In this document: piece after piece, positions 1 to 64,000 of the stretch | Numbering within the stretch: position 1 is the first letter of the stretch | Layout: the number at the start of each line of letters is the position of its first letter | Source of the DNA: a virus | Lineage: Duplodnaviria; Caudoviricetes | Length of the DNA stretch: 64,000 bases | Strand: one strand, 5' to 3' | IMG/VR virus record: IMGVR_UViG_3300032254_000001 | Location: 32,001 to 96,000 of that record | Program-made: the position numbers and the translations under genes | Notes under the pieces: generated by a model | What the model saw: the letters and a program-made list of their open reading frames with translations, nothing else | Told to the model about the DNA's origin: nothing | The model's database searches: none

Positions 1-15
1 AGAGCCTGCTCATCG

Positions 16-291
16 CTAAGGATGATGCTGTTCTTTTGGAACCTTTGGATACACTTTGTATCTTAGGATAACTAAGATAATAACAATGTTGAATGCGTAG
101 TTAGCGACTAATGGATACAGAATGGTTGGTTGGGCGAGTACATATATTAATACGAGTACTTCGCCCCACAGCCACATTTGGAGGAATGGCATATTGACGC
201 CATGCGTGTGTCCTTCTTTGCAACTCTGCCAGGCCATTGGCACACCGCAAAATGTTAACAAGAAGCTACCTACCCATCCAATAATTTCCAT
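16..291 (-). CDS. PQ-loop/SemiSWEET-like small membrane protein
   Basis: Three TM helices; IGWVGSFLLTFCGVPMAW resembles the PQ-loop repeat. Confidence 0.7.
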   Translation of the reverse strand: MEIIGWVGSFLLTFCGVPMAWQSCKEGHTHGVNMPFLQMWLWGEVLVLIYVLAQPTILYPLVANYAFNIVIILVILRYKVYPKVPKEQHHP

Positions 292-318
292 CGTGTTTCC
301 TCACTACTAAATATCACT

Positions 319-618
319 ATGAATGATATAATCTCAAATTGGATACTTGAAACATTAAGTGTCAAACATCCTGCGTTTAATAACATGCCACCTTGTCCGT
401 ACGCAAAGAAAGCATTGTTAGACGGTAACGTCAAAGTCCTTGAAGTAACAGACTTTGAAGAACAATTCGATCAACATAAAGATGTTGAGAAAGGACACGT
501 CGTTGTATTTCTATTTAACCCAACAGACATCACCCCGGAAGAATTAACTGCCCTAGCTGGGACGTATGCTATTTGCCAGGCCAGTCATGGGGTAAGGTAC
601 AAGAATTTACTAAAATGA
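319..618 (+). CDS. DUF1415-like protein, probably 3'-truncated
   Basis: W-x-E...PPCPYAKKA motif; C-terminus runs into the amidinotransferase fragment. Confidence 0.5.
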   Translation: MNDIISNWILETLSVKHPAFNNMPPCPYAKKALLDGNVKVLEVTDFEEQFDQHKDVEKGHVVVFLFNPTDITPEELTALAGTYAICQASHGVRYKNLLK

Positions 619-965
619 AGCGCAAGGTTGGCGGCAAGTGGTGGGTTCCTGGGCAAGAGGATAATGACGAGTTTACTGACTTTGTTGAAACATGGTTACA
701 GGATTGGGTTGGATTCTGCGAGGAAACAGTATTTGATGTGAATAGCTTTGTGCTAGACGAACACCATGTATGTGTATCGCAAATGAATCCACAAGTTAAT
801 GAGTTTCTTGCAAAGCACGATATGACACCAATTCATATTCCATGGCGCCACAGGTACTTCTGGGATGGTGGGTTGCATTGCATTACACTTGATTTGGAAA
901 GAGAAGGCACACAGAAGGACTTATTCATTAACAGAACAGGTCCAGTCACATGTATGGGATATTAA
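552..965 (+). pseudogene. C-terminal fragment of an amidinotransferase-family protein
   Basis: EETVFDVN and RHRYFWDGGLHCITLDLEREG motifs; N-terminal part missing, in-frame stop at 516-518. Confidence 0.75.
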
Positions 966-996
966 TAATAAATACTGTTACATTAAGGAACCCATC

Positions 997-1467
997 ATGA
1001 GATTCACAGAGATAGCAAAGAAGAAGCCAGTTAAATCAAAACCTAAAACGAAAGCTGAAATAGAAGAGCTACGTTATTCCATCCAAGCTGGCACAGTTAC
1101 ACAGCGCCAGGCATTTAGTATAAAGAAATTACTTGTTGGTATTATTGGAAAATATGCTACAGGAGATGATTGGGCTGTTAAGCAGAACTTTTTAGATGCG
1201 GGATTATATTACGAAGGTGAAGACCTGAATGAGGCTAATCGTATTGGAAAGGAAATAGTTGGTGCGCTATATGGATTCTTCCAAGATGGAGCGCGTCGAA
1301 GTGTTACTAAGCTGAAGCGTGAAGAAGATAATCAAACAATGTCATTTACTGCTATACCTATGGATGACCAAGGTAATAAAGCACCTCCTCAGATATCATT
1401 TACATGGTATAAGAATGCACAAACAGGCGGCCCTGTTATTGCTATCAACATCAACGCTCCGCGTTAA
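997..1467 (+). CDS. hypothetical late protein
   Basis: AAGGA RBS, AATAAATA late-promoter-like motif at 967-974, MRFTEI leader. Confidence 0.7.
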   Translation: MRFTEIAKKKPVKSKPKTKAEIEELRYSIQAGTVTQRQAFSIKKLLVGIIGKYATGDDWAVKQNFLDAGLYYEGEDLNEANRIGKEIVGALYGFFQDGARRSVTKLKREEDNQTMSFTAIPMDDQGNKAPPQISFTWYKNAQTGGPVIAININAPR

Positions 1468-1468
1468 T

Positions 1469-1542
1469 TGGATCTCCGGGTAGGACTCGAACCTACATTC
1501 CGGCAGTCAAAGTGCCGTGTCCTGCCATTAGACGACCAGAGA
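1469..1542 (-). tRNA. tRNA-Gln(TTG)
   Basis: Cloverleaf, loop CT-TTG-AC, encoded CCA. Confidence 0.9.
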
Positions 1543-1548
1543 ATAAAT

Positions 1549-1622
1549 TGGATACCCCTACAGGACTTGAACCTATAACTACTGAGTCAGAGTCAGTCGT
1601 TTTACCATTAAACTAAAGGGCA
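1549..1622 (-). tRNA. tRNA-Gln(CTG)
   Basis: Cloverleaf, loop CT-CTG-AC, CCA. Confidence 0.9.
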
Positions 1623-1631
1623 TTAAATTAA

Positions 1632-1750
1632 ATTGTTTAGCAGGATTCGAACCTACGCTCTCCACTGCGGAATTTACGTTACCATATTCAAGGAGGAATC
1701 GAACCTCAACTACCCTCGGGCGGATGTACTAACCGCTATACTATAAACAA
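1632..1750 (-). ncRNA. tRNA-like RNA with a 54-nt anticodon loop containing a second T-arm
   Basis: Acceptor TTGTTTA/TAAACAA, D-arm, stem TCCGC/GTGGA, internal GAGG-TTCGATT-CCTC. Confidence 0.6.
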
Positions 1751-1754
1751 AGAC

Positions 1755-1937
1755 TTACGAGAAACGCTTAACAGCTTGGTCTCGCGCTTCACTATCATTT
1801 CTTGCAACAACCCAAAGACTTCGTTCAACCCATTGCTTCTTAACAATAGCTTTATAAAAGATCTCATAAATGCGTTCAGGCCCTGGACCTCCAGGGGACA
1901 ACCTAACGTCAGTTATTTCGAACTTTCTCATCTTCAT
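1755..1937 (-). CDS. hypothetical protein
   Basis: ORF in operon order. Confidence 0.6.
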   Translation of the reverse strand: MKMRKFEITDVRLSPGGPGPERIYEIFYKAIVKKQWVERSLWVVARNDSEARDQAVKRFS

Positions 1938-1939
1938 GA

Positions 1940-2452
1940 TTATTCCTTTGCGTTATTTTGTGCCCAATCTAAATCAAGCACTTCGCCGTATTCTTCCACC
2001 ATCTCAATAGGACCTTCGTAGTCTGGAAGTCCATCTATATCCATATCGTTTATGTCATATGAGAAAGTGATGTGTGTTTTGTATTCTGGAAAATCGAATG
2101 TAGCATTATGCTCATCCATTAAGTAATCATGTCTTTCGTTTAGCTCAGGACAATCAAATTCTAAAACTAAACATTGCGGGCAATGTCCGTCATCGTCTGC
2201 TTGTCCTTCCCAAACATGCCATTCACCTGGCGTACCATGTAGAGCAGGATTAAGTTCACCCTGCGGCTTGTAATTTGGACATCTTCGTCTGCTATACAAT
2301 AAAGTAGAATGTAACTTATCTACTGGTGTAGCATTCGGGATATTGTTATTCTTAATGTATTCAACAATAGCATTCTTTGTTTCTTCACTAAAATGCACAC
2401 CTGCGTATGTACCTTTGTGATGTGTCTTTCTTATAAATTCATTTGACTTCAT
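1940..2452 (-). CDS. acb1: anti-CBASS Acb1-like 2H phosphodiesterase (T4 57B family)
   Basis: Two HxT motifs (KLHSTLLYSR, YKTHITFSYD) and C-terminal LDLDWA as in T4 Acb1; ATGA overlap with the upstream gene. Confidence 0.85.
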   Translation of the reverse strand: MKSNEFIRKTHHKGTYAGVHFSEETKNAIVEYIKNNNIPNATPVDKLHSTLLYSRRRCPNYKPQGELNPALHGTPGEWHVWEGQADDDGHCPQCLVLEFDCPELNERHDYLMDEHNATFDFPEYKTHITFSYDINDMDIDGLPDYEGPIEMVEEYGEVLDLDWAQNNAKE

Positions 2453-3417
2453 TTGCATAAACGGTAGGAATTTTTTCCTGCCTCCTTAACTTCGTACATT
2501 GCAATATCAGCACCTTCGATTAACTCATTGGTGTTGATAATACATTTCTCTCCGCTACTAAAGCAGATGCCTACGCTTGCTGTTTGTATTATTTCATTGC
2601 CATCATGTACACATGGCTTATTAAACAGATGCACTAAGTCAGCACATTTTTTAAGTAGGTCTTCTTTTTTATTATCTAGGCACGATACAACAAATTCATC
2701 ACCGCCGTAACGGGCAACAACATCTGTTTTTCTTGAAAACACAGATCTAATCTTTTCAGCAAAGTCTACAATAATTGCGTCACCTGCTACGTGTCCGTAT
2801 GTGTTATTGACTACGCTAAAGTCGTCCATGTCTAATAGGATTAACCCAACTGACGTTTTTGTTCTGTTTGCATTGTGTATTGTTCCTTCCATTTGTTCTA
2901 AGAAGAAACGCCTGTTGTACAAATCAGTGCCTGGATCTCTAAATGCTAATGCTTTTAATTCTTCTTCGTAACGTTTACGCTCTGTAATATCAGTTATCAT
3001 TGCAATGATAACTGATTCGTTACCATTTACAAACTGTAGCCTGACTTCGATCTCGTAAGTTGAGCCGTCTTTTCTTAGATGCGTAGTCTGGAATCTTAGT
3101 ATGTCTAACTCAAAAGTACGTAACGGCTGAATCATTTCAATGAACTCTGCTCGCGTAAATTCTGGCTTAACATCAAGTGGAGTCATACCTTTCATTTCAT
3201 CTAACGTGTACCCAAGGTTTTTAAGTGCGCCTTGACTAACTTCTGAGAATAGTAAGGTTTCACAATCAAATACATAAATCTCCTCAAATGAGTGTTCGAG
3301 GATCCTTTTGTATCTTGCCCTTTTATCATTAACTTCGTCTGTGATATCACATGTGGTTCCATCACGTGAACAATCGATTTTAGGCAACGGGGGGAATTTG
3401 TTTTTCTTATCGTCCAT
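2449..3417 (-). CDS. PAS-domain diguanylate cyclase (GGDEF)
   Basis: PAS/PAC region, D-x-G-T-D-L-Y-N-R-R, LDMDDF..VN..YGH..GD, intact RYGGDEF. Confidence 0.9.
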   Translation of the reverse strand: MDDKKNKFPPLPKIDCSRDGTTCDITDEVNDKRARYKRILEHSFEEIYVFDCETLLFSEVSQGALKNLGYTLDEMKGMTPLDVKPEFTRAEFIEMIQPLRTFELDILRFQTTHLRKDGSTYEIEVRLQFVNGNESVIIAMITDITERKRYEEELKALAFRDPGTDLYNRRFFLEQMEGTIHNANRTKTSVGLILLDMDDFSVVNNTYGHVAGDAIIVDFAEKIRSVFSRKTDVVARYGGDEFVVSCLDNKKEDLLKKCADLVHLFNKPCVHDGNEIIQTASVGICFSSGEKCIINTNELIEGADIAMYEVKEAGKNSYRLCK

Positions 3418-3424
3418 AGCGGTA

Positions 3425-3432
3425 TTTATACG
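3425..3432 (-). promoter_or_regulatory. T4-type late promoter TATAAATA (approximate position)
   Basis: Exact motif just upstream of the GGDEF ATG. Confidence 0.65.
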
Positions 3433-3670
3433 TACATTATTACATTAACTTAATACCGTGCTCTATTTATTGTGGGGCAAATCCTACTTCTGTATTGCCG
3501 CAGCAAGGGCATATTGCTTTGGCATTTTGCTTAACGTACTTCTCGTACGACGAGCGCCTAAGCACTGCGGTCCAAGTTGTTTCACATGTAACACAGACCG
3601 CGGATAGTATTACATATTGTGGTGAAAAGGATATTACATTTGACATAATATTACTTATACACTTTAAATT

Positions 3671-3744
3671 TGGAGCTGGTGAGAGGTATCGATCCTCCGT
3701 CTGAAACTTACCAAGTTCCTATTCTACCATTGAAATACACCAGC
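3671..3744 (-). tRNA. tRNA-Thr(GGT)
   Basis: Cloverleaf; atypical T-loop ATCGATA. Confidence 0.85.
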
Positions 3745-3809
3745 TTAATAACATTAATATTGCACACTAACTAACATCCATTCTGTTAATGTGCAAGGTT
3801 TAATGTTAC

Positions 3810-4286
3810 TCAGTGAGTAAACTTACCACGAGCACCACGGTCACCTGCGTGTGATGCAGCCCAAGCGTCTGGCTTAGGAATACCGTCGATACCAGTCATA
3901 CCCTTAACATAACCTAACGCTTCGCGTAAAACAATGCTAGAGTTGAACTGTTCATCTGAGTTGATGTCAATGTGGATTTCTACAGGCAAGTCTTCCAAAA
4001 GCTCTGCGAATTCCATATATACGCCAACTGCTTTATACACTTCGTTCATTAAGCGCATACGTGGCTTTTCTTTCTTAGGGTCATAATCACGTTCTACTTC
4101 TGTAGTGTGGAAAATCTTACCACCGTGCTTTGACGCAATATGTATGATAAACGCAACATTATAACGAGCGTACCATACACCTTTCTTCTTGTACTTTACT
4201 GAGTCAGCACCGATATATACCGTGCTTCCTTCTGGCATATCGTTCAAGTACTGTGTGATTTCTGCTTTTTCTACTTCAGTGAACAT
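3810..4286 (-). CDS. RNase H-like YkuK family protein
   Basis: YIGADS, EIHIDIN, KPDAWAASHAGD motifs. Confidence 0.75.
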   Translation of the reverse strand: MFTEVEKAEITQYLNDMPEGSTVYIGADSVKYKKKGVWYARYNVAFIIHIASKHGGKIFHTTEVERDYDPKKEKPRMRLMNEVYKAVGVYMEFAELLEDLPVEIHIDINSDEQFNSSIVLREALGYVKGMTGIDGIPKPDAWAASHAGDRGARGKFTH

Positions 4287-4325
4287 GGTCCACCCCCTCT
4301 TGGTTATGTATTACTTATAGTAATT

Positions 4326-4398
4326 TGGTGGTTACCGAGGGGTTCGGACCCTACCTGGCCATCCTTATGAGGGACGGATGTCTCCGCTGACTGTAACC
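4326..4398 (-). tRNA. degenerate tRNA-Met-like (CAT)
   Basis: Loop CT-CAT-AA and CCA; weak D and T arms. Confidence 0.5.
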
Positions 4399-4437
4399 GT
4401 TATGCGGAGGAAGGTAGGTGTAAGTTGCTACCTTCCG

Positions 4438-4848
4438 TTATTCTATCCTGCTTGTGGTACCACTTCCAAACTTACCGTGGTTCCAATTGCCTGTTCCTAA
4501 TTCGTCTAAACTGTGTATATGGATTTCGCAATACGCTGTATCGTGGTCTGCACCATTCCATGCGTTCCAATCCCATTCACATTTATACCATGCTTTCTCA
4601 TCTGCACCTAAATCCTTGTACAGTGAAATTGCTCCGCTTACTGCATGACCCCATGGCGGAATATTGTGATGGCTAATTAAACCAGCATTTTCAGTTACCG
4701 CTGTATAGCGTTGTCCTTCGTGCCAGTAAATAGCTTCTACTTCACCGCCGGATGATCTCGGCTCGCTTGAGCAACCTGCAATAAATGCACCTGCAACAAA
4801 CATAACGACTAACGTGTTAAATGCAGTTGATATAGTTTCGAGTTTCAT
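4438..4848 (-). CDS. hypothetical lipoprotein
   Basis: Hydrophobic N-terminus with IAGC lipobox. Confidence 0.6.
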   Translation of the reverse strand: MKLETISTAFNTLVVMFVAGAFIAGCSSEPRSSGGEVEAIYWHEGQRYTAVTENAGLISHHNIPPWGHAVSGAISLYKDLGADEKAWYKCEWDWNAWNGADHDTAYCEIHIHSLDELGTGNWNHGKFGSGTTSRIE

Positions 4849-4862
4849 AGGATTCCTATTAG

Positions 4863-5105
4863 TTAGTTTACAATTTGTTCTTTCGATTCTGCTAACTGGC
4901 GGGCAATGTCTTCGGCTACTGCAATCTCTTTGCGTATCCAACGCATGAACAATATAGCCTTGTCCTCTGCGTTCATTGCTGCGGTACCTACATCACTAAC
5001 TGGAACTGGAAATTTAAATCCACATTCTGTAGTGTACCATAACTCACCTTCTTTGTAAAAGAGAAACGTCACTTTCTTATCTTTAATCATATCTTTAATG
5101 TTCAT
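4863..5105 (-). CDS. hypothetical protein
   Basis: ORF with AAGGAG RBS. Confidence 0.65.
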   Translation of the reverse strand: MNIKDMIKDKKVTFLFYKEGELWYTTECGFKFPVPVSDVGTAAMNAEDKAILFMRWIRKEIAVAEDIARQLAESKEQIVN

Positions 5106-5129
5106 GCAGTTTCTCCTTTATTGCATTGT

Positions 5130-5205
5130 TGCTAGCGATCAGGAGTCGAACCTGAGGTGTGACTATTAAGAGTCTAATGGTGTCCCCGTCCTCGGGGTCA
5201 CTAGC
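5130..5205 (-). ncRNA. tRNA-like RNA with 8-bp acceptor and 5-bp T-stem (selC-like fold), unclear anticodon
   Basis: GCTAGTGA/TCGCTAGC, D hairpin CCCCG-AGGA-CGGGG, TCAGG-TTCGACT-CCTGA. Confidence 0.5.
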
Positions 5206-5207
5206 GG

Positions 5208-5675
5208 TTATTTTAATACGTCTTTAACGATACCTGACGCAGACTTACCATCGTATAGACCATTGTGTCTGGCCTTAAGCAGTTTCATAACTTCGCCCAT
5301 CATACGTGGTGACTTTTCAGGAAGTTCAACGTCTACTATGTCAACAACTATAGCACGTAGTTCTTCATTAGTCATTAACTTAGGCATATACTTTTCAAGA
5401 ATATCAATCTCTAGTTGAAGCTCTAAAATCTTTGAAGCTTCGGGACTTTCAGCATGGGTACCTGTCTTTATTAAATGCCCCATAGTCTCATTTGCATTCT
5501 TGAGAAACTTCTTCATAACTGCTTGAACTTCAGCATCGGTAGATTCACGATTGCCGTCATTCTTACCAGGCATTGAAGCTTCGCCGATAAGGGTTGTTAA
5601 AATGCTAGCAGCCTCTTTATCTCTAATCTTGCGAGCCGTTAGCTGATCTGCTTTTACCGTTGCCATTAATGACAT
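5208..5675 (-). CDS. GatB/YqeY domain protein
   Basis: YqeY-like helical pattern (EIDILEKYMPK, MGEVMK). Confidence 0.8.
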   Translation of the reverse strand: MSLMATVKADQLTARKIRDKEAASILTTLIGEASMPGKNDGNRESTDAEVQAVMKKFLKNANETMGHLIKTGTHAESPEASKILELQLEIDILEKYMPKLMTNEELRAIVVDIVDVELPEKSPRMMGEVMKLLKARHNGLYDGKSASGIVKDVLK

Positions 5676-5697
5676 ATTGCTTCTCCTGGTTATTGTT

Positions 5698-5780
5698 TGG
5701 TACGTCTGGAGGGAGTCGAACCCTCAAGGGATCGGGGTTTAAACCCGTTAGCTGTGCCAATTTACATAATCCACAGACGC
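5698..5780 (-). tRNA. tRNA-Leu(TAA) without long variable arm, enlarged D-loop
   Basis: Loop TT-TAA-AC, A73, CCA. Confidence 0.75.
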
Positions 5781-5790
5781 ATTGTTAATA

Positions 5791-5907
5791 GGGTGATTAC
5801 CATAGGATTCGAACCTACAAGACGACAGTCTAACAGTGTGACCAAAACTAAGCTATACAAAGTTCCAGCCTAACCACCGAATGTGCTACCAATACACGTG
5901 ATAATCA
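5791..5907 (-). ncRNA. type-II tRNA-like RNA with a ~36-nt anticodon loop
   Basis: 8-bp acceptor, D-arm, stem CGGTG/CACTG, variable hairpin, T-arm. Confidence 0.55.
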
Positions 5908-5912
5908 TTGTT

Positions 5913-5989
5913 TGGCAGGGGAGGAGAGATTCGAACTCCCAACACGCGGATTTGGAGACCGCTGCTCTAGCCATTGGAGCTACACCCCT
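5913..5989 (-). tRNA. tRNA-Trp(CCA)
   Basis: Canonical cloverleaf, G73. Confidence 0.95.
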
Positions 5990-7120
5990 TTAAATCATAC
6001 TCCAGTAATTAGTACGTGGAGTTTCTACATTCTTTGCAATGAAAATAAACTTGTCTGTTTCGTAAACTAGCTTACCTTCTTTCTCGTAAGCTAAGTCTTC
6101 GTCCTGTACGTAAATTTCATCGTATAAATCATCTGGATCAAGCTCAGGAATATCAGCTCTACCCCTAACTTGGTCTGTCCTGGCTACTGCCTTGATCTTA
6201 ATGTAAGTATATCTGTTAGCACTACCTGGCTTAGAAACAAATGGCGTTTCAAATATTTCACGCTCTGTGTCTGTGCCACGTTCGATAATTTTAACAATTT
6301 CAAGCATTGCACCTGAGCTTTCACGTAAGTCAATGTTTAAATCTTCTGTAGTATCTGCAATAGCAGTACCGAAACGTAAATGCTCTTCAACAATTGATTG
6401 TAACATATCAAAGCTGAATATGTTCGAGCGTCTTGATACATCGGTAATATCTTTAACTATTTCTTTGCTTACTCCATTGTCTTGGCAGTAACCAACAATG
6501 CTACCTTCATCCAACTTCTTGTACTTGAAGTGGTAGTAAACACGACTTGGGCGATTCAGCATAAAGTCGTTAATATCAAGTTCGCTGTTCTCAGTCAATA
6601 TGAACATACGCTTTGTTTTATCAACACCGTCCATAAGTGACAACAGTGCCTTTTGTGGTATTTCACCTTCGTTGTTATGTCTATCTGACGATGCATACAT
6701 TTTACCAAATTCATCAAATACAACAGCGCATTCGCCAATTGTTTCAATAAAGTCTGTAAACTGTGAACCAGCATATGCATCTTTAATTAACAGAACTGGT
6801 AGCTCTAAATCAGTGACTACTTTGTTTGCAAGTAAAGACATTAGTAATGTTTTACCTGTACCTTTGTCTCCTGTCAGGAGAATGCCTGTTGAAGTATCGC
6901 GATCCTTGTAAGTGTTTAAACACTTTTCAACGCGACCTGGAGTTTTACCATAAATCTTTTCAGGAAGCTCCAGCTGGTCCTTTGTAATTGTAAGGTAAAA
7001 ACCTTGCAACTGACTATACTGAACAGTATAAATTCTTGGAGGCAAAGCGTCCAGCGTTGTTTCTTCATTCATATTGAATACGTGTACGGTTGAACCGCTT
7101 ACAAAGAACTTAGTTTTCAT
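5990..7120 (-). CDS. AAA+ ATPase
   Basis: Walker A GDKGTGKT, Walker B VVFDEFGK, RPSR arginine finger. Confidence 0.85.
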   Translation of the reverse strand: MKTKFFVSGSTVHVFNMNEETTLDALPPRIYTVQYSQLQGFYLTITKDQLELPEKIYGKTPGRVEKCLNTYKDRDTSTGILLTGDKGTGKTLLMSLLANKVVTDLELPVLLIKDAYAGSQFTDFIETIGECAVVFDEFGKMYASSDRHNNEGEIPQKALLSLMDGVDKTKRMFILTENSELDINDFMLNRPSRVYYHFKYKKLDEGSIVGYCQDNGVSKEIVKDITDVSRRSNIFSFDMLQSIVEEHLRFGTAIADTTEDLNIDLRESSGAMLEIVKIIERGTDTEREIFETPFVSKPGSANRYTYIKIKAVARTDQVRGRADIPELDPDDLYDEIYVQDEDLAYEKEGKLVYETDKFIFIAKNVETPRTNYWSMI

Positions 7121-7202
7121 GTATTAGCCTTAGGTATGTGTTTATTAACTTTTAAGTATTATATGACACTTTTGAGCATTGAGCAACTATTTTGGTAAAA
7201 AT

Positions 7203-7289
7203 TGGTATTCCGGACGGGAATCGAACCCGCTAATTGCTTTCGCAAAGCCTGAGTGAAAGTCAGGTGACCGACCGTTAGTCATCCGGAAT
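7203..7289 (-). tRNA. tRNA-Glu(TTC) with long variable arm
   Basis: Loop CT-TTC-AC; V-arm TTGC-GAAA-GCAA. Confidence 0.85.
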
Positions 7290-7295
7290 ATAATT

Positions 7296-7382
7296 TGGAG
7301 CCAAGAGTGAGATTCGAACTCACGACGGGGTTACCCCTCCGGCTTACAAAACCGGTGCAATCGTCCACTATGCGACCTTGGC
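7296..7382 (-). tRNA. tRNA-Thr(TGT) with long variable arm
   Basis: Loop TT-TGT-AA; V-arm GGGG-TAA-CCCC. Confidence 0.85.
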
Positions 7383-7398
7383 AAGATAAAATGTACTT

Positions 7399-7475
7399 TG
7401 GGGTGAAGGACGAGATTTGAACTCGCATCTGACTCATTCACAGTGAGGGGCTTTACCAATTAAGCTACCGACACC
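7399..7475 (-). tRNA. tRNA-His(GTG)
   Basis: Loop CT-GTG-AA, G-1/C73. Confidence 0.9.
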
Positions 7476-7489
7476 CCAAAATACACTCG

Positions 7490-7515
7490 TAAAAAAGCAG
7501 ACCGGAGTCTGCTTT
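7490..7515 (-). terminator. rho-independent terminator
   Basis: GCAGAC-TCCG-GTCTGC followed by T6. Confidence 0.85.
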
Positions 7516-7516
7516 A

Positions 7517-7700
7517 TGGTTGTGGGACGCGGACTTGAACCGCTGGTAGATTTCCTTCCCAACTAATTTAGCTATGGGCTTCAACTCCACAGCCCAAGAC
7601 AGTAACTCAAATACTTGCCCGAGGCGGTCGACTAGGTAGTCCCCAAGTTATGAGCAAGGGCGATTTATTGTGTAGTCGATACCACACCGAAGTGCCTAAC
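7517..7700 (-). ncRNA. structured RNA ending in a T-arm and CCA
   Basis: GCGG-TTCAAGT-CCGC, GGGAC/GTCCC, CCA, internal helices. Confidence 0.5.
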
Positions 7701-7713
7701 TAAAATTCTAAAA

Positions 7714-7831
7714 TGGTGCCTCCCGCGAGACTTGAACTCGCATGACTTTCGTCGGGGGATTTTATCGAACACCCTTATTTAAAGATGCTCTGTAAAAGTC
7801 CCCTGTGTATGCCTGATTCCACCAGAGAGGC
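7714..7831 (-). tRNA. tRNA-Leu-type gene with a 32-nt insertion in the anticodon loop
   Basis: Leu D-arm, V-arm and A73; stem GGGGA/TCCCC encloses 39 nt including a 10-bp hairpin. Confidence 0.8.
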
Positions 7832-7895
7832 TTTGTTTTTGTTTATTTATTATAACATCATGTGCTTCAAATAAATACCGTATAGGAGAAACACA

Positions 7896-8510
7896 ATGAA
7901 TAGAATACAAGAATACTTACCAAGCTACTGCTACAGTTCATCTAAGATGAAAAGCGTAGATGGTATTGTTATCCACTATTTCAGTGGTAAGTATCAATTT
8001 GCAGATGATCCGTTTAACACTGAAAAATGTTTAAATCTTTTTAAAGACTTAAACCGTCCCGCTAAAGAGCGAGAACACTTTAAGATGAACGATGTGCAAA
8101 AGCGTATGTACGCTTCAGCACACTTCATGATTGCACGAGACGGTACAATATATGATCTAGTTCCACTTCCACAACGTGCATGGCATGCTGGTAAATCCGA
8201 ATGGAACGGTAAGTCGCATTGCAATAACTGGATGGTTGGTATCGAAATGGTTGCTACTGGTAGCAGCGGATACACAGACGAACAGTATAAAGCACTTATT
8301 AATCTTACTGAAGAACTAATTAAAGAACACGATATCTCTTGGGATAACATCACAGGACACGAAAATGTCGCTCCTGGACGTAAAAGAGATCCAGGTTCAA
8401 AGTTTGATTGGGATCGTTATCGCGCAATGAAAGAACCAGCTAAGTTAGCATATGCTGCCGCTATGGCTGAATACATTCCGTGGGCTGACGACGAAGACGA
8501 CGATTTTTAA
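7896..8510 (+). CDS. N-acetylmuramoyl-L-alanine amidase (AmpD-like; candidate endolysin)
   Basis: IVIHY, SAHFMI, AWHAG, GIEM, GHENVAPGRKRDPG motifs. Confidence 0.9.
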   Translation: MNRIQEYLPSYCYSSSKMKSVDGIVIHYFSGKYQFADDPFNTEKCLNLFKDLNRPAKEREHFKMNDVQKRMYASAHFMIARDGTIYDLVPLPQRAWHAGKSEWNGKSHCNNWMVGIEMVATGSSGYTDEQYKALINLTEELIKEHDISWDNITGHENVAPGRKRDPGSKFDWDRYRAMKEPAKLAYAAAMAEYIPWADDEDDDF

Positions 8511-8512
8511 TT

Positions 8513-8598
8513 TGGTGCGCCGGGTGGGTTTCGAACCCACACGCTCTTTCGAGCACGAGGTTCTTAGCCTCGCATGTCTGCCATTCCATCACCAGCGC
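8513..8598 (-). tRNA. tRNA-Leu(AAG)
   Basis: Loop CT-AAG-AA, long V-arm. Confidence 0.85.
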
Positions 8599-8600
8599 AT

Positions 8601-8683
8601 TGGTACGTCCGGTGGGATTCGAACCCACAAAGGTCTGGTGTTTGAAACCAGTAGCTGTGCCAATTTACATTAACCACGGACGC
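8601..8683 (-). tRNA. tRNA-Leu(CAA) without long variable arm, enlarged D-loop
   Basis: Stem CTGGT/ACCAG, loop TT-CAA-AC. Confidence 0.8.
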
Positions 8684-8691
8684 ATTACATT

Positions 8692-8774
8692 TGGTACCTG
8701 GGGCGGGAGTCGAACCCGCAAGGGTCTGGAGTCTAAATCCAGTAGCTGTGCCAATTTACATTAACCACCCAGGC
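8692..8774 (-). tRNA. tRNA-Leu(TAG) without long variable arm, enlarged D-loop
   Basis: Stem CTGGA/TCCAG, loop TT-TAG-AC. Confidence 0.8.
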
Positions 8775-8780
8775 ATAATT

Positions 8781-8856
8781 TGGTAGGACGACAGGGCCTC
8801 GAACCCTGATCACAACGGTTAAAAGCCGCGTCTCTGCCCACTTGAGTTACCGTCCT
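8781..8856 (-). tRNA. tRNA-Lys(TTT)
   Basis: Loop CT-TTT-AA. Confidence 0.85.
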
Positions 8857-8862
8857 ATAATT

Positions 8863-8938
8863 TGGTGGACCGCCCCGGCAACGATCCGGGAACTTCTCGG
8901 GTAAGAGCCGAGTACTCTGCCAATTGAGTTAGCAGTCC
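8863..8938 (-). tRNA. tRNA-Lys(CTT)
   Basis: Loop CT-CTT-AC; T-loop ATCGTTG. Confidence 0.85.
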
Positions 8939-8944
8939 ATAATT

Positions 8945-9031
8945 TGGTGGGGCGACAGGGATTCGAACCCTGGATGTCCTTTCGGATCGTCTGATTAAAA
9001 GTCAGGTGCCATACCGCTTGGCGACCGCCCC
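8945..9031 (-). tRNA. tRNA-Lys(TTT) with long variable arm
   Basis: Loop CT-TTT-AA; V-arm TCC-GAAA-GGA. Confidence 0.85.
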
Positions 9032-9032
9032 G

Positions 9033-9060
9033 TAAAAAAACCTAGCAAGCTAGGTTTTTG
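9033..9060 (-). terminator. rho-independent terminator immediately 5' of tRNA-Lys
   Basis: AAAAACCTAG-CTTG-CTAGG-T7. Confidence 0.75.
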
Positions 9061-9165
9061 TTTGTATGTTAGTTTTATCCTTCTTCAAAAAGGACATCCA
9101 GGGTTCGAACCGATATCATAATCTATTGTTTACCAACATACGGTATAAATTGTGGTCGCGCTAGA

Positions 9166-9414
9166 TTATGCGGTTGCTACTGTGTCTGTTTCAGTTAACT
9201 TTGCAGTAACTTCGACGCCACGGCATTTTAGAACTGTTAGTGCTTTCTGATGAAACTTCTTCTGGCCTTTGTTGCTCAGAACTTCCATGAGTGCTTCTGT
9301 TGACATTGTGTGTGCTGATTTACCACCTTTACGTGTTCCGATTAAGAACTTATGTGCTGGTGCTGCAACAACTAGGCCGCTTTTAGTTTTCTTTGTTGAA
9401 CGATTCTTTGGCAT
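9166..9414 (-). CDS. small basic hypothetical protein
   Basis: AGAGG RBS before MPKNRST. Confidence 0.6.
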   Translation of the reverse strand: MPKNRSTKKTKSGLVVAAPAHKFLIGTRKGGKSAHTMSTEALMEVLSNKGQKKFHQKALTVLKCRGVEVTAKLTETDTVATA

Positions 9415-9491
9415 TACTATTTCCTCTGTTAAGGGTTTAAACAAAAACAGCGACAATATTGCCGCTGTTTTTAATTACATTTACGTTACTT

Positions 9492-10775
9492 TTAGAAACG
9501 TTGTGAATACGATGCTTGTAATTCGTACTGGTCCATTTTCAATGATACAGTTTGTGCATCAAAGCCTGTTGGTCCAGTAATAGTATTACTTGGCGCGTAC
9601 ATTGCAGCTAGTGAGAACTCTGAAGTGTCACTTAGCGGAGTTGTGAAACCAGCTGTGTAGTGGGTTTCTATTACTGCTGGAGCTAAAATGTTGAACATGT
9701 TCTGTCCATCTGTAATAGGCTGTTCAGCGTGTGAAACACCTAAGCGGTACTTAGTAGATGTACCAAACTCATAACCGAACTTGTAAATGGTCATATCTTC
9801 CCAACCAAATCCAGCACCGTTCTCACCGCCTAAGCGACCTGAACCGTCTTGGTAAGCCATTAAGTTTTGAACACTATTACCAATTGAGTCAACATCACCA
9901 TAAGCGATATGTTGTGCATCAAATACTAATGTAGTTGTTGGAGAAGTTTTAATAGCTACGCCTAATGTCGCTGTAGCTGGAATATTAAATTCACCACCGT
10001 TAGCAAATAAACCTGAGTAGTCTTCTAACAAGCTCATGTTAATTTGTGACTGGTAAGAAGCACCAAATGCTATAGGACCAGCGTCACCCTGCCAACCTAC
10101 TTTGATGCCAATACCTGTTGAAATATCAGCGTCATTGTTAGTTAGTTTAGATGCGTCTGTTGACATCTGACCAAACATTTGCAAGCCTTTAGCTTCGAAT
10201 GTCTGTATAGCTGTTACAGCACTAACGCCAATTGCGTGATGCTTATCGACTTGATGTGATAATGAAGCGTTAATGAATAACTGTTTCAAATCTACACCAG
10301 CAGTACCACCGCCAAATGTACCAGAAGCGCCTGGAACCGTCATTGCCATTGGAGAAGCAACACCTTTGTATTCTGTGTTCATGCCACCGCTTCCGTAAAC
10401 AGAAACACCAATTGCTGTTACGTCGCTAATCATTTTGTTATAACCAAAATGTGGAATTGCAAAGTAATCGTTGTCACTTTCGGCTGTACCTGGCATTAAT
10501 GGGAAAGTACCTGGTTGTCCGGTTGGATTGCCTTCTACCGTGTATTCACGACGTGGGCTAAAAATAGCTAAACCAACATCTAGTCGCGTACCTACTTTGA
10601 CCATGCCTGCTGGGTTAGTTGCTGATGCTAATGCATCCTGTGAGTATGCAACACCGGCGCCAGCCATACCTTTTTCTTTGGTACTGTATCCGTGTGCAAA
10701 ATATCCGTTTGTTGCAAATGCAACTGATGACGACATTAATGTAGCTGCCGCGATTGCCATTGTTAGTTTTTTCAT
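9492..10775 (-). CDS. OmpP1/FadL/TodX family outer-membrane transporter
   Basis: Signal peptide, ATNGYFAHGY..GMAGAGVA, NPAG hatch motif, terminal Phe. Confidence 0.9.
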   Translation of the reverse strand: MKKLTMAIAAATLMSSSVAFATNGYFAHGYSTKEKGMAGAGVAYSQDALASATNPAGMVKVGTRLDVGLAIFSPRREYTVEGNPTGQPGTFPLMPGTAESDNDYFAIPHFGYNKMISDVTAIGVSVYGSGGMNTEYKGVASPMAMTVPGASGTFGGGTAGVDLKQLFINASLSHQVDKHHAIGVSAVTAIQTFEAKGLQMFGQMSTDASKLTNNDADISTGIGIKVGWQGDAGPIAFGASYQSQINMSLLEDYSGLFANGGEFNIPATATLGVAIKTSPTTTLVFDAQHIAYGDVDSIGNSVQNLMAYQDGSGRLGGENGAGFGWEDMTIYKFGYEFGTSTKYRLGVSHAEQPITDGQNMFNILAPAVIETHYTAGFTTPLSDTSEFSLAAMYAPSNTITGPTGFDAQTVSLKMDQYELQASYSQRF

Positions 10776-10857
10776 TATAATTGTTTCCTCAATATTGATT
10801 GTTAACGTAAGTTAGTATACATATTGAGAACAAGTAAGTCTACTCGTTTGGCTAAAT

Positions 10858-10931
10858 TGGTACCCAGTGTTGGAATCGAACCAACGTCTCCGCCTTGTAA
10901 AAGCGGCGATAATCCCCTCAGCTAACCGGGT
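10858..10931 (-). tRNA. tRNA-Val(TAC)
   Basis: Loop TT-TAC-AA; weak D-stem. Confidence 0.75.
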
Positions 10932-10937
10932 GTAAAT

Positions 10938-11013
10938 TGGTATCTCCAGTAGGAACCGAGCCTACAACCTTCGCTATGTTAAAGCGATGCTCTACCAGTT
11001 GAGCTATGGAGAT
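10938..11013 (-). tRNA. tRNA-Val(AAC)
   Basis: Loop TT-AAC-AT; T-loop CTCGGTT. Confidence 0.75.
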
Positions 11014-11015
11014 AT

Positions 11016-11090
11016 TGGAGCTCTTACCCAGAACCGAGCTGGGATTTCAGCGTTACGAGTGCCGTGTTCTGCCTGTTGAACTATAAGAGC
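11016..11090 (-). tRNA. tRNA-Thr(CGT)
   Basis: Loop CT-CGT-AA; T-loop CTCGGTT. Confidence 0.8.
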
Positions 11091-11094
11091 AATT

Positions 11095-11170
11095 TGGTAT
11101 CCCTGACTGGATTCGAACCAGTATTCCAAGACTTAGGAGGTCCGGCGTTGTCCAGTTGACTTACAAGGAT
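11095..11170 (-). tRNA. tRNA-Arg(CCT)
   Basis: Loop CT-CCT-AA. Confidence 0.75.
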
Positions 11171-11176
11171 ATTGTT

Positions 11177-11252
11177 TGGCGTCCCCGGTAGGATTCGAAC
11201 CCACATTCTTCGGCTTAGAAGACCTAGCGTTCTCCAGTTGACTTACAGGGAC
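11177..11252 (-). tRNA. tRNA-Arg(TCT)
   Basis: Loop CT-TCT-AA. Confidence 0.8.
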
Positions 11253-11258
11253 ATAATT

Positions 11259-11339
11259 TGGCGCCCACGGTAGGGTTCGAACCTACATTTGCATCCAATT
11301 ACCTTACTCGACGTTCGTAGCGCCGGGGGTTACGTGGGC
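11259..11339 (-). tRNA. D-armless tRNA-Arg(ACG) with long variable region
   Basis: Acceptor, anticodon and T arms intact; D-arm replaced by TAACCCC. Confidence 0.7.
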
Positions 11340-11346
11340 AGTATTT

Positions 11347-11438
11347 TGGTACCTCTACCAGGATTCGAACCTGGACTACTCGCTAATCTGGCGATACGAC
11401 CGTATAAAAGTCGTGTGCTACCGTTACACTATAGAGGT
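11347..11438 (-). tRNA. tRNA-Ile(TAT) with long variable arm
   Basis: Loop TT-TAT-AC; V-arm TCGC..GCGA. Confidence 0.8.
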
Positions 11439-11445
11439 GCAGTGC

Positions 11446-11522
11446 TGGTGGGCCTTGTAGGATTTGAACCTACGACCAACGAATTATGAGTTCGCTGCTC
11501 TGACCAGCTGAGCTAAAGGCCC
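11446..11522 (-). tRNA. tRNA-Ile2(CAT)
   Basis: CAT anticodon; body resembles ileX-type tRNA. Confidence 0.75.
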
Positions 11523-11528
11523 GATGTT

Positions 11529-11614
11529 TGGTAGCGAGAGTAGGAGTCGAACCTACGAAACCTTTCGGTATAGGGTTATGAGCCCCATCACTTTATCCAC
11601 TTGTATATCTCGCG
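11529..11614 (-). tRNA. initiator-type tRNA-fMet(CAT) with long variable arm
   Basis: C1:T72 mismatch, three G-C pairs in the anticodon stem, V-arm ACC-GAAA-GGT. Confidence 0.75.
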
Positions 11615-11710
11615 TCAATAAGTTACATCACTTACTATGATTCGGCCGAACCACGGATAGTGATGCTTTCCCGGCAAGTATTGTAAGCGGCCGCTTAATT
11701 TCCTTGCCTT

Positions 11711-11786
11711 GCATACCAGGTGGGACTCGAACCCACATACACAGCCTTCAACGGCTGCCGCTGTTCCAATTCGCGTACTAGCGTAC
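11711..11786 (-). pseudogene. degenerate tRNA
   Basis: T-arm intact, 6-nt anticodon loop, weak acceptor, no CCA. Confidence 0.45.
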
Positions 11787-11797
11787 TTCTTTAAATT

Positions 11798-11873
11798 TGG
11801 TGCATCCTGTTGGTAACGCTCCAACTCCTATGGGGTTTCAATCCATTGCTTCTACTTAGTTAGCTTAGGATGC
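11798..11873 (-). tRNA. tRNA-Phe(GAA)
   Basis: Loop TT-GAA-AC; T-loop AGCGTTA. Confidence 0.8.
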
Positions 11874-11878
11874 ATGTT

Positions 11879-11952
11879 TGGTAGTTCCAGAAGGACTTGA
11901 ACCCTCATAGACCGGTAATCGGCCGGCAGCCTTACCATTAGACGATGGAACT
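11879..11952 (-). tRNA. tRNA-Ile(GAT)
   Basis: Loop CC-GAT-TA (lacks U33). Confidence 0.75.
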
Positions 11953-11958
11953 ATTGTT

Positions 11959-12046
11959 TGGTACTACCGGTTGGAGTCGAACCAACTGTAAGGAATTACC
12001 CTTGCACGGTTATCAGCCGTGTGCTTAACCGTTCAGCGTCGGTAGT
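11959..12046 (-). tRNA. tRNA-Ile(GAT) with long variable arm
   Basis: Loop CT-GAT-AA; V-arm AAGGG-TAAT-TCCTT. Confidence 0.85.
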
Positions 12047-12052
12047 ATAATA

Positions 12053-12149
12053 TGGCGGAAGAGGGCGGACTCGAACCCCCACAGCGCAGGATCGCTACGC
12101 TGACCGGTTTTCAAGACCGGGCCGATACCAAATTTCGGTTGACTCTTCC
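12053..12149 (-). tRNA. tRNA-Ser(TGA)
   Basis: Type II cloverleaf, G73. Confidence 0.9.
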
Positions 12150-12242
12150 ATTAATTCGTTCGCGACGTTCGATGCAATTGGCTCCGTCCACGACACTGAC
12201 ACTAACCGTTACCATTGCACACGGTTGACGTGTTTGTAAAAT

Positions 12243-12329
12243 TGGCGGAAGATGTGAGATTCGAACTCACACAGCCTTACGGCTGTACTCCTTAGCAGGG
12301 AGCTATGTTACCAGTTGCATCAATCTTCC
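12243..12329 (-). tRNA. tRNA-Ser(GCT)
   Basis: Type II cloverleaf, G73. Confidence 0.9.
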
Positions 12330-12397
12330 AGTAATAGTGTTGGGCCATATAGATTCAGATTCTACTGTAAATTGTTTGACAACACTACATTTTAAAA

Positions 12398-12530
12398 TGG
12401 GGCAATGTGTTGGAGTTGAACCAACTATAACTAACGACAAACTTTACGTATCATCGCTGCAGGCTAGTTACGCTCCGCTGTAGCTACTAAACCGTTAGTG
12501 CATTAACCAACAATTATGCTATACACCGCC
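12398..12530 (-). ncRNA. His-like tRNA body with a long (~55 nt) anticodon-loop insertion
   Basis: 8-bp acceptor GGCGGTGT/ACATTGCC plus CCA, stem CTAACG/CGTTAG, T-arm. Confidence 0.6.
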
Positions 12531-12541
12531 ATTGAATTTGA

Positions 12542-12679
12542 TTGAGGAAAGTGGAACCACTTTTTATGGCGGCTGTGCTACCGTTACACTACATGCCAGC
12601 ATTCCTGGTACATGGGAGGAGTCGAACCTCCACTTGCTGCTTGGCTTATTTTAGAAGGAAGTAAATCCCATAGCCTCAA
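12542..12679 (-). ncRNA. Y-RNA-like (YrlA-type) RNA with a circularly permuted tRNA module
   Basis: GAGG-CTA-stem-TCCTTCT scaffold enclosing a T-arm, loop-closed acceptor stem and D-arm. Confidence 0.65.
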
Positions 12680-12880
12680 ATTTTTGTTACTTTTTCGATT
12701 CATCTATTAGGTGCTTAATAGCCCTTAGTGAACGTAAGTCTACTTCCGCTTGCTTGCGAAAGATTGGATTTTTTTGTGTTTTTAAAACTTCAACCAGTAA
12801 GTTAATTTTCTGGTTTAAACGTTCTATTGTTATATTAATGTACTCATGTTAATACCCTCTATGGTAAGTGTATTTATGAT

Positions 12881-12966
12881 TGGTGCTGCCTGTAGGATTC
12901 GAACCTACTCATCCAGTGGAATCGGGTTTACAATCCGACGTGACTCTCCATCTTCACCGCGACAGC
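12881..12966 (-). tRNA. tRNA-Tyr(GTA)
   Basis: Loop TT-GTA-AA, V-arm. Confidence 0.85.
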
Positions 12967-12978
12967 GTAATTTTAATT

Positions 12979-13065
12979 TGGTGGATCTAGTTGGATTCGA
13001 ACCAACAATGCCAGAAGCGCCGAGTTTACAGTCCGGTGGTAGCAACCAGTTCTACCATTAGATCC
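12979..13065 (-). tRNA. tRNA-Tyr(GTA)
   Basis: Loop CT-GTA-AA, V-arm. Confidence 0.85.
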
Positions 13066-13071
13066 ATTGTT

Positions 13072-13157
13072 TGGAAGCGACGGTGAGGGTCGAACTCACA
13101 ATGCCCGAAAGCGCCAGATTCAAAGTCTGGTGGGGTTACCAATTTTCCTACATCGCT
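13072..13157 (-). tRNA. tRNA-Gln(TTG) with long variable arm
   Basis: Loop CT-TTG-AA; V-arm GCT-TTCG-GGC. Confidence 0.85.
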
Positions 13158-13167
13158 ATAATTTATT

Positions 13168-13242
13168 TGGAGACTCTACTCGGTTTCGAACCGAGGCTTG
13201 AAGATTTGCAATCAACCGCACTACCAATTATGCTACAGAGTC
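13168..13242 (-). tRNA. tRNA-Cys(GCA)
   Basis: Loop TT-GCA-AA, U73. Confidence 0.8.
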
Positions 13243-13250
13243 AAAGTGTT

Positions 13251-13322
13251 TGGCACCGCGACAAGGTGTTGATCCCTGCAAGCCGGGGGTTGGAATCCCA
13301 GCACCTCCCCGGAGGCCACGGC
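13251..13322 (-). tRNA. atypical selC-like tRNA, anticodon probably CCA (Trp)
   Basis: D hairpin GCCTC-CGGG-GAGGT, 8-nt anticodon loop ATTCCAAC, G73, CCA. Confidence 0.5.
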
Positions 13323-13335
13323 ATTAAAAAGGTAC

Positions 13336-13444
13336 CTTGTAAGCTCTCGTTAGACTGATTAACTACCGCGTGTAGTCGCGTTCTAACAATAGGCGTGTAC
13401 TGACGCCTCGTTTTACTTGTGATGCATTGCATCCTTCTTACAAG
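13336..13444 (-). ncRNA. multibranch structured RNA candidate
   Basis: Closing stem CTTGTAAG/CTTACAAG with three internal hairpins. Confidence 0.5.
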
Positions 13445-13518
13445 CAGCCCTGTACAGGATTCGAACCTGTGTTTCCAGCCTTCACGGGCCGGTGTCCTAA
13501 CCACTAGACGAACGGGGC
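13444..13518 (-). tRNA. Glu/Asp-body tRNA with 8-nt anticodon loop (CCGTGAAG)
   Basis: Intact D and T arms, no CCA. Confidence 0.5.
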
Positions 13519-13669
13519 ATAAAAATCGTGGAACTGATCATATTACAAAACAGTACCTAAACACTGTTACAATGCAATAAGGGTAGCGCAAAGTTCCGTA
13601 GCCTATATTCTACCATTTTCTGACTTCACTGCATATGCATAATTAGGTTGCACATACATCACATCAAAT

Positions 13670-13932
13670 TGGCTGTGACAGTTGGGTTCGAACCAACGTT
13701 ACCGGCTCAAATCGCTTATGCTGGGTGCCGGTGTTTTGCCGCCTACTTGCTTTCATTGTACACTTTCTTGATAAGTTTCTTTTAGCTTTTGCACGTCTGG
13801 CCTGCTCAATCCTTTCAAAAGAGTCTGGTAGTTTTTATAGCCTAAGCGATTGTTACCATTGGTGTTACTAACTAAGGTACTTCTCAACATTACTAATGCA
13901 GTCTTACTAACTTTCGTCTAAACTACATCACA
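13670..13932 (-). ncRNA. tRNA gene with a large D-loop insertion carrying a 45-codon ORF and a 20-nt anticodon loop
   Basis: Acceptor TGTGATG/TGTCACA-G-CCA, D-stem GTTT/AAAC, CCGGC/GCCGG, T-arm. Confidence 0.7.
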
Positions 13933-14007
13933 ATAAATTCTTGCAGTTTCTCCGACTCGATCCGTTAACTAGTATGGATGTCCGTACAATGCCTCGTAGA
14001 AGTAAAT

Positions 14008-14081
14008 TGGTGGACACGCGGAGAGTCGAACTCCATCTTCCTCATTGCAAAAGAGGTGCTTTCCCGTTAAGCTAACGGCCC
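14008..14081 (-). tRNA. tRNA-Ala(TGC)
   Basis: G3:U70, loop TT-TGC-AA; imperfect acceptor. Confidence 0.75.
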
Positions 14082-14161
14082 ATGATTTGGAGGAAAGGGT
14101 TGGCTTTTCACCAACTATAAACGGTAACAGAGAACGTTGTGTTACCTCACTCGCCATTGTT

Positions 14162-14235
14162 TGGTGGAGATTCGGAGAATCGAACTCCGATCAAAGCGTT
14201 GCAAACGCCCCGTAATCCCGTTATACTAAACCCCC
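14162..14235 (-). tRNA. tRNA-Ala(TGC)
   Basis: G3:U70, loop TT-TGC-AA. Confidence 0.9.
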
Positions 14236-14256
14236 AATTGTTTGGCTTTATAAATT

Positions 14257-14331
14257 TGGCTCCGGTAGCTGGAATCGAACCAACCTGCCACAGATTAACA
14301 GTCTGCTGCCACACCTTGCGGCCCTACCGGA
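14257..14331 (-). tRNA. tRNA-Asn(GTT)
   Basis: Loop CT-GTT-AA, G73. Confidence 0.9.
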
Positions 14332-14332
14332 A

Positions 14333-14776
14333 TTATCCGTATTGCGGTAATCCCCTAGCCTTGCGACCTTTACCTGTGTTTTTTGCGCCAAATGTTTCTT
14401 GTTGACTATCACAGTTTGGACATACCATTTGAAAATTGTCTGGATGATCGTTTGATGCATTGCCGTCAATGTGATCACACCATAGTGAAATAGGTTTATT
14501 GTTCCAGCTATCGATGCCACAGATATTACATTTATTGCCATCCCGCTTAATAACAAATTCTCTGATCAGCTTTCTCGGAGTTTTTAATCCTAAGTCACAT
14601 CCTGCTAACCAATCCTGATATCGTTTCTCAAATAACTTTTGCGATTTATCTTTTCTATAATTTATATTACACACTGTACTACAAAATTTATGATTATAAC
14701 TATAACCTTTGAACTTAAATTCTGTACTACAATGACCGCATATAAAAGTTTCGTCTTTTTTCCTTTTGATGTTCAT
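14333..14776 (-). CDS. HNH endonuclease
   Basis: CNICG, DHIDGNASND...VCPNC. Confidence 0.85.
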   Translation of the reverse strand: MNIKRKKDETFICGHCSTEFKFKGYSYNHKFCSTVCNINYRKDKSQKLFEKRYQDWLAGCDLGLKTPRKLIREFVIKRDGNKCNICGIDSWNNKPISLWCDHIDGNASNDHPDNFQMVCPNCDSQQETFGAKNTGKGRKARGLPQYG

Positions 14777-14954
14777 ATGGTAGAGCCTTTTAAAATAGTT
14801 ATATTTTATTTATCACTCTACCACCTGAACAGAAATTTTAAACTACTTTATCACGACATTGATCGCCACCACAGCAACCCTGTTTCGTTCAATTTCGTTA
14901 AGGTAGCATTACACAACTTCACCGGTTAAGATCCGCCTTCATGTAACCCTTAAT

Positions 14955-15040
14955 TGGCTCCGAGAGTAGGGATCGAACCTACGTTGTTTACACAAGCCTA
15001 TGGTTAACAGCCACGCGCATTACCACTCTGCCACCTCGGA
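14955..15040 (-). tRNA. tRNA-Asn(GTT) with long variable arm
   Basis: Loop CT-GTT-AA; V-arm TTGT-GTAA-ACAA. Confidence 0.85.
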
Positions 15041-15048
15041 ATTATAAA

Positions 15049-15189
15049 TGCTCTTACTGGGGCAGGCTGGGATTCTAACCCACAACGACTTGACTATTGT
15101 CGCGTTTGCATGTAACGCACCGAGGGTCAACTCGTCAAGTTCCACGCCTTTACATACCCGCGGTATGCTTCTCTGCCCCAGTAAGAACA
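15049..15189 (-). ncRNA. tRNA-like RNA with a 17-bp terminal helix
   Basis: Terminal inverted repeat, T-like arm TGGG-TTAGAAT-CCCA, CTTGAC/GTCAAG arm with two hairpins. Confidence 0.55.
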
Positions 15190-15199
15190 CTTTTAAAAT

Positions 15200-15273
15200 T
15201 GGAGCCTGGTAAGGGACTCGAACCCTCATCTGTACGTTGGCAACGTACGGTTCTACCGTTGAACTAACCAGGC
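15200..15273 (-). tRNA. tRNA-Gly(GCC)
   Basis: Canonical cloverleaf, U73. Confidence 0.95.
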
Positions 15274-15274
15274 G

Positions 15275-15952
15275 TTATTCTTGTTTTAATACTCTACCTT
15301 TTTTAAAACCTTCTGGTATAGTATCATTCTTTTTGATCTTTTTATTAATTGTTCCGTCTGTTATCCACATCGTTCCGTACTGTGAATTGCCACTGCCTTG
15401 CTGACACTTAGATGAATTTGCACCTATAGCATCTTTTGTTTCTTGTGTATGCTTCTTATTTTTAAATGTACCGTGACCGTAGCGTTCAAGTATAGTTGCT
15501 TTAATCTTTTGTCCTGCTTGCTTGAACGATTCAGGCGTTCTATTTTTACCTGACATTTTACCAATGATACTCTTGAAATCATCACCGTACTTTTCTAGTA
15601 ATATACTATCTGTTATTTCTCGTGCCCTGCGATTCTTTTGAATACGTGCCTCTTCGTTAGAGTTTATATAATCCCATCCACCAAAGCCACCAACCTTAAG
15701 ATTGTATGTATTTTCTTCTGCAATAAAGTCTTTATTAACTATTTCGGCTTCTTTATTAAACATATCTTCTGGATTGTCAAATACATGTAAAATTTCTTTG
15801 CTAAAATTTTCAACACCGTGTTTATTAATTGCATAGTTAAGGTACTTTCCTGAACCTAAATAACCATCGTTTAAGTTACTGGTCTTATGCGCGCCTATAT
15901 AGACCTTGCCTGTAACTTTATTTGACGTCTTATAAATTGTATAGTAAACCAT
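15275..15952 (-). CDS. GIY-YIG (Seg-like) homing endonuclease
   Basis: YTIYKTSNKVTGKVYIGAH..YLGSG, E and YNL motifs; NUMOD3-like tail. Confidence 0.9.
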   Translation of the reverse strand: MVYYTIYKTSNKVTGKVYIGAHKTSNLNDGYLGSGKYLNYAINKHGVENFSKEILHVFDNPEDMFNKEAEIVNKDFIAEENTYNLKVGGFGGWDYINSNEEARIQKNRRAREITDSILLEKYGDDFKSIIGKMSGKNRTPESFKQAGQKIKATILERYGHGTFKNKKHTQETKDAIGANSSKCQQGSGNSQYGTMWITDGTINKKIKKNDTIPEGFKKGRVLKQE

Positions 15953-15991
15953 ACTATTATTTATGACGTTCGAGTCCATATCGAACTCTAA

Positions 15992-16072
15992 TGAGCGGGT
16001 GACGAGAATCGAACTCGCCATGCTTTCGCGTCTGGTTGGAAACCAGGTTCCACACCTTGTGGACTCACCCGC
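15992..16072 (-). tRNA. tRNA-Gly(TCC) with extended variable arm, CCA not encoded
   Basis: Loop TT-TCC-AA; V-arm GC-GAAA-GC. Confidence 0.8.
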
Positions 16073-16082
16073 ATAAATTAAA

Positions 16083-16194
16083 TTTGTAGCCTTGCCCATT
16101 ACTCGCAAATGTCACACTGGTCCTCAGAATTGAACTGCCACGGGCGGGTATATTCTGCCCCGCCCTGCAAACCATTGCTAACCAGCACTACAAA
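16083..16194 (-). ncRNA. tRNA-like domain nested in an outer stem
   Basis: TTTGTAG/CTACAAA enclosing CTGGT/ACCAG, D-like, 7-bp and T-like arms. Confidence 0.45.
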
Positions 16195-16197
16195 ATT

Positions 16198-16278
16198 TGG
16201 CGTCCAGCGTCGGTATTGCACCGCACTCCTACTCCAGTAACGTTATCTCTGGAGCAACACGTCTCATGTTGACTGAAC
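16198..16278 (-). ncRNA. tRNA-like RNA with 6-bp D-stem and 11-nt anticodon loop
   Basis: Acceptor plus G-CCA, CAACAT/GTGTTG, CTCCAG/CTGGAG. Confidence 0.5.
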
Positions 16279-16287
16279 ATATAAAGT

Positions 16288-16360
16288 AGAGGAAAGTGAA
16301 AACACTATTCGGTTTGATTAAAAGTCAATTTTTAGAAGGAAGTGAACTTTCATAGCCTCT
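16288..16360 (-). ncRNA. Y-RNA-like RNA displaying a tRNA-Lys anticodon stem-loop
   Basis: Same scaffold as 12542-12679; insert TTGA-CTTTTAA-TCAA. Confidence 0.6.
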
Positions 16361-16365
16361 TTATT

Positions 16366-16384
16366 TGGTGCCCTGTTACAGGGC
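16366..16384 (-). ncRNA. tRNA acceptor microhelix with A-CCA end
   Basis: GCCCTG-TAA-CAGGGC-A-CCA. Confidence 0.4.
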
Positions 16385-16390
16385 GATATT

Positions 16391-16465
16391 TGGCGACGTA
16401 GAAGGGAATCGAACCCTCATTGTACTGATAGACAATCAGCTGCATTACCAATCTGCCACTACGCC
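16391..16465 (-). tRNA. tRNA-Asp(GTC)
   Basis: Loop TT-GTC-TA, G73. Confidence 0.85.
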
Positions 16466-16740
16466 GTAATTCTTTTCTTACATCCCCAAGTATCTGTTTG
16501 TCTATGACAGTTAGGGCAAAGCAATCTTAAGTTAGATGGAAATGCATTTTCTACATCTCCGTCTATATGATCTAAATCTAATACAATTGGCTTATTTTGC
16601 CATTCGTTTATTCCGCATATTGCACAGAACTCACCGTCTCTTTCCACGACATACTTTCCTGCTTCTATCAGTGGTACTTGTACAGTTTTCCATTGATAAG
16701 CTTGCTGACATGTGTTGTTGCAAGGCGCTTATTACTCCTT
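16459..16740 (-). pseudogene. HNH endonuclease remnant
   Basis: CAICG, DHIDGD..N..LLCPNCH; upstream CNNTCQ zinc motif follows in-frame stops and has no start codon. Confidence 0.7.
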
Positions 16741-16783
16741 TTGGAACCCTTCGCATTATATCGCAGTTGATACTATTTAAAAT

Positions 16784-16859
16784 TGGTCTCTCTGCGAGGA
16801 TTTGAACCTCGGACGCTCCGCCCCAAACGGACCATGTTACCAGACTACACTACAGAGAG
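16784..16859 (-). tRNA. tRNA-Pro(TGG)
   Basis: C1-G72, loop TT-TGG-GG. Confidence 0.9.
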
Positions 16860-16870
16860 ATTAAACTAAT

Positions 16871-16954
16871 GAGGAAATTGATATTACTAAACCAGTTGCC
16901 CTAAGGGCATCTTTGGAGTCGAACCAAAATAGAAGGAAGCAATATCATAGCCTC
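16871..16954 (-). ncRNA. Y-RNA-like RNA with a T-arm and acceptor-like hairpin
   Basis: Same scaffold; TTTGG-TTCGACT-CCAAA plus TGCCC-TTA-GGGCA. Confidence 0.6.
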
Positions 16955-16958
16955 GAAA

Positions 16959-17032
16959 TGGTCAGGGTGGCGAGAGTCGAACTCGCTTCTTGAGTGTCCA
17001 AGACACACGGATTGCCGTTTTCCCACACCCTG
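16959..17032 (-). tRNA. tRNA-Pro(TGG)
   Basis: Loop CT-TGG-AC. Confidence 0.85.
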
Positions 17033-17071
17033 TTAATCACACGTCTTACGGCTCTAATGCCTGCGCTATGT

Positions 17072-17145
17072 TGGTATCCCGAAGGGGTATCGATCCCCTG
17101 TTGCCAAGTTGAAAGCCTGGAGTTCTACCATTAAACTACCGGGAT
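17072..17145 (-). tRNA. tRNA-Glu(TTC), first gene of the array
   Basis: Loop CT-TTC-AA; T-loop ATCGATA. Confidence 0.85.
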
Positions 17146-17417
17146 ATAAATTAGTTGGGCCTATATTTTGTAACCGGGCCTTACGGTTACTTCTTTTTTC
17201 AAAAACAATTAAAAGGTTGAAGAAGCCAGTTATGTATTCACTGACTAACCTATTTCCTTTCCAGTGGATGCATACTGTGTATGCTTGTACCCACGTGCCT
17301 GGCCGCTTATCTAGTGTTTATATCTAGGCGGAGTTGCTATATACAGGGAGGGGGCTTTCACCACTTGCTCTTACTGTATACACCGTCTTTGAAAATCTTA
17401 AAACTTTTACTACTTCA

Positions 17418-17457
17418 TAAAAAAACCCGCTTAACTTTCGTTTTGCGGGTTCTTTTT
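17418..17457 (-). terminator. attenuator terminator upstream of the tRNA array
   Basis: AAGAACCCGC...GCGGGTT plus T-run. Confidence 0.85.
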
Positions 17458-17478
17458 AAACTGTTTGTATGTGCTGTT

Positions 17479-17640
17479 TTACATACAAGTTCTCCAAGAA
17501 CCCTTCGTATCATAACCTCGTTCTAAATTAATATTAAAACTTGGTGTCCACGACTGCATCGGTGCTGACGCCACAATACATCCGCGTATCCCTGAGGCTA
17601 CTAGTTGTTTAAGTTGTATTGTAGTATGTCTTGAAGTCAT
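17479..17640 (-). CDS. putative attenuator leader peptide (53 aa)
   Basis: MTSRHTTIQLKQLVASGIRGCIVASAPMQSWTPSFNINLERGYDTKGSWRTCM; purine-rich RBS; lies between promoter and terminator. Confidence 0.7.
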   Translation of the reverse strand: MTSRHTTIQLKQLVASGIRGCIVASAPMQSWTPSFNINLERGYDTKGSWRTCM

Positions 17641-17675
17641 TGTCTCTTCTCTTCTCTTTAATTAAGTATGTAGCT

Positions 17676-17704
17676 ATTATAATGTAGCTAACTTACTGTG
17701 TCAA
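17676..17704 (-). promoter_or_regulatory. sigma70 promoter P1 of the tRNA operon
   Basis: TTGACA-17-TATAAT. Confidence 0.9.
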
Positions 17705-17767
17705 CCTCTATTTTAAATTAATTTAAAAATAGTGGCTAACGCCGTGTTGTTTATTAAGTATGTAGCT

Positions 17768-17796
17768 ATTATATGACAGCTAATATACTGTGTCAA
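17768..17796 (-). promoter_or_regulatory. sigma70 promoter P2 (tandem duplicate)
   Basis: TTGACA-17-TATAAT with the same downstream AGCTACATACTTAAT. Confidence 0.9.
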
Positions 17797-18010
17797 CTAC
17801 TTTTTGCATTTTATTTGCCAAAATAGGCAATTTTCGCTAAGTTGTTGATTTGTAAAAGGTTACCATAAAACGTGGGTCTTTTACTGCTCTTCAGTGGTTA
17901 TATTACTAACATTTATTTCTATTGTCAACCTATTATTAAGCTGAAGTGCATTTATCTTTGTAACATTTTTATTTATGCAAGTATAACAGAAAGTAAAAAT
18001 AAGTCTAGTT

Positions 18011-18967
18011 TTATGGTATAATTCCTTGCTGTACCTGCATATAGAAGTATTTCGCTATTGCAGCATTAACGCGCTCGGACATATGATACCCATCCCTGTT
18101 ACATAATAATATTCTTTTTGCATAGCCTAAGAATATAGTTATTAGTCTGTGGTCACATGGCTGGAAGTGCTTGTAAACATTTTCGCCCATTACGCAAAGC
18201 TTACAGAATTCCATGTACGGCATCCAACTCTCGCCTGCGTTGTGATTGTACTTTTCTAATAAGAACTCTGACGATAAGAAAGAGTTTATATTAATGTCAC
18301 GGAAGTCAGTCTTTACTAACTTCATGTAATCATGTACATCCGGAAAGTGTTCGTATATACACTTTAGTTCATCTTCGCGGAAAGTCCACGGAGGTAAGAA
18401 CTGTGTATGTGCGCCATGTATCCAGTAATTTTTCTTAAAGCTAACTATAGTTCCGTCGATGCCTGCGTGTACGCCTGCACCGGTTTTAGTTAACTTAATT
18501 CTAGATTCTACGTTGTTGTCTTCGTATAAGTTCTGTAAAACAAAAACGTGTTGAACATCAAAGAACTCTTTTGCTTTTTCGAGTAGCTCTGGATAATACA
18601 CAAATGAAGTTCGACTAAGGCCAAAATTCAATGTTGGTATATCAAAGTACTTTCCTAGTTGGTAAGGCCAACTGTGTTCAACTGGACCACCTACGTTGGA
18701 AGTAAAGCTATCGCCTAAGCAAATGTTTATCTTCTGTCCGTACAGTGATTCAAAATCCCTATCCCTGGCACCCCATGAATTAAAACTGTAATCAAAATCG
18801 GTTAATGGATAATGATCCCAATATGATTTGCCTAGTATACATTCCTCGGGGTTGTCTCTACTGAACGGAGCTTGAAAAACTTTGTTTGCCCTACGTGCGG
18901 CCTTTATCCAGACTGAACGAGGCAAACCCCATTTCTTTATTATATCATTTGATATTGTTGATTTCAT
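18011..18967 (-). CDS. SGNH-hydrolase-like hypothetical protein
   Basis: ICLGDSFT, SWP, LNFGLS blocks. Confidence 0.5.
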   Translation of the reverse strand: MKSTISNDIIKKWGLPRSVWIKAARRANKVFQAPFSRDNPEECILGKSYWDHYPLTDFDYSFNSWGARDRDFESLYGQKINICLGDSFTSNVGGPVEHSWPYQLGKYFDIPTLNFGLSRTSFVYYPELLEKAKEFFDVQHVFVLQNLYEDNNVESRIKLTKTGAGVHAGIDGTIVSFKKNYWIHGAHTQFLPPWTFREDELKCIYEHFPDVHDYMKLVKTDFRDININSFLSSEFLLEKYNHNAGESWMPYMEFCKLCVMGENVYKHFQPCDHRLITIFLGYAKRILLCNRDGYHMSERVNAAIAKYFYMQVQQGIIP

Positions 18968-19560
18968 TATACCAAATGATTCAAGTACGTATGACGTGCT
19001 TTCTTTTCAGCATCGGTTAATTTCTTAATACCAAATTCAGCTTCGTAGATATCATCAATGTCAATGCCAAGTGTATCACAACCATCAAGGAAGTTATCCC
19101 AGCTTAAGCCATTATCAAATTCAACTTCAATCCACTGTCCTTCGGCTGCTACAGTATCTGCTCTAGGATGATCCATTATTTGCTTAATGTATCTACAGCT
19201 AGTATCGTCATCAACGGCAATAAACTTATCACCTTCTTTGCTGAATTGCTGCAACCACCAAACAATTTCACTACCTCTAGAGCTAGTCATTTTCTTTGGA
19301 GTAAGTATTTCATCGTGGTAATCAAACCCAAGACCGTTGTGTAACATGATTGCCTTTAGCTCATCAACTGAGTAATTATGTGCCCACGCTGTGCTAAACA
19401 CAATCTTAGCGTTGCCGTACTTTGCCCAAAGGTTAAACGCACGAATAGAGAACGCATCAAATTGAGGATGGTTCTCTTTACCTGTTTTACGATTCTGATG
19501 GAACATGTGCATCTTACGAGGTATCAGTGGTCCATCAATGTCTACAAAAATTATATTCAT
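18967..19560 (-). CDS. HAD-family (Swiss-Army-Knife RNA-repair-like) protein
   Basis: IFVDIDGPL, IVFSTAW, FIAVDDD. Confidence 0.7.
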   Translation of the reverse strand: MNIIFVDIDGPLIPRKMHMFHQNRKTGKENHPQFDAFSIRAFNLWAKYGNAKIVFSTAWAHNYSVDELKAIMLHNGLGFDYHDEILTPKKMTSSRGSEIVWWLQQFSKEGDKFIAVDDDTSCRYIKQIMDHPRADTVAAEGQWIEVEFDNGLSWDNFLDGCDTLGIDIDDIYEAEFGIKKLTDAEKKARHTYLNHLV

Positions 19561-20042
19561 TTTCTTTCAATCCATAGTCCAAGTTCGTTCTTCATAAAGG
19601 TTTTGCCATGTTCATGTTTAAACACCGAACTATGTGTTGGGCCACGATTGTCAAACCCTATGTTCATACAGTCCTGACACATATGATGACCGTTCCACCA
19701 TTGTGCGCCGAAATGAACTGAGCTTTCCAGTGTTTCGTCACGTGGGAACGACATAGTTGGTTTTGATTCTTTACACCAATCACATGTACAGTTATCTTCA
19801 GTAAATACAACATCAGCCTTTTCGTTCAATTCTTTCTTAGTACATTCTGGGCAAATGCCCTGAGTACTATTTTGGAATATTAGACGCTTGCCGTGTATCT
19901 CTGAGTCAAACTGAACAGTGTTGAAGTTAGACTTCGAGCCACATTTGGTACATGAAAACCCACCAGTGAGTTTAAACTGTGCAATCTTTGCCCAGCGTAT
20001 AAAGTCACGCTTTTCCGGAATTTCAATTTTAATCTGTCTCAT
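19557..20042 (-). CDS. Cys-rich hypothetical protein
   Basis: Four CxxC pairs. Confidence 0.6.
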   Translation of the reverse strand: MRQIKIEIPEKRDFIRWAKIAQFKLTGGFSCTKCGSKSNFNTVQFDSEIHGKRLIFQNSTQGICPECTKKELNEKADVVFTEDNCTCDWCKESKPTMSFPRDETLESSVHFGAQWWNGHHMCQDCMNIGFDNRGPTHSSVFKHEHGKTFMKNELGLWIERK

Positions 20043-20292
20043 CGTCTTTGCTACTCGTTGTGTTAGTATCTACTATTATACTAGATTTATTAAATTTGTC
20101 AAGTGAATTCAGATCACAAAGGAAGTTTTCTGGAGGATCTAAAAATTCTGGGTCATCACCCGTTAACACAGACATGGCAAATATCATTCCATTTGCCATG
20201 CCGTGCATGTACGGACTATGATCCCAATTACCGTCTTGGCATTGAACTTCTAGTAGGTCCTGGAGTACTGCTAAGTTTTTAATTTTGGACAT
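20029..20292 (-). CDS. hypothetical protein
   Basis: ORF in operon. Confidence 0.6.
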   Translation of the reverse strand: MSKIKNLAVLQDLLEVQCQDGNWDHSPYMHGMANGMIFAMSVLTGDDPEFLDPPENFLCDLNSLDKFNKSSIIVDTNTTSSKDDETD

Positions 20293-20440
20293 TTTTCCCT
20301 TTCGTGAAATCCTGTCGCACAATAACCATTACAAAAATAAAGGCGCGGGTTACCCTCACGCCAGTATTTAGTATCGATGCGTTGCCCGTGTGCGCCGAGC
20401 ACTACACCAATGTTCTTACCGCAAAATGCACACGTAACCA

Positions 20441-21067
20441 TTAGTCCGAAGTAGGTGTTAACTTATCAATAGCATCTGCAAAGGCACCATCTTCAGTTAA
20501 ACTAACCGCAGCTGATGCAACTAGACCGCCACTGCGATATGCTGTAGTAGTGCTGCTGAAGTTTGCATACGTATTCTCTGTACCGAATACTGTGTTAGAT
20601 ACATTTGCATTACGTGTGAAACCTAAGTTACCACCAATTGATTGTGCATTAAGGTCACCTGCTACGAAAATAAATTCCCATTTCTTTTTAAGTGAATCTA
20701 CCATTTCCTTAACGTGTGAAGCATTGTACTGTGTGCTTGAGTTTTCATCGCCGTCTGTATGAATTAATACAATAGCTTTTTCTTTGTCAAGCATCTTAGT
20801 AAGAGTCTTGCCTATTGCATCGTTCATTGCAGTACAGCCCTGGATCTTAAATGTGTCACGGTTAAGTGGCTTAATGTTTTCAAGCTTAACTCTATCGTAA
20901 ACCATTTCGTAACCGCTATCAAAAAGTACTAAGGTCATTTTAGCCTTGCCTTCAATTGATTGCTGCTCTTCTAAAAACTTGTTAAAGTTGCGGATAACCT
21001 CATCTTGTAGGCCGCCCATTGATGTTGATCTATCTAGTATACATATAATGTGTGTTGTTTTTGACAT
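20441..21067 (-). CDS. von Willebrand factor A domain protein
   Basis: MIDAS ILDRSTSM, TAMNDAIG, LIHTDG.ENSS. Confidence 0.85.
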   Translation of the reverse strand: MSKTTHIICILDRSTSMGGLQDEVIRNFNKFLEEQQSIEGKAKMTLVLFDSGYEMVYDRVKLENIKPLNRDTFKIQGCTAMNDAIGKTLTKMLDKEKAIVLIHTDGDENSSTQYNASHVKEMVDSLKKKWEFIFVAGDLNAQSIGGNLGFTRNANVSNTVFGTENTYANFSSTTTAYRSGGLVASAAVSLTEDGAFADAIDKLTPTSD

Positions 21068-21069
21068 GT

Positions 21070-21792
21070 TTAATCCTCGTCGTTGAATTTCATTTTACGG
21101 CCGAGTTGCCATCCTTCTGGAATTTCATCAGTTGATCTGATCTTTTTACTTTGTTTTTCTTCCAGCGAATGTATCCAGCGTGTACCGAATTGCGAATTTC
21201 CTTCGCCTGCTTGGTGTACTGAATTAGCCGCGCCTATCGCCAGTTTTGCTCTGTCAGACATTCCTGTGCATTGCGTATAGGCTCTAGTAACATCGGAAGG
21301 ATGGTATGCTGTTATGAGATCCGAATCATATAAAGAATTCACACTGTTAAATGTCGCTAGTACTTCTCCGGGTCCTGCTGCGGTAGTTGAAAAATTAATA
21401 GCAACTCCACCGTCTGGATAAGTATACTTTTTAAGTACAATGTTCCTTGGTCGCATATACGAGAATTGTGTTTTTAAACTCTCGTATATGCGACTTGACC
21501 TAATAGGATATCTTTTTGAATCGAGCATCATGTTTATTGCATATAGCATCTTTTCTAATGCGTTTCCTGTTAAGAACTTAGTAAGCAATACGTGGGCAAT
21601 ATAATGTTCTCTCAGTGTTAGTGAGGCAACATTAGTATTGGGTACAATTGAAGATGGAATATAATGGTGCAATTCGTATTCATCTAAATCTCTACTTTGG
21701 AATGAATTTTCAATAATCGCACAATAGATATCCAAATATCTATTTTCAATAATACCTGGTATTTGCTCAAGTAATTGTTTTTTAATGTTCAT
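21070..21792 (-). CDS. HNH-type (Mob-like) homing endonuclease
   Basis: ELHHYIP...LTLREHYIAHVLL; GNSQFGT.W tail. Confidence 0.8.
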   Translation of the reverse strand: MNIKKQLLEQIPGIIENRYLDIYCAIIENSFQSRDLDEYELHHYIPSSIVPNTNVASLTLREHYIAHVLLTKFLTGNALEKMLYAINMMLDSKRYPIRSSRIYESLKTQFSYMRPRNIVLKKYTYPDGGVAINFSTTAAGPGEVLATFNSVNSLYDSDLITAYHPSDVTRAYTQCTGMSDRAKLAIGAANSVHQAGEGNSQFGTRWIHSLEEKQSKKIRSTDEIPEGWQLGRKMKFNDED

Positions 21793-21865
21793 ACTTTTAT
21801 TTATCTACTATTGAACTAATCGAACTTTTTATCGTACCAAAGTCGAACCATTTCCTTATCCAAAA

Positions 21866-22111
21866 TCACTTTCTTGTTTTACGTATAATAACTCGCACAA
21901 CTGGTTCGAAAGTAACTGCGTCTGTGCTTGTAGAAATATCGGTTACTGTGTATTCAGCGTCTAGCTTGTCTTGTAAATCAGCAATTATTTCACGTACTTG
22001 ATCAGACTGACTTTCGGGTGTTGGAGCAGTTGAAATCTTTTCCCTAACGTAGTCCGAAAGTATTAATTCTTTCTTAGCTAGCTTCTTCCAAACTTTTTCT
22101 TCGGGCTTCAT
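21866..22111 (-). CDS. hypothetical protein
   Basis: ORF in operon. Confidence 0.55.
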   Translation of the reverse strand: MKPEEKVWKKLAKKELILSDYVREKISTAPTPESQSDQVREIIADLQDKLDAEYTVTDISTSTDAVTFEPVVRVIIRKTRK

Positions 22112-22425
22112 GGCTTTCTAGTTAACCTCCACCATGTAGGCATTGCGTCTCGCTTGTGGTAAGCTGCATCCCATGCTTCTGCTGCATAGTACGTGCTGTC
22201 GTTGCCTTCGATTACGGTAGGACGAATAGGACGTTCAATCCAACATTCGCATATTCCATGTTCACTCCATTCACTGTGATAACCTAGGAATGGCTCTGCG
22301 CATATATAACCGCGCGTGTTTGACATTGGTTTTCCATCTGTGCCTGGATGAGAGCGATCAACATAACGCCATTTACAGGAGCAACAACATTGGCCCCATT
22401 GTTCAATTTGGCATTCTTCGCCCAT
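22108..22425 (-). CDS. Cys-rich hypothetical protein
   Basis: ORF in operon. Confidence 0.55.
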   Translation of the reverse strand: MGEECQIEQWGQCCCSCKWRYVDRSHPGTDGKPMSNTRGYICAEPFLGYHSEWSEHGICECWIERPIRPTVIEGNDSTYYAAEAWDAAYHKRDAMPTWWRLTRKP

Positions 22426-22823
22426 TACTCATCAGCTCCAAATGTTTTGCGTCTTGCATCAAGCATGTCGCCTATGTCGCCGTCTAGCACAACCTTCTTA
22501 TAAGACTGTTTAAGTCCAGACGCTTTATCAAGCACTTCATTACGTACTCCGTGATAATTGCGTATTGTTTCGTTTGATATTTGCCTTTCGGTATTACCTT
22601 GTTCGTTGTACCATGCAATAACTAGCTTGGCAAGTTTACTGAATGCTGAACGTTGGTTCTCAACACGACTGCGGCTTTCAGTGCCGTTAACAGTAATGCC
22701 ACTTTCGATGTGTGTTATGCGGCAACAATTTTGATGTTTGTTCCTGTGCTGCCCGCCAGCACCTTGCCCGCTAAACCACTCCAGCTTAAAGTCTTTCTTA
22801 GTTAGATGTATTTCTTCGTTCAT
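22425..22823 (-). CDS. GGQ peptidyl-tRNA hydrolase domain protein (RF-1/ArfB/PrfH-like)
   Basis: SGQGAGGQHRNK...RITH..SGI. Confidence 0.85.
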   Translation of the reverse strand: MNEEIHLTKKDFKLEWFSGQGAGGQHRNKHQNCCRITHIESGITVNGTESRSRVENQRSAFSKLAKLVIAWYNEQGNTERQISNETIRNYHGVRNEVLDKASGLKQSYKKVVLDGDIGDMLDARRKTFGADE

Positions 22824-22998
22824 GTCGTTTATCCCAGTCGCTTTTCCAGCACCAGTGCTTTGTTAAATATACTTCTTGATTTTGAGTTTCGGGTTCTTCA
22901 CCGGCAGCTACATGTCTTACTTCAGCCCTACCAATTGGATGGGCTATGTAGTAATGTACTTTCTCTCTGCGTTCGGTCATGCTGTTAAGGCCTTCCAA
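22798..22998 (-). CDS. hypothetical protein
   Basis: ORF in operon. Confidence 0.45.
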   Translation of the reverse strand: MEGLNSMTERREKVHYYIAHPIGRAEVRHVAAGEEPETQNQEVYLTKHWCWKSDWDKRHERRNTSN

Positions 22999-23222
22999 AT
23001 TGCATCTCTTGCATTCTTCTTAACAAGCAAAAGAATACTAATGCCTACACTAAACGATACGAACGCAGAAGAGAAAGTCCACCATGTAGGGTTTAGAGAA
23101 GTGACGTATAACCATAAGTTAAAATAGCCTACAATTATATTAAGGCCCGCAGCATACATCATTGGTCTGAGGTTACTCGGTAACATCAGGCTTCCTACGA
23201 TCTTCAGGATCTTTTTGTGCAA
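22977..23222 (-). CDS. hypothetical membrane protein
   Basis: Two TM segments; start uncertain. Confidence 0.5.
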   Translation of the reverse strand: MHKKILKIVGSLMLPSNLRPMMYAAGLNIIVGYFNLWLYVTSLNPTWWTFSSAFVSFSVGISILLLVKKNARDAIWKALTA

Positions 23223-23436
23223 GTATTAGACATGCAGCTTGATTCTGTTCGCTAGGGTTATACAAGCATGATATCTCTAACGGGTCATAACCTTTCTCAA
23301 CTAATTCCTTAATGATCAGATCCTCTCGGTGTCCTGCGTGTGATATAGTGGTTATCAGTATTACAAATGCAGTACCGATGCCACTCCACATTATAATCCA
23401 AAATTGCTCTGTTGAAATATCTTTAAAGAGTTTCAT
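23173..23436 (-). CDS. hypothetical protein
   Basis: One TM segment. Confidence 0.55.
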   Translation of the reverse strand: MKLFKDISTEQFWIIMWSGIGTAFVILITTISHAGHREDLIIKELVEKGYDPLEISCLYNPSEQNQAACLILAQKDPEDRRKPDVTE

Positions 23437-23749
23437 TTCTGCCTTTCACTTCTAAGTAGTTGTTAAGTAGACCAGTAATGTTTCCTGCGCCTACAGGGTT
23501 CGCGCTATGCACGTGGTATTCAAAATCTTTAGGAATAAACGCACCTTTATCATTAAGGTCACGCTCAACAAGCCATTTAGCTATATCGAATCCTGTTAGT
23601 TCATGCGCATCACCTAAGTCGTGGTCAAACGAAATAACTGATGGGCAACCGTTTTTACGAATGTACCCAACTGCTTCTGAGTACGATCGAACAACAACAA
23701 AGTCAGTATCAACTGGGTCTCTGATGTCATCGATGAAAAGTTTGTTCAT
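23423..23749 (-). CDS. cyclic-phosphate-processing receiver-domain protein
   Basis: LFIDDIRDP, ISFDHDLG, TGFDIAKWL, VHSANPVG. Confidence 0.75.
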   Translation of the reverse strand: MNKLFIDDIRDPVDTDFVVVRSYSEAVGYIRKNGCPSVISFDHDLGDAHELTGFDIAKWLVERDLNDKGAFIPKDFEYHVHSANPVGAGNITGLLNNYLEVKGRNETL

Positions 23750-24237
23750 ATTAATTTCAGTAACTTTAGTTTCGCTAGAGTTGAAGCTGGATCTGTGTGT
23801 AGTATGCCTACGCCGCCGTGTTCTATCCATAGTTTAATGTTGCGGTCGTAATCATCTATTAACAAAGCTCCAGGATTCTTTTCAAGGAATTTGTATTTGT
23901 TCTTACCGCCTTCGATAGTGTTAACAACAATCGAATCATCCACGTATTCATGGAACCATCTACGTTTGTCATCACACGAAGTGGCAAGCTCCTTTGTTGG
24001 CAATGGTGCACCAGTAAGTACCTCAACAACTTCCGGACCGTGAATATCTAAAACTAGCTTAAACATTTCATAAGCATTTGGAAGTAGCTCCAGAGTATAA
24101 TAAAACTCTGGAACTGTGTCGATCAGGTGCCAAAACTTATCTGTGGTACGATCCCAATAATGCATACCGCATTGTTCAACAATACCTTTTTCAAAGTTTG
24201 CCATTACACCATCTAAATCAAAATATATCTTTTTCAT
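23746..24237 (-). CDS. 5'(3')-deoxyribonucleotidase (HAD/NT5C)
   Basis: IYFDLDGVMANF, LLIDD...WIEHGG. Confidence 0.8.
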   Translation of the reverse strand: MKKIYFDLDGVMANFEKGIVEQCGMHYWDRTTDKFWHLIDTVPEFYYTLELLPNAYEMFKLVLDIHGPEVVEVLTGAPLPTKELATSCDDKRRWFHEYVDDSIVVNTIEGGKNKYKFLEKNPGALLIDDYDRNIKLWIEHGGVGILHTDPASTLAKLKLLKLI

Positions 24238-25214
24238 TATACCACCGGGTTAATTAATACGTCAGTGTAAACACCAACTAACCATTCGTTCCAGCTGTTA
24301 ACATCTACCCTTGCAGGCAAGTCACTTACTAGTACCAACTCGTCAATTTCTTCAACAAGTGATTCAAGTACATCTGAAACTTCTGTTTTGTAATCACAGT
24401 CACCGTTCTTAACATTACGCAAGAACTCAGTTTCTGCAAGAGGGTACGCAAATGAGCCGTTCTTTAAGATCGAACGCAATTGGTAACCTGCACGTAACGC
24501 ATGACTAACTGCCTTCCAGTCAACGCCTTCATTCTTTTCTGCAAGTAACGCACGAGCACCGTAACCAGCTAATGCCTTCTGAACACGATCTAAAACATAT
24601 TCAGTAGTATTAGTATCTTGGTACTTCTTGCCGTTAACTTCGTAGAACCTGTTAACTACACCAGTCTTCTCTTGCGCCAGTTCGATCTTGTTAGCGTACT
24701 CGTTTTCAGGAAGCTTATCCCAAACGTCACTTAAAGGGTATTCGCCTTTAGGCATACCTTCTAAGAATTCAATTGAGTCACGCATTGCTGAAATACGAGA
24801 ACCTTTAAGGCCGTACTTTGCTGCCTGTCGCTTAACGTAACCCATGTACGCTTTCAAGTTCTTAGTGTAGAACAGTTCGCGAATGCTAACAAGGTGTTCC
24901 CAAATCCAACCGTACTCTGGATCAATTTCGACTGCAACCAAATCAGGGTTAACATGCAACATATCTAATGCAACCGTTTCACCTTTGGTAGCAAGCTTAA
25001 TGAACTCGGCCAGAGAGTACCAATCGTCATCAATGTCACCAGCACCGTTCTTGGAATTATCATCACCAGTTGAATGGCTGATGTTTTTCGCAGCGGTGCC
25101 CAAAAGCAACTCGTCCAATTCGGGCAAGTAGATACCTTTGTAGTCCATGTCTGAGTTTGGGGTGTTAAGGCCGTACATGTGAGAGCCAAAAACCATTCGT
25201 ACAATCTTTTTCAT
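24237..25214 (-). CDS. phage nucleotidyltransferase (T4 NrdC.11-like)
   Basis: FGSHMYGLNTPNSDMDYKGI, DWKAVSHALR. Confidence 0.8.
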   Translation of the reverse strand: MKKIVRMVFGSHMYGLNTPNSDMDYKGIYLPELDELLLGTAAKNISHSTGDDNSKNGAGDIDDDWYSLAEFIKLATKGETVALDMLHVNPDLVAVEIDPEYGWIWEHLVSIRELFYTKNLKAYMGYVKRQAAKYGLKGSRISAMRDSIEFLEGMPKGEYPLSDVWDKLPENEYANKIELAQEKTGVVNRFYEVNGKKYQDTNTTEYVLDRVQKALAGYGARALLAEKNEGVDWKAVSHALRAGYQLRSILKNGSFAYPLAETEFLRNVKNGDCDYKTEVSDVLESLVEEIDELVLVSDLPARVDVNSWNEWLVGVYTDVLINPVV

Positions 25215-25250
25215 TATGTGTTCCTATTGTTAATAATGCTAGTATAGCAT

Positions 25251-25694
25251 TTAGAATGGTGGGTTGTCAAGTACTTTAAATTTCTTATCTTTCAGCACGT
25301 TAAAGGTTTGTTCGTGCTCTAGTGCTAGTTGTGCTTCATTTGCTACTTTTATAAGGAAATCCCTGATATCTGTGCGGTAATTTAGGATAAAGTTCATGTA
25401 TGGCTTCCAGCCACCACATTCACAGTCTTCTGCAAAGTGCATGCCGTTTATCTCAATCATCCAAAGATCACTTTCCGTTTCATTTATGACTACATTATCA
25501 TCGGTTTCAGCACGTTCTCTGAAATCTGCTGCCATTAGCCTATCTTCGTCGTCATTGTCAAAGTAATAAGAATTGATGCATACATGCTCACGACCGCAGT
25601 TACATTCTATTACAGCACTACCAGAGCGTGTAAAACACTCTTGAAAAGCACGATCTAAGTCTAGGTCTAAGATGTTCATAAGTCTGTAATCCAT
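25251..25694 (-). CDS. hypothetical protein
   Basis: ORF in operon. Confidence 0.6.
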   Translation of the reverse strand: MDYRLMNILDLDLDRAFQECFTRSGSAVIECNCGREHVCINSYYFDNDDEDRLMAADFRERAETDDNVVINETESDLWMIEINGMHFAEDCECGGWKPYMNFILNYRTDIRDFLIKVANEAQLALEHEQTFNVLKDKKFKVLDNPPF

Positions 25695-25903
25695 TTCCCA
25701 CAGTGTGGGCAGTCGGGTGGAACTTCTCTATCAAGCTCGTCTCTTAGGTCTTCTAATTCGTCCTTGTACTGACAGTGGTGATCACGTCCGTCGTATTCGG
25801 TTGGCATATCTAGTACACGTTTACCAAGTTCAAGTAATGCTCCTTGGTCGCCTGCTATGCCCCAACTCTGTAATTCACTAAATGTAAAATGCTTGTAATC
25901 CAT
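25676..25903 (-). CDS. hypothetical protein
   Basis: C-terminal CPHC. Confidence 0.55.
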   Translation of the reverse strand: MDYKHFTFSELQSWGIAGDQGALLELGKRVLDMPTEYDGRDHHCQYKDELEDLRDELDREVPPDCPHCGKWITDL

Positions 25904-25921
25904 GGTGATCCTTTATCACCG

Positions 25922-25948
25922 AAAAAGCCCACACGAGGTGGGCTTTTT
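25922..25948. terminator. bidirectional terminator
   Basis: AAAAAGCCCAC-ACGAG-GTGGGCTTTTT. Confidence 0.85.
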
Positions 25949-25967
25949 CTATTGCTGGTAAGTTAAA

Positions 25968-27572
25968 TTACTTCTTAACTTTCATATCCAGTGCAAGGTC
26001 TTTAGCAGCCTTTACACCTAACATTTCGATAATGCTCATTGCTGCATTACCACCGTTAGTACCACTGGTACCCATTTGTACTTCAGCTACCCATTTCTGC
26101 TTACCAAATTCACGAGCGTAGTTCTCGTTAACTTTTACATAAGCATCAAGTTTCTGTTGTAACGCGCCATCAGCTTCGATAACTTGCTTCTTGTATGCTG
26201 CATCACCTTCACCACGTAAAGTTTGTTCCTTCTTGTAGTGAACCGCTGCTAGCTGCTTTTCAAGTGCTTCAAGTTTACCTTGTGCTGCAACATCAACTAA
26301 CTGCTCAGCTTTGATAACTGCAACTTCAGCAACTCGCTGTGCAACAACAACCGCTTTCTGCTTGATAACTTCTTCTTCGTACTGTGCCTTCTTAACGTTA
26401 GCAAGACCTTGCTGCTCTGCTGTAATCGCATCCTGCTTCGCACGTTCTGCGTTAGCTTTAGAAGTGATGATAGCCATAGTAGCTTCACGCTTGTCACTGA
26501 TCTGTTTCAAAGTTTTATCTTCGTAACCCCAGTCAACCATGTTAAAGCCAGACAGTGTGATACCGTACTGCTTCAGGTCGTTTGCAACATGTACTGGCAC
26601 GCCATCTTTTGTTGCGATGATTGGAATGATCTTTTTAGTTTTCTTAACATTGTGGCACTCTTTCTTAAGTTCCTTAGTTAAGTTTTCACCTAAACAAAAT
26701 TCCATACCAGCTTCAACAGTAGTGATTTCACTCTGTACAGTTGAGAACTTACCGTTGTTAAGCTGTGTCTTAGCACGTTGCGTATATGTACCACGATCCG
26801 TATAAGATTCTTCAGAGCTTACAAGACCAGCTGTGTGGTTCATAATTTCTTCAGTTGTATTCTTAACAATCTTGTGTGCTACACCAGCATTGCTTCGGAA
26901 TTCCTTATGGATCTTAGCCATATCAACTTCAGTTGATGGTAGGCGGAAACGTGCAATACCAAATACTGTACCAGTACCACCATCTTGGTAACGTACTGCG
27001 ATACCGTTCTGGTCAAGTGTTGCGCCTTCTGCGTTTTGTGACTTATCAAAGTCGAAAGTAATGATATCGTTGTAAACTTCTACGTTACCAAACCATTGCA
27101 TGTATAAACCTGGGTCAAACTTGTATGACAGTGTTCCGTTTGGAAACTGGATAACAGTTCTGTGACCTGCGTCATTAATGCCAATTAGTAATGGTGATAC
27201 CAATAGTGTAAGTACTAGGACTGCTATTGCTGTCACTGATTTCCAATTTAAGTTCATGTTATATCCTCTAGGTTGTGATGGTGGTTGAGTTGAGTCATTA
27301 TCGCCTGCGCCACCGCCGCCTGCATTAATGTTTTCTTTCTTTGAAAAAAGGTTATTAAAAGTAGCTCCGATAAATGCCGCTGCTTTTGCTATATGATCTG
27401 CAATAACATCTTCCCACTGTATATCGCCGAAGCGATCTTTGTATTGATCAAAGTAGGCTTTGTTTTTGTTGTCATTGTCGTCTATGTTAGAACCATAACG
27501 GTTCTGATAGTCGTTTGTTTCGTTACGAATTTTGCGTAGCAATTCTTCGTATTCATCTGTGCCGCGGCTCAT
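25968..27572 (-). CDS. SPFH/band-7 membrane protein with coiled coil
   Basis: TM helix, SPFH pattern, AERAKQDAITAEQQG coiled coil; possible internal start at ~27258. Confidence 0.75.
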   Translation of the reverse strand: MSRGTDEYEELLRKIRNETNDYQNRYGSNIDDNDNKNKAYFDQYKDRFGDIQWEDVIADHIAKAAAFIGATFNNLFSKKENINAGGGGAGDNDSTQPPSQPRGYNMNLNWKSVTAIAVLVLTLLVSPLLIGINDAGHRTVIQFPNGTLSYKFDPGLYMQWFGNVEVYNDIITFDFDKSQNAEGATLDQNGIAVRYQDGGTGTVFGIARFRLPSTEVDMAKIHKEFRSNAGVAHKIVKNTTEEIMNHTAGLVSSEESYTDRGTYTQRAKTQLNNGKFSTVQSEITTVEAGMEFCLGENLTKELKKECHNVKKTKKIIPIIATKDGVPVHVANDLKQYGITLSGFNMVDWGYEDKTLKQISDKREATMAIITSKANAERAKQDAITAEQQGLANVKKAQYEEEVIKQKAVVVAQRVAEVAVIKAEQLVDVAAQGKLEALEKQLAAVHYKKEQTLRGEGDAAYKKQVIEADGALQQKLDAYVKVNENYAREFGKQKWVAEVQMGTSGTNGGNAAMSIIEMLGVKAAKDLALDMKVKK

Positions 27573-27940
27573 TACTTATCCGCCGTTGGTGCCGCTTTCT
27601 TTTTAGCAGGCGCTTTCTTTTTTGGTGCTGCTTTCTTCTTAGGAGCTGCCTTTTTAACAGGTGCTTTCTTAGGTGCTGGTGTTACTGCTTCTGTGCTAAG
27701 TACTACCGCTTTATCAGCAATTTCAGCTCTACGAGCTTTTAACTTAACTTTAGCATCAACAACATCTTCTTCAACATCTGCTTTAAACAGGTCCTTGTTA
27801 ACTGCATTCAGTTCGTCGCGAAGCTCTTTACCTAGCTCTTCGCGTTCCTTATCTTTCTTGCTCTTTCCAAAAGCTTGCTGTATGATTACAACTATGCAAC
27901 CAACAATGATCAAGCCTATTAGTAATTTTGCTAATCCCAT
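27572..27940 (-). CDS. membrane-anchored protein with a Lys/Ala/Pro-rich tail
   Basis: KKAAPKKK repeats. Confidence 0.65.
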   Translation of the reverse strand: MGLAKLLIGLIIVGCIVVIIQQAFGKSKKDKEREELGKELRDELNAVNKDLFKADVEEDVVDAKVKLKARRAEIADKAVVLSTEAVTPAPKKAPVKKAAPKKKAAPKKKAPAKKKAAPTADK

Positions 27941-28042
27941 CTGTTTTGTCTCCGAAATGTTTTATTTCTTAGTGTGTATATTATACTAGTTTCTAGGCCT
28001 GCGGTCAATTTTAATCTTACCGAATTTGCCCAAAATGACCAT

Positions 28043-28072
28043 AAAAAAGCCACCTAAATGGGTGGCTTTTTA
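28043..28072. terminator. bidirectional terminator
   Basis: AAAAAAGCCACC-TAAATG-GGTGGCTTTTT. Confidence 0.85.
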
Positions 28073-28073
28073 T

Positions 28074-28175
28074 CTATCCTAGCTCTAGCTTACCACTTAA
28101 ATGATACGCCTGTGCTGTGAATGTCGTTACCGACATTGATGCGGCCAATGCGACCGCAAGTATTTTCTTATTCAA
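28074..28175 (-). pseudogene. porin-like signal peptide remnant (33 aa)
   Basis: TTG start; MNKKILAVALAASMSVTTFTAQA-YHLSGKLELG then TAG. Confidence 0.45.
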
Positions 28176-28268
28176 ATTAGTTCCTTTAGATTAGATTAGA
28201 GTTATAGTTCTTTAGTACAATGCGTATGTTATATTGTTTGGTAAGATTTGTCGACTATTCTGGCAACA

Positions 28269-28550
28269 TTAAGAAATGAATTCGTAAAGCTTAACATTCT
28301 TTCGCCAAACATTGAACTTGCTCATTGGTACTTTAAAAGCTGTAGTCTTGCCTTTAGTTGATTGATGCACTGGTTTTATTCTAGCGACAACGTGCATGGA
28401 ATCGTCACTGGAATCGTACTCAGCACTTACCAAACCATAAGCATATTTCGGTCCGAAGTACTTGGTAAAATGAAGTTGATGTTTGAGTGCTACATGATGA
28501 GCACTCAAACGATCATCAGAGTTAATAGGCATTGTGCTAGTGTCAGTCAT
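28269..28550 (-). CDS. hypothetical protein
   Basis: ORF in operon. Confidence 0.55.
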   Translation of the reverse strand: MTDTSTMPINSDDRLSAHHVALKHQLHFTKYFGPKYAYGLVSAEYDSSDDSMHVVARIKPVHQSTKGKTTAFKVPMSKFNVWRKNVKLYEFIS

Positions 28551-29329
28551 TAAGCTTCTACAGCTTCTAGTGACTGTTCAACGTAGCTACGATCGCCTGT
28601 AAAGATAGGTATTTCTCTATCGATTCTAATTTCACGATTTGGAGCAGTTTCCAATTCACGACGTGTTACACAAGTGCCGCGCTTCTTCCACGTTTCGATA
28701 TCGTTCCAATTAACACCGTGCGTAAGCATAAGCATATCTTGCACTTGACTAACATTTTTCCCATGTAGTTCTTTGTGGGAGAAGTAGTGCTGTGCCAACA
28801 TGTTAATGCTGTTACGGGTTGCGTCCTGCTGGCGCCATACGAAGTAGTTAGTAACTTCTTCTTTTGGCAAGTTCCAAACACGCGCATCAAATAGAGCAGG
28901 AGCTGCTTCTTTAGTTGCGTCAGTTCCAACAAGGTGCGCAAAGGTTTGGTTGAAGTAAGCCGTTGCCATACTTGCTGCAACAGATACAATCTTCTGTACG
29001 TTGTTACCAAACCACTGATCAGTTGTTAACGTAGACCAATCGTTTAATAGGATTGAAATCTCGTCAGACTGGGTGTAGCCAAGAACAGCATTCTGGATAT
29101 TCGCTACCAGTTTCTCAGTAGTAATGGCCATAGTTTGGTTCATTACATCGCTGAATGGATCCTGTTCCAGACTAGGATCAACATGCTTTAAGCATTTGGT
29201 CCAAGTGTGAAATGCCTTTCCATCAAGGCGGATTATTACTGGAGTTCGTTTCGTTAGGGTAGTTTTAGATACATGTTCGTATTCCTTCATTCGTGTTCCT
29301 AACGAATCTTTACTGTACTTTTGGCTCAT
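28550..29329 (-). CDS. thg1: tRNA-His guanylyltransferase (Thg1/TLP)
   Basis: RLDGKAFH, QSDEIS, FDAR, WRQQDATRNSI. Confidence 0.92.
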   Translation of the reverse strand: MSQKYSKDSLGTRMKEYEHVSKTTLTKRTPVIIRLDGKAFHTWTKCLKHVDPSLEQDPFSDVMNQTMAITTEKLVANIQNAVLGYTQSDEISILLNDWSTLTTDQWFGNNVQKIVSVAASMATAYFNQTFAHLVGTDATKEAAPALFDARVWNLPKEEVTNYFVWRQQDATRNSINMLAQHYFSHKELHGKNVSQVQDMLMLTHGVNWNDIETWKKRGTCVTRRELETAPNREIRIDREIPIFTGDRSYVEQSLEAVEA

Positions 29330-29999
29330 GGCTCCCCCAGTTTTGGTGTACGTTTCTGTGACACGGTCTACATAATGTAATACCGTTTTCTAAATTTTCA
29401 TCGATAATTTTGGGTTGTTTTAATAACCAATCTACCTTTTCTATTTTTGATAAATTATTTTTATCTATAAGTAGTTCTTTAATAATTGTTGCCAGTGGTA
29501 CAATATGATGCACATCTAAATTTTTTGTTGCTAGGCAATGCTGGCATGTTTTATTGTCACGTTCCATGACTCGGTGAAACCAATTATAAAGACGTTGCGT
29601 ACCAGACTTAACCATTTTGTTAACACCTGCTTTTCCGCCTTTCCAATTTGTTGCTTTTGGTCCGGTTCGGTTCTTCCAAATCTTCGCACGTTTAATTTTG
29701 GATGCAGTAGAAAAAGTTTTGCCGAACATGCCGTTATTGGAACCACTTGTATCCCTATTTTTGATTGCTTCGTAGTATGCTTCGCTCTTCATATTGTCTT
29801 GCCAAAATTCTTTGCTATTTTGTGGGCGTTTCGCGGCCCCAGCCTTTCTCGCACACTGCAAACATAAATCAATTTTACCTTCTTGCCGTCTTCTTGCAGT
29901 TTTAACATTCTTTAATTTCCGATCAAATATCGTCGGGCATTCATCGCATTGGACGGTTACTATATCGTTATTTGTTACTTTGTCTTTTGTAATAATCAT
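29310..29999 (-). CDS. HNH homing endonuclease
   Basis: CQHC...VHHI...NGITLCRPCH; NGMFGK and NWKGG NUMOD motifs. Confidence 0.85.
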   Translation of the reverse strand: MIITKDKVTNNDIVTVQCDECPTIFDRKLKNVKTARRRQEGKIDLCLQCARKAGAAKRPQNSKEFWQDNMKSEAYYEAIKNRDTSGSNNGMFGKTFSTASKIKRAKIWKNRTGPKATNWKGGKAGVNKMVKSGTQRLYNWFHRVMERDNKTCQHCLATKNLDVHHIVPLATIIKELLIDKNNLSKIEKVDWLLKQPKIIDENLENGITLCRPCHRNVHQNWGSHEPKVQ

Positions 30000-30045
30000 A
30001 ATATTATTTATGCTTATTTCATTCTATCACCTAGGCTATCTTTCT

Positions 30046-30876
30046 TCACGTGTGCCATCCCATTTTAAGTTTTAAATTGTTGAAAAAGTTCCAATCAATT
30101 GGCTGTACAAGGTTAATTGTACGCTTCTTGCAAGTAATTACAACCTTTCCTTCTCCAAAATCATCTAAGCGACGACCGTCTGCAAATATGTTGACTTTGC
30201 GATCCCAGCTAACAGTTATCTTATCCGAATCTGGAAAGATGATCGGACGCGATGTTAATGTATGTGGGAGCATTGGTACCACTTCCAAAACGCCGCTGTT
30301 TGGCGAAAGGATTGAACCACCTGCTGACAATGCAAGTCCTGTTGACCCAAACGGTGTAGAAATTACTATACCAGAACTTTTAGTTTCAAAGTACGAATCC
30401 TTGTCGCCGATTGATACCTTGAAGTCTGCTGCCGAACCATTTGCTGCTGGAACAAAATAGAAATCGTTTACAGCATCGTGACAGCCACGAAACTTTCTTC
30501 GAAAGTTAAGCAAAGGTAATTCGTAATTGGTTACCTTGTATTCTGCAATATCGTCTTCTGTAATTAAATCGTAAATTAGTCTATCTAACTTACCTGTTAA
30601 TTGCGCACCTGTCGTTGCTACGTCTGGTACTAAGTACCCAAGGTTGCCGTAGTTAAACCCTGTAACAAATGCACGACTTTCAGCGGCAAGATGTATAGCT
30701 GACAGCATAGTACCGTCACCACCTAATGCAAGTATTAACGTGCTGGCATCAATTTCATCAGTGTCGCGAATAATGTATAAGTCGCGCTTACGAATAATGT
30801 CGCCAACTTCAACTAATAGCGAATCGCTAATGCCATTATCACCCGGACGGGTGCGTATGTAAACATTCTTAATCAT
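30046..30876 (-). CDS. nadK: NAD kinase
   Basis: LGGDGTML, GNLGYL, STPFGSTGLALSAGG. Confidence 0.9.
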   Translation of the reverse strand: MIKNVYIRTRPGDNGISDSLLVEVGDIIRKRDLYIIRDTDEIDASTLILALGGDGTMLSAIHLAAESRAFVTGFNYGNLGYLVPDVATTGAQLTGKLDRLIYDLITEDDIAEYKVTNYELPLLNFRRKFRGCHDAVNDFYFVPAANGSAADFKVSIGDKDSYFETKSSGIVISTPFGSTGLALSAGGSILSPNSGVLEVVPMLPHTLTSRPIIFPDSDKITVSWDRKVNIFADGRRLDDFGEGKVVITCKKRTINLVQPIDWNFFNNLKLKMGWHT

Positions 30877-31100
30877 TACTTAATCCAAACCCCTGAAAGG
30901 TATAGTACTCGTGTGAAGCACACCAATAAAAGATATATCATGCCACCTATTGCTACTGCGATGTTCGGCGTTCCTGCTGCAATGATCCCAGGTATAACAA
31001 GTCCAAAGAATAAAAGGAAGCGTAGTGGTTCTTTCATACCATCGTACTTCTTGTTCCAACGGTACAGAAAATTGTGTTTAACTTTAGCTTCATTTGCCAT
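30876..31100 (-). CDS. hypothetical membrane protein
   Basis: Two TM segments. Confidence 0.55.
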   Translation of the reverse strand: MANEAKVKHNFLYRWNKKYDGMKEPLRFLLFFGLVIPGIIAAGTPNIAVAIGGMIYLLLVCFTRVLYLSGVWIK

Positions 31101-31572
31101 CGTCGTCTTCCTCTTCGCTACGTCTGTAAATTTCGTCTATCTGTCTGCCTAGTTCTTTTGCTACTGCATCAGTGCCGAACTGTGCGATACTGCTCTGCAA
31201 CCTTTTTGCTGCTTCTATAACATCCGGGTTAGCTTTGCCTTCTGTTATAATCTCGCCGTTAGCTTTAATAGTAATAGATGAAGCGTTTCCATCCTGGTCT
31301 GTCATACGAACGACAGCGTCTGGCTTTTCGAAGTTTTGTTCTTTAGCTTGATCGAACAAACGTTTAAACTCTTTCTGGCGTTCAGTTTGTTCGGGCTCAT
31401 CACTCTCCCGTTGAACAGCTGGTGTCTCACGTTTGAACATTCCAAACAAGTCCATAATCAGAAACGATACTGAAAATGCAAGTGGAATAGCACCGCCCGG
31501 AAAGGTGTCGGAGGTCCAGTGTATAATCCATAAAGCAATACACGATCCAAATATAACGTTATAGCTTTTCAT
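31090..31572 (-). CDS. hypothetical protein
   Basis: N-terminal TM segments. Confidence 0.55.
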   Translation of the reverse strand: MKSYNVIFGSCIALWIIHWTSDTFPGGAIPLAFSVSFLIMDLFGMFKRETPAVQRESDEPEQTERQKEFKRLFDQAKEQNFEKPDAVVRMTDQDGNASSITIKANGEIITEGKANPDVIEAAKRLQSSIAQFGTDAVAKELGRQIDEIYRRSEEEDDDGK

Positions 31573-31730
31573 ATTAATTCCTTATCTTTTTAATCGGGCT
31601 ACTGTGTTTTTCAATTGTTGAACTTCACTCTTTGCTTTACGCACATCGCGTTCAGCTTGATCAAGACGTTTACTCAACGGACGTACAGCATTATTAATTA
31701 ATGCTAAAATTCTTTGTTCTTCTTTTGTTA

Positions 31731-32162
31731 TCATTTTTGGGTTCCTGGGTTGTACCACATCATCTCCCAGTACGGATAACCGTTGCTGGCGTTACAATAA
31801 TCTGTTACTTTTAATAATACAATATCCGGACATTCAGTCCAATCACGCATGAATGCTTCAATTGCTTTTGGATCGCGATCAGTCCAGTACTGGCCTTCGT
31901 TGCCAAAGTGCTTTCGCATTAGGCTGTTACACCTGGTCCAACTGGTCATTATTTTATCTGTGTCAGTATAACATAGTTTATCGTTTGCAAGTTTAGCCCA
32001 AGCTAATGTTTTATCATCTGCTTGCCACTGTACATGCGGACTATAGCTATACGGATGTTCATGCTTAGATCGTTCAACCGCGTTACCGTAAGCGTCAGTA
32101 TTAATCTGGACGCCTTCACTATAACGATATACTGCACCTGCTATATTGTACATTGTCTGCAT
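31731..32162 (-). CDS. hypothetical protein
   Basis: ORF in operon. Confidence 0.6.
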   Translation of the reverse strand: MQTMYNIAGAVYRYSEGVQINTDAYGNAVERSKHEHPYSYSPHVQWQADDKTLAWAKLANDKLCYTDTDKIMTSWTRCNSLMRKHFGNEGQYWTDRDPKAIEAFMRDWTECPDIVLLKVTDYCNASNGYPYWEMMWYNPGTQK

Positions 32163-32169
32163 GATATTC

Positions 32170-32712
32170 CTATTGTGCTAATCTAAATTTGCCCAAACGC
32201 TGCATCAACTCAACTTCCCATTCATTGTATTGGACCTCTGCTGGAGAGCCCTCAAGAACAAGAATTCGTTCACGTTTAAACAGTTGAAATTCATCAGATC
32301 GCTTGTCGCGTCCAACCTTTCTCATTGCATTGCAACCTTCGTAAATCTTAGGTGGAAGGATGATACCAAAACAAGTAGCAGCACCACAAAGTGCTTCGTC
32401 ACTTTCATGGAAGATTCCAAATGGGTACGGTGAGTAACCATCATACACTTCGCTTAATCTTGTAACGCCTGGCGCGCCAAGTGTGCCTTCAAAGAAAGCT
32501 TCAAGCTCATGGATGTTTTCACCGTAGCCTGCATTAAGCAGTATCATCGTCTTGTGGTTATCGGCCCAATCGTATAACATGTCATACTGACCGCTAGAGT
32601 CATCGTTGAAACCTGGGCTGTACTTTACGAACATTTCAGATATAACGTGACCGGATTGTATGCCTTGCTGTATGCTTGACAGGTACATGTTACCGAAAAA
32701 ATATGCTCTCAT
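32170..32712 (-). CDS. phage Pth2-like peptidyl-tRNA hydrolase domain protein
   Basis: YLSSIQQGIQSGH...HKTMILLNAG...ATCFGIILP pattern. Confidence 0.6.
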   Translation of the reverse strand: MRAYFFGNMYLSSIQQGIQSGHVISEMFVKYSPGFNDDSSGQYDMLYDWADNHKTMILLNAGYGENIHELEAFFEGTLGAPGVTRLSEVYDGYSPYPFGIFHESDEALCGAATCFGIILPPKIYEGCNAMRKVGRDKRSDEFQLFKRERILVLEGSPAEVQYNEWEVELMQRLGKFRLAQ

Positions 32713-32829
32713 TCTATACTCCGAAATATGCCATTAGGCCAAAACCTAATGCGCCGATTGCTATTACTATTGTAAACCAACCTATCCAGTCTACTAACGT
32801 GTAGTTCTCAATGTCTGGTAGTAACTTCA

Positions 32830-33096
32830 TTACCATCTCATCTTAGCTTCGAATACTATACCACCGTCTTCTGTAGCACGTACATCGTATTCTATGTCGC
32901 TTTTAAATTCATATTGTATTGCTTTATCGTAAAAGTGGAAACCACTGTCTTTGATAAGCAATACAGAATTCTCTAATTCAAATGTTTCGCCATCGTATAC
33001 TTTAGCAACTCCATAAGCTCCTGTGTATCCTATTAGGAGTATAATTGCAAGACCAACCATTACTTTAAATAATCCGTCTATAAATCTGATACCCAT
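32830..33096 (-). CDS. hypothetical protein
   Basis: TM helix; RBS. Confidence 0.55.
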   Translation of the reverse strand: MGIRFIDGLFKVMVGLAIILLIGYTGAYGVAKVYDGETFELENSVLLIKDSGFHFYDKAIQYEFKSDIEYDVRATEDGGIVFEAKMRW

Positions 33097-33097
33097 G

Positions 33098-33460
33098 TTA
33101 TTTTCCTTGTAGTTCGCTATTGGCCCATTCTTTGAATGTCCAGGAGTTAATAAATTCATCGCCTACATCGAGGCTAACAAAGTCTTTACCTTGCATACCT
33201 TGTTCACTGTAACCAACGTCAACATCGTTAAGCTCGAGTACCTCGAGACATCCACGTAAATCATCCATAAACTGATCGTCTGTGTAAATTAGTCCGTCCT
33301 CATTGACGTCCCAAGTTGCGGTATCAAAGTACACGCGCAATTCACCATACTGCTCGTCCATTGACGAGATATCAAGTTTAATTTTAGTTGCCTGCACTTC
33401 TTTGCAAACGTCCGACCAGTATCCAGTACCGTCTGTGTTAAGAATAAAATTAAACTTCAT
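33098..33460 (-). CDS. hypothetical protein
   Basis: ORF in operon. Confidence 0.6.
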   Translation of the reverse strand: MKFNFILNTDGTGYWSDVCKEVQATKIKLDISSMDEQYGELRVYFDTATWDVNEDGLIYTDDQFMDDLRGCLEVLELNDVDVGYSEQGMQGKDFVSLDVGDEFINSWTFKEWANSELQGK

Positions 33461-33482
33461 TTCTCGTACGTCGTGATGCATG

Positions 33483-42827: not shown

Positions 42828-43298
42828 CTACTTTCTCCAAACGTTCATATTCTACTATTGAAAGAGTGTTGCGCACAAATTCGCGGAACTCCTCTGCGGT
42901 TATATTTTTATTGTCAACGTTTGCTTCTAACGTCCTCATAAAATGTTCTGCTGGTACTGGCCTGCTCATGATTTAATCCACCGTACTAACCTAATCATTC
43001 CGTACCCAACACAACCAGCACCGAGTACAGCTAACAAAAATACCGTAAATGCAATTGTAAGTTCAATCATAAAGCGACTCCATACATGCAATTTGACTTG
43101 TGAAAGTTTCACCACAGCGGTTACTACCATTTGGAAAGTATGCCCAACCACCCGGCACTTCTTTTATCTTGCCAACTACTGTGTTGTCCAGTTTGACTTT
43201 GATAATACTTTCATGCTCGAATTTTATATCACTCATTGTTTGTTTCCTTTAGTTTCTTAAAGACATAATCTTTAGGATCAGCTGTTGCATTAATTTCA

Positions 43299-43682
43299 TT
43301 AAGCTTCCTCCAACATTCTAAATGTTACTTCTTCGTCTGTTATGATGTATCCGGAATCCAAAAGGATTTTGTTTCTTTCATCGTTAGTTAATTGTAACCA
43401 ACTCTCAACATGTGTCCAAGTACCAAAGCTGTCAGCTGGCGCACACGCTACAAGCCATTTCATCATCTCTACTATTGATCTCCAATCATTGGCAGGATGT
43501 GTGTTTCGTGCTGCACCAGCCATATCATTAGCAAAACATGCAGAATGGAAGCTGCCCGGAGGGAAGCCGCAGATAACATAATTGTATAACTCTTGCATCC
43601 ACTCATCATTCACAGGCCAGGTATAAAACGTTTTGAAAAAGCCTGATGCTTTGAGTCTGTCTGATTTACTAATATTACCCAT
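43299..43682 (-). CDS. hypothetical protein
   Basis: ORF in operon. Confidence 0.6.
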   Translation of the reverse strand: MGNISKSDRLKASGFFKTFYTWPVNDEWMQELYNYVICGFPPGSFHSACFANDMAGAARNTHPANDWRSIVEMMKWLVACAPADSFGTWTHVESWLQLTNDERNKILLDSGYIITDEEVTFRMLEEA

Positions 43683-44031
43683 TATGTTGTCCTGACAGCA
43701 TTGTCATCATCTTCATGTATTCTTGATTCGCTTTGCTGAATATCGGTACCTCAAGCAATGCGTCCTGAGATTCTGCGTCTTCGGCTATTATCGCTAGTAT
43801 TCTCTTTTTATACATTGTTGATAAAATTGGTATCAACAATGTATACATGAATGGTATAAAAATTAAGAACATTAAAAACAAGAACCATTCTTTAAAAGTC
43901 TTGTAATCCAATTCAAAAGCCGGAGCAACTACTGTATATGTCAATCCAAGCCACATCTCTTTAAACGCGAAAGAATATGTAAGACCTTCGATAATTTGTG
44001 GCTTTACATTATAAAACATCTTAGGTCCCAT
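43675..44031 (-). CDS. hypothetical membrane protein
   Basis: Hydrophobic core. Confidence 0.55.
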   Translation of the reverse strand: MGPKMFYNVKPQIIEGLTYSFAFKEMWLGLTYTVVAPAFELDYKTFKEWFLFLMFLIFIPFMYTLLIPILSTMYKKRILAIIAEDAESQDALLEVPIFSKANQEYMKMMTMLSGQHNG

Positions 44032-44291
44032 TATTTAGATCCTTGTAAATGTTCGATGAGTTTCTCTTTAAATTTCTGGAAACCATCTGCAAATTTATAA
44101 TCTTCGCTAAGTGCTGCACCAAGTCCGTACAGTATATCGTCAATTAGCATTTCATCTGGATACTTCTCGTACCCGTGTTGGTTGTTATACGTGCCAACAT
44201 AATCCTGCAAGCTTGCAACAACTTCTTCCATTGTTGGTAACGGTGATTGACCGTTAAGCCTGCGCCATGTATTTTCTTTTGCCCTGTTCAT
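44031..44291 (-). CDS. hypothetical protein
   Basis: ORF in operon. Confidence 0.55.
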   Translation of the reverse strand: MNRAKENTWRRLNGQSPLPTMEEVVASLQDYVGTYNNQHGYEKYPDEMLIDDILYGLGAALSEDYKFADGFQKFKEKLIEHLQGSK

Positions 44292-44497
44292 TATTCTGCA
44301 TCCGGAATATGTATACGTGCAACTGTAAACTCTTCTTGACAGCGAGCACATTCACCAACTACTCTAGCATGGACACGACCAATACCATCAGTAGCACCAA
44401 TCTTAACTTTAGCATATTCTTCGCCAGGTGAGTACAAACCCTTAGCGGCGTATACTGGTGGCTTATGGCCAAATACTTTACACAGTATGTTCATCAC
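44291..44497 (-). CDS. hypothetical protein
   Basis: LCKVFGHK...CARC. Confidence 0.55.
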   Translation of the reverse strand: MMNILCKVFGHKPPVYAAKGLYSPGEEYAKVKIGATDGIGRVHARVVGECARCQEEFTVARIHIPDAE

Positions 44498-44625
44498 GTT
44501 CCTTTTTAAGTTTAGCTAAGTCTCTCTGCTCTTGCTCTTTAACCAACTTTATTGCATTCATAGTAGAACGAATTAATTTAGCTTTTGACTTATTGCCAGT
44601 TAATTCGTGATACGTTAATTGGTGC

Positions 44626-44871
44626 TCAAGCGTCATGTGCTTCTTCTCTCTGACGTGCAATGTAATGGAATGGACGTTCGAACCTGCCATCTGCATTACG
44701 GTAAACAGAAATGTACATATTCTGTCCAAAGCTATCTGTTGCATGATACGAAACAGTTTCACCATTTGGTATCTCACTGGATGTATTATCCCACGTACCA
44801 GTTAGACCTTCTGAAGCAAGTGCTTCGTCAAGTGCATCGAACCAATTTTGTTTAGAAACTATCATCGTCAT
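44626..44871 (-). CDS. hypothetical protein
   Basis: ORF in operon. Confidence 0.5.
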   Translation of the reverse strand: MTMIVSKQNWFDALDEALASEGLTGTWDNTSSEIPNGETVSYHATDSFGQNMYISVYRNADGRFERPFHYIARQREEAHDA

Positions 44872-45067
44872 CCTCGTCGTCTTCTATTAGTATTTCAGCT
44901 GAGCCTGTTTCAGTACAGAATTCAACATAAATGTTTTCATCGTCTGACTTCAGGAACTTGTTAATTAAACCACGCATAACATCACGTTGTTCGTCTGTTA
45001 TATGTTCTTCAAACAAATCGTTTGAATAAACTGCTTCGGGCTTTTTAAACGATGCAATAAATTTCAT
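44852..45067 (-). CDS. hypothetical protein
   Basis: ORF in operon. Confidence 0.5.
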   Translation of the reverse strand: MKFIASFKKPEAVYSNDLFEEHITDEQRDVMRGLINKFLKSDDENIYVEFCTETGSAEILIEDDEDDDDSF

Positions 45068-45270
45068 TGCGCCTCCGCTCTAGCTTTATGATCTAATAGA
45101 GCTTCGTTCTTTAATCTTTGCAGCACATTAGTTCGTCCTGCAATTGGTGCTCCGGTGCGGCTTAGTTTAACACCGTTTATAGAAAGTAGTCTTACTTCGT
45201 TGCCATCGCTAACGACATATTCTACTGTCTGTCGTCTGCTAGCCATTATAGTTTCAAATGTATTAAACAT
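45064..45270 (-). CDS. hypothetical protein
   Basis: ORF in operon. Confidence 0.5.
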   Translation of the reverse strand: MFNTFETIMASRRQTVEYVVSDGNEVRLLSINGVKLSRTGAPIAGRTNVLQRLKNEALLDHKARAEAQ

Positions 45271-45271
45271 A

Positions 45272-46120
45272 TTAGCCTACCTTCTTTTTACAGTTTTGGT
45301 AATAACCAGCTGCTGCATGACGATCACAATTCATAACATCAGCTAATACGGTAATCATCTCTTGACGAGTAATGTCTGACTTCAATTCTTTTGCTGCTTG
45401 GTACGCGGTAACAGCGGTAGCAATTTTAGTACCTGCTTTAGGAGCTGCCGCCTTTTTAGCTGGAACATGCACTTCAGTCTTCTTACCTGAATATGATGTT
45501 ACGGTTTTTGTATGACCTTTAGGAGCTGCCTTAGCTGGTGCAGCTTTAGGAGTCATAAACTCTGGAGTTTTATGGTCCATTGCTTCCGCAGTAGTCATCT
45601 TACCTAATGCTTCTTTGTGTACTAACTTAGCACCTTTGCACTTGTTATGTGAATAATTTGCGCGTCCACGTAACATCTTGTTATGGCGAACTGAGCTAAG
45701 AACAATCTCTTGACCACAACCTTCACATACATAAATGTGTTTCGCTTTTGGCATTGCTACCTTGCTCACATCCATTGCATGAGTGCGATCTGGGTTAACA
45801 CCAATCGCTTGCATAACCTTCTTCCAGTAGTAACCATGTGCTGAATTGCGACCTGGGCCACGACCGTAAATATGTTCTTTTAGTAAATGAGCAACTTCAT
45901 GTGGGATAACTTGGTTCATGTATTCGTCCCAGTTATCAACCATAAGACCTGCGTTGAAATTCAACTCCATTTGTGCGTACCATGCAGTGCCACCACATGT
46001 GCCACGCTTATCAAATTTAACATAAGGACCTTCAAGATCAGTACCAAGTACTTCATTACCTAGTGCAACAAAGTGATCAACTCTTTCGTATACTTCGCTT
46101 TTTTGTGCTAATGTCAACAT
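45272..46120 (-). CDS. SprT-like zinc metalloprotease with zinc ribbon and Lys/Ala-rich tail
   Basis: HEVAH, HG..WK.VM, YVCEGCG. Confidence 0.85.
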   Translation of the reverse strand: MLTLAQKSEVYERVDHFVALGNEVLGTDLEGPYVKFDKRGTCGGTAWYAQMELNFNAGLMVDNWDEYMNQVIPHEVAHLLKEHIYGRGPGRNSAHGYYWKKVMQAIGVNPDRTHAMDVSKVAMPKAKHIYVCEGCGQEIVLSSVRHNKMLRGRANYSHNKCKGAKLVHKEALGKMTTAEAMDHKTPEFMTPKAAPAKAAPKGHTKTVTSYSGKKTEVHVPAKKAAAPKAGTKIATAVTAYQAAKELKSDITRQEMITVLADVMNCDRHAAAGYYQNCKKKVG

Positions 46121-46157
46121 GTATTGTACCTTTGCTCGTTATCTAACTGTTATATAC

Positions 46158-46186
46158 ATTATATGATTTTATAGCCGAAAGGTCAA
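46158..46186 (-). promoter_or_regulatory. early sigma70-type promoter
   Basis: TTGACC-17-TATAAT. Confidence 0.85.
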
Positions 46187-46261
46187 CCTTTTTAGGAAAA
46201 TACATCCTTAAGGATTTCAAGAGGTTAGCAGTTTTTGTGAAAAAAGATTATCCTACTGTAA

Positions 46262-46300
46262 AATCAATGACTTAGCAGAATAGTGAAAATCAATGACTTA
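46262..46300 (+). promoter_or_regulatory. two IHF-consensus boxes
   Basis: AATCAATGACTTA at 46262 and 46288. Confidence 0.75.
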
Positions 46301-46315
46301 CGTCACCTTTGTAAG

Positions 46316-46657
46316 CTATTCGTTGATCAGTTCCAGATATCTGTCAAAACTAGGGTACATTCTGATCATTGTTGCTAGCTGTTCGCTATATATTGTGATT
46401 TGCGATGCTGAGTAATCAGCATAGAACGGAGTCCTTAGCTTAACCAAACGTTTAAGCCCTGCTCCTGTGTTGCTTAGTGTACAATCAAAGGTAAATGGTT
46501 TTAGCACTATCCCAACTGCCGCATTGCCTGCGCTGGTTAAACGTGCTGATTGATTGTTACCGTAGTCGCGCCACCACCATACTTTGAGAGCGTATTCAAA
46601 ACTAATGTTTACACCTAATTCTTCGAGTACGGCTGCGGTGATGGCCTTCTTGTCCAT
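46316..46657 (-). CDS. hypothetical protein
   Basis: ORF in operon. Confidence 0.65.
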   Translation of the reverse strand: MDKKAITAAVLEELGVNISFEYALKVWWWRDYGNNQSARLTSAGNAAVGIVLKPFTFDCTLSNTGAGLKRLVKLRTPFYADYSASQITIYSEQLATMIRMYPSFDRYLELINE

Positions 46658-46944
46658 TACGGATAGACAGTGTCGCCTGCGGTTAACTTAACAACACTGA
46701 AGTCTTCCGTTTGGAATTGCCTGTTAAGTTTCTTGGCAAGGTTGATTGCGTGTCCTGGGTTACTAAACGAAACCTTCTTGTACTTAGGACCAGGATATTG
46801 GATAAGCATGTTCTGCGTTTTTATATTAATTGGGCGGTCTTGAAAATACACAGCCCATATGCCATCGCTCGCTAATACTTGATCTGTCTTGTAAGTAGCC
46901 TTGTTAGTAAGTTCTGTTAAAATTGTTGGTCTTGGTCTTGCCAA
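46657..46944 (-). CDS. hypothetical protein
   Basis: PGPKYKKVSFSNPGHAINLAKKLN. Confidence 0.7.
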   Translation of the reverse strand: MARPRPTILTELTNKATYKTDQVLASDGIWAVYFQDRPINIKTQNMLIQYPGPKYKKVSFSNPGHAINLAKKLNRQFQTEDFSVVKLTAGDTVYP

Positions 46945-46999
46945 TTGTAAATCCTCATGCTTATACTTTATTTATCTTAAAAAGTACGTACATAACCAT

Positions 47000-47206
47000 T
47001 TACTTGAAATCACCGCCTGAAACTTCTATTTTCTGAATAGTATTATCATCGGATTTATTAGATTGTAATTCCTGCAAGACAAGAAGCAACTTAGTGATGT
47101 CGCCGTGCAAGTCCTTTGCTTCCTGAATAGATAACGACACTGCCTTCATTCTCTTAGACTCTGCCATCTTTATTTTATCAATGAATCTGTTTATATGAAT
47201 GCTCAT
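47000..47206 (-). CDS. hypothetical protein
   Basis: ORF in operon. Confidence 0.6.
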   Translation of the reverse strand: MSIHINRFIDKIKMAESKRMKAVSLSIQEAKDLHGDITKLLLVLQELQSNKSDDNTIQKIEVSGGDFK

Positions 47207-47679
47207 TCGAATATAGTGTTAAATTGGTTTAAGCCAGGATTCGTCTTGTACGGTCCTTTGTATTCATGACGCTGCAATGTAATAAGTTTAGGGCAGTACT
47301 GCACAATCCAAGTGCCATTGATACTAACTTTATAATAACCAGCAGCGAACCACGACTTACTATCATCAGTCTGTGTAAACAAAGGCAAAGCGTATTGCAC
47401 ATTCCATACAGCATTATAAGCTAGTCCATCTGTAGGAAATCCGTGTGCATCCTCTGAGATGGTTGCACGTGGCTTAGGTAATTCACTAAACTCAAACAGC
47501 CCAGACTCTTTTACATCAGTTAATGATTTAAAATCTCTTGCTGTGCTACCATGTATCTTAACTTCTATTTCATTGTTGGACTTTGTTTTTATCTGTCCAA
47601 TCTTTATATTATTTTGTTGTAAGATCCAGAACTCATCCTTTACGACTGATTTTGCTCTAATCTTCTGTAAGTCTTCCAT
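47203..47679 (-). CDS. hypothetical protein
   Basis: WFAAGYY..FCPKLITL-like motif; start uncertain. Confidence 0.6.
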   Translation of the reverse strand: MEDLQKIRAKSVVKDEFWILQQNNIKIGQIKTKSNNEIEVKIHGSTARDFKSLTDVKESGLFEFSELPKPRATISEDAHGFPTDGLAYNAVWNVQYALPLFTQTDDSKSWFAAGYYKVSINGTWIVQYCPKLITLQRHEYKGPYKTNPGLNQFNTIFE

Positions 47680-48713
47680 TCATCTACCCCTGTTAAATTT
47701 GTAATATGACCCTTGTACGGTTTCATCATCCACTTAATAATATCGCCTGGGTGTTCCGATAACTTAACTAAGTCATGTACACCGCAGAACTTCATAAACT
47801 GAAAGTTGATATCTGTTGCTGGGATATGCTTTACTGCACTAATCAATAATTCGTTAATAATAGTCTCGTCAACCATGTCTTTAATTTCATCTGGCTGTAG
47901 AGTTAAATCGATTAACCTACGATTGCGTTCGTAATCGTCAAGAACTTTGTGTTCAACATCGTTGTGGTCTGTCCAACGCTGTAGCATTAAGTTATTCCAA
48001 TTATAGCCTTTCTTATCTTTATCAGCGAATGCTTCTAGAAGGCCTGTTTTATTCTTTGTGCCCTTTTTACGTACACCTGGATATGCACTAAACACGTTGT
48101 CTGACTTATCACCACGGATACATTTTTCAAATAGTAACCATTGTGGGTCTCCAATAACTTTGTGCTCCTGTGTCTTCTTATCGATAACGTGTCTGCCGTT
48201 ATCGTCGAAGTTACCCTCAGGTGTAATCATTTCTTTTGTTATACCATTGTACATGTGTACCTTATCTGTGATAAGCTGGTAATAGTCTGTGTCGCTGCTT
48301 AGTATAACATGCTCATCGTCTGGGTGCAATGCAATGAATCTAGCAATAACATCATCAGCTTCAGCGCCAGGTGCTGAAATAACAGAACAGTTAGTCTTAT
48401 CATTTAAGTAAGTTACAAAGGCATTGTATACTTCAAAGTACAAATCATCTTCTTCAATTTCTGTTTCTGTGCGCTTCTGTCTTTCAGCTGCACGTTGTTT
48501 CTTGTAAGGTTCATAATAAGTCTTACGCCAGTTATTGCCACCTTCTAGTGCAAACAAAACGTGGTCAGTGCCATCGCGCTTTATTAGCTTGTTAGCTGCG
48601 GCTAGCATCATGTGCATACTAAGACCTAACTTATCCGATATATCAGCGCCACGGTGTACTGTGTGTCGTGCGCGGAAGAATAAGTTCATTGTGTCTACTA
48701 AAATATATTTCAT
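47640..48713 (-). CDS. rnh: T4-type RNase H / 5'-3' exonuclease
   Basis: ILVDTMNLFFRA, EADDVIA, SSDTDY.QL, GDKSDNV. Confidence 0.88.
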   Translation of the reverse strand: MKYILVDTMNLFFRARHTVHRGADISDKLGLSMHMMLAAANKLIKRDGTDHVLFALEGGNNWRKTYYEPYKKQRAAERQKRTETEIEEDDLYFEVYNAFVTYLNDKTNCSVISAPGAEADDVIARFIALHPDDEHVILSSDTDYYQLITDKVHMYNGITKEMITPEGNFDDNGRHVIDKKTQEHKVIGDPQWLLFEKCIRGDKSDNVFSAYPGVRKKGTKNKTGLLEAFADKDKKGYNWNNLMLQRWTDHNDVEHKVLDDYERNRRLIDLTLQPDEIKDMVDETIINELLISAVKHIPATDINFQFMKFCGVHDLVKLSEHPGDIIKWMMKPYKGHITNLTGVDEWKTYRRLEQNQS

Positions 48714-48715
48714 TG

Positions 48716-49315
48716 TTATACCATCTTGTTATCTGTTATGTGTTGTATTAAACGTCTTGCCCATGCTGCATGAGCTTCAGCGCCGTAGTGTTCGTTAGAT
48801 GTAATAACGGTACTGTAGCCATTTAATTGCAACCAGCCATCAAATGATTCTTCGGGGAGATATGGGTTGATGTAACACTCTCCAAAGTCATAGCGTTCAT
48901 CTTCTGGAATGTCTAAAAAGTTATCCTTGCCATTAAAGAAGATATGCTTAATGCCTAGCTTCTTCAAGTACAAATGAAATCCTTCTATTACCTCAAGTGT
49001 ATTGAATATATCTAGCCTCCAATCACACCACTGGATAATCATAAACATATCCGAGGCTGGAACGATATCAGCTTTCTCTTCGATCCATTCCTTTGTTGTT
49101 TTTATAATACGTGCATTGCTACTTTCGCTTTCTGCGTCGGTAACGAATGTCATCTTTAATAAGTTTGCAAGTACAGCTCCATATGATACTTTGATATTCT
49201 CAGGGTGCGGTGCATTTTTCAGATGAACATAGCGATGTTCATCACTAGCATATGAAAATGAATTAATTGCTTCTGCTGCCGCTGTATGACTACCACCGTT
49301 TACGTAGAGCATCAT
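48716..49315 (-). CDS. SGNH-like hypothetical protein
   Basis: LYVNGGSHT, ESSNARI, H..AEAHAAWA. Confidence 0.55.
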   Translation of the reverse strand: MMLYVNGGSHTAAAEAINSFSYASDEHRYVHLKNAPHPENIKVSYGAVLANLLKMTFVTDAESESSNARIIKTTKEWIEEKADIVPASDMFMIIQWCDWRLDIFNTLEVIEGFHLYLKKLGIKHIFFNGKDNFLDIPEDERYDFGECYINPYLPEESFDGWLQLNGYSTVITSNEHYGAEAHAAWARRLIQHITDNKMV

Positions 49316-49319
49316 TTGA

Positions 49320-49583
49320 CTAATCTCCGTACTTTTCCAAACGAGCAATTTCTGCTTCGATGTAGTACTTGATTTTCTTAGCGTCACGGATCTTTTCTGA
49401 ATGTGCTACTTGTCCGTATCTGTACCATGCGCGACCAATCTCGCCCATCTGCGCGTTCATGTTCTTGTAGCTAATTAAGTCTTGTAGTTCTTTAGCTTCT
49501 GCTGGTAATTCATAATAGCTTGCTGTGCTACCGTCACTTTTCACCTTTACGAGATTATCGTTTTCGTCTGTTGTATGTGCCAT
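49320..49583 (-). CDS. hypothetical protein
   Basis: SDGSTASYYELP. Confidence 0.6.
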   Translation of the reverse strand: MAHTTDENDNLVKVKSDGSTASYYELPAEAKELQDLISYKNMNAQMGEIGRAWYRYGQVAHSEKIRDAKKIKYYIEAEIARLEKYGD

Positions 49584-49590
49584 TTTATTC

Positions 49591-49779
49591 TCATTTGTAT
49601 ATATTCTTCAACGTATCTACATGATACGTAACTCCGCATTCTCTACAGAATGTGAAGCCCATTGCATTATATGCAAACCTATGATTGCCGCATACACGGC
49701 ATTTAAATCCTTTTTCTATAAGTAGATCAAGCTTTAACCCAACGGTTTCAAGATCCGGATTCGCTGCTTTCTTTGTCAT
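49591..49779 (-). CDS. zinc-ribbon hypothetical protein
   Basis: CRVCG..CRECG. Confidence 0.45.
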   Translation of the reverse strand: MTKKAANPDLETVGLKLDLLIEKGFKCRVCGNHRFAYNAMGFTFCRECGVTYHVDTLKNIYK

Positions 49780-50179
49780 TTTTTTCGTTTTCCTCGTCGA
49801 GGTATTCCTGAGCTGGATCAGGACAGTATGTTTCCATTACGTCCAACAATGCTTTAGCAATATCAAATTGTGCTGCCATTGTTGAGTACGTAACAAGCCG
49901 ACGAATCTCATCAGCTATACCAGTACGTGCTGCGCTATTTGCTAGATTCAGCTGAACAGTAATACCAGCTTCACGCAGGCTGCGAATGTGTTCAGTGTAT
50001 CTAGGTTCAAGAACAGTACTATGAACTTTTATAGTTTCTGCGTGTCCTGGAGTCACACGTTCAACAAGATCCTTAGCTTCTTTAAGGCCAAGTTGAGCAA
50101 GTCCGCGAACTGCTTTAATGCAGGCTATCTTGTTTTCCATATCCTTAACGGTTCTAACTGAAAGTACAACTGTTCTCAT
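49748..50179 (-). CDS. ribosomal protein L7/L12 C-terminal-domain protein
   Basis: KIACIKAVRGLAQLGLKEAKDLVE. Confidence 0.8.
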   Translation of the reverse strand: MRTVVLSVRTVKDMENKIACIKAVRGLAQLGLKEAKDLVERVTPGHAETIKVHSTVLEPRYTEHIRSLREAGITVQLNLANSAARTGIADEIRRLVTYSTMAAQFDIAKALLDVMETYCPDPAQEYLDEENEKNDKESSESGS

Positions 50180-50187
50180 AATGATAC

Positions 50188-50595
50188 CTATTTGTATTCG
50201 CGACGTCCGCCGCCTAAGTCTGTTCTGTTACCTGGATCTGCTTTATCTTGTTCGAATGTCTCAAGTACTACATTTCTGCATACATCAGTAAACCACTGGT
50301 CGACTAAGTCTGCATCTTCTTTACCTTGGTATCCAAATCGCATTAACTGTGCAATGAACTTTTCATTCCAGTCTAGCTCAAATGCGCCATCGGATAAGTT
50401 ATTATAATCTACGTCCATAGTGACAATAGCAACCCACGGTTCGCCACGTGTTGTTGCTGCTGCTTTTTCTTTTTCAAGTTGTGATAAATGATCTTCGATT
50501 TCTTTCTTTGAACGCTTTTTAACTTTAACTGGTTCTGGACTGTTAACATCCTTATTTCGCAATACCTTCCATGCGGCTTTAACTGTTTTAAACAT
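50188..50595 (-). CDS. hypothetical protein
   Basis: GAFELDWN.KFI..L...GY. Confidence 0.65.
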   Translation of the reverse strand: MFKTVKAAWKVLRNKDVNSPEPVKVKKRSKKEIEDHLSQLEKEKAAATTRGEPWVAIVTMDVDYNNLSDGAFELDWNEKFIAQLMRFGYQGKEDADLVDQWFTDVCRNVVLETFEQDKADPGNRTDLGGGRREYK

Positions 50596-53211
50596 TTATT
50601 CTACCTGACCTTGTAATTTTAAATATGTGTACTGGCGTGGAGTCAACCAGTAGGTATCAGTTGGCCACTGATACAGTTCTTCACCTGTTACCATTTTCTG
50701 GAATGGCCAAATGATTTGTTTTGAGTCTGTGCATCTTTTAATAGTAAGACCGTTGCGCACCATTTTCCAATGTGCATTATATTTGTATACGTTAATTGAC
50801 ATGTCTAGTCCAACATCTGCAGATTCTGTGCCCCAGTACTGTGTCATTATATTTCACCCTTTAAACGCGCAATGATAAATTCATCTTTATCGACCCAATG
50901 TTCACAAAAGTTATCTTTGTAAACATACGCTTCGGACATCATGTTTATTTGTTTACCCGATAATATACACTTCTTTGGCCATAGCGTTACTGTTAGCATC
51001 CATTTATTATACGCTTCTTGGCGTGGTTCGTCAACCGATCCCATCACGAGTTTACTCTATCCCAGCGCCTGCCACCTTCGAGCTTTGCAAATAAAAATTC
51101 TTCTTTTGAAACTTGACGTACTTCTGGCGGAGACCATTTAGATTTAAGTAACTTATGTGTTCGTGTACCTATGTACATTTGTGGAAAGAATCCAGTCCAA
51201 GTTAATGTTGCATAGCACACACGAGGTAAGATGAATCGTTTTAATTCCCACTCAAACTCACCTTCCATTTCTTTTATAAATGCATTTAGTTCGTCTAAGT
51301 CATGATGTGACATTGCCATTACAGATTACCTCTTACACCTTCAAACATAAACGTTTCTCGAGATACCCACTTCTCAATGAGTAGGTCTTCGTAAGGACCT
51401 CGTATAATCTGATAGCCCCTGTACGCCTCGGAGAACATTGGCAGGCGCTTGCCTGTAATGCAATCCTTACGTGGCCAAGCAGTCCAAGTCTTTTCCCACG
51501 TAAACTCTTTCGGTTCCCATTCTTTGCGGATTGCTTCGATGTCGAAGTCACACACTTATAAATTGCCTTTTAACTTTTCAAACATATACGATTCTGATGA
51601 TAACCAGCGTACAAGAAGTAAATCCTCACCCGGGCCAGAAATAATTCTATATCCTCTGTAAGCTACTGAGAACCATGGCATGCGTTTACGTGAAAGACGA
51701 CACCTGCGTGGCCAAGCAGTCCAAGTCTTTTTCCATGTGAAACGTGACATATTTCTAATAGCTTCTTGAGTAAAGCGGTCACCTTGTATTACAGAATCCA
51801 CTGGCATTATATATTACCTTTTAACTTTTGTATAATAAACTGGTCTTCGTTCAACCAAGCAATTGCATAGCTTCCAGCCGCCCTTTCCGTCCCGTATCCG
51901 TATGCTGGATCTGTGGTATGTCCGATTGCAACTACACCGTACCAGCACTTCTGCAAAGGCCAAATCCATTTGCCACTTGCATTGCATCTACGGAACCACG
52001 GGCTCTTCATTGTGCGCCACCGTTTGTGATCGCTGAACAGGATTGACATTAGCATCCCGTCAGACGCCGGTTCCATCTTAGGTATGTACTTCCAATCCTC
52101 AGGACATTTCCAACCCATTATATTCTATTAGTAAGAGTCCTGAAGGTGTATGCCTTTGCAGACAACCACTCAGTCTTACCATCGTCCGGTGAAGGTCGAG
52201 TATGCAGTTTTGTATAGGCTTTAGTTAAAGGCCATATAATTGCATTAGTGTCAACACATCGATGAAAGCCCAAAGCAAGTGTTTCGCTCCAAGACCATCT
52301 AGGTTTGTTTGTGTCTTCTTGGTCGCAACTGCAACCACCGATCCATTCTGTAATCATATCACCCTCTTCTCTTACAGGCATTATATCTGCCCCCTTAGTC
52401 GTCTTATTGTAAACTCTTCTTTTGTTAACCATATCACTTGTGGATAGATAACAAATTCTATTTGGTCTGCTGGCATCTCTGGACACAGTGATTTAACACC
52501 TTTGTATGCTTTCATGCCCGGGTAAATTGTTTTACCACATCCAAAACAGGTCTGCGGTGTAAACACACGCTTAAATGTCCATTCGAAATATTCTACTGGC
52601 TCATCATTACTAAATTTTTTCTGTAGCGTTTCTCTAGCTACGCGCTGTTTAATTATCTTCATCTTCTCTTGAAGAATAAGATTCATGCGCTCTATACGTT
52701 TATCGATATCGTTCCTGATCTTCTCAACTTTAATCTGGACCTCGTCACGACTGCTCACGCTTCACCTTTAAGCTTTAACAGCATATAGCCTTTGTTAGAC
52801 ACCCAACTAAAATCTGTTACTATGTTGCCTTGGTACTCGTAGTTCATCCACCTGCGATGTGCTTTAGTAAGGAAGCCAATACGTTCGCCTGTTACTTTGC
52901 ACTTAACTGGCCACAATGTAATACCTTTTGACCAAATAACAATTGGATGTAACTCAACTCTTGTCATAGTTGTATCCTTTAAGCTTCTGTATAACAAGTT
53001 CTTTTGGTGTTGTCCAGAAAGCAACATATTCCATGTACATTATGCTTGTTGGTCCGTAGCTAGAAATAGGACGACTCCTGCATACCTTTGTAAATGGCAT
53101 AAGCCACTTGCCAGTAAACAGGCACCTGTGCGGAAACAGCATTACTGGTTCATCCCACACACGATGCGCGAGAGAGATATCACCATAGTATGTAGAGACT
53201 ACGTTCCCCAT
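50596..53211 (-). repeat. tandem array of 10 paralogous small ORFs (starts 50847, 51047, 51319, 51555, 51807, 52118, 52486, 52758, 53027, 53211)
   Basis: Shared W-P-x-x-C-x-x-[ST]GK-x-I..AY and C-terminal W..E[FY]..[KR]L[KR]G motifs. Confidence 0.8.
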
Positions 53212-54074
53212 TCATTCTTCCAAAGATCAACTTGTAAACGTGGACTGTAACGGAAACCATATGACATTGCTAACTTAGCAACCTCTGGCGCATTTAAATT
53301 ATACATGTCAGGATCACCGCCGCATGGCATAAGATACACTTCACCATCCCATCCAGCTTTTCTGTACTCTTCAACAAAGTCAACAACGTCTGACATGTCA
53401 TCGCGCGTTGCAACTACAAATTTTAAATACACTGTGCCGAACTTCATGTAGCTTGCAACTACCTCTGGCTTCAGTGCATCGCTCGCGTCTTCACCAGACA
53501 TGTACAGCTTAGGACTAACACTAAACGTTAACGATGTGCTTGCTGTAGCATTTTTGATTTGACGTAGCAGTAGGTAGTCTGCAAACTTATCTGTGATCTT
53601 CTGTGTGCCGTTTGTTTCAAAGGTAATGTGTTTGTAACCTTTTTCATAAGCTGCATCAAGCAACTCAGGATATGCACGTTGCCATCCTAGCAGTGGTTCA
53701 CCACCTGTTATAACAAGATGTGTGTTGCCGATGATGCCTGATATATGACCACCGCCTCTACGTGCTTTTTCAATCTCGTCCATTACTACAGGAATATCCA
53801 TAACAGGACTTAATGATTTAAACGCTGGATGCCATGATGCATAACTATCACAACCTGTCTCTGCAAGTGGTAAGCTAGTGTAATCCCATTCCGGGTGTTG
53901 CTTAAGTTGTTCTGCAAACTTTTCTGGCTCGCCTGTGTATTCACCGTTCGGCATACCAAAGCCACGACATTGGAAATTACATCCAAATGTTCTTAGGAAT
54001 ACGCTTGGTACTCCTGTCCATAATCCCTCACCTTGGAGGGAATAAAATATTTCTGCTACTTTAAGTTTTGCCAT
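53199..54074 (-). CDS. queE: 7-carboxy-7-deazaguanine synthase (radical SAM)
   Basis: EIFYSLQGEG, FLRTFGCNFQC..GCDS, VITGGEPLL, ETNGT. Confidence 0.92.
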   Translation of the reverse strand: MAKLKVAEIFYSLQGEGLWTGVPSVFLRTFGCNFQCRGFGMPNGEYTGEPEKFAEQLKQHPEWDYTSLPLAETGCDSYASWHPAFKSLSPVMDIPVVMDEIEKARRGGGHISGIIGNTHLVITGGEPLLGWQRAYPELLDAAYEKGYKHITFETNGTQKITDKFADYLLLRQIKNATASTSLTFSVSPKLYMSGEDASDALKPEVVASYMKFGTVYLKFVVATRDDMSDVVDFVEEYRKAGWDGEVYLMPCGGDPDMYNLNAPEVAKLAMSYGFRYSPRLQVDLWKNEWGT

Positions 54075-54076
54075 TA

Positions 54077-54799
54077 TTAATCCATAAAAAGTAAATCATA
54101 TTCAGGCCACGGACTAACGTCACCATTGATTATACGTTGTTCTTCGTATTGTACATGATCTCGTACCTTGTTGTCAATCATTATATTAAGCTCTGGAGCT
54201 ATAAACTTTTCGAAATATTCGTATTGACAGTTTGGTGTTGGGTGCATGTCATTTGAATCAAAGCTGTGTTTGATCTTTCGTAACTGTTTTGTTCTTGTTT
54301 GGTATTCTAATAGACTTTCACGTTGCAAGAAGTTATTGCTTATGTCGTCTTTGTACTTGTTGTATATTGCTAACAGTTTGTCAACATCATTGCACTTGCC
54401 CATCTCTCCTTCAAACAAAGGAAAGGCGCTAAAATTATATACAGTGTATCCGTTTTGCTTGGCATGTAAGTTTACCAATCTTATGTAGTCCATTGTAGCT
54501 GTAAAACGTTCCACAGGTGAAAAGATGTTTGCAAAGTATTCCATGTTGGATACAACTGATCCGGTGTAATGCCATTTCTTATCGTAATGATTCCAGCGAT
54601 CAAAGCCAGTCCACATCACTACGACAATATCATTTTCCTTAGCTGTATCTATTACACCACGTGCAATAGTTGCGTTATCGGCTCCAACCCTTCCTGCACG
54701 ACTGAACTCTGTGTAGTGCTTGCTTGCGTAGTCAGCCCAAGTGGGCCAAATATAATTTGTAAAACTGCATCCACCTACAACTAATTTTAAGTCTACCAT
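54077..54799 (-). CDS. SGNH-like hypothetical protein
   Basis: VVGGCSFT, GADN..IAR, D.HPTP. Confidence 0.55.
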   Translation of the reverse strand: MVDLKLVVGGCSFTNYIWPTWADYASKHYTEFSRAGRVGADNATIARGVIDTAKENDIVVVMWTGFDRWNHYDKKWHYTGSVVSNMEYFANIFSPVERFTATMDYIRLVNLHAKQNGYTVYNFSAFPLFEGEMGKCNDVDKLLAIYNKYKDDISNNFLQRESLLEYQTRTKQLRKIKHSFDSNDMHPTPNCQYEYFEKFIAPELNIMIDNKVRDHVQYEEQRIINGDVSPWPEYDLLFMD

Positions 54800-54833
54800 G
54801 CTGTATTATAACACCTTAGGGCCGGAACGTCTA

Positions 54834-55373
54834 TTATTCAGGTTTAGCTGTCCACCAGTCTTCCCAAGGGAAAACAATCCAAACATCGTGCTCGTCTTTG
54901 TAAATGGTTGTTCCAGTGTATGAGATTTCTTTGAAGTTACTTGAATTGTTATTAACGATTGTTGCTATGCGTACATTATCGCCGAATACAGTATTCCATT
55001 CAGGACTTGCTGGGCGGTTAGTGCTTTTCCAATCATCAACAATCCAGTCTAGTGTTGCGCCTGAGTCATTAATATCATCTACAATAAGAATTCGTTTCTT
55101 ACCTAACGCATCTTCTGCCATCCAACAATTTGATTCTGGTCCCATTGTATCTTTGTTGTCACGTAAACTAACGTCTAATGAATACATTGGTACGCCAGTG
55201 TATTGACTGATTAATGTAGCTGGCAAAAGCCCGCCTCGAGTTAGGCCGACTATGTAATCTGGACGCCAGTGACTTTTCTCTAAATCATGCAGTATGCTTT
55301 GAACGTGTCCTTCAACATCTGCATAACTTAAATATACCTTTTCTGTCATTTTTATCTCCGTTGTGTGGTTCAC
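54834..55373 (-). CDS. purine phosphoribosyltransferase (Gpt-like)
   Basis: IVGLTRGGLLPA, LIVDDINDSGATL, WIVFPWE. Confidence 0.88.
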   Translation of the reverse strand: MNHTTEIKMTEKVYLSYADVEGHVQSILHDLEKSHWRPDYIVGLTRGGLLPATLISQYTGVPMYSLDVSLRDNKDTMGPESNCWMAEDALGKKRILIVDDINDSGATLDWIVDDWKSTNRPASPEWNTVFGDNVRIATIVNNNSSNFKEISYTGTTIYKDEHDVWIVFPWEDWWTAKPE

Positions 55374-55378
55374 ACTAT

Positions 55379-56695
55379 TTATTGTGGTAAAGCAACTCGA
55401 GCAGTATAAACATACGTGCCATTGTTACTGTTTACAACATCAACCATGCCGTCACCTTTAAGGTCGATTATTGTAATGTACTGCGACAGGTCTCCTAGTG
55501 TAGCAACCCTTGTAAACACTTGGTTCACGTTAAGGTATACGCCAACATCAGTATTGCCTGTGTTATCGTTCTTAGCAACAATCATATCCTTAAAGCCATC
55601 GTTGTTAATATCTCGCACAATGAATGATGGATTGTAATTGTGTGCCATTACAACTGGGCTAGGTAGGCGTGTTGCTGTTTCGTCTACGAATTGACCAGTG
55701 GTGTCATAATCATTAATTAACACTTGAACAACACGGTTATCAAAGCCTGCGCTAGTGTTGCCAATAATTAGATCTTCACGACCATCGCCATTAACATCAG
55801 CTACATGAGCTTCTTCAATCTTGCCATCAAGTTGCGAAACTGGCATTGCTATTGTACCTGCGGTGAAGTTACCCTCACCGTCGTTTAGCTCTATGGTACT
55901 TACTGAGTCGCCGTTACCTATGAACAAGTCAGGTGATGTATCGCTGTCTGCTTTAACAAACTGAACCCACATTTCTGCCTGCGGCATAGATGTTTTAACT
56001 GTAAATGAACCCATGCTGTTGTTTTCAAATACGGTTGCACCTGCCCAAGCGGTATTAATAACTAAATCAATATCACCATCGTTATCAATGTCTGCGCTGT
56101 CAATACCGTGCGTATACCAATTACGGGTTAATCCCACACCACTAACATTGATCTCAGGCATGTTGGTATCCATTGCATCGTTGTTAAATGTACCGTATGG
56201 ATTCGAAAGTAATAGTACATCTTTCTCGTACCACGTTGCGCCTGTTGCTACGCCAATTTCAAGTCCGTGGTTACCAAAGTAAATATCATCAGCACCATCA
56301 CCATTAAAGTCTGCAACTTCAATATGACGAGCAAGTGCTATGGCAGGAACGGTAGCTAACATTGTGCTAGTTTTATCTTCTAGCTCACCTGCTGCACTTT
56401 GTAGGTATATCTTAATTGGAACACCTAACCAGGGCTGAACTTGATCATCGCCTGGATCACTGCCTGCAAATGTAACAACTAAATCTTCAAGCCCATCACC
56501 GTTGAAATCGCCTGTTGCTGAGTTTGTATATGATGATGTATCAAGTTGCGTTGCATTATTAAAGTATGTATCTGTTATTTCCGATGGTACTAGTGGCTCA
56601 ACTGGTGCTGTAACTGAAGCTGGACCGCCGCTTCCACCACCACATGCTGTTAGGATCGAACACGTTGCTGCCACTACTAGTATTGATTTAACCAT
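55379..56695 (-). CDS. FG-GAP/VCBS-repeat beta-propeller lipoprotein
   Basis: LTAC lipobox; repeated D-F/I/V-N-G/N-D-G-x-x-D motifs. Confidence 0.8.
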   Translation of the reverse strand: MVKSILVVAATCSILTACGGGSGGPASVTAPVEPLVPSEITDTYFNNATQLDTSSYTNSATGDFNGDGLEDLVVTFAGSDPGDDQVQPWLGVPIKIYLQSAAGELEDKTSTMLATVPAIALARHIEVADFNGDGADDIYFGNHGLEIGVATGATWYEKDVLLLSNPYGTFNNDAMDTNMPEINVSGVGLTRNWYTHGIDSADIDNDGDIDLVINTAWAGATVFENNSMGSFTVKTSMPQAEMWVQFVKADSDTSPDLFIGNGDSVSTIELNDGEGNFTAGTIAMPVSQLDGKIEEAHVADVNGDGREDLIIGNTSAGFDNRVVQVLINDYDTTGQFVDETATRLPSPVVMAHNYNPSFIVRDINNDGFKDMIVAKNDNTGNTDVGVYLNVNQVFTRVATLGDLSQYITIIDLKGDGMVDVVNSNNGTYVYTARVALPQ

Positions 56696-56725
56696 AATAA
56701 TTACCTGTTTGTTTACTATGTACTA

Positions 56726-56754
56726 ATTATATGGCTATTTGGGCAAAAGGTCAA
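56726..56754 (-). promoter_or_regulatory. early sigma70-type promoter
   Basis: TTGACC-17-TATAAT. Confidence 0.85.
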
Positions 56755-56793
56755 CCTTTTTGTGCATTATTTTTGCATTATTTTGGGTAATAA

Positions 56794-56868
56794 AATCAAT
56801 AAGTTAGCACCCCGTAGGGGCTATGTTTTTGATTTTATAAGGTTTTCAAACCCAAAATCAATGACTTA
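56794..56868 (+). promoter_or_regulatory. two IHF-consensus boxes
   Basis: AATCAATAAGTTA at 56794, AATCAATGACTTA at 56856. Confidence 0.75.
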
Positions 56869-57264
56869 CAGTAGCTTCAAATCACCGGTGATTTTGTCAA
56901 TTTCTTCAGATACGCCAGGCCCTATTGCAACTGCTGTATAGGTAGGAACCCCGCCAAACTCAGTAAATCCAGCATCCTGTATCAAACTGCATGGCAAACC
57001 AGCGTCTATTGCTTCTTTGTGTACTGATCGCAACTTTTCTTCGCTGTCAACGGATACGCAGATTTTAGTAAAGCGGCCGGTTAGCCATTCCTTTATGTCT
57101 TCATTTAAGTAAATACTAAAATGTTCGCTATCAGACATCTCGCCGCGATTTAGCAGTACTGCCATAGATGCATGAGCACCTTGTGCAACCATCTTGCCTT
57201 TGCGCATGTTTAAATCTTTACGCAGGACAATAACTTGCTTAACTGCTTTAGGGTTCTTTGCCAT
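56866..57264 (-). CDS. pth2: peptidyl-tRNA hydrolase type 2
   Basis: KQVIVLRKDL.M.KGKMVAQGAHA, KICV, DAGFTE, TAVAIGP. Confidence 0.92.
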   Translation of the reverse strand: MAKNPKAVKQVIVLRKDLNMRKGKMVAQGAHASMAVLLNRGEMSDSEHFSIYLNEDIKEWLTGRFTKICVSVDSEEKLRSVHKEAIDAGLPCSLIQDAGFTEFGGVPTYTAVAIGPGVSEEIDKITGDLKLL

Positions 57265-57502
57265 CTTCTTGGTCCTTAGGGTTTGGGTCGTTCATAACTG
57301 CATTGTCGACCATTTCACATAGCATTTTCTTAACGAACTCTTTACTCATCATTTCGTTATCGCAGTAAATCGTATTGTCACCTTCCTTAGTATAAAAGTA
57401 AAACTCACCAAAGCCGCATCCCTTAGCAGTCCATTGAAAGGCAGTAGTACCATTTGGGTAGCATCTATCTTCTAGTTTTTCAAACATTTCGTGTAGTGAC
57501 AT
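57248..57502 (-). CDS. hypothetical protein
   Basis: ORF in operon. Confidence 0.55.
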   Translation of the reverse strand: MSLHEMFEKLEDRCYPNGTTAFQWTAKGCGFGEFYFYTKEGDNTIYCDNEMMSKEFVKKMLCEMVDNAVMNDPNPKDQEDGKEP

Positions 57503-57514
57503 ATCGTACCTTTG

Positions 57515-57796
57515 TTATTCAGTGTCTTCGGAATCGCCTAAGCAGTAACTCTTCCAATTCATTAATTCAAGTGTGTAAAGTCTAAGTTTTAGCTTTGACC
57601 TTGCACTACGTTCATCAGCTGGAATAGCTTCGTACTTTGCAACTAGACCACTGTAGCGTTCAATCTTAGCTTCACACCTTGCTGACATTTCGGGTGTTTC
57701 TTTTAACTTCTGCTGCACATCATCCAGTATTATAACCATATTTGAGAATGCAGGTGTAGTGAACATTAGCATTAATGTAATTATAATATATCTCAT
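57515..57796 (-). CDS. secreted hypothetical protein
   Basis: Signal peptide. Confidence 0.55.
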   Translation of the reverse strand: MRYIIITLMLMFTTPAFSNMVIILDDVQQKLKETPEMSARCEAKIERYSGLVAKYEAIPADERSARSKLKLRLYTLELMNWKSYCLGDSEDTE

Positions 57797-58149
57797 TGTC
57801 CTACTCCTTTAATCTTGTCAATCCTAGCATTTAGCTCTTTGATATCGTTTAATATTTTAGCAATAGCACCGTCGGTGTCTGCTTCTTCAAGCTCTTCAAC
57901 AAGCTCGCTCTTACGTATTAGCAACTCACCTATAATTGCATTTCTGGTTACAACTGCTTCTTTGTGTATCTGCGTTATAATCCTATTCTCAGACTCTTCT
58001 AGCTCTGAGTTAGTTACAATATACTTTCCTACTGTATCAATAGCTGTACCACCAAATGTAACAATAGTAATAAGACCTGTTACGATACCAATTAACATTG
58101 CTGCCGTTGCGAAAGGGCGGTTGTTAAACTGTGTCTTTAAATCTGTCAT
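57793..58149 (-). CDS. TM plus coiled-coil hypothetical protein
   Basis: AATAAATA late-like motif upstream. Confidence 0.55.
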   Translation of the reverse strand: MTDLKTQFNNRPFATAAMLIGIVTGLITIVTFGGTAIDTVGKYIVTNSELEESENRIITQIHKEAVVTRNAIIGELLIRKSELVEELEEADTDGAIAKILNDIKELNARIDKIKGVGQ

Positions 58150-58197
58150 TTCAATAACTCCGTATAATGTACGTATTTATTGAATTACTAACAAATT

Positions 58198-58758
58198 TTA
58201 CACCTCAACCTTGCAATGCGACTTAGGTGTTTCCCAGAACTCAACAGCTACTACCTTAACATCCATTGCAGCCATCTTCTTCTGCGCTATGTCAAGTAAC
58301 CATGCGCTAAGGTTCTCAGAGGTTGGAACAAAGTCTACAAATACCATACCTTCGTACTTTTCAAGTACTGCTGGTGTTACTGCAAGTTCGAGATCTTCTA
58401 AGTTTGGTGTCCAGTATACTTCATCGTGGAATACACAAGCTGCTATATTAAGTTCACCGTCTTCGCAAATCTCAGGTACTTCGTGTGTAATTAGTGGATC
58501 GTTAATGTCCATGATGAACTTGTGATCAAGTACATCATCAATGAAGTTCTTCATCCAACCTAAGTGTTTAAAGTCTGTAACCATGCCACGCTCTAGCTCA
58601 TCGCCTTCTAGCATAACTTTAAGTTTACCCTGGTGACCATGTAAATGCCTACATGCTAAACATGTGCCTTCGCTACCTGTAAAGTCTGCATTTAGTTCCT
58701 GCGACCATACGCGATGACCGTAACACCAGTCAAAGCTTTTATCAATTGTCCACTTCAT
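58198..58758 (-). CDS. queD: 6-carboxy-5,6,7,8-tetrahydropterin synthase
   Basis: CYGHRV, CRHLHGH, DFKHL, PTSENL, WETPKS. Confidence 0.92.
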   Translation of the reverse strand: MKWTIDKSFDWCYGHRVWSQELNADFTGSEGTCLACRHLHGHQGKLKVMLEGDELERGMVTDFKHLGWMKNFIDDVLDHKFIMDINDPLITHEVPEICEDGELNIAACVFHDEVYWTPNLEDLELAVTPAVLEKYEGMVFVDFVPTSENLSAWLLDIAQKKMAAMDVKVVAVEFWETPKSHCKVEV

Positions 58759-58994
58759 TTATTTTCCTCTGTTTGTCTTTTTAGTAGTAAGAATGTTATC
58801 TGTTCAGAGTTCTCTAACATAATCTTACGTATATTCTTTTGAGTTAAACCTGTTTTACGATGTATGTCCATTACAGATAAGTCAGCACCAAGTCCGTTTA
58901 CTACGTTGCCTATACGCGCTGCTTCGCGGAGCCTCTTTCGCTCACGCATTAATCGTACATGCTTATCAGTTCTTCTACGTTTTCTCATAGCCAT
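58755..58994 (-). CDS. small basic hypothetical protein
   Basis: ORF in operon. Confidence 0.45.
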   Translation of the reverse strand: MAMRKRRRTDKHVRLMRERKRLREAARIGNVVNGLGADLSVMDIHRKTGLTQKNIRKIMLENSEQITFLLLKRQTEENK

Positions 58995-59003
58995 ATTATA
59001 ACA

Positions 59004-59414
59004 TCATTTATATCTTAGTGCAAGGAGTAATGCATCGTTTTCATTGTTCGTTCCTGCGAATACAGCATCCTTATCACCGAACTCATTGTGTTCAAATATC
59101 TTTGCGTTGTTGGTGTAGCTACCGCGCATCATTGTGATTACGGTGTGGTCACCTAACTCTCTGTGCGGATAGAAAAACTCTTCCCTAAACGCGGCTGGAA
59201 CTAACCATCCATGCATGCCGTGATGTTCTGAGTACACTTTCAAATGATCAAGCTCAATGATGTATTTGAATCCGTGTAGCATATCCTTAATAGTGCTAGC
59301 ACCTTGGCTTATGTTCTGTTTGTTCCATTCTTTTTCTACTTGTTGGTCTTGGATACTTGTGTTCGCAAATGAACATTGCACCCATTTATCTTTAATTAGA
59401 CCTAGTAGGTTCAT
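59004..59414 (-). CDS. hypothetical protein
   Basis: ORF in operon. Confidence 0.6.
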   Translation of the reverse strand: MNLLGLIKDKWVQCSFANTSIQDQQVEKEWNKQNISQGASTIKDMLHGFKYIIELDHLKVYSEHHGMHGWLVPAAFREEFFYPHRELGDHTVITMMRGSYTNNAKIFEHNEFGDKDAVFAGTNNENDALLLALRYK

Positions 59415-60202
59415 TAGTCTCTGTATCTCTTGTTGAGTTCACGTACTAATTCTAAAAGATGTAACGGTGTTCCACTGTTAGCTGCATACTTAACGAACTC
59501 GCTTGTATCCTTTGGTAAACAATGTCCACCAAAGCCGTACTCACCATCTGGGCCTGGTACTTGCGTATGTGAAAATCCTACTCTTTTATCTAACGCTAGT
59601 GCTTCAACCATGCCATCGTAGTTTATACCAATGGTAGTACCGTACAGTCGTTTAAGCTCGTTAAAGAACATTACCTTAGTAGCAAGGAATGAGTTTTCAG
59701 CGTACTTCAAGAAGCCTGCACTTTCTAAGTCTAAGAAACGTACATCGTTAACTGTCATTATTTGACTAAACACTTCATGCCACCAACGTCCACCTGTGCC
59801 ACCGTAAATAGCAAAGTCACATTCACGGAACTCTTTAGAAGGGTCAGCACTTATGCTACCTCTAAGGAACTCAGGACTAAATGTAACACGACTTAAGTTA
59901 CGAAAGCCTTGCAATGTTGATACTGACGTTGTAGACTTAATTAGTACCTGAGCGTTTGAATGGTGACGACCAATCTCAAACACGTAGTCTGTTACTAAGC
60001 TATCATCGCAGCGACCATTGTCGGCTTGCGGAGTTGGCACACAAATAATAAAACCGTCTACGCCTTTTATATTTTTAATGTCATCCAGTCCTTGATACAG
60101 TATGCCAGTGTTTGGGTCAACTATCTCAACCGTGTGCTTATCGCCAAGCACTGCGGCAATTGCTTTACCTACAAATCCGTTTCCTATTACTGCAAATTTC
60201 AT
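59414..60202 (-). CDS. ugd: UDP-glucose/GDP-mannose dehydrogenase family (short form)
   Basis: IGNGFVG, IKST, PEFL, KYAEN, GFGGHCLPKD. Confidence 0.88.
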   Translation of the reverse strand: MKFAVIGNGFVGKAIAAVLGDKHTVEIVDPNTGILYQGLDDIKNIKGVDGFIICVPTPQADNGRCDDSLVTDYVFEIGRHHSNAQVLIKSTTSVSTLQGFRNLSRVTFSPEFLRGSISADPSKEFRECDFAIYGGTGGRWWHEVFSQIMTVNDVRFLDLESAGFLKYAENSFLATKVMFFNELKRLYGTTIGINYDGMVEALALDKRVGFSHTQVPGPDGEYGFGGHCLPKDTSEFVKYAANSGTPLHLLELVRELNKRYRD

Positions 60203-60936
60203 GCTACTGTTTCTGCCTCTTCTTCTACTGCTTCGGGCTCTTTAACTTTGTTGTATTCAGTGATGCCCCATACAATTGCATATAGTATCCAAATGTAATG
60301 GAATGTATATTCTGTGCAACTGTAGTCCCAGAAGTCACACATATCAAACTTTAATTCTTTATTGTCTGATTCCCATCTAAAAGACATAGCTGCATCGTAA
60401 GCTCGCATCTGTCCATCATGTGAACAATCAATAACTTCTTCTTGCAATGCTTCCTTAAGCTCTTCTAGCATCTGCTTGTATGTTTGTGTGTCTTCCGGGT
60501 ACGCTTCTGTAACACCTTCTTCGTCTTCATCTTCGTACTGTTCGGCAAAATTCTTGTAATCGTTCCAAACATTTTCTTCAAACGTTTCTTGTGAAAACTC
60601 CTCGTAACCATTACCGTCACCGCGAGCACCGTCCCTATCAACTGACTGCAACTTCTCAGCCCAGTAACTAGGATTAATTACATGCTTCTTGTTAAAGTCG
60701 TTGTCGTTCATAATAAAGAACTCAAACATATCTGATACACGACTAAACACATAGGTGCCCATGTCTTGACAAATACACAAGTAACCTGGCCACGTGTGTA
60801 TGTCAAAGCGATAGCACTGCGAACCATTGTTTGTAAACTTTAGGTGTCGGTACAGCCCATCATCCTTTATGATTTCCATGGAGTGGTTTTCTGTATCACC
60901 TAAGAATCTTTCTTTAACTCGTTTTTGGTCTAACAT
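60199..60936 (-). CDS. hypothetical protein
   Basis: ORF in operon. Confidence 0.7.
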   Translation of the reverse strand: MLDQKRVKERFLGDTENHSMEIIKDDGLYRHLKFTNNGSQCYRFDIHTWPGYLCICQDMGTYVFSRVSDMFEFFIMNDNDFNKKHVINPSYWAEKLQSVDRDGARGDGNGYEEFSQETFEENVWNDYKNFAEQYEDEDEEGVTEAYPEDTQTYKQMLEELKEALQEEVIDCSHDGQMRAYDAAMSFRWESDNKELKFDMCDFWDYSCTEYTFHYIWILYAIVWGITEYNKVKEPEAVEEEAETVA

Positions 60937-61262
60937 TATATTACCTCAAAATAATCTATCTTACATTCGTATACTACACCATCCCAGACCACACCCTTTG
61001 ACATTTCAATTGGTATAACTCCGTACAGCACTATGTTCTCTTCTGAGAAATCCAGTCTTTCAATTTTCTTACCAATTCTAAAGTCTACTTCGAAACCGTA
61101 TTTTAGTTTGTTCCAAACCTCGTCCTTGGGATTTTCGGTTGTGTAATAACAACCTATTTCGACATTACTCATAAACGATGGACCAGCTACATGGAAACTA
61201 TGCCCTTTAAGGCCCAGTGTTTGCGTTTGATTTATTGCAACTGGTTTCTTTAGTAATTTCAT
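60936..61262 (-). CDS. hypothetical protein
   Basis: ORF in operon. Confidence 0.55.
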   Translation of the reverse strand: MKLLKKPVAINQTQTLGLKGHSFHVAGPSFMSNVEIGCYYTTENPKDEVWNKLKYGFEVDFRIGKKIERLDFSEENIVLYGVIPIEMSKGVVWDGVVYECKIDYFEVI

Positions 61263-61266
61263 AATT

Positions 61267-61340
61267 TGGCGTCTGTGAAGGGGTTCGAACCCTTGTCCTG
61301 GGATTTAGAGTCCCGTGCTAAACCGCTCAGCTACACAGAC
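61267..61340 (-). tRNA. amber suppressor tRNA (CTA)
   Basis: Canonical cloverleaf, loop CT-CTA-AA, G73, CCA. Confidence 0.88.
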
Positions 61341-61554
61341 AGTATAAGTAATATTAACACAATAATGAAGCCAATACAACCCCAACATATCTTGCAAGGT
61401 GGCCGTTTTCCAAGCCCCAGCATACATTTTCTAATAACGGTTTATTAAAGAATGCTATAAACTTTTTCAAGCCAATAACGCTATTACTAGAACTACCGCG
61501 GTAAGCACCACTACGCTTACATAAGTTGGTACAGTTTTGGTTAATATGCTCATT

Positions 61555-62211
61555 TCATTTCTCATTTGGTTCGTTAAGTTTTTGATACACTTCATAGCGG
61601 GTATGAAATGCCCGTTGTAACTCCAACACATCATTCCACGGAACTTTTGATTTTACCATTTCGTCCGTTTCCATCATTGTGTTAGTTGCAAGATACGCTT
61701 GCGACTCGTCTAAATATACATGTGAATGATAACCTTCTTTAGTCAGGTAACCAGTCACTGTATCTCTAAAGCTTTTGCTTAGATTGTTCACTAAGCCTGT
61801 CATTTCGGTTCTGTAGTCTTCGTCTAAGTAAAAGAATGCATGTGCAAATTCGTGATCGATTGTATTGTCCTGGCAGTGTACGCCAATAACATAAAACGGT
61901 TCGTCATTGTATATCCACTCAGATAACAAGTCTCGTAACCTTTTTTCTTTGTCTAGCAGTTCATGTGGACACTCTGCAAAAAACTCACGCACTACATCAC
62001 CTGGAACATTAAAGCCATTCCAGTCTGAAAAATATGTAAAGTTACCAAACGCGCTAGCATACCAATCCATGTATTCTTCAAGGGTTGGAAACTCGCCGCA
62101 GAACTTAGGTGACTCGTAATACTCTTGCAACCGCATAAATGTTGAAGCTAGCTCGTACTGGTTCTCACCTTTAAGGAATATAATATTCTCTGTGCTGCTT
62201 TGTATTTTCAT
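61555..62211 (-). CDS. hypothetical protein with HExxH motif
   Basis: HEFAHA; RLQEYYESP. Confidence 0.6.
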   Translation of the reverse strand: MKIQSSTENIIFLKGENQYELASTFMRLQEYYESPKFCGEFPTLEEYMDWYASAFGNFTYFSDWNGFNVPGDVVREFFAECPHELLDKEKRLRDLLSEWIYNDEPFYVIGVHCQDNTIDHEFAHAFFYLDEDYRTEMTGLVNNLSKSFRDTVTGYLTKEGYHSHVYLDESQAYLATNTMMETDEMVKSKVPWNDVLELQRAFHTRYEVYQKLNEPNEK

Positions 62212-62390
62212 TTAGGTACGTGCACCTTGCCGCAATCTTTACAATACATTTTAGCATAATCCCAGAAACCATCTAAGCCACTGTTGAGCTGTTCTTGCGT
62301 TGCTAGAATGCCTTCATCGGCTGCACAGGTCCAGTTGTGTAAACCTAGTACCTTACAATTAAAGAATACTTTAATCTTTTTTAGTTCCAT
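62208..62390 (-). CDS. hypothetical protein
   Basis: CKVLGLHNW...CKDCG. Confidence 0.5.
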   Translation of the reverse strand: MELKKIKVFFNCKVLGLHNWTCAADEGILATQEQLNSGLDGFWDYAKMYCKDCGKVHVPK

Positions 62391-62763
62391 CTTGCATCAA
62401 CTTTTCTATCATTTTGTATTGATCGTATGCATCTTTAAGAGCAGGATACATTTCGTGTTTTTCAAAGTCCGCTTGCAATATACACATACGTTCTTGCATA
62501 GTTGCAATAAAGTCGCCAACGTTGACGTCATTAACTATTAAGTCACCGGTGATTTCCATTGCTGGGTCACTATCATCGACGCTCTCGCGTATAGTGAATG
62601 CTTCATTTTCAGGTACACCCACTGTATTCGAAACCCAACTAGCAGTGATCTGCTTAGCCATGTTAGCTGCGAAATCTTTAGAAGTTATTCCTAAGTTAGT
62701 ACGGTCGTAATAACTATCTAAAGATCCGAACTCGATGTCGAGGTAATCGTCATCATCATTCAT
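62371..62763 (-). CDS. hypothetical protein
   Basis: ORF in operon. Confidence 0.6.
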   Translation of the reverse strand: MNDDDDYLDIEFGSLDSYYDRTNLGITSKDFAANMAKQITASWVSNTVGVPENEAFTIRESVDDSDPAMEITGDLIVNDVNVGDFIATMQERMCILQADFEKHEMYPALKDAYDQYKMIEKLMQDGTKKD

Positions 62764-62772
62764 TTTAGTTCC

Positions 62773-64000: not shown

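Follow-up and report, generated by a model that had tools for sequence, protein, structure and literature searches.

Within the window, by which we mean the whole 64,000-nucleotide stretch of viral DNA that was analysed, two genes on the minus strand are arranged as an operon. The order is TATAAATA (3423-3430), a 5 nt gap, the gene for DGC1, a PAS-GGDEF protein of 322 aa (2449-3417, ATG at 3417), and the gene for Acb1, a 2H phosphodiesterase of 170 aa (1940-2452). The two genes share an ATGA stop/start overlap at 2449-2452 (TGA at 2449-2451, Acb1 ATG at 2452), suggesting translational coupling of DGC1 to Acb1, and the ATG at 2452 is the aligned start in relatives. An earlier note on this DNA had described this layout of promoter motif, PAS-GGDEF gene, ATGA overlap and Acb1, and each element was found where the note had placed it. 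Directly 3' of Acb1 is a small ORF of 58-60 aa (1755-1937, minus strand), which has a 51%-identity homologue after Acb1 in one related locus (L156); elsewhere unrelated small ORFs are found there. Upstream of the promoter, on the same strand, are tRNA-Thr (3671-3744) and an RNase-H-like gene (PF04308, 3810-4286), which form a conserved block with DGC1, and two tRNA-Gln genes (1469-1622, minus strand) close the block. The operon lies at one end of a cluster of approximately 37 tRNA genes.

The window comes from a complete virus record of 344,483 bp with direct terminal repeats. Its major capsid protein shares 62-67% identity with the capsid proteins of jumbo myophages related to T4, such as PA5oct, Paride and Vibrio phage 2.275.O, and the source is a T4-related jumbo phage with a complete genome of 344 kb. 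Two metagenome runs from microbial mats contain its DNA, and the source sample may be one of the two. A single contig at a depth of 416 covers the locus with zero differences, and this contig may itself come from the source sample.

Some smaller features of the window were recorded. Fragments resembling tRNA arms lie between the small ORF and tRNA-Gln (1630-1750, minus strand); they are possibly decayed tRNAs, and neither ARAGORN nor Rfam called a tRNA there. Far from the main cluster, a tRNA with a CTA anticodon (61267-61340, minus strand; tRNA-Pyl according to ARAGORN) is a possible amber suppressor. Two short overlapping ORFs at 319-965 (plus strand) have weak partial matches to the longer families phrog_28122 and phrog_25854 and may be remnants of broken genes. 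Among the tRNA genes are an amidase (7896-8510, plus strand) and an AAA ATPase (5990-7120, minus strand), which are syntenic in several relatives, and a gene of a PHROG 'tRNA amidotransferase' family (5208-5675, minus strand). An Rfam search of positions 1-20000 found no c-di-GMP riboswitch and no family except tRNA.

In the window the exact 8-mer TATAAATA occurs 2 times where 6.2 are expected, so it is not enriched. Genome-wide, TAAATA-N5-ATG occurs at 36 sites, 31 of which open ORFs of at least 50 aa, and each of the spacings 2-4 and 6-9 gives 4-10 sites and 0-2 ORFs. The large terminase gene and a gene for a virion structural protein both have the same arrangement in front of them, so that the motif stands before packaging and virion genes, and there is no -35 element. 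Exact TAAATA-N5-ATG is found before 9 of 13 DGC1 orthologues, with near variants in the remaining loci. These data bear out the proposal of a late-type promoter. There is no Shine-Dalgarno sequence at the 5' end of DGC1, and TATAAATA is probably a T4-type late promoter giving a leaderless mRNA, a timing and a start site that we infer from the motif. Scans for sigma-70 promoters and terminators gave chance levels only, and a search with PF16805 (dependence on gp55/gp33-type factors), which had no positive control, gave no match.

DGC1 matches the Pfam families PAS_9 (E 2.6e-6) and GGDEF (E 5e-38), and its AlphaFold model (mean pLDDT 86) matches PAS/LOV-GGDEF structures. The protein has a disordered N-terminus, a PAS domain (approximately aa 33-146), a linker helix and a GGDEF domain (approximately aa 158-320), and this PAS-linker-GGDEF identity, as had been claimed, is supported alike by Pfam, by PDB and by the structure model. 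The PAS domain is of a common bacterial subtype, 40-54% identical to the PAS domains of multi-domain sensors, and no LOV or heme signature was seen in it. DGC1 belongs to a family of about 33 proteins with 47-66% identity, beyond which matches fall to about 32%. Single-sequence queries for both genes found nothing in viral contigs and alignment queries were needed. All 14 DGC1 loci examined have phage-type surroundings, and a family-specific DNA pattern found no family member among 185,579 bacterial and archaeal species genomes; one apparent match (L230) was a chance hit. The dN/dS of the GGDEF part is approximately 0.08-0.2, which points to strong purifying selection. We considered whether the cyclase is a recent host-derived insertion beside a resident Acb1. 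This was rejected because the GC3 of DGC1 (0.34) equals the genome mean and because Acb1 is the variable partner, the cyclase being the fixed gene of the locus.

Active-site residues were mapped using the PleD numbering from PMC7288161 and PMC12943098. The GGDEF loop (G238-F242) and the metal ligand D196 (PleD D327) are invariant in the family, and D240/E241 (metal) and the guanine readers N204 and D213 (PleD N335/D344) are kept in 30 homologues. The phosphate binders K311 and K315 (PleD K442/R446, with Lys for Arg) are present, Y308 and K311 are invariant or conservatively kept in the 30 homologues, and the cross-dimer R169 (PleD R300) is Arg or Lys across the family. At the inhibitory site, the RxxD residues R229 and D232, which lie with the GGDEF loop (238-242) in 2692-2733 (minus strand), and the secondary R185 are invariant; the third primary Arg (PleD R390) is Asp, Glu or Gln.

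The earlier note had called the active site intact, and this does not hold. In the helix-2 motif (2779-2832, minus strand) D196, N204 and D213 are kept and two residues are changed. S201 stands at PleD K332 (Ser 28, Gly 2, Asn 2 among 32 family members), and N205 stands at PleD D336, making ND into NN in 32/32. A third fixed change is Gly163 at PleD L294, in the wide turn DxLT, where Leu is missing in 32/32. In control GGDEF domains, which included generic bacterial GGDEFs among the metagenome matches listed, Lys is found at K332 in 168/168 and Asp at D336 in 164/168. An assembly error behind Ser201 is ruled out by the use of AGC and AGT codons across orthologues. PleD K332 contacts substrate phosphates (bioRxiv 2025.08.22.671821), and PMC12943098, a secondary source, describes it as a transition-state stabiliser. 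In the literature searched, neither an assay of a naturally occurring Ser/Asn variant nor mutagenesis data for K332 turned up. DGC1 therefore shares with PleD, WspR, tDGC, 8c05 and PA0861 the sensor-linker-GGDEF order, the metal and guanine ligands, GGDEF, RxxD and the secondary I-site Arg, but differs from PleD-type cyclases in having Ser, Gly or Asn for K332, Asn for D336, a changed DxLT and an acidic residue at R390. The Hypr signature, Ser at PleD D344, is absent and D213 is invariant, which rules out a Hypr-type cGAMP synthase (PMC7288161, PMC6456294). Like the class II GGDEFs, including Hypr GacA (PMC13725321, PMC6456294), DGC1 combines fixed signature changes with an intact GGDEF loop; unlike GacA, it lacks the Asp-to-Ser signature and is changed at other positions. 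By its residues it fits the ambiguous class II GGDEFs of PMC13725321.

The same changes occur elsewhere. Scans of bacterial genomes and viral sequences gave 57 loci with the Ser/Gly+Asn pair, nearly all from a wide range of bacteria and most of them canonical in their other motifs, and 3 to 9 changes are needed to explain the pair on a tree with both columns masked. The scan pattern required Asn, so covariation of the K332 and D336 positions is not measurable from it. One protein nested in the phage clade (P0141) has both Lys and Asp at these positions. We infer that Lys and Asp, one helical turn apart, form a compensated ion pair, so that their joint loss would preserve charge. Nature has thereby set up an experiment on how GGDEF enzymes work: 32 proteins are without a lysine described as stabilising the transition state, one clade member has regained it, and the role of the pair can be directly assayed. 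In bacterial genomes (L232-L319), K332 changed to Ser, Gly or Arg and D336 changed to Asn were seen together in 88 matches from many phyla; no description of this bacterial variant was found in the literature.

Taken together, the residues make it likely that DGC1 is active as a c-di-GMP synthase, because the metal and cross-dimer catalytic residues of PMC6456294 are all kept, the Ser/Gly+Asn pair recurs in unrelated bacterial cyclases and P0141, a member of the phage clade, carries Lys as well as Asp. Activity is probably slower than that of canonical enzymes, since the transition-state Lys/Asp pair is replaced by Ser/Asn.

DGC1 is not the only c-di-GMP gene of the phage. A second PAS-GGDEF gene, DGC2 (G000:C1:7689-8465, L001, minus strand), lies outside the window in a run of genes for RNA repair, between an Rnl1 RNA ligase and a metallophosphoesterase, near Pnkp. 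DGC2 keeps K332 and ND, ends before the R446 position and has no late motif; an orthologue (46%) has a similar context in the related genome G002. A stand-alone EAL gene (G000:C1:153833-154657, L002, plus strand) has all catalytic motifs and lies behind TAAATA-N5-ATG. It belongs to a family of 16 proteins with 49-60% identity, a member in a second relative, G001, lies behind this promoter motif too, and 3/3 large genomes with DGC1 carry a stand-alone EAL. G002 has four c-di-GMP genes in total, including a 662-aa GGDEF-EAL hybrid behind a late motif and an EAL gene 4 nt upstream of its DGC1 orthologue (L011:4911-6594, L163). No PilZ domain was found in the genome. On these small numbers, the association of DGC1 with c-di-GMP turnover genes is no looser than its association with Acb1. 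A different large virus of 224 kb (G014, L322-L325) carries four GGDEF genes, one EAL domain and Acb1, and one of its GGDEFs has the Ser/Asn variant independently.

The losses in the active site also suit a DGC1 that is weak or dead and acts by binding: it could sense or soak up c-di-GMP or GTP, pair with host cyclases as a dominant negative, or activate the phage's EAL on sensing GTP, in effect as a split PAS-GGDEF-EAL. The K332, D336 and L294 equivalents are changed while the GTP-binding and I-site residues (R185, R229, D232) are invariant, an EAL gene has the same promoter motif and another lies directly upstream of the G002 orthologue, and there are known cases of EAL domains regulated by a GTP-binding GGDEF domain (PMC9061725, PMC13725321). 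If this were so, late expression would lower rather than raise c-di-GMP. We consider it unlikely. A GGDEF domain that only binds has in most cases lost parts of its GGDEF loop or its metal ligands, but in DGC1 these are all invariant, as are the cross-dimer residues that catalysis requires (PMC6456294). Furthermore, the EAL next to DGC1 in G002 is only 28% identical to the EAL of this phage, so its adjacency is a separate event.

The second gene of the operon was identified as an Acb1-like 2H phosphodiesterase in the earlier note and this assignment is well supported. The protein scores 123 bits against PF23474 (cut-off 27, E 7e-36) and matches PDB 7t26, the Acb1 of Erwinia phage FBB1, with E 1.4e-22. 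Its tetrad H48/T50 and H127/T129 (T4 H44, T46, H113, T115) is invariant in 9 homologues. In the 7t26 alignment the stacking aromatics and lid Trp (Y16, W81, F121, W163) correspond to T4 Y12, W74, F107 and W147, and the adenine-reading E157 to T4 E141, so that all nine T4 Acb1 residues named in PMC9117128 are present. T4 Acb1 cleaves cGAMP, cUA and cAAA but not cGG because its Glu reads adenine, its activity appears about 15 min into infection, and 9/9 further Acb1 homologues tested cleaved cGAMP and cAAA (PMC9117128). Because the nine contact positions are kept, including the adenine-reading Glu, the phage's Acb1 very probably removes the CBASS signals cGAMP, cUA and cAAA and spares c-di-GMP. 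The two predicted activities are therefore chemically compatible. The protein resembles the Acb1 of T4 and FBB1 (gp57B, PMC9117128) in its 2H fold, HxT motifs, aromatics, lid Trp, Glu and predicted late timing, but is only about 40% identical and belongs to a jumbo-phage clade in which it is coupled to a GGDEF gene. An N-terminal leader of the type M-K/R-x-x-E-F-I, absent from DGC1, is common to Acb1 (start 2452) and about eight other proteins genome-wide, those in the window being encoded at 36147-37202, 37852-38241 and 41754-42320. By analogy it could perhaps be a T4-like capsid-targeting sequence (cf. PMC5694885). In one relative (L158:4168-5109) Acb1 carries a fused C-terminal extension, a domain of about 145 aa for which no Pfam match is listed.

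Whether the gene pair is conserved was checked by co-occurrence. Acb1 adjoins DGC1 in 9 of 14 orthologous loci, over which cyclase identity is 49-66%. It directly follows DGC1 in the window, L007/8, L009, L151/2, L155, L156, L158 and L159; in L004 the order is swapped and Acb1 directly precedes DGC1 with a 5-nt gap. ATGA-type overlaps are also present in L009, L158 and L159, and other tight junctions in L007, L151, L155 and L156. Acb1 is missing beside DGC1 in L005/6, L153, L154/L010, L157 and L011, and none was found in the large DGC1 genomes G001 (83% complete) and G002 (72% complete). The nine paired Acb1 proteins form one branch in a quick tree (SH-aLRT 89), suggesting that the pairing arose once, and the distribution of the pair on the DGC tree requires at least three, probably five, changes. 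These trees point to a single origin followed by one order swap and at least three losses. Outside the family, no GGDEF was found within about 6 kb of Acb1 at 65 other viral Acb1 loci, the GGDEF-coupled context is also absent from RsoM2USA, and 12 of 13 large Acb1-bearing phage genomes tested had no GGDEF. The pair is conserved to the extent that the refuting condition named in the earlier note, a pair that is not conserved, does not apply, but each gene occurs without the other and neither needs its partner.

This distribution bears on the view that the two genes are a dedicated module, kept together by selection because a rise in c-di-GMP and the clearing of immune nucleotides must coincide within one cell and keep a fixed ratio. 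The adjacency in 9/14 loci, mostly by stop/start overlaps, and the 5-nt gap after the swap in L004 argue for it, as do the sparing of cGG and the timing of T4 Acb1 (PMC9117128). However, the pairing has a single origin and repeated loss, the two large genomes above show no Acb1, and the RNase-H-like gene with tRNA-Thr, present upstream of DGC1 in 11/13 loci, is a more constant neighbour than Acb1, so synteny there is generally stable. Acb1 is found in more than 1300 phage records vs 115 with GGDEF matches, many of which resemble bacterial fragments. A dedicated module is, on this evidence, improbable. A complex prediction for DGC1 and Acb1 scored 0.00, which gives no answer and is evidence neither way.

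On balance we lean, with modest confidence, towards a late operon that is old and has been inherited vertically within one lineage of jumbo myophages, and that encodes two independently acting nucleotide-signal enzymes with shared timing. It would be a conserved operon of two signal-control genes, probably independent of each other, inside a phage c-di-GMP toolkit; a coupled module is not demonstrated. Late in infection one mRNA would give DGC1 and, via coupling, Acb1. DGC1 would dimerise through PAS and the linker helix and convert GTP to c-di-GMP, probably slowly, with output kept low by product binding at the I-site, whose RxxD is conserved. Acb1 would hydrolyse the adenine-containing CBASS signals and leave c-di-GMP alone. 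DGC1, DGC2 and EAL together would set the motility, adhesion, pili, matrix or receptor state of the host in the mat biofilm. The benefit may, speculatively, be superinfection exclusion or control of the lysis site (cf. the YIP peptides, PMC8085984, and c-di-GMP-dependent receptors, PMC8669472). The link between DGC1 and Acb1 would be shared timing and a stable locus, with no biochemical hand-off. Of the second-messenger module that the earlier note had proposed, the operon structure, the late-type promoter and the identity of Acb1 stand, and the module in the form proposed is not supported. Because the site of DGC1 is non-canonical, a rise in c-di-GMP can be put forward only conditionally, and because an apparently active EAL shares the promoter motif, the net late effect is not readable from the operon alone.

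Several points count against the independent-enzyme reading. K332 has a described role in the transition state and contacts the substrate phosphates, L294 is lost as well, and Asp, Glu or Gln stands at the third primary I-site Arg (PleD R390). An active cyclase co-expressed with a sensor-less EAL would risk futile cycling. Finally, the pair stays tight over about 50% divergence and an order swap, beyond what passive synteny strictly needs.

A broader proposal takes the altered GGDEF as a phage adaptation with a changed output, either an Acb1-resistant decoy or non-standard guanine nucleotide or regulation of the phage's EAL by binding only, co-translated with Acb1. If true, the phage would remodel all the cyclic dinucleotides of its host: immune signals would be destroyed, and the signal that guards or lifestyle circuits monitor would be supplied or buffered. 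We regard this as quite improbable. The reading in which DGC1 makes linear pppGpG or another linkage, possibly as an Acb1-resistant decoy that masks the depletion of signals from Panoptes-type guards or jams host sensors, is very unlikely. Three fixed changes do surround the substrate pocket, DGC1 is coupled to a signal-destroying enzyme, guards that sense depletion of cyclic nucleotides exist (PMC12657218, PMC13640721) and an independent Ser/Asn GGDEF is present in the Acb1-bearing phage G014. But the guanine-specific D213 and R169 are kept, the I-site appears to be of c-di-GMP type and the same variant is found in ordinary bacterial sensor cyclases; moreover, the known Panoptes signals are adenine-containing and deletion of acb1 had no effect on Panoptes defence (PMC12657218). 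Panoptes OptS/mCpol is similar in being a palm-domain cyclic-dinucleotide synthase in the Acb/CBASS conflict, but is host-encoded, lacks the GGDEF motif, makes 2'3'-c-di-AMP and is paired with a membrane effector (PMC12657218). Lastly, that the 2H protein has no second-messenger link and mainly heals 2',3'-cyclic RNA ends in tRNA repair, as its place in the tRNA cluster, the Rnl1 and Pnkp genes, a role proposed for jumbo-phage 2H proteins (PMC7824862) and the PHROG label 'RNA ligase' might suggest, is hardly credible given that its best matches are the Acb1 profile and structure, that it retains the lid Trp, the aromatics that stack on the bases and the Glu that reads adenine, and that all the further homologues assayed in PMC9117128 cleaved cGAMP and cAAA.

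Both domains are already known, and a few lytic phages (G, SP-15) have an annotated GGDEF gene. For metagenomes, cyclase and phosphodiesterase genes of viruses have been mentioned (PMC11295528), and a survey of 224 jumbo phages discusses phosphodiesterases, with GGDEF appearing only in its references. In the literature searched, which covered few subscription journals, we came across no phage diguanylate cyclase that had been characterised, nor any report of a GGDEF-Acb1 pairing or of the Ser/Asn active-site variant. Other phage GGDEFs (Bacillus phage G gp350, SP-15, and those of G004, G005, G014 and G019-G021) belong to unrelated families with about 30% identity; among the viral loci examined, none of them adjoins Acb1 and K332 is kept in all but one. 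The YIP peptides of PB1-like phages (PMC8085984) are also a case of a lytic phage manipulating host c-di-GMP, but they activate the host cyclase YfiN, whereas this phage encodes its own cyclases and phosphodiesterase. The lineage carries a cyclase family that is stable and under selection, together with a second cyclase and an EAL, and one cyclase is predicted to be co-expressed with an anti-CBASS nuclease. Whether phages steer the lifestyle of their hosts in biofilms can be tested directly with it.

Two further observations concern the neighbourhood of DGC1 in relatives. A multiheme cytochrome c gene lies two genes downstream of Acb1 in three loci (L009:2820-3614, L151:7562-8359 and L155:7103-7900); a CxxCH scan of the present genome found no multiheme cytochrome c. 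Additionally, TctA and DctP genes (tripartite transporter) are present inside the phage tRNA region in L151:11843-12786 and L153:1700-4828.

Follow-up and report, generated by a model that had tools for sequence, protein, structure and literature searches.

The window analysed here is a 64,000-nucleotide stretch of a phage genome. Its minus strand carries a tRNA operon that contains three non-canonical tRNA-Leu genes, which we call P2-type after a helix (P2) described below, and one canonical tRNA-Leu gene:

8601..8683, minus strand: tRNA-Leu(CAA), P2-type; 80 nt plus encoded CCA (8601-8603), A73 at 8604, G1.U72; anticodon CAA at 8642-8644, read from the sequence, in a 7-nt loop
8692..8774, minus strand: tRNA-Leu(UAG), P2-type; 80 nt plus encoded CCA, A73, G1.U72; anticodon UAG at 8733-8735, 7-nt loop
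5698..5780, minus strand: tRNA-Leu(UAA), P2-type; 80 nt plus encoded CCA, A73, G1.U72, A27.A43 mismatch; anticodon UAA at 5739-5741, 7-nt loop
8513..8598, minus strand: class II tRNA-Leu(AAG), canonical, with a 15-nt variable arm (ARAGORN; Rfam tRNA model, 48.9 bits; fold)

The initial annotation had described the first three as tRNA-Leu genes with TAA, CAA and TAG anticodons, a ~6-nt variable region and A73; we found all of this, together with the positions, as stated, and the CCA end is encoded. The stretch that they share is also real: the window contains exactly three copies of the 17-mer ATGTAAATTGGCACAGC, where 0.29 would be expected, and none of 100 shuffles reached three. With our family model R1, the CAA gene was the best match (100.1 bits), followed by the UAG (98.6 bits) and UAA (95.2 bits) genes, and a search of the complete 344-kb phage genome returned exactly these three members. 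ARAGORN made no call at any of them and the Rfam tRNA model RF00005 (cmscan) gave no match at the three loci even at E ≤ 1. The genes lie in register within the operon, at 2–8 nt from their neighbours; tRNA-Leu(AAG), the fourth Leu isoacceptor of the phage, is separated from the CAA gene by 2 nt. Also present in this operon are tRNA-shaped RNAs in which a long arm takes the place of the anticodon arm (7716-7835 and 5790-5907 of the window), and the phage also carries long-arm tRNAs with class I anticodons and a CUA suppressor tRNA.

Many cloverleaf features are kept in the P2-type genes, namely the 7-bp acceptor stem, the single discriminator, the 7-nt anticodon loop and the standard T arm. 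The rule is broken in the core, where the acceptor and D stems are not spaced by the usual two nucleotides and the variable region neither stays unpaired nor folds into a self-contained hairpin. A 5-nt insertion sits after G9, with seven nucleotides between acceptor stem and D stem. Nucleotides 9-11, part of this insertion, form with the first three of the six variable-region nucleotides a helix of 3–4 bp, P2, whose 3' strand follows the anticodon stem without a gap; P2 thereby engages half of the short variable region in pairing, and the long variable arm is absent. A 3-nt linker (U-W-A) joins the 5' strand of P2 to an ordinary Leu-type D arm, made of a 3-bp stem closing the 11-nt loop AAAUUGGCACA and followed by R26. 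These elements map as follows:

8673..8675, minus strand: P2 5' strand of the CAA gene, RNA nt 9-11, GGU (from covariation in the 39-sequence alignment)
8764..8766, minus strand: P2 5' strand of the UAG gene
5770..5772, minus strand: P2 5' strand of the UAA gene, GGA
8632..8634, minus strand: P2 3' strand of the CAA gene, RNA nt 50-52, ACC, the first three variable nucleotides
8723..8725, minus strand: P2 3' strand of the UAG gene
5729..5731, minus strand: P2 3' strand of the UAA gene, UCC
8653..8669, minus strand: D hairpin of the CAA gene, RNA nt 15-31, with stem U.U, G-C, U.G and the 11-nt loop
8744..8760, minus strand: D hairpin of the UAG gene
5750..5766, minus strand: D hairpin of the UAA gene

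Across 39 gapless aligned sequences, P2 was 99.1% paired, with at least five base-pair combinations and compensatory changes in two of its three pairs, although such sequence counts overstate the independent events because many family members come from related phages. Pair 10-51 was GC in 25 sequences and AU in 14, pair 11-50 was CG in 21, UA in 12 and AU in five with a single mismatch, and pair 9-52 was GU in 21 and GC in 18. P2 was fully paired in 53 of the 56 family members known to us, and members of 81 and 83 nt with a 7-nt variable region had a 4-bp P2 (ACG/CGU, ACU/AGU, AUC/GAU plus G9.U). RNAalifold recovered P2 without being supplied with it, and also suggested a 12-49 pair; the UAA gene has the A27.A43 mismatch and, therefore, its U12 may pair with A43. 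Nearest-neighbour energies gave P2 no support (mean +1.6 kcal/mol; present in 0 of the 39 single-sequence minimum free energy (MFE) folds), so that the evidence for this helix is entirely one of covariation. In the D stem, pair 16-30 was compensated and never broken (GC 28, AU 8, UA 2, GU 1), pair 17-29 was CG in 20, UG in 18 and GC in one, and position 15-31 was U.U in 34 and G-C in five. Pairing in the remaining helices was 99.6% for the acceptor helix (1-7/73-79), with all seven pairs covarying, 94.9% for the 5-bp anticodon stem and 100% for the 5-bp T stem. The whole proposed structure had 94.9% of its cells paired in the 39 sequences, and none of 500 shuffles reached any of its measures. 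A small hairpin proposed by RNAalifold within the D loop (22-32 to 25-29) showed no double changes and two broken cells, and we rejected it. The single enlarged D-loop of ~15 nt proposed by the initial annotation has to be redrawn: in relatives, covariation of its flanks shows a D stem of 3 bp that closes a loop of 11 nt, and nucleotides 9-11, on the 5' side of the shared stretch, covary as partners of variable nucleotides 1-3 in a helix of their own.

The 56 distinct P2-type genes come from unrelated phages and all have Leu anticodons (UAG 30, CAA 14, UAA 10, GAG 2). A73 was found in 56 of 56, and U33, A37 and GGUUCGA..UCC were invariant across the family; the E. coli CUN-reading tRNA-Leu has G37, in place of which the P2-type UAG species has A37, a point against a role in Leu decoding. 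Among the first 44 members, 36 encoded CCA and five had a variable region of 7 instead of 6 nt. R1 gave the P2-type family at least 71 bits, T5-type tRNA-Leu 55–68 bits and other tRNAs less than 50 bits. ARAGORN missed 46 of 55 P2-type genes. Of the 29 loci that also hold other Leu tRNAs, 25 had P2-type anticodons that did not duplicate them. In a search for cellular homologues, scanning 185,579 species genomes for one sequence variant, the exact 17-mer, retrieved 17 contigs, none of them with family members, and megablast of the region against GenBank phages detected no close relatives. The initial annotation had proposed a conserved alternative architecture maintained across isoacceptors, as opposed to decay. 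The 56 distinct homologues that we found, with Leu anticodons, A73 and covariation in all stems, support that proposal.

Leu tRNAs devoid of a long arm had precedents, contrary to the novelty implied by the initial annotation. The T5-like tRNAL2 of Salmonella phage 5 has 77 nt (GenBank AJ604531 annotation) and, according to the GenBank note of the same entry, acts as an amber suppressor in E. coli after a change of anticodon. It resembles the P2 type in its Leu anticodon, A73, G1.U72, 3-bp D stem and short variable region without long arm, and its 11-nt D loop carries AAUUGGCA, as in the P2 type; its family-model score was 63 bits. T5-type and P2-type genes co-occur in several phage contigs. 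However, T5-type tRNAs are canonical cloverleaves: only nucleotides 8 and 9, as is usual, separate the acceptor stem from the D stem, and the 5 nt of the variable loop are unpaired. The P2 type departs from this by its 5-nt insertion after G9, by a variable region longer by one nucleotide and by the P2 helix; ARAGORN detected the T5-type short-arm tRNA-Leu in 11 of 11 cases. The second precedent is the type I tRNALeu(CAA) of Streptomyces coelicolor, which has a short variable loop and co-exists with class II tRNA-Leu, both being charged by one LeuRS (Fan et al. 2019, PMC6614811). It is like the P2 type in having a short variable region beside class II tRNA-Leu, but it is cellular, and its cloverleaf is canonical, with 5 nt in the variable loop and nothing comparable to P2 (PMC6614811). 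Class II tRNA-Leu itself, e.g., the phage Leu(AAG), shares with the P2 type A73, the 3-bp D stem with a 10–11-nt loop, R26, the standard anticodon and T arms and an anticodon-independent identity; it differs by a variable hairpin of 13–17 nt in place of 6–7 nt of which 3–4 are paired with the insertion 5' of the D arm. Further natural tRNAs that function with a deviating cloverleaf and, like the P2 type, are under-detected by standard tools include tRNASec, allo-tRNAs (8/4 or 9/3 branches) and armless mitochondrial tRNAs, although in these the lengths of the acceptor and T stems are changed or arms are lost (review PMC7609411). This review makes no mention of phages, and its Leu passages contain no helix between nucleotides 9-11 and the variable region. 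A full-text literature search found short-arm Streptomyces tRNA-Leu and phage tRNA counter-defence and no description of the P2 helix. Thus, the P2 shape has apparently not been described so far, whereas short-arm phage tRNA-Leu with a normal cloverleaf was already known from T5.

The letters retained in P2-type tRNAs are mostly invariant and include A73, the D-loop A-A-A-U-U-G-G-C-A-C-A and, without exception, U8 and a UU on the 5' side of the T stem. In E. coli, the Leu identity set comprises A73, U8-A14, A15-U48, the placement of G18G19, and A20a, and the long arm is reported to be dispensable for LeuRS (PMC9976931). P2-type letters match this set at the sequence level and may form the same contacts in the altered core. 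The idea in the initial annotation that LeuRS recognises these tRNAs independently of the anticodon fits the kept A73, U8, D-loop and UU when compared with the E. coli set (PMC9976931), while the enlarged D-loop that was part of it does not stand. Charging of the S. coelicolor type I tRNALeu depends on features of the Streptomyces LeuRS, and the E. coli LeuRS is reported not to charge it; therefore, acceptance of the P2 body by every host LeuRS cannot be assumed (PMC6614811). Profile searches with PF00133 and PF13603 found no LeuRS encoded by the phage. Clustering of ORFs across 37 loci revealed no conserved partner protein, no family being common to more than nine loci; we guess that the cluster reaching nine corresponds to mobile endonucleases.

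In 176 long ORFs of the phage, TTA, TTG, CTA and CTG made up 76% of the Leu codons, and the three P2-type tRNAs would read about that 76%. Based on the conservation of their sequence and covarying structure, we consider it likely that the three genes are functional elongator tRNA-Leu isoacceptors (UAA, CAA and UAG) of a non-canonical subclass known only from phage sequences so far, most likely taking part in decoding after charging by the LeuRS of the host. In such molecules, the 5-nt insertion after G9 would let nucleotides 9-11 pair with the first three nucleotides of the 6-nt variable region, and the resulting P2 might lie beside or under the D stem, substituting for the base triples of the normal core while the L shape and the D-loop/T-loop elbow would be kept. 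The host LeuRS would read A73 and the D-loop/U48 tertiary set and ignore both anticodon and arm. Together with class II Leu(AAG), the three P2-type tRNAs would provide the phage with a full Leu decoding set. Our best guess is that the arm was replaced to escape host or rival factors that recognise class II tRNAs by their long arm; counting against this motive, the same phage adds long arms to class I tRNAs.

Several alternatives can be weighed against charged, decoding tRNA-Leu. Decay into pseudogenes, or chance resemblance to tRNAs, would agree with the silence of ARAGORN and the Rfam tRNA model, but its probability is negligible given 56 homologues in which all stems show compensatory changes and the functional loops are invariant, and exactly three isoacceptors placed in register in a tRNA operon. 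We also find it highly improbable that these are class I cloverleaves with an enlarged, unstructured D-loop of ~15 nt or the MFE hairpin, the covariation of 10-45 and 11-44 reflecting only loose tertiary contacts. It is true that for two of the three genes the MFE fold shows a 6-bp hairpin in the D region and that energy rules do not favour P2. However, this hairpin, which we tried and rejected, is 79.9% paired across the family and has no compensatory change, with two of its pairs broken in 14 and 20 of the 39 sequences, as compared with Watson-Crick switches in P2 (GC/AU; CG/UA/AU) and full compensation of the middle pair of the 3-bp D stem.

Alternatively, the genes might encode tRNA mimics or decoys instead of translation adaptors, serving as bait for a tRNA-directed nuclease or toxin or as regulatory RNAs that present a Leu-tRNA surface off the ribosome. 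The non-canonical core, the failure of both detection tools to report the three genes and the RNAs of the same operon with a long arm replacing the anticodon arm (7716-7835, 5790-5907) are compatible with this view, which we nonetheless regard as unlikely: the anticodon loops are strictly canonical, with 7 nt and invariant U33 and A37, only Leu anticodons occur and they match the dominant Leu codons of the phage, several isoacceptors share one body within a genome and mostly complement the remaining Leu tRNAs encoded alongside them, and there would be no call for a decoy to keep its anticodon stem covarying beneath each of four Leu anticodons. Working tRNAs charged with another amino acid, which would recode Leu codons after charging by a different synthetase of the host or by a phage enzyme that escaped recognition, seem very improbable. 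An altered core could shift identity, A73 is common to several identities and the phage has other odd tRNAs (long-arm tRNAs with class I anticodons, the CUA suppressor), but the body retains the Leu-type D arm and the A73/U48 set, the T5-type short-arm tRNAs, which resemble it closely in structure, carry a tRNA-Leu annotation and are used as such, no conserved partner protein occurs near the genes across the 37 loci, and misreading of ~76% of the Leu codons would harm nearly every phage protein. Returning to charged, decoding tRNA-Leu, we incline slightly towards the wider view that P2-type genes represent an unrecognised five-helix tRNA-Leu core, in which a trans helix joining the 5' insertion (nt 9-11) to the variable strand would stand in for the class II variable arm. 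With up to four isoacceptors per genome, this core would supply an under-annotated Leu decoding capacity in phages of very different hosts, and it may serve to hide the tRNA from factors that select class II tRNAs by their arm while keeping recognition by LeuRS.

To our knowledge, outside organelles nearly all tRNAs keep one cloverleaf. The natural exceptions (tRNASec, tRNAPyl, allo-tRNAs) have each taught something about the way in which tRNA shape is recognised by synthetases, EF-Tu and the ribosome. The P2 type would add a conserved exception with a new helix, and one that is directly testable because it is present in at least two cultured phage-host pairs, Synechococcus phage BUCT-ZZ01 with S. 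elongatus PCC 7942 and Rhizobium phage RHph_I1_18 with Rhizobium phaseoli. If LeuRS accepts the P2 body, this would be a compact scaffold, independent of the anticodon, that could interest designers of suppressor tRNAs, and would also bear on the growing picture of phage tRNAs that counter tRNA-directed defences (PMC11541572; see also PMC11464382). Since neither ARAGORN nor the Rfam tRNA model reported these genes, phage tRNA inventories and the codon-supply analyses derived from them lack the reader of the commonest Leu codons and, as both tools mostly miss the P2 type, the Leu decoding capacity of phages would be under-annotated. In RHph_I1_18, the P2-type gene corresponds to an unannotated gap between an annotated tRNA-Pro and an annotated tRNA-Tyr.

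The genome holding the window, that of an uncultured phage, is complete (344,483 bp, 40% GC, with direct terminal repeats), and ARAGORN detected ~40 minus-strand tRNA genes from 1.4 to 17 kb of the window. Three tRNA-Leu genes of this region have a predicted extra helix of 3 bp, P2, formed by nucleotides 9-11 and the first three nucleotides of the variable region:

5698-5780, minus strand: P2-type tRNA-Leu, anticodon UAA, 80 nt plus encoded CCA
8601-8683, minus strand: P2-type tRNA-Leu, anticodon CAA, 80 nt plus encoded CCA
8692-8774, minus strand: P2-type tRNA-Leu, anticodon UAG, 80 nt plus encoded CCA

In each, the acceptor stem has 7 bp, the discriminator is A73, the anticodon stem has 5 bp and a loop of 7 nt, and a standard T arm follows a 6-nt stretch. 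The 17-mer ATGTAAATTGGCACAGC is common to all three; the window contains it exactly three times, where 0.29 occurrences would be expected. The initial annotation was thus accurate as to sites, anticodons, the 6-nt variable stretch, the shared sequence and A73. ARAGORN called none of the three genes, and the Rfam tRNA model, which found neighbouring tRNAs, had no match at their sites even at E ≤ 1.

Searches with the 17-mer and with a looser pattern revealed homologues in dozens of IMG/VR contigs. Unannotated P2-type tRNA-Leu genes are also present in cultured phages, with two copies in Synechococcus phage BUCT-ZZ01 and one in Rhizobium phage RHph_I1_18 detected by BLAST (coordinates local to each phage locus):

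L001 3005-3084: P2-type tRNA-Leu, BUCT-ZZ01 (ON615601), unannotated
L074 1495-1574: P2-type tRNA-Leu, BUCT-ZZ01 (ON615601), unannotated
L083 2501-2580: P2-type tRNA-Leu, RHph_I1_18 (MN988519), unannotated

The RHph_I1_18 gene sits in an unannotated gap flanked by annotated tRNA-Pro and tRNA-Tyr genes. A covariance-model search, as proposed in the initial annotation, recovered conserved homologues: the model, built from 39 gapless family members, separated the family (at least 71 bits, 60 hits) from canonical short-arm Leu tRNAs (55–68 bits) and ordinary tRNAs (<50 bits), and retrieved exactly three members from the phage's own complete genome. In total, the family comprises 56 distinct sequences, all with A73 and a leucine anticodon (UAG in 30, CAA in 14, UAA in 10 and GAG in 2); ARAGORN missed 46 of 55 members. 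The genes around the family loci are unrelated between loci and, therefore, the family spans diverse phages, the smallest of a few tens of kb and the largest of 379 kb. Among bacterial and archaeal contigs, sampled as one genome per species, the exact 17-mer was hit 17 times, and none of these hits is a family member. A G1.U72 wobble is the first acceptor pair in all three window genes and in 25 of the 39 aligned family members; it also occurs in the tRNA-Leu of T5-like phages and in several of the canonical short-arm Leu tRNAs of phages, a peculiarity conserved in phage short-arm tRNA-Leu.

We examined the structure on the 39-sequence alignment, with acceptor stem 1-7/73-79, P2 9-11/50-52, D stem 15-17/29-31, anticodon stem 33-37/45-49 and T stem 56-60/68-72. 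Paired cells amounted to 94.9%, none of 500 shuffles matched any measure, and pairing fell to ≤53% when helix partners were slid. P2, which rests on covariation among sequences of which many are related to one another, was 99.1% paired, with G9 facing C or U (9-52), GC in 25 and AU in 14 (10-51), and CG in 21, UA in 12, AU in 5 and one mismatch (11-50). In members that are 81 or 83 nt long and have seven variable nucleotides, P2 gains a fourth pair (ACG/CGU, ACU/AGU, AUC/GAU plus G9.U), and P2 is fully paired in 53 of the 56 family members. RNAalifold, with the alignment as sole input, also predicted pairs 9-52, 10-51 and 11-50; nearest-neighbour energies do not favour this short helix. The single 15-nt D-loop initially proposed resolves instead into an invariant 11-nt loop, AAAUUGGCACA, closed by a stem of three positions. 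At 15-31 the sequences have U.U, except for 5 with G-C; pair 16-30 shows full compensation (GC 28, AU 8, UA 2, GU 1), and 17-29 is C-G or U.G. Class II tRNA-Leu, such as the phage's own Leu(AAG), has the same D-arm format. A hairpin suggested by single-sequence folding in the D region was rejected (unconserved, 79.9% paired, no compensatory change). Together, the P2 covariation and the resolved D arm indicate that the P2 type departs from a normal tRNA in three ways: five nucleotides (N-N-U-W-A) are inserted after G9, the variable region is longer by one nucleotide, and the inserted nucleotides pair with the variable strand. Two members, at L011 5720-5797 (+) and L051 10-88 (+), keep P2 with shortened D loops (AAAAGCACA, without GG, and AAACGGUACA); should these two be functional, P2-type tRNAs may not require the G18G19 elbow contact.

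A leucine tRNA lacking the long arm is not novel. T5-like phages have a 77-nt tRNA-Leu(UAA), a canonical cloverleaf whose variable loop has 5 nt; according to its GenBank annotation, it becomes an effective amber suppressor when the anticodon is changed to CUA. Many of the contigs studied also carry this canonical short-arm type, and ARAGORN detects 11 of 11. Streptomyces coelicolor likewise has a type I tRNALeu(CAA) without the long arm (PMC6614811). The P2 helix did not appear in any paper searched, a review of non-canonical tRNAs among them, and this helix with its 5-nt insertion appears to be the undescribed element. Thus, the P2-type is a structural variety of phage tRNA-Leu, not a novel kind of molecule.

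In the proposed fold, the 3′ strand of the anticodon stem would run unbroken into that of P2 and, as in every tRNA, the D-stem 3′ strand would pass via R26 into the anticodon-stem 5′ strand. Given this continuity, the core would be a three-way junction nested within the usual one, with P2 and the D stem side by side in place of the normal D stem with variable-loop triples in its groove. U8, the D-loop A-A and G-G, and the invariant UU before the T stem would stay free for the usual contacts (U8-A14, 15-48, G18G19/T-loop). E. coli LeuRS reads A73, A20a and the U8-A14, 15-48 and G18G19 elements, the long arm and anticodon being dispensable (PMC9976931). A genome search found no LeuRS encoded by the phage, so that charging must presumably come from the host enzyme. 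Since E. coli LeuRS reportedly does not charge the Streptomyces type I tRNALeu (PMC6614811), acceptance of P2-type tRNAs would be host-dependent.

Judging from their sequences, the P2-type genes are probably decoding tRNAs. Across the family, anticodon loops are canonical, with invariant U33 and A37, and four different Leu anticodons occur on one body. Genomes have up to four P2-type isoacceptors, whose anticodons do not duplicate those of other Leu tRNAs in 25 of the 29 loci having any. Of the phage's Leu codons, 76% are TTA, TTG, CTA or CTG; CTT and CTC fall to a class II Leu(AAG). This gene (8513-8598, minus strand), the phage's only canonical class II tRNA-Leu, has an A34 anticodon, unusual in bacteria-type systems, which would decode CUU and, were A34 deaminated to inosine, further codons as well. 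A similar Leu(AAG) is present in another phage locus, L017.

To our knowledge, leucine is the sole class II identity whose bacterial synthetase can do without the arm; the phage's Ser and Tyr tRNAs retain long arms (ARAGORN). By analogy, escape from arm-directed factors may be a reasonable motive for replacing it, because the toxin MenT3 picks its tRNA targets via the long variable loop (PMC11541572) and a phage T5 tRNA reportedly neutralises the PARIS defence (PMC11464382). However, this motive fits awkwardly with the long arms that the same phage appears to give to class I tRNAs. Eight tRNAs with class I anticodons (Glu, Thr, Lys, two Ile, Met, Gln and Asn), the long-arm set of the initial annotation, measure 86-92 nt, lengths that suggest long variable arms, and most have a normal 74-77-nt partner with the same anticodon:

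7203-7289, 7296-7382, 8945-9031, 11347-11438, 11529-11614, 11959-12046, 13072-13157 and 14955-15040, minus strand: 86-92-nt tRNAs with class I anticodons

Two more RNAs, absent from the ARAGORN and Rfam output, are tRNA-shaped, with acceptor stem, T arm, short variable hairpin and a long extended arm replacing the anticodon arm. Other features lie nearby:

7716-7835, minus strand: tRNA-shaped RNA, fold of -47.2 kcal/mol (z = -5.9), 3′ end ACCA
5790-5907, minus strand: tRNA-shaped RNA, weaker fold (z = -1.1)
7480-7715, minus strand: stretch with no called gene and a terminal T-arm-like GGTTCAAGTCC...CCA (~7521-7545), a possible third long tRNA-like RNA, between tRNA-His and an amidase gene
2449-3417, minus strand: PAS-GGDEF diguanylate cyclase gene adjoining the tRNA region (Pfam GGDEF, E = 5e-38)

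Follow-up and report, generated by a model that had tools for sequence, protein, structure and literature searches.

In bacteria, an extra hairpin arm is normally a feature of leucine, serine and tyrosine tRNAs, and the ribosome already accommodates these class II tRNAs. Defence nucleases that act on tRNAs include the Toprim enzymes AriB and P2-OLD, with cleavage at 40/41 and at 28/29. AriB, the nuclease of the PARIS system, attacks Asn(GUU), Thr(UGU) and Lys(UUU), and its inhibition by overexpressed viral tRNAs has been raised as a possibility (PMC12409363). PMC13096335 (citing PMC11555353) describes escape from retron-Eco7 by the T5 tRNA-Tyr via a distinct variable loop, and hairpins in the variable arm are tolerated by engineered tRNAs (PMC7590224). 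No paper describing a long-arm design on normally short-arm tRNAs was found in the literature. The current study concerns nine such tRNAs from an uncultured phage of 344 kb, whose host is probably an uncultured gammaproteobacterium. The preferred reading, with a probability of about 0.45, is that the nine are working tRNAs charged by the host with their cognate amino acids and that the arm serves nuclease evasion.

Nine long-arm tRNAs in one phage array

An earlier note had reported nine tRNAs of normally short-arm identity with paired variable hairpins in the window (the whole 64,000-nt stretch that was analysed), and all nine are real, eight being matched by ARAGORN with the variable arm paired in each and the ninth, Gly(UCC), by Rfam (Table 1). 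The GAAA and UUCG loops it described were also found. Gly(UCC) received no call in the ARAGORN scan that found the eight others; it exceeds the Rfam tRNA threshold of 29 bits, scores 37.8 bits as tRNA-Sec, and has a clean five-arm cloverleaf as its minimum-energy fold (z = -3.6). Computed structures of the set are five-arm cloverleaves, which for long Glu(UUC) and Ile(UAU) is likewise the minimum-energy fold. Rfam scores across the nine span 35-58 bits, and every gene has a normal anticodon loop (7 nt) and T loop (TTCRA) and retains the acceptor and discriminator marks of its own amino acid. CCA is encoded in all except Gly(UCC), the D arm is of class II type (3-bp stem, 9-11 nt loop) in five of the nine, and A8 replaces U8 in three (Glu(UUC), Ile(GAU) and Gly(UCC)). 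The long-arm genes are tightly clustered with ordinary tRNAs, at distances of 6-7 nt, downstream of two sigma-70 consensus promoters. The array also contains several RNAs that resemble tRNAs but are clearly something else, as well as two Leu-anticodon tRNA-like genes without a long arm, which indicates that body type changes in both directions.

Table 1. Long-arm tRNAs, their short-arm counterparts and promoters, in window coordinates
Feature	Position	Strand	Length	Detection or context	Variable arm (stem, loop, 3' spacer)
Short Gln(UUG)	1469-1542	-		ARAGORN	
Long Glu(UUC)	7203-7289	-	87 nt	ARAGORN; Rfam 42.5 bits; CCA encoded	7231-7247 (4 bp, GAAA, 3 nt)
Long Thr(UGU)	7296-7382	-	87 nt	ARAGORN; Rfam 52 bits	7324-7338 (GGGG/CCCC, 3-5 nt, 3 nt)
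Short Lys(UUU)	8781-8856	-		Tight cluster with Lys(CUU) and long Lys(UUU), 6-nt spacers	
Long Lys(UUU)	8945-9031	-	87 nt	ARAGORN; Rfam 56.3 bits	8973-8989 (UCC/GGA, GAAA, CAUC)
Long Ile(UAU)	11347-11438	-	92 nt	ARAGORN; Rfam 58.1 bits	11375-11396 (4 bp, 7-nt CAGAUUA)
Long initiator(CAU)	11529-11614	-	86 nt	ARAGORN (Met); Rfam 43 bits	11557-11570 (ACC/GGU, GAAA, UUC)
Short Ile(GAU)	11879-11952	-		6 nt from long form	
Long Ile(GAU)	11959-12046	-	88 nt	ARAGORN; Rfam 48.6 bits	11987-12004 (5 bp, UAAU, ACA)
Long Gln(UUG)	13072-13157	-	86 nt	ARAGORN; Rfam 47.8 bits	13100-13113 (GCU/GGC, UUCG, AUU)
Short Asn(GUU)	14257-14331	-		ARAGORN	
Long Asn(GUU)	14955-15040	-	86 nt	ARAGORN; Rfam 50.7 bits	14983-14998 (UUGU/ACAA, GUAA, only 1 nt)
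Long Gly(UCC)	15994-16072	-	79 nt without CCA (none encoded)	Rfam 35.4 bits	16019-16030 (2 bp, GAAA)
Short Glu(UUC)	17072-17145	-		ARAGORN	
Two sigma-70 promoters	17676-17796	-		12/12 consensus matches each; upstream of array	

Conservation and distribution of the long-arm families

The absence of CCA from Gly(UCC) and its omission by ARAGORN, together with single-sequence minimum-energy folds of Gln and Asn that are not cloverleaf, could suggest decaying pseudogenes or tRNA-finder artefacts, but this explanation is scarcely credible given the Rfam scores and the recurrence of the design in many independent contigs, and it is largely refuted by covariation. In the 12-member long Gln(UUG) family, pairing holds in 97.3% of cells and covariation is strong in every helix, extra arm included (score 0.71 versus 0.22 shuffled, with 0 of 500 shuffles as high); two of the three arm pairs show double changes. 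Compensatory changes also occur in relatives of three other genes. The Lys(UUU) orthologue in the related phage genome G001 keeps the same flanks but has GAG/CUC as its stem and GUAA as its loop, and 3/3 arm pairs therefore covary; in a relative of Ile(GAU) on marine-metagenome contigs, 12000 C>T and 11993 G>A convert an arm pair from G-C to A-U; and in metagenome relatives of Gly(UCC) the G31-C39 pair is flipped (16043, 16035) and the loop changes from GAAA to GCAA (16026). The long-arm tRNAs are not decayed copies, and their families are under selection. Additionally, a hairpin of at least 3 bp is present in the variable arm of 76% of 144 distinct long non-Leu/Ser/Tyr tRNAs from phage loci, compared to 34% of shuffled arms (200 shuffles, maximum 43%).

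Variants of this kind, which the earlier note had proposed seeking in other phages, were found in many independent contigs, and the design is general in phages. Long Glu(UUC) has orthologues in L018, L019 and G001, long Thr(UGU) occurs at six other loci with differing arm stems, and three of six long Ile(UAU) tRNAs compared have a YAGAUNA-type arm loop (the loop here contains GAU). A homologue of long Asn(GUU), also 86 nt, is present in the cultured Erythrobacter phage XM05. A pattern search identified long-armed initiator tRNAs in 108 viral contigs, and 74 tRNAs of 80-94 nt were confirmed in the 80 loci listed, while the same pattern matched only 47 stretches in 185,579 prokaryotic species genomes. 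Long forms account for 5-7% of normally short-arm identities in sampled phage arrays (43/612 and 17/308), with none in the first locus set among Phe (0/28), Ala(UGC) (0/23), Arg(ACG) (0/15) or Gly(GCC) (0/16).

Identity, and probable charging and use in translation

The nine are very probably real, cognately used tRNAs. Long and short Glu(UUC) share A1-U72, U2-A71 and A73, long and short Asn(GUU) share a UCCG acceptor start and G73, and all four phage Thr tRNAs, long Thr(UGU) included, have G1-C72 and C2-G71. Gly(UCC) has the Gly identity set (G1-C72, C2-G71, G3-C70, U73), long Lys(UUU) retains A73 and U35, and almost all of thirteen other long Asn tRNAs compared have U1-A72 and G73. The CAU gene has the marks of an initiator, namely a C1xU72 mismatch, A11:U24 and an anticodon stem with three G-C pairs at its base (G29-31:C39-41), and it also has G2-C71 and C3-G70; no other initiator-type tRNA was found in the phage.

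The five same-anticodon short copies mentioned in the earlier note were all located (the short Ile(GAU) has C33 in its anticodon loop), and one more, Thr(UGU), is found beyond the window, at 622-696 of the genome, which gives six of the nine a short twin within this phage. Ile(UAU), Gly(UCC) and the initiator occur in this phage only in the long form, and in G001, a record approximately 72% complete, the search found only long versions of Lys(UUU), Gln(UUG), Asn(GUU) and Glu(UUC). The proposed systematic set of variant backup tRNAs is therefore systematic, intact and conserved, but "backup" is not the rule.

Expression would involve transcription together with the array, processing by host RNase P and charging by the cognate host synthetases. 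We infer host charging because no synthetase of the four families searched (PF00152, PF00587, PF00749 and PF00133) is encoded by the phage. Tolerance of the arm is an assumption for the class II synthetases (Asn, Lys, Thr, Gly), because these enzymes face the tRNA on its variable side.

It is also conceivable that SerRS, LeuRS or TyrRS charge the long forms, by design or by tolerance, such that codons for Glu, Lys, Asn and others would be read partly as Ser, Leu or Tyr. SerRS ignores the anticodon, and long Asn combines G73 with a Ser-like 1-nt spacer; long Lys has G1-C72, A73, U35 and a Tyr-type arm, features close to the established bacterial Tyr identity set. Precedents given in PMC5389517 and in Hamashima et al. 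cited therein include allo-tRNAs and nematode V-arm tRNAs. This reading is nevertheless very unlikely, as the discriminator and first acceptor pairs match the cognate short copy and not the phage Ser tRNAs (GGAAGA acceptor start, G73), the arm stems are mostly short (2-5 bp), spacers in the wider sample are unlike those of Ser and Leu, and the Gln identity marks (G2-C71 and G10) do not vary within the family. In addition, G001 has no phage copies other than the long forms for four abundant codons, and the phage studied here has GAA, ACA and AAA among its commonest codons; mischarging would therefore damage the phage proteome.

Finally, the RNAs could act outside translation as nuclease decoys or inhibitors, amino-acid donors or regulators unused by ribosomes. 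The suggested inhibition of AriB by overexpressed viral tRNAs (PMC12409363), the AriB site kept in long Lys and the tRNA-like RNAs in the array that are not tRNAs are compatible with such roles, but these are highly improbable because all charging and decoding features are conserved, initiator-specific marks included, and several identities exist only long. A pure decoy role, which the earlier note had entertained, is unlikely since translation-relevant features are all kept under selection.

Origin and possible purpose of the extra arm

Compared to the Ser and Leu arms of the same phages, the long-arm set differs in geometry, and it shares that of phage tRNA-Tyr: the stem has 3-4 bp, the loop is often of GNRA type (53/122 arm loops in the wider phage set), and the 3' spacer is 3-4 nt (most commonly 3 nt, versus 1 in Ser and 2 in Leu). 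The nine genes would join a short-arm identity to a class II body with a short tyrosine-type extra arm. One explanation is that the tRNAs are functional and cognately charged while the arm itself serves no purpose, being inherited from a class II body (likeliest tRNA-Tyr) recruited via anticodon and discriminator changes, or inserted as a hairpin at the most tolerant tRNA site, with selection only keeping it paired for folding. Besides the Tyr-like geometry and the five class II type D arms, this is consistent with long Gln adjoining tRNA-Tyr in three genomes, with similar anticodon and variable region, and with long Asn (GUU), His (GUG) and Asp (GUC) being one anticodon base from Tyr (GUA). 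The tolerance of engineered tRNAs for such hairpins (PMC7590224), the accessory nature of phage tRNAs and the occurrence of arm-less Leu tRNAs point the same way. We consider it somewhat unlikely, however, since the families persist over deep divergence with acceptor stems nearly saturated with changes, the design is rare in cellular genomes and uneven over identities, and a nearest-neighbour comparison gave no clear Tyr paralogy (identities 0.64-0.72, length-biased).

Alternatively, the arm may dock a phage factor (a repair ligase, modification enzyme or other tRNA-binding protein) or steady the core of tRNAs that are produced in large amounts late in infection and are not fully modified by the host. 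GNRA loops typically serve as modules for tertiary or protein contacts, the phage has genes for an Rnl1-type RNA ligase and an RNA-repair HAD protein, and A8 in three of the nine, together with two A.C mismatches in the Gln-family D stem, suggests that cores may need support. Such a role is quite unlikely, given that no candidate partner for the arm was found and that arm sequence and length vary freely between orthologues, which argues against sequence-specific recognition.

Within the preferred reading, defence evasion as the selective reason for the arm is put forward tentatively. The arm would project from the hinge, next to positions 26-28 and 40-44, and would alter the shape that AriB, P2-OLD and other defence nucleases cutting tRNAs recognise, so that the phage copy would survive while the same-anticodon host tRNA is destroyed; short and long copies together would offer two independent escape routes on high-demand codons. 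Judged from sequence, such evasion is plausible because long arms are in excess among the AriB targets Asn(GUU), Thr(UGU) and Lys(UUU) (20/147 versus 40/773, p = 7e-4 in a post hoc test), although the unbiased control loci by themselves show no significant enrichment (p = 0.17). The RNA ligase and RNA-repair HAD genes of the phage and the escape of T5 tRNA-Tyr from retron-Eco7 (PMC13096335) are in line with evasion as well. Against it, long forms of Trp, Cys, Pro, Val and Gly exist, which are not nuclease targets in the cited literature, and the exact AriB site U36AAUCA41 is kept in long Lys and lost in short Lys; in other long Lys tRNAs the site is not kept, and the pattern is therefore inconsistent. 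The two-way changes of body type could alternatively stem from relaxed constraint on accessory phage tRNAs. Whatever its purpose, and although no published description was found, the long-arm design is conserved and widespread in phages.

Architecture of the long-armed tRNA genes

The phage record is complete (344,483 bp with direct terminal repeats, 40% G+C) and originates from a microbial-mat metagenome. The Rfam tRNA model matched 43 places in the window, and ARAGORN called 39 genes. Eight of the tRNAs it called, 86-92 nt long, have anticodons of identities that usually have a short arm, namely Glu(UUC), Thr(UGU), Lys(UUU), Ile(UAU), Met(CAU), Ile(GAU), Gln(UUG), and Asn(GUU). A ninth, Gly(UCC), received no ARAGORN call and was recovered by the Rfam tRNA model at 35.4 bits; at minimum energy it folds into a clean cloverleaf of five arms (z = -3.6). 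All nine scored 35.4-58.1 bits against RF00005, for which the gathering threshold is 29 bits, and all nine contain a hairpin between the anticodon arm and the T arm, so that the earlier note's reading of nine normally short-arm identities with a paired variable hairpin holds. If a class II tRNA is one whose variable region exceeds 10 nt and folds into a stem-loop, each of the nine belongs to that class, with variable regions of 12-22 nt and stems of 2-5 bp. The arm loops are GAAA in four genes, UUCG, GUAA, and UAAU in one each, 3-5 nt in Thr, and the 7-nt CAGAUUA in Ile(UAU), which sits on a 4-bp stem and displays GAU in an anticodon-like loop; a YAGAUNA arm loop was present in three of the six long Ile(UAU) genes examined. 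CCA is encoded in eight of the nine, and the D arm has a 3-bp stem with an enlarged loop in five (Thr, initiator, Ile(GAU), Gln, and Asn) and a 4-bp stem with a 7-nt loop in Glu, Lys, Ile(UAU), and Gly. Small introns were rejected as the cause of the extra length, since bacterial tRNA introns differ in type, size, and position, being group I elements of more than 200 nt in the anticodon loop as opposed to hairpins of 12-22 nt at positions 44-48.

The long genes lie only 6-7 nt from ordinary tRNA genes, as in the successions Lys-short, Lys(CUU), Lys-long and Ile-short, Ile-long, Ser, and would therefore share transcripts with them. Six of the nine have a short twin, that is, an ordinary tRNA in the same phage with the same anticodon; the five short copies named in the earlier note are all present, and Thr(UGU) adds a sixth. 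Several individual genes depart from tRNA consensus. A8 replaces the near-universal U8 in the long Glu, Ile(GAU), and Gly genes and in the Glu orthologue at L018, while the Glu orthologues at L019 and in relative G001 have U8. The short Ile(GAU) twin has C33 in place of the universal U33, and the short Glu(UUC) twin has the T loop AUCGAUA, without T54.

Features of the tRNA array and its surroundings (window positions unless marked as genome positions)
Feature	Position	Strand	Remarks
tRNA array	~17150 to 7200	minus	downstream of promoters
Two perfect sigma-70 consensus promoters	17676-17796		upstream of array
Long tRNA-Glu(UUC)	7203-7289	minus	A8
Long tRNA-Ile(UAU)	11347-11438	minus	CAGAUUA arm loop
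Long initiator tRNA (CAU)	11529-11614	minus	
Long tRNA-Ile(GAU)	11959-12046	minus	A8
Long tRNA-Gly(UCC)	15994-16072	minus	A8; no ARAGORN call
Short Thr(UGU) twin	genome 622-696		
Short Ile(GAU) twin	11879-11952	minus	C33
Short Glu(UUC) twin	17072-17145	minus	T loop AUCGAUA
Two Leu-anticodon tRNA-like genes (CAA, UAG)	8603-8686, 8690-8775	minus	A73, CCA
tRNA-like genes with 6-nt and 8-nt anticodon loops ('tg', 'gtga')	11711-11784, 13446-13518	minus	ARAGORN
119-nt tRNA match	1632-1750	minus	43.7 bits; 53-nt insertion replacing anticodon loop
tRNA with amber-reading anticodon CUA	61267-61340	minus	far from array
Free-standing homing-endonuclease-like genes: zinc-ribbon/HNH-like, GIY-YIG SegE-like, HNH	14333-14776, 15275-15960, 16459-16647	minus	among tRNAs
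FadL / Toluene_X outer-membrane protein gene	9492-10775	minus	inside tRNA array
PAS-GGDEF diguanylate cyclase gene	2449-3417	minus	
Amidase	7896-8510		anchor for relative search
HAD 'Swiss Army Knife' RNA-repair gene	18967-19560	minus	just upstream of tRNA operon
T4 Rnl1-type RNA ligase gene	genome 8945-9367		outside the window

The FadL-family protein is 55-59% identical to proteins of uncultured Gammaproteobacteria; its gene is probably host-derived and provides a clue to the host. The homing-endonuclease-like genes interspersed among the tRNAs have counterparts in the tRNA regions of phages T4 and T5. The 119-nt element is probably a member of a Y-RNA-like family, and comparable matches of 112-119 nt were observed in relatives G001, G004, and G005. 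The CUA tRNA also occurs in G001, while relative G002 has an ochre-reading UUA tRNA instead; these tRNAs may serve stop-codon suppression or recoding in this phage group. Additionally, the two Leu-anticodon tRNA-like genes, neither called by ARAGORN and one scoring 22.5 bits with Rfam, have a variable loop of only 5-6 nt and a 6-bp hairpin with a GUAA cap at the place of the D arm. These arm-less genes are the reverse of the long-arm finding.

Identity marks and probable charging

In bacteria, a long variable arm is the textbook mark of Leu, Ser, Tyr, and Sec tRNAs only. The anticodons of the nine (UUC, UGU, UUU, UAU, CAU, GAU, UUG, GUU, and UCC), together with their cognate acceptor marks, fall outside this bacterial class II set. 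Five genes have the discriminator A73, three have U73, and one has G73, each as found in the cognate short copies. Long and short Glu tRNAs have A1-U72, U2-A71, and A73 in common, and long and short Asn tRNAs share a UCCG acceptor start and G73; G1-C72 and C2-G71 occur in all four Thr genes of the phage, the long Gln gene has the same weak 1-72 pair and U73 as both short Gln genes, the long Gly gene combines G1-C72, C2-G71, G3-C70, and U73, and the long Lys gene and both long Ile genes have A73. An initiator tRNA was recognized by a 1x72 mismatch, A11:U24, and three G-C pairs at 29-31:39-41. The long-armed CAU gene has a C1xU72 mismatch, A11:U24, and GGG/CCC at the base of the anticodon stem, in addition to G2-C71 and C3-G70, and is therefore an initiator, the sole initiator-type gene found in the phage. 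The Ser tRNAs of this phage, with a GGAAGA acceptor start and G73, are unlike any of the nine, and the identity marks of the nine do not correspond to Leu either.

Arm shape was compared across a pool of 144 distinct long tRNAs whose identities normally have a short arm. Hairpins of 3 bp or more occur in the variable region of 76% of them, compared to 34% of shuffled arms, and 53 of 122 arm loops are GNRA. Stems are mostly 3-4 bp, and the spacer (the unpaired nucleotides between the variable-arm stem and the T stem) is most often 3 nt, then 4; in the same loci, the spacer peaks at 3 in tRNA-Tyr, 2 in tRNA-Leu, and 1 in tRNA-Ser, whose stems are 4-8 bp. Since SerRS reads the length and orientation of the arm (PMC7609411, PMC5389517; established knowledge), a Tyr-type arm joined to a non-Tyr anticodon and discriminator should avoid capture by SerRS. 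Two genes of this phage stand out in this respect: the long Lys tRNA has G1-C72, A73, U35, and a Tyr-type arm, and the long Asn tRNA has G73 and a 1-nt spacer.

Among known systems, bacterial class II tRNAs, especially tRNA-Tyr(GUA), have the same five-arm cloverleaf, a 3-4 bp arm stem, and a spacer of ~3 nt, and their D arm with a 3-bp stem and enlarged loop is shared by five of the nine; the difference lies in the anticodon, acceptor, and discriminator marks, which here are those of Glu, Thr, Lys, Ile, initiator Met, Gln, Asn, and Gly. As to a possible descent from tRNA-Tyr, nearest-neighbor identities were 0.64-0.72 in a comparison biased towards long sequences. The V-arm tRNAs of nematodes, which are eukaryotic, are reportedly charged with Leu or Ser, while the identity elements of the nine point to cognate charging. 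As represented in PMC5389517, which cites Hamashima et al. (2012, 2016), these nematode nev-/nov-tRNAs likewise have a class II body and Gly or Ile anticodons. Allo-tRNAs and the (8/4) phage tRNA-Ser/His (Mukai et al. 2017, PMC5389517), in which UAU is frequent and some of which lie in phage tRNA clusters, resemble the nine in having a long variable arm with non-Ser/Leu/Tyr anticodons. However, allo-tRNAs are laid out as 8/4 or 9/3 (acceptor/T stem), their long D stem ends in a tetraloop, and they have G73/U73 serine identity (PMC5389517), whereas all nine genes here have a 7/5 layout, ordinary D arms, and cognate marks. The two genes for which an 8/4 layout is conceivable are Glu and Gly (A8 with U65), and it was rejected there, as it finds no support in family members with U8; ARAGORN draws an eighth acceptor pair for Glu alone, which the U8 orthologues cannot form.

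Most likely, going by these sequence features, the nine are working tRNAs that combine a class II body with cognate identity. The long forms would be produced alongside the other array tRNAs, receive their amino acids from host synthetases, and serve a ribosome that already handles class II tRNAs. Charging by host enzymes would be expected since searches of the phage genome found no synthetase of the four families covered (PF00152, PF00587, PF00749, and PF00133) and no CCA-adding enzyme (PF01743). The duplicated identities serve the commonest phage codons (GAA ranks first, ACA fourth, AAA fifth, and AUU sixth, with AAC and AAU jointly at 58 per thousand codons), so dosage may account for copy number, although it leaves the long shape of one copy unaccounted for. 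The earlier note had proposed backup tRNAs, an idea that agrees with the short twins of six genes here but not with relative G001, where, in a record ~72% complete, Lys, Gln, Asn, and Glu were found in the long form only; the long form thus ranks as a primary tRNA and not a mere spare.

Conservation and distribution among phages

The Gln gene provides the most detailed view of selection on the long forms. A degenerate pattern derived from it matched 5 viral and 9 metagenome stretches, and in the alignment of 12 distinct sequences, 97.3% of cells were paired and the covariation score was 0.71, compared to 0.22 when shuffled. Both-sided changes occurred in 15 of 22 pairs, including two of the three extra-arm pairs. 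By the E. coli rules for Gln identity (weak 1-72 pair, G2-C71, G10, and U35 G36 A37), the family retains its marks: the 1-72 pair is A-U or U-A and G2-C71 is present in 12 of 12 sequences, and G10 and the anticodon loop are invariant, with a discriminator of G, U, or A. Compensatory changes are also seen in other identities. The Lys arm has a GAG/CUC stem with a GUAA loop in G001 and UCC/GGA with GAAA here, between identical flanks; in marine-metagenome contigs, a relative of Ile(GAU) has one arm pair changed from G-C to A-U, and a relative of Gly has a flipped 31-39 pair and an arm loop changed from GAAA to GCAA, retaining GNRA. Long Glu, Asn, and Thr genes recur in further contigs with unrelated arm stems. 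The Gln covariation, the changes in Lys, Ile(GAU), and Gly, and the recurrence of Glu, Asn, and Thr together exclude pseudogenes and gene-finder artefacts.

Against GenBank phages, megablast and blastn searches with the array yielded nothing beyond generic tRNA matches, with no close relative among cultured phages, and the initiator gene returned no match. Searches anchored on proteins (the amidase, the HAD protein, and a three-sequence amidase alignment) yielded only 2-3 loci, and one candidate relative, L014, proved unrelated (63% GC, no tRNAs).

Long arms are not confined to this phage. The long-initiator pattern, in which a T loop lies 16-30 nt beyond the universal initiator anticodon arm, was found in 108 stretches among 2.9 million viral contigs. 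Among the matches listed, ARAGORN identified 74 initiator-type tRNAs of 80-94 nt in 80 loci; normal-length initiators, again among the matches listed, numbered more than 116. The 61 distinct viral long initiators that were parsed mostly have the 1x72 mismatch, A73, and short GNRA-capped arms. In prokaryotes (185,579 species, one genome per species), only 47 stretches matched, several of them archaeal or inside phage-like tRNA arrays. Arrays were then sampled from the flanks of the long-initiator loci and from 80 control loci found through a normal-length initiator, with tRNAs of at least 82 nt considered long. Among non-Leu/Ser/Tyr tRNAs, 43 of 612 were long in the flanks of long-initiator loci and 17 of 308 in the control loci. 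The rate varied with identity: 17-18% for Asn(GUU), 8-19% for Thr(UGU), 20-60% for Ile(UAU), 13% for elongator CAU, and 5-10% for Lys(UUU), while the first locus set contained no long Phe, Ala(UGC), Arg(ACG), or Gly(GCC) tRNA. Nine long identities were the most among the loci examined, the runner-up having five.

A cultured example is Erythrobacter phage XM05 (PV416404.1; locus L296), where bases 1-9605 contain an 86-nt tRNA-Asn among 16 ARAGORN genes and the GenBank record annotates no tRNA. Another contig (L012, record G004), which also has long Gln and Asn genes, contains a 93-nt tRNA-Trp(CCA) with a long variable region at 1765-1857. These surveys suggest that hundreds of phages break the Leu/Ser/Tyr/Sec rule for at least one identity. 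Searches of full-text literature other than subscription journals found no description of phage tRNAs for Glu, Thr, Lys, Ile, Gln, Asn, Gly, or initiation that have a long arm, although an earlier one may exist. Phages go unmentioned in a 2020 review of non-canonical tRNAs.

Possible nuclease evasion and the meaning of the arm

The leading candidate for the purpose of the arm is evasion of tRNA-cutting defense nucleases. The arm would exit the molecule beside positions 26-28 and 40-44; the PARIS nuclease AriB cuts tRNA-Lys(UUU), Thr(UGU), and Asn(GUU) at 40/41 (PMC12409363), and the sites of the Toprim nuclease P2-OLD lie in the anticodon stem, at 28/29 and after 40 (PMC12445682). By anticodon, the long Lys(UUU), Thr(UGU), and Asn(GUU) tRNAs correspond to AriB targets and Thr, Lys, and Gln to P2-OLD targets (PMC12409363, PMC12445682). 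Across the pooled array sample, long arms occurred in 20 of 147 tRNAs of the three AriB identities and 40 of 773 others (odds ratio 2.9, p = 7e-4), a post hoc comparison that was not significant in the control loci alone (p = 0.17). The phage also appears, from its gene content, to be equipped to mend cut tRNAs, encoding a T4 Rnl1-type RNA ligase and a HAD protein of the 'Swiss Army Knife' RNA-repair type.

Nuclease-resistant phage tRNAs are already known, including T5 Lys, Thr, and Asn against AriB (PMC11464382, PMC12409363), a phage tRNA-Thr against P2-OLD (PMC12445682), anticodon-loop variants (PMC10264068), and, as related by PMC13096335 citing PMC11555353, T5 tRNA-Tyr, which evades retron-Eco7 through a different variable loop. 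The nine may parallel these tRNAs, which are phage isoacceptors of attacked tRNAs and escape by differing from the host copy. However, the known escapes are point changes, which affect the anticodon loop or stem or else an arm already present, and these papers describe no case of a short-arm identity gaining an entire arm; the terms 'variable arm' and 'variable loop' are absent from PMC10264068. Phage T5 was set aside as a tested long-arm example, its Lys, Thr, and Asn tRNAs being 75-78 nt long. The idea that long forms can retain host-like anticodon stems because the arm shields them was likewise discarded as a general rule, as it applies to this phage's Lys only and fails in five other long Lys tRNAs.

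The arm-less Leu-anticodon genes in the same array indicate that body type changes in both directions. Such two-way change suits escape from shape recognition, and relaxed constraint fits it equally well, in line with a neutral legacy in which the arm has no purpose of its own. We give nuclease evasion roughly one chance in three and a neutral legacy slightly less, and the remaining alternatives were rated below these two. A broader and less likely version of evasion is a parallel, body-switched tRNA set acting as a general counter-defense, with an arm added to Asn, Thr, Lys, Gln, Glu, Ile, Gly, and initiator tRNAs and removed from Leu, where translation would accept both bodies and shape-reading nucleases would not.

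These findings indicate that one phage breaks the rule of textbooks and identity reviews for nine identities, including the initiator. They also bear on annotation, as a standard finder missed Gly(UCC) and the GenBank record leaves the whole XM05 array unannotated. If the long forms are cognately charged, eight host synthetases, the formyltransferase, initiation factors, and EF-Tu tolerate the added arm, and the variable arm would be a natural tag insertion site useful for tRNA engineering. If the arm blocks defense nucleases, it would add a new layer to the study of tRNA-targeting immunity (PARIS, OLD, retrons, Septu, Cas13, Schlafen) and would help explain the near-complete tRNA sets of large phages, and if the body-switched reading is true, it would represent a new immune-evasion principle acting on tRNA architecture and not on anticodon-loop sequence.

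What the first reader, a model, noticed from the sequence alone, without database searches (positions are those of the whole stretch)
12542..16954. Three Y-RNA-like RNAs share one scaffold but carry different tRNA-mimic modules
Seen: 12542-12679, 16288-16360 and 16871-16954 share GAGG/CCTC, a CTA / (C/A)TTT internal loop, a ~10-bp helix whose sequence differs but pairing is kept (TGGGATTTACT/AGTGGTTCCA; TGAAAGTTCACT/AGTGTTTTCA; TGATATTGCT/AGTAATATCA), and an invariant TCCTTCT. Copy 1 inserts a circularly permuted tRNA (T-arm, loop-closed acceptor with internal A-CCA, D-arm). Copy 3 inserts a T-arm plus acceptor hairpin. Copy 2 inserts a tRNA-Lys(UUU) anticodon stem-loop (TTGA-CTTTTAA-TCAA). 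Known: bacterial YrlA Y RNAs join a Ro60-binding end-stem to a permuted tRNA-like domain and occur in some phages. Inference: Y RNA paralogs, with the Lys stem-loop a possible decoy for tRNA-Lys nucleases.
Basis: partly seen in the sequence, partly recalled or inferred. Interest (0 to 1): 0.78.

Follow-up and report, generated by a model that had tools for sequence, protein, structure and literature searches.

The report
Phage Y-RNA-like RNAs with tRNA-mimic payloads
Three small RNAs inside a giant phage's tRNA operon share one conserved "handle" but carry different tRNA look-alike inserts; they belong to a large uncatalogued RNA family that travels with an uncharacterised Ro60-shaped protein, so this looks like an undescribed counterpart of the Ro60/Y-RNA particle.

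Summary
All three share GG-CUA-U, a helix of 8-10 bp, UCCUUCU-A, a payload, the returning helix strand, (A/C)UUU and CC.

- **Family:** a covariance model of this handle finds hundreds of copies in large phages. 94.6% of cells are paired, against about 48% with partners slid.
- **Partner gene:** in 80 loci chosen only by a protein, 326 model hits were found. All 300 listed are on the gene's strand, directly flanking a roughly 700-aa protein (phrog_33734, no Pfam family).
- **This phage:** it encodes that protein about 18 kb downstream of copy 1, with two more handle RNAs in its leader.
- **Payloads:** a circularly permuted tRNA body (copy 1), a T-arm with a hairpin (copy 3) and a Lys-type anticodon stem-loop (copy 2). 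Each type recurs in other phages.
- **Not canonical YrlA/Ro60:** Rfam YrlA scores 18 bits against a threshold of 69, and the genome has no TROVE or RtcB.

Function is inferred, not shown. This scan has noted the same RNA-protein pair on at least eight other genomes. I found no paper describing it.

The parts
12544..12677 (-). Copy 1: handle RNA with a circularly permuted tRNA-like payload (134 nt)
   Evidence: Regex and covariance model R1 (24.7 bits). YrlA model positions 30-81 align to the payload. ARAGORN calls a cloverleaf after re-permutation at -ps80/-ps90.
12652..12677 (-). Copy 1 handle, 5' half: GAGG clamp, CUA loop, helix strand, UCCUUCUA
   Evidence: conserved columns.
12615..12631 (-). 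Copy 1 T-arm (5-bp stem, UUCGACU loop)
12592..12614 (-). Copy 1 acceptor-like stem closed by a loop
12575..12589 (-). Copy 1 D-arm (GUGU / AACGGUA / GCAC), preceded by U8-A9-like UA
12544..12561 (-). Copy 1 handle, 3' half: returning helix strand, CUUU loop, CCUC clamp
16289..16359 (-). Copy 2: handle RNA with a Lys(UUU)-type anticodon stem-loop payload (71 nt)
   Evidence: R1 57.3 bits, E 4.9e-11; fold.
16314..16328 (-). Copy 2 payload hairpin UUGA-CUUUUAA-UCAA
   Evidence: The same loop with covarying stems occurs in other phages.
16871..16954 (-). Copy 3: handle RNA with a T-arm plus hairpin (minihelix-like) payload (84 nt)
   Evidence: R1 56.5 bits. Fold -25.9 kcal/mol, z -3.0.
16912..16928 (-). 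Copy 3 T-arm (UUUGG / UUCGACU / CCAAA)
16897..16909 (-). Copy 3 GC-rich hairpin after the T-arm, in the position of an acceptor stem
17676..17796 (-). Two perfect TTGACA-17-TATAAT promoters (17768-17796 and 17676-17704) heading the tRNA operon that contains copies 3, 2 and 1
   Evidence: 12 of 12 matches each, and no minus-strand terminator-like site between 17800 and 12200.

Best explanation
The three elements are stable small RNAs of a large family that I did not find in Rfam 15. Each has a constant handle and an exchangeable payload.

The handle is a GG/CC clamp, a CUA / UUU-type internal loop, an 8-10 bp helix of free sequence, an invariant single-stranded UCCUUCU and a closing A.

I infer that the handle is the binding site for a conserved protein of about 700 aa. 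Its helical part is best matched by Ro60 structures, and it carries a TerD beta-sandwich where Ro60 has vWA. This phage encodes the protein at genome 24,152-26,224 (minus strand), about 18 kb downstream of copy 1 (about 22-23 kb from copies 2 and 3), with two more handle RNAs in its leader.

Copies 1-3 would be made as part of the tRNA operon transcript and released by tRNA-processing enzymes acting on the flanking tRNAs. This is inferred from the position of the promoters, the absence of terminator-like sites and the tRNA-like spacing.

By analogy with Ro60 and its Y RNAs, the handle would dock the RNA on the protein. The payload would present tRNA-like surfaces: a permuted tRNA body, a T-arm minihelix, or a Lys-type anticodon stem-loop. 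These would act as adaptors or decoys for tRNA-binding enzymes, or as gates for a protein that handles damaged or misfolded tRNAs during infection.

Shown: the family, its covariation, the genomic pairing with the protein and the recurrence of the payload types. Inferred: binding, processing and function.
For: Handle and covariation:
- An alignment of 25 copies has 91.7% of cells paired, with covariation score 0.851 against 0.217 in shuffles (0 of 500). The two outer clamp pairs, which were not used to pick the copies, are paired in 23 and 24 of 25 with 14 and 12 double changes.
- In 150 model hits from protein-selected loci, 94.6% of cells are paired against 34-54% when partners are slid.
- UCCUUCU, GGCUA and CC are each kept in 141 or more of 150.

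Pairing with the protein:
- In 80 viral loci chosen only by the protein, R1 finds 326 hits. All 300 listed are on the gene's strand, and 79 of the 80 loci appear among them.
- A strict regex proxy gives 280 hits on the gene's strand, 0 on the other and 0 inside the gene. 147 of 156 upstream hits lie within 700 nt of the start, and 122 of 124 downstream hits within 1.5 kb of the end.
- In this genome, a TTGACA-N17-TATAAT promoter is followed by copies 4 and 5, then the ribosome-binding site and ATG of the homologue.
- On a bacterial chromosome, two handles lie directly upstream of the gene.

Protein:
- The AF2 model has pLDDT 83.
- Searched alone against 48,161 chains, the N-terminal domain has Ro60 at ranks 1 and 2.
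- Many arginines are invariant.

Payloads:
- 16 of 18 large-insert members are called tRNAs by ARAGORN once the permutation is undone, with the handle lying as an 'intron' in the anticodon loop.
- Anticodon-stem-loop-like hairpins occur in 16 of 150 payloads, against 2.1 +/- 1.4 in shuffles.

Context:
- 35 of 60 protein loci have tRNA genes within 4 kb, all on the same strand.
- The phage also encodes the tRNA-repair enzymes Rnl1 and Thg1.
- Parallel from the literature: bacteria with Ro60 have one tRNA-like Y RNA plus hairpin Y RNAs with a pyrimidine-rich loop (PMC4201824).
Against: - No binding, expression or RNA-end data exist.
- The Ro60 likeness is by fold only. There is no TROVE signal by sequence.
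- One AlphaFold DB relative is auto-named 'ZorC EH domain-containing', so the domain may be a different nucleic-acid binder. Pfam EH_Signature found nothing in this genome.
- Copies 1-3 lie about 18-23 kb from the protein gene, not beside it.
- Copy 1 scores only 24.7 bits with R1, and R1 misses copy 4.
- About three quarters of family payloads are short, AU-rich and show no tRNA feature. tRNA mimicry is therefore a property of a subset.
- Alignments made with the model lean towards its structure.
Confidence: 0.7

Rival explanations
1. Canonical Y RNAs (YrlA/YrlB type) that work with a true Ro60/Rsr, here supplied by the host.
For: Copy 1 has the YrlA arrangement of T-arm, closed acceptor and D-arm, and gives the only non-tRNA Rfam alignment, to YrlA positions 30-81. 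Some phages do carry Ro60 with Y-like RNAs (PMC4201824, PMC12135203, PMC7824862).
Against: RF02553 scores 18.1 bits against a gathering score of 69, and none of the Ro-binding stem is matched. The handle consensus lacks the CGAA-type motif. The complete genome has no TROVE and no RtcB. Across 80 loci the RNA travels with the TerD protein, not with a TROVE gene.
Confidence: 0.05
2. The handle is mainly a cis-acting leader element, such as an autoregulatory operator or an anti-Shine-Dalgarno switch that uses UCCUUCU. The copies in the tRNA operon would then be by-products or titrating sites.
For: Tandem copies end 10-40 nt before the ribosome-binding site and ATG of the protein gene in this genome and many others. 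UCCUUCU can pair with purine-rich ribosome-binding sites. Handles also precede a Thg1 gene in L111.
Against: About as many copies lie downstream of the gene (46 of 80 loci) or between tRNA genes with no ORF after them (copies 1-3). Payloads are elaborate and recurrent. UCCUUCU is invariant although ribosome-binding sites differ. Feedback regulation through the leader copies is compatible with the main explanation.
Confidence: 0.1
3. Guide-like array: the constant handle loads a protein and the variable loop of about 20-40 nt base-pairs with target RNAs or DNAs.
For: Arrays of a constant handle with variable inserts lie next to one protein gene, with a median of 3 copies and up to 9 per locus. 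Most inserts are unstructured and AU-rich.
Against: No targets were sought here. A subset of payloads are folded tRNA parts rather than linear guides. Inserts are short and of low complexity.
Confidence: 0.06
4. Decaying tRNA genes or tRNA-derived repeats without a function of their own.
For: They lie in a tRNA array that also holds homing-endonuclease-like ORFs. Copy 1 is only a weak tRNA after re-permutation.
Against: The invariant handle with compensatory changes is conserved across very distant phages and a bacterium. Copies occur strictly on one strand and are linked to one gene.
Confidence: 0.02

Closest known systems
YrlA, the tRNA-mimicking Y RNA of bacteria and phages, bound by Ro60/Rsr (Rfam RF02553; Chen et al. 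2014, PMC4201824)
   Same: It is a two-module RNA. The stem formed by the 5' and 3' ends is the presumed protein site, and it replaces the anticodon arm of a tRNA-like body made of T-arm, loop-closed acceptor and D-arm. It is encoded beside the partner protein gene, often with tRNAs, and is accompanied by simpler hairpin paralogues.
   Different: The handle has a different sequence and internal loop. It scores 18 bits against 69 on the YrlA model. The partner is not a TROVE protein by sequence and carries TerD instead of vWA. Many copies occur per locus, and payloads also include anticodon-stem-loop mimics and minihelices.
Hairpin Y RNAs with a pyrimidine-rich loop (YrlB, Yrn2; PMC4201824) and Yrl1/Yrl2 of Thermus phage phiLo Ro60 (PMC12135203)
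   Same: These are short stem-bulge-stem RNAs with a pyrimidine-rich unpaired stretch, encoded next to the protein gene in a phage.
   Different: The UCCUUCU motif lies on the 5' side, directly after the helix. There is no CGAA motif, and no evidence of PNPase tethering.
Ro60/Rsr (TROVE plus vWA ring; PDB 1yvp, 2nvo, 9nen, 9l5y)
Other tRNA mimics: tmRNA, and viral 3' tRNA-like structures
   Same: They use T-arm and acceptor mimicry to engage tRNA enzymes.
   Different: None has this handle, a permuted topology with a closed acceptor, or a dedicated partner gene of this family.

Membership tests
YrlA (Rfam RF02553) | Score at or above the curated gathering score (69 bits) of the covariance model | tested here: not met
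   Best match is 18.1 bits, E 4 (E 0.18 on 221 nt), model positions 30-81 only, on copy 1. Copies 2 and 3 give nothing.
YrlA (Rfam RF02553) | tRNA-like domain: T-arm, loop-closed acceptor stem and D-arm, with the end-stem in place of the anticodon arm | tested here: met
   Met for copy 1 only: and at a relaxed threshold. 16 of 18 homologous large-insert members are called at the default threshold. Copies 2 and 3 carry only parts of a tRNA.
YrlA / Y RNA | Conserved Ro60-binding helix (5' strand / CGAA-type motif, bulged helix) | tested here: not met
   The handle consensus is GGCUA-U-helix ... (A/C)UU(U)-CC with UCCUUCU. No YrlA model positions 1-29 or 82-114 are aligned.
YrlA / Y RNA | Encoded near, and bound by, a TROVE-domain Ro60 | tested here: not met
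   PF05731 finds nothing in the complete 344-kb genome, while its controls are found. Binding itself cannot be tested with these tools.
Ro60 / TROVE proteins (for the partner protein) | TROVE domain detectable by sequence profile | tested here: not met
   No Pfam TROVE hit in 25 family members at E up to 1. A profile search of PDB sequences finds no Ro60.
Ro60 / TROVE proteins (for the partner protein) | HEAT-repeat ring fold | tested here: inconclusive
Ro60 / TROVE proteins (for the partner protein) | C-terminal vWA domain with MIDAS | tested here: not met
Handle-plus-payload RNA family defined here (model R1) | Match to the covariance model of the handle | tested here: met
   Copy 2 scores 57.3 bits, copy 3 scores 56.5, copy 5 scores 55.7 and copy 1 scores 24.7 (E 0.006). 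Copy 4 was recognised only by eye. Copies 2, 3 and 5 were in the seed alignment.
Handle-plus-payload RNA family defined here (model R1) | Same genome and same strand as a phrog_33734 (helical plus TerD) gene | tested here: met
   The homologue lies at G000:C1:24152-26224 (minus strand), E 1.9e-135. Copies 4 and 5 are in its leader. Copies 1-3 lie about 18-23 kb upstream on the same strand, not adjacent to it.
tRNA (RF00005) | Whole-molecule match in the linear order of a tRNA | tested here: not met
   Only the T-arm of copy 1 aligns (12.5 bits). ARAGORN calls none of the three on the native sequence.

The most novel reading that the evidence does not exclude
The family may be a modular tRNA-part display system. 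A Ro-shaped TerD protein would carry interchangeable RNA payloads: a whole tRNA body, an acceptor/T minihelix, or anticodon stem-loops of particular tRNAs such as Lys(UUU) and Pro(UGG). The phage would use these as decoys or adaptors against host tRNA-targeting defences such as PrrC/RloC-type anticodon nucleases, and would express them together with its own tRNAs and tRNA-repair enzymes.
Probability: 0.17. Interest if true: 0.9.

Novelty: new variant of a known kind. Interest (0 to 1): 0.8.

Why it matters
Ro60 with its Y RNAs is one of the few RNA-protein quality-control particles shared by animals, bacteria and phages. How the tRNA-like module of bacterial Y RNAs works is still an open question.

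This finding points to a second, much more copy-rich system of the same design. It has a different handle and a partner protein with no Pfam family, and it is spread over many large phages and at least some bacteria.

Its payloads form a natural series, from nothing through an anticodon loop and a minihelix to a whole tRNA body. That series makes the question "what does tRNA mimicry do on such a particle?" directly testable.

In this phage the RNAs sit inside the tRNA operon, beside the tRNA-repair genes Rnl1 and Thg1. This links the system to the contest between phages and host tRNA nucleases.

Tried and rejected
- Rfam at gathering thresholds gave only tRNAs. At E up to 10 it gave only the weak YrlA match and noise.
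- Megablast of the 4.9-kb region against 50,697 phage records found no match.
- TROVE, RtcB, Rnl2, the CCA-adding/PolyA_pol family and EH_Signature were not found in the phage genome.
- Pfam, PHROGs and PDB sequence searches of the partner protein gave only phrog_33734 (function unknown) and a sub-threshold TerD hit. None gave TROVE.
- Sequencing runs: two DNA holders from microbial mat metagenomes were listed and no RNA holder, so expression could not be examined and read laying was not used.
- ARAGORN on re-permuted copy 1 found nothing at default settings. It found a cloverleaf only at -ps80/-ps90.
- R1 does not detect copy 4, whose helix is interrupted by an extra hairpin.
- Single-sequence folding of copies 1 and 2 is not better than shuffles (z about -1). 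The support for them comes from comparison with relatives, not from folding energy.
- The domain-only structure search did not separate Ro60 clearly from generic helical repeats.
- Full-text literature searches for a Ro60-like/TerD protein with Y-like RNAs, or for a phage tRNA-cluster RNA motif, found no description.
- Complex prediction was not used because it takes no RNA.

Full report
**Setting.** The window is bases 32,001-96,000 of a complete 344,483-bp uncultured phage genome with terminal repeats. The DNA is held in microbial-mat metagenomes. The region holds about 38 tRNA genes, all on the minus strand. Two perfect TTGACA-17-TATAAT promoters on the minus strand lie at 17796-17768 and 17704-17676. 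No minus-strand terminator-like site lies between them and 12200. Everything in the finding therefore lies within one tRNA operon and has to be read on the minus strand.

**The observation.** In RNA sense the three elements are copy 1 (12544-12677), copy 2 (16289-16359) and copy 3 (16871-16954). All three share these parts, in order:
- a GAGG/CCUC clamp;
- a CUA / (C/A)UUU internal loop;
- a helix of 10 pairs whose sequence differs while pairing is kept (one bulged U in copy 1, a 2-nt bulge in copy 2);
- the single-stranded word UCCUUCUA directly after the 5' strand;
- an A directly before the 3' strand.

The 5' composite motif is expected 0.00 times in shuffles of the window. On the whole genome the full pattern occurs only here and at a tandem pair at genome 26,248-26,466 on the minus strand, outside the window.

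- Copy 1 has a T-arm, a loop-closed acceptor-like stem, a U8-A9-like UA and a D-arm. These are the parts that Rfam's YrlA model aligns (model positions 30-81). When the RNA is joined head to tail to undo the permutation, ARAGORN draws a cloverleaf with the handle in the anticodon loop, though only at a relaxed threshold.
- Copy 3 has a T-arm and a GC-rich hairpin.
- Copy 2 has UUGA-CUUUUAA-UCAA. It shares an 11-mer with the anticodon arm of the phage's own tRNA-Lys(UUU).

One detail is doubtful: the 'A-CCA' in copy 1 lies inside the paired stem.

**A large family.** A scan of viral contigs with the handle's 5' motif returned many chance hits, but also dozens of loci with several copies each. 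An alignment of 25 copies shows the same architecture with strong compensatory change. 91.7% of cells are paired and the covariation score is 0.851, against 0.217 in shuffles. The two clamp pairs that I had not used for selection are paired in 23 and 24 of 25, with 14 and 12 double changes. The covariance model R1 built from this alignment scores copies 2 and 3 at 57 bits and copy 1 at 24.7 bits. It finds nothing else in the genome apart from copy 5.

**The partner gene.** Many copies stand in tandem just before a ribosome-binding site and ATG. The gene is nearly always the same: a protein of 690-750 aa in phrog_33734, with no Pfam family and only a sub-threshold TerD hit. This phage has it too. 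Genome 24,152-26,224 on the minus strand matches with E 1.9e-135, and the order there is promoter, copy 4, copy 5, ribosome-binding site, ATG.

To remove selection bias I fetched 80 viral loci by the protein alone and searched them with R1.
- There were 326 hits at E below 0.01. All 300 listed are on the gene's strand, and 79 of the 80 loci appear among them. The hits cluster directly before and after the gene.
- A strict regex proxy gives 280 hits on the gene's strand, none on the other strand and none inside the gene. 147 of 156 upstream hits lie within 700 nt of the start, and 122 of 124 downstream hits within 1.5 kb of the end. The median is 3 copies per locus and the maximum 9.
- In 150 of these hits the handle is 94.6% paired, against 34-54% when partners are slid. 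UCCUUCU, GGCUA and CC are each kept in 141 or more of 150.
- The pair also occurs on a bacterial chromosome, an Aliikangiella genome, with two handles directly upstream of the gene.
- 35 of 60 protein loci have tRNA genes within 4 kb, all on the same strand.

**The protein.** An AlphaFold2 model from 25 homologues has pLDDT 83 and pTM 0.79.
- No sequence method sees TROVE.
- One AlphaFold DB relative is auto-named after the ZorC EH domain, a DNA-binding domain (PMC11946911). Pfam EH_Signature finds nothing in this genome.

I therefore call the protein Ro60-shaped. This is probable but not proven. What is firm is that it has TerD where Ro60 has vWA.

**Payloads across the family.** Most inserts are short (median 30 nt) and AU-rich. 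A subset repeats the three types seen in this window.
- Permuted tRNA bodies of 85-95 nt occur in many phages. Their T-loop, D-arm and U8-A9 are conserved. 16 of 18 are called tRNAs by ARAGORN at default settings once the permutation is undone, with the handle as a 44-63-nt 'intron' in the anticodon loop.
- T-arm plus hairpin inserts of about 40-50 nt also recur.
- Hairpins with a 5-bp stem and a 7-nt loop of anticodon-loop type occur in 16 of 150 payloads, against 2.1 +/- 1.4 in shuffles. They include CUUUUAA (Lys) with different, compensating stems and UUUGGGA (Pro-like).

**Interpretation.** The design parallels Ro60 with its Y RNAs. The RNA genes lie next to the protein gene. A constant stem with an internal loop is the likely protein site. 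One member carries a tRNA body in the YrlA topology, and others are simple hairpins with a pyrimidine-rich unpaired stretch, as described for YrlA and YrlB (PMC4201824).

Membership of the known family fails on every testable criterion except topology. The YrlA model gives 18 of the required 69 bits, the Ro-binding motif is absent, there is no TROVE gene, and the protein has no vWA domain.

My reading is a separate or very distant counterpart of the Ro60/Y-RNA particle. In this phage part of the RNA set has moved into the tRNA operon. There it would be co-transcribed with the tRNAs and cut out by the enzymes that process the neighbouring tRNAs. Copy 3, for example, sits 4 nt after one tRNA-Pro and 11 nt before the next.

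The phage also encodes T4-type RNA ligase 1 and a Thg1-like enzyme. This fits a role in tRNA damage control or in countering tRNA-directed host nucleases. That role, the binding and the processing are all inferences.

**Rivals.**
- A purely cis-regulatory leader explains the copies before the gene. It does not explain those after it or those between tRNAs.
- Canonical Y RNAs served by a host Ro60 cannot be excluded, but nothing tested here supports them.
- A guide-like reading of the short payloads was not tested.
- Decayed tRNA genes are contradicted by the covariation and the gene linkage.

**Earlier notes of this scan.** After reaching this reading I found that the scan had recorded the same RNA-protein pairing on at least eight other genomes, with the same comparison to Ro60 and Y RNAs. 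It had also recorded the Lys-type loop of copy 2 together with the adjacent CCA microhelix on this genome. These are unchecked AI notes. Full-text searches found no paper that describes the system.

Noticed in passing
window 16366-16384 (-): Between tRNA-Asp and copy 2 lies a 6-bp GC-rich hairpin with a UAA loop, followed directly by ACCA. It looks like an acceptor-only microhelix with a CCA end. Fold: -10.3 kcal/mol, z -3.95, 0 of 200 shuffles as good.
   Followed up: partly
window 8945-9031, 7203-7289, 7296-7382, 11347-11438, 11529-11614, 11959-12046, 13072-13157, 14955-15040 (all -): At least eight tRNAs of 86-92 nt carry a long extra arm, as class II tRNAs do, but have anticodons of class I amino acids (Lys, Glu, Thr, Ile, Met, Gln, Asn). 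I read tRNA-Lys(UUU)-2 directly: it has a Leu/Ser/Tyr-style D-loop and a 17-nt variable arm. Their identity and charging are unclear.
   Followed up: partly
window 15050-15190, 13243-13445, 16085-16280, 15995-16072 (all -): Further gene-free stretches in the array look structured but are unassigned. One (15050-15190) has a 13-bp closing stem and a T-arm-like hairpin. One (15995-16072) matches tRNA-Sec below threshold (37.8 bits against 47). None matches the handle model.
   Followed up: no
window 61267-61340 (-): ARAGORN reports a tRNA with anticodon CUA (labelled 'Pyl'), an amber suppressor. The same kind of tRNA sits near the handle/protein locus in several related phages (L125, L132, L171). 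TAG may be read through or reassigned late in infection.
   Followed up: no
window 28865-29296 (-); genome 8945-9367 (-), outside the window: The phage encodes a Thg1-like 3'-5' polymerase (96 bits) and a T4 Rnl1-type RNA ligase (71 bits), both tRNA-repair enzymes. In another phage (L111) two handle RNAs stand directly upstream of its Thg1 gene.
   Followed up: partly
window 16462-16647 (-), 15278-15958 (-), 14336-14776 (-): Small ORFs interspersed in the tRNA array look like homing endonucleases or zinc-ribbon proteins. Hits: HNH at 22.4 bits (above cut-off), SegE-type GIY-YIG at 21.9 bits (below cut-off), and zinc ribbon (weak).
   Followed up: partly
L201:8281-8610 (Aliikangiella chromosome): In the one bacterial locus inspected, the gene after the helical/TerD protein hits RNase_T (a DEDD exonuclease). 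This recalls the link between Ro60 and exoribonucleases. It is a single case.
   Followed up: no
L136, L154, L156, L158, L161, L164, L165, L166, L167: In one clade of related phages, tRNA-Lys(UUU) is the last tRNA gene called before the upstream handle array, ending 1 to about 145 nt before the first handle hit.
   Followed up: no

Follow-up and report, generated by a model that had tools for sequence, protein, structure and literature searches.

Comparative evidence for a conserved tRNA-shaped RNA gene with a large D-loop insertion in the tRNA array of a giant phage

Phages have been known to carry tRNA genes for more than 50 years. Extra bases are tolerated by the tRNA fold at D-loop positions 16-17, the variable pocket. 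What phage tRNAs are good for is debated, and the debate sets codon supply against escape from tRNA-cleaving host defences (PMC10264068). Several RNAs resemble tRNAs in part. The tmRNA (SsrA) combines a tRNA-like acceptor/T-arm domain and a CCA end with a large, pseudoknotted extra domain; it is devoid of D and anticodon stems, which are replaced by helix 2, and carries a G3:U70 pair and a conserved tag ORF. Y RNAs of the YrlA type from bacteria and phages are non-coding, mimic the T and D arms of tRNA and cannot decode (Chen et al. 2014, PMC4201824). The ends of YrlA form a Ro-binding stem and its tRNA-like module is internal or permuted. The tRNA cluster of T4-type phages also contains RNAC and RNAD (species 1 and 2), small stable RNAs of unknown function (PMC3014915, PMC9697503). 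Furthermore, tRNA genes can be interrupted, in bacteria by group I introns in the anticodon loop and in archaea by bulge-helix-bulge (BHB) introns, for which the D loop is one possible site; disrupted tRNA genes have been reviewed (PMC3978253). We found in the literature no description of a phage tRNA mimic that has a domain grafted into its D loop or that is locked by a pseudoknot.

The locus analyzed here belongs to a giant uncultured phage with about 45 tRNA genes. The window, that is the whole stretch of 64,000 nucleotides that was analyzed, runs from base 32001 to base 96000 of an IMG/VR virus record; the record measures 344,483 bp, has a G+C content of 40% and carries direct terminal repeats. 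Phage proteins and one tRNA are similar to Vibrio and T4-type phage counterparts, and based on these relatives the host is presumably bacterial. ARAGORN and Rfam each predict 38 tRNA genes in the window, all of them on the minus strand and nearly all with an encoded CCA, and with one exception the calls fall between 1469 and 17145. Many further aberrant tRNA-like genes are seen in the same array, some of them with enlarged anticodon regions. For another gene with an enlarged loop, Leu-taa (7714-7831), homologues were sought in 12 related records and none was found. The gene described here sits in a 492-nt stretch (13519-14010) to which neither ARAGORN nor Rfam assigns a call. ARAGORN did not call the gene when introns and tmRNA were allowed, and neither the gathering scan of the window nor a scan of 13520-14010 at E<=10 gave an Rfam match for it.

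Read directly on the minus strand, the 263 bases from 13670 to 13932 contain a complete tRNA body, an insertion in the D loop and an oversized anticodon loop (Table 1). This bears out the tRNA-shaped gene with an intact cloverleaf that had been proposed in a preliminary description of the DNA, since all stems, G73 and the CCA are in place. The same holds true for the enlargement of the D loop by more than 150 nt, where we measured an insertion of 175 nt flanked by GTTTAG and GCGGCAAAAC, and for the anticodon loop of 20 nt. Partners for the 7-bp acceptor stem and the 4-bp D stem occurred at the right offset, within the 271 nt upstream, in 76 of 200,000 shuffles (3.8e-4). The cloverleaf is thus confirmed as an observation beyond chance.

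Three Leu-type tRNAs of the array share an odd D-arm motif, and this motif retrieved 12 related viral contigs. BLAST of the RNA gene over the 12 related records gave a match in one of them, the 378,912-bp jumbo-phage record G007, where 273 nt separate the two tRNA halves (homologue at L037:7505-7770). A covariance model of the 3' domain, run over the 12 related phage records, found only G007; a weak match in G011 turned out to be an ordinary long-arm tRNA-Asn and was discarded as a homologue. In metagenome contigs the conserved-loop pattern recovered the contig of G007 itself, the near-identical L036 and L038, and three chance matches in GC-rich coding DNA. In genome contigs the same pattern had one candidate match, on a contig of an Acidobacterium MAG. 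Exact-pattern scans of IMG/VR matched only G007 when the loop pattern or a pattern of the 5' junction plus TGGTAAC was used, and had no match with the T arm plus acceptor 3' strand or with two core 21-24-mers. Relatives were also sought via the neighbouring proteins of 427 and 318 aa, and none was found. In both phages the gene lies on the tRNA strand within tRNA-rich regions. A further variant comes from a cold-seep metagenome contig that spans 13728-13933 with 29 differences and no indels (86% identity). This variant was rebuilt from a single contig of low depth (3.45), and of the 29 differences 5 could not be assigned a position. The contig omits 69 nt of spacer and continues into the upstream tRNA-Ala, which ends 6 nt upstream of the position of 13932, a spacing usual for this array. 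Thus, in the cold-seep arrangement the RNA begins 6 nt past the preceding CCA. Contigs from one of the sequencing runs gave no coverage of 13761-13976. The covariation described in the following is based on two well-separated lineages, the window and G007, and the partial cold-seep variant.

Pair tables for the window and G007 were computed in Python. The acceptor stem accumulated two double compensatory changes and two changes from G-U to Watson-Crick pairs, and the anticodon and T stems covary as well (Table 1). The T stem of G007 has a one-base bulge that is present in all three G007-type contigs. Identity between window and G007 is 76-88% in the tRNA parts and 86% in the enlarged loop (20 versus 21 nt), compared to 44% in the insertion. 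The G007 insertion measures 176 nt and is found in the same place. Islands common to both insertions are TGGTAAC, ATCGC, GGCT, AAAAA, TTGAGC and CAGRCCAG, in addition to both junctions. It is the length, the position and the islands of the insertion that are under selection, and not its overall sequence.

Compared with a canonical tRNA (RF00005), the RNA has the same 7-bp acceptor stem, 4-bp D stem and 5-bp anticodon and T stems, the same TTCGAAC, the elbow and the location in a tRNA array. The discriminator and the CCA are those of a tRNA, and the elbow nucleotides U8, A14, G15, G18-G19, A21, C48, T54-T55-C56 and A58 are the same in window and G007, so that the elbow of T54-Psi55-C56 and A58 with G18-G19 and A14 is present in both phages. 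Since these nucleotides are kept and the insertion is located in the variable pocket, the established structure of tRNA lets us expect an L-shaped body. The differences lie in the two loops. The D loop has about 183 nt in total instead of 7-11 nt, and no detector scores the gene above its threshold. In place of an anticodon loop of 7 nt with U33 and an unpaired triplet, there is a loop of 20-21 nt that has a C as second base, where U33 would be expected, and that is pseudoknotted.

Table 1. Elements of the tRNA-shaped gene in the window and comparison of its stems with the G007 homologue
Element	Position in the window	Strand	Sequence	Remark
Acceptor stem, 5' strand	13932-13926	-	TGTGATG	pairs with 13680-13674; likely RNA 5' end at 13932
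U8-A9, D-stem 5' strand (13923-13920) and A14-G15	13918-13925	-	GTTT (D-stem strand)	identical in G007
Inserted domain, 175 nt	13743-13917	-		between positions 15/16 and 17/18; borders uncertain by about 2 nt
ATG ORF of 45 codons, judged spurious	13753-13890	-		54 open codons from 13917; ATG 13890, TGA 13753
Long irregular hairpin (predicted), 5' arm	13855-13882	-		RNAalifold; includes conserved TGGT (13858-13855)
Apical core of the insertion	13802-13854	-		inside a 63-nt block (13799-13861) without listed cold-seep differences
Pseudoknot, 5' strand	13851-13843	-	AATCGCTTA	in the invariant core; perfect 9-bp complement of 13718-13710
Long irregular hairpin (predicted), 3' arm	13773-13801	-		RNAalifold; includes GCCA (13801-13798)
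Canonical D loop, 3' part, plus D-stem 3' strand	13733-13742	-		G18-G19 at 13740-13739, A21 at 13737; GG-N-A abuts the D-stem 3' strand in both phages
D stem, 3' strand	13736-13733	-	AAAC	4 bp with GTTT
Anticodon-like arm	13702-13731	-	stem CCGGC (13731-13727) / GCCGG (13706-13702)	5 bp; covaries
Enlarged anticodon-like loop, 20 nt	13726-13707	-	ACCCAGCATAAGCGATTTGA	
5' part of the enlarged loop	13726-13719	-	ACCCAGCA	identical in window, G007, L036 and L038; presumably single-stranded
Pseudoknot, 3' strand	13718-13710	-	TAAGCGATT	within the enlarged loop
Variable loop	13701-13698	-	TAAC	contains C48
T arm	13697-13681	-	GTTGG-TTCGAAC-CCAAC	5-bp stem; covaries
Acceptor stem, 3' strand	13680-13674	-	TGTCACA	7 bp including two G-U pairs
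Discriminator G73	13673	-	G	
Encoded CCA	13672-13670	-	CCA	
Acceptor stem versus G007			TGTGATG/TGTCACA versus TCTGTTG/CAACAGA	G2:C71 to C:G, A5:U68 to U:A, two G-U to Watson-Crick
Anticodon stem versus G007			CCGGC/GCCGG versus CTGGC/GCCAG	one double change, C:G to U:A
T stem versus G007			GTTGG/CCAAC versus GGTG(T)G/CCACC	one double change, U:A to G:C
D stem versus G007			GTTT/AAAC versus GTTT/GAAC	one-sided change

Helix enumeration revealed a pairing between the insertion and the enlarged anticodon-like loop (Table 1). This pseudoknot is the new finding of the present analysis; it had been missed in the preliminary description, as had the conservation of the gene. In G007 the homologous segments ATCGCATTG and CAATGCGAT also form nine perfect base pairs with a different sequence, and a one-nucleotide indel is compensated, the loop having an extra T and the core an extra A opposite to it. 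When the insertion is shuffled, a pairing of at least 9 bp is reached in 0.3% of the trials (P ~0.003) for each phage. The pseudoknot takes the 3' two-thirds of the 20-nt loop that stands in for the 7-nt anticodon loop. By virtue of this 9-bp pairing the "anticodon loop" is the partner strand of a long-range helix, and ACCCAGCA is left unpaired.

The fold of the remaining insertion is less clear. The cold-seep variant has 24 listed changes in the flanking blocks 13761-13798 and 13862-13899 and none listed in the central block 13799-13861. RNAalifold, applied to the window and the cold-seep variant, pairs the two variable blocks with each other, with three double compensatory changes, five one-sided changes and no broken pair. 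Three doubles are reached by 2% of column-shuffled and 6% of randomly mutated null alignments, and we regard the cold-seep covariation as suggestive of a long hairpin, not as decisive. G007 retains the inner helix TGGT/GCCA in the form TTGGT/ACCAG (TGGT/RCCA), and a competing pairing of TATTGGTA with TACCAATA is available there as well. The insertion is A+T-rich. Compared to shuffled sequences, neither the insertion (z +1.7 and +0.9) nor the whole RNA (z +0.5) folds more stably. Beyond the TGGT/RCCA helix and the pseudoknot, the fold of the insertion is tentative. The insertion sequence is single-copy in the 344-kb genome. The near-direct repeats TAGACG/TAGGCG at its borders, pointed out in the preliminary description, are present in the window; the meaning that they seemed to have did not hold, since G007 has TAGAGG/TACGTG. 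They consist of the D-loop nucleotides A14-G15 and of those just before G18-G19. A target-site duplication was considered for these repeats and rejected, because they are not conserved, terminal inverted repeats are absent and the insert is single-copy.

How does this RNA relate to the described tRNA mimics? It shares with tmRNA the tRNA-like acceptor/T-arm domain, the CCA end and a large extra domain with a pseudoknot. However, as already stated in the preliminary description, its topology is unlike that of tmRNA, with D and anticodon stems present and the extra domain inside the D loop. Both stems covary, position 3:70 is U:A in both phages, window, cold-seep variant and G007 share no conserved reading frame, and a search of the genome with ARAGORN -m gave no tmRNA. 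In contrast to YrlA, the two ends of the RNA pair into a normal acceptor stem whose CCA is free, and it is the extra domain that lies internally; the E<=10 Rfam scan of 13520-14010 gave no match to the YrlA family (RF02553). The T4 RNAC is located in a tRNA cluster as well, and it ends in a T-arm-like hairpin, CCGGG-TTCGAAT-CCCGG. Similarity to RNAC and RNAD in blastn-short is, however, confined to T-loop words, and the predicted fold of RNAC has neither a cloverleaf nor a D-loop graft nor a pseudoknot between loop and insert. With the intron-containing tRNA genes the locus has in common that a tRNA gene is interrupted by extra sequence. In contrast to these, there is no group I signature here and no splicing endonuclease in the phage genome, and removal of the insert would leave no usable anticodon loop. 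The RNA resembles tRNA mimics such as tmRNA, YrlA-type Y RNAs and RNAC/RNAD, yet it lacks the defining features of each of these families.

The insertion contains an open frame of 54 codons with an ATG, and the preliminary description had suggested a tRNA-mRNA hybrid. Here, the insertion would be translated into a peptide of 45-54 residues or would act as a tmRNA-like tag template. The frame with its ATG and TGA does exist in the window, but it is not conserved in homologues. The cold-seep variant has two in-frame stops after codon 33 of the ORF. G007 has the same frame without an ATG and encodes no similar peptide, and its TGGTAAC island is read as TTG-GTA-ACA as opposed to GGT-AAC in the window, hence in a different frame. 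In the cold-seep comparison 10, 7 and 5 substitutions fall on codon positions 3, 1 and 2, respectively, which is not codon-like. A Shine-Dalgarno sequence upstream of ATG 13890 was not found, and no PHROG family matched the ORF. Taken together with the lack of G3:U70 and of any tmRNA called in the genome, the hybrid is hardly credible, and we judge the ORF to be spurious, an apparent chance opening. The search for homologues that had been proposed for both the ORF and the split tRNA halves thus recovered the halves in G007 and no conserved ORF. A decayed insertion, the other simple reading put forward at the outset, fares little better. A dead tRNA gene that was hit by an insertion and now drifts neutrally would be in line with the silence of the tRNA detectors, with an A+T-rich insertion of no unusual stability and with the pseudo-tRNAs that phage arrays carry, such as the annotated tRNA-Pseudo-1 of KVP40. 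However, compensatory changes preserve four stems and the pseudoknot in spite of only 44% identity in the insertion, and the two insertions have almost the same length (175 versus 176 nt). The cold-seep variant, divergent at 14% of positions overall, shows no change in the 63-nt block, and the elbow nucleotides are intact. Neutral decay is therefore very unlikely. In sum, the locus appears to encode a non-coding RNA of tRNA shape that is real, conserved and unusual, and the coding idea is wrong.

A more serious question is whether the gene is a working tRNA that is merely interrupted. The 175-nt insert, perhaps together with 13 extra loop bases, would be removed by a nuclease, and the pieces would then be ligated or remain as a nicked two-piece tRNA, possibly reading UGG via the CCA of the loop. 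Joining the exons would indeed restore a canonical 8-nt D loop, AGGCGGCA, the phage encodes an RNA ligase of the T4 Rnl1 type, further genes of the array have enlarged anticodon regions, and the loop starts with A-C-CCA-G. However, to our knowledge tRNA splicing in bacteria and phages occurs only via group I introns. Known group I introns are larger than 175 nt, and the stretch 13520-14010 has no match to group I (RF00028) or any other Rfam family at E<=10. The 5' exon can pair with 13904-13894 in an 11-bp hairpin that includes a U-G pair and resembles a group I P1, but G007 has no evident counterpart. A 5' exon with a terminal U and a canonical D loop are not obtained together at any boundary. 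Neither an EndA-type endonuclease (PF01974) nor RtcB is encoded in the phage genome, and a bulge-helix-bulge helix did not appear in the predicted folds of the RNA. Even after excision the loop would still have 20-21 nt with a C in place of U33, and the conserved 9-bp pairing links the supposed intron to a distant exon loop and not to a splice site. An intron-less allele was seen in no relative, and a normal tRNA-Trp(CCA) is already present at 5913-5989. We therefore regard an interrupted tRNA as unlikely. The tRNA shape might alternatively be a mere scaffold for processing and stability, with the insert or the exposed ACCCAGCA as the active part, acting as a base-pairing small RNA or as a protein aptamer. 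The 63-nt core without a listed cold-seep difference and the invariant single-stranded motif of 8 nt would fit such a role, and the T4 tRNA cluster likewise yields the small stable RNAs RNAC and RNAD (PMC3014915). A pure scaffold would, however, need neither an anticodon-like stem nor a pseudoknot that fills the anticodon loop, and no target was identified. This alternative, which differs from the reading that we prefer mainly in which end of the molecule counts as active, has in our opinion a slim chance.

We consider it probable that the gene encodes a stable, structured and conserved tRNA mimic which is locked by the pseudoknot and does not decode. The RNA would be transcribed with the phage tRNA operon, as the same strand, the same spacing and the encoded CCA suggest. 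The intact minihelix of acceptor stem and T arm probably permits a tRNA-like maturation, with RNase P acting at 13932 and a ready-made CCA at the other end. The body would then fold into the L shape, while the 175-nt graft in the D-loop variable pocket would form a long irregular hairpin. The conserved apical core of this graft would clamp the anticodon end by the 9-bp pairing. With the anticodon end clamped, no U33 and no free triplet, such an RNA could not read codons. The invariant ACCCAGCA would remain exposed beside the pseudoknot. The clamp can be likened to a T-box Stem I-tRNA complex in which both partners are covalently linked. As to the function we can offer a guess of low certainty: the RNA might occupy or recruit a factor that recognizes the tRNA shape, either as a decoy or as an adaptor. 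Candidates for such a factor might be a host defence nuclease that targets tRNA, an enzyme that processes or modifies tRNA, or a phage RNP.

In the proposed mimic every feature needed to pass for a tRNA with processing enzymes and tRNA-binding proteins would be kept, and the decoding end would, under selection, be occupied by the RNA's own extra domain. The occupied decoding end points to a use of the tRNA shape that is unrelated to decoding. Defences that target tRNA are already regarded as a force that shapes phage tRNAs (PMC10264068). Quite possibly, though we propose it only tentatively, the RNA represents an undescribed mimic architecture, in which a CCA-ended tRNA body carries a D-loop domain that clamps its own expanded anticodon loop, and jumbo phages evolve such "locked" tRNAs as decoys or adaptors against host defences or enzymes that recognize tRNA. 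If this reading of the architecture is true, other look-alikes of the array with a blocked anticodon would join the repertoire. The gene also shows that standard tRNA finders pass over a conserved class of genes located in phage tRNA arrays. Should the RNA act as a decoy or an adaptor, phages would have in it a counter-measure or regulator of a new kind, and it would at the same time be a natural case of a tRNA scaffold whose D loop displays a large RNA domain.

Immediately upstream of the mimic, the 263-nt tRNA-shaped RNA with the D-loop insertion, lies a tRNA-Ala(TGC) gene that shares 87-88% identity with a gene of KVP40-like Vibrio phages, where the counterpart is annotated either as tRNA-Pseudo-1 or as tRNA-Ala. 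In the window the two genes are separated by a 69-nt spacer (13934-14002). The cold-seep relative, a metagenome contig carrying a variant of the mimic, lacks this spacer, and hence tRNA-Ala and the mimic are only 6 nt apart there. The coordinates of this gene and of the other features discussed here are collected in the table.

Features in and around the tRNA gene array, in window coordinates
Feature	Position	Strand	Detector call or remark
tRNA-Arg(ccg) with a 47-nt intron	1632-1750	minus	ARAGORN wording
Three paralogous Leu-anticodon tRNAs (TAA, CAA, TAG)	~5700-5782, ~8603-8686, ~8694-8776	minus	uncalled by ARAGORN and by Rfam
Eight tRNAs with a paired long variable arm	7203-7289, 7296-7382, 8945-9031, 11347-11438, 11529-11614, 11959-12046, 13072-13157, 14955-15040	minus	
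Leu-type tRNA-like gene	7714-7831	minus	acceptor, variable and T arms all perfect
Arg(ACG)-type tRNA-like gene	11256-11343	minus	
Two tRNAs with off-size anticodon loops	11711-11784, 13446-13518	minus	ARAGORN
Candidate tRNA-like gene	~12397-12541	minus	uncalled by both detectors (ARAGORN, Rfam)
Back-to-front tRNA module	12542-12679	minus	
tRNA-like RNA of ~77 nt with GCCA 3' end	13243-13322	minus	
tRNA-Ala(TGC)	14008-14081	minus	uncalled by ARAGORN
Two endonuclease-like ORFs flanked by tRNA genes	14333-14776, 15275-16108	minus	
Lone CTA-anticodon tRNA, distant from the array	61267-61340	minus	ARAGORN label Pyl

Several further genes of the array, the minus-strand tRNA gene cluster, have aberrant arms. 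The three Leu-anticodon paralogs are without a long variable arm and have in common an enlarged D region (…ATGTAAATTGGCACAGCT), a motif that is also present in 12 other IMG/VR contigs. A search of these 12 related records found no homologue of the Leu-type gene at 7714-7831, in which the anticodon stem extends as a hairpin of about 20 bp with an AAAT cap replacing the 7-nt loop and which ARAGORN interprets as containing a 32-nt intron. In the candidate gene at ~12397-12541 it is the anticodon stem (CTAACG/CGTTAG) that encloses about 55 nt; its acceptor stem GCGGTGT/ACATTGC is followed by C and CCA, the D stem reads GCAT/ATGC and the T arm GTTGG-TTCAACT-CCAAC. The Arg(ACG)-type gene has a good acceptor stem (GCCCACG/CGTGGGC) and good anticodon and T arms, with only 7 nt at the D-arm site and a variable region of 22 nt. 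The tRNA-like RNA of ~77 nt combines a 17-nt loop, closed by the 6-bp stem CCGGGG/CCCCGG, with a T-like hairpin whose loop is ATCAACA.

The eight tRNAs with a paired long variable arm belong to identities that ordinarily have a short one, namely Glu, Thr, Lys, Ile-tat, Met, Ile-gat, Gln and Asn, and for most of them a normal copy with the same anticodon is present elsewhere in the array. Anticodon loops vary as well: those of the two off-size tRNAs comprise 6 nt and 8 nt, ARAGORN giving the anticodons as 'tg' and 'gtga', and both genes are devoid of an encoded CCA. The lone tRNA with the anticodon CTA is of the amber-reading suppressor type.

The tRNA-Arg(ccg) call has no CCA and holds a second T-arm-like element (GAGGTTCGATTCCTC) within its 'intron'; it may represent two tRNA pieces that were fused or rearranged. 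In the back-to-front module the elements follow one another as T arm, CATGTA-CCA, closing hairpin and D arm. The array also accommodates the two endonuclease-like ORFs, one encoding a Cys/His-rich, HNH-looking protein of 147 aa and the other a 277-aa GIY-YIG protein (SegE-like); they are reminiscent of segB, which phage T4 carries in its tRNA cluster.
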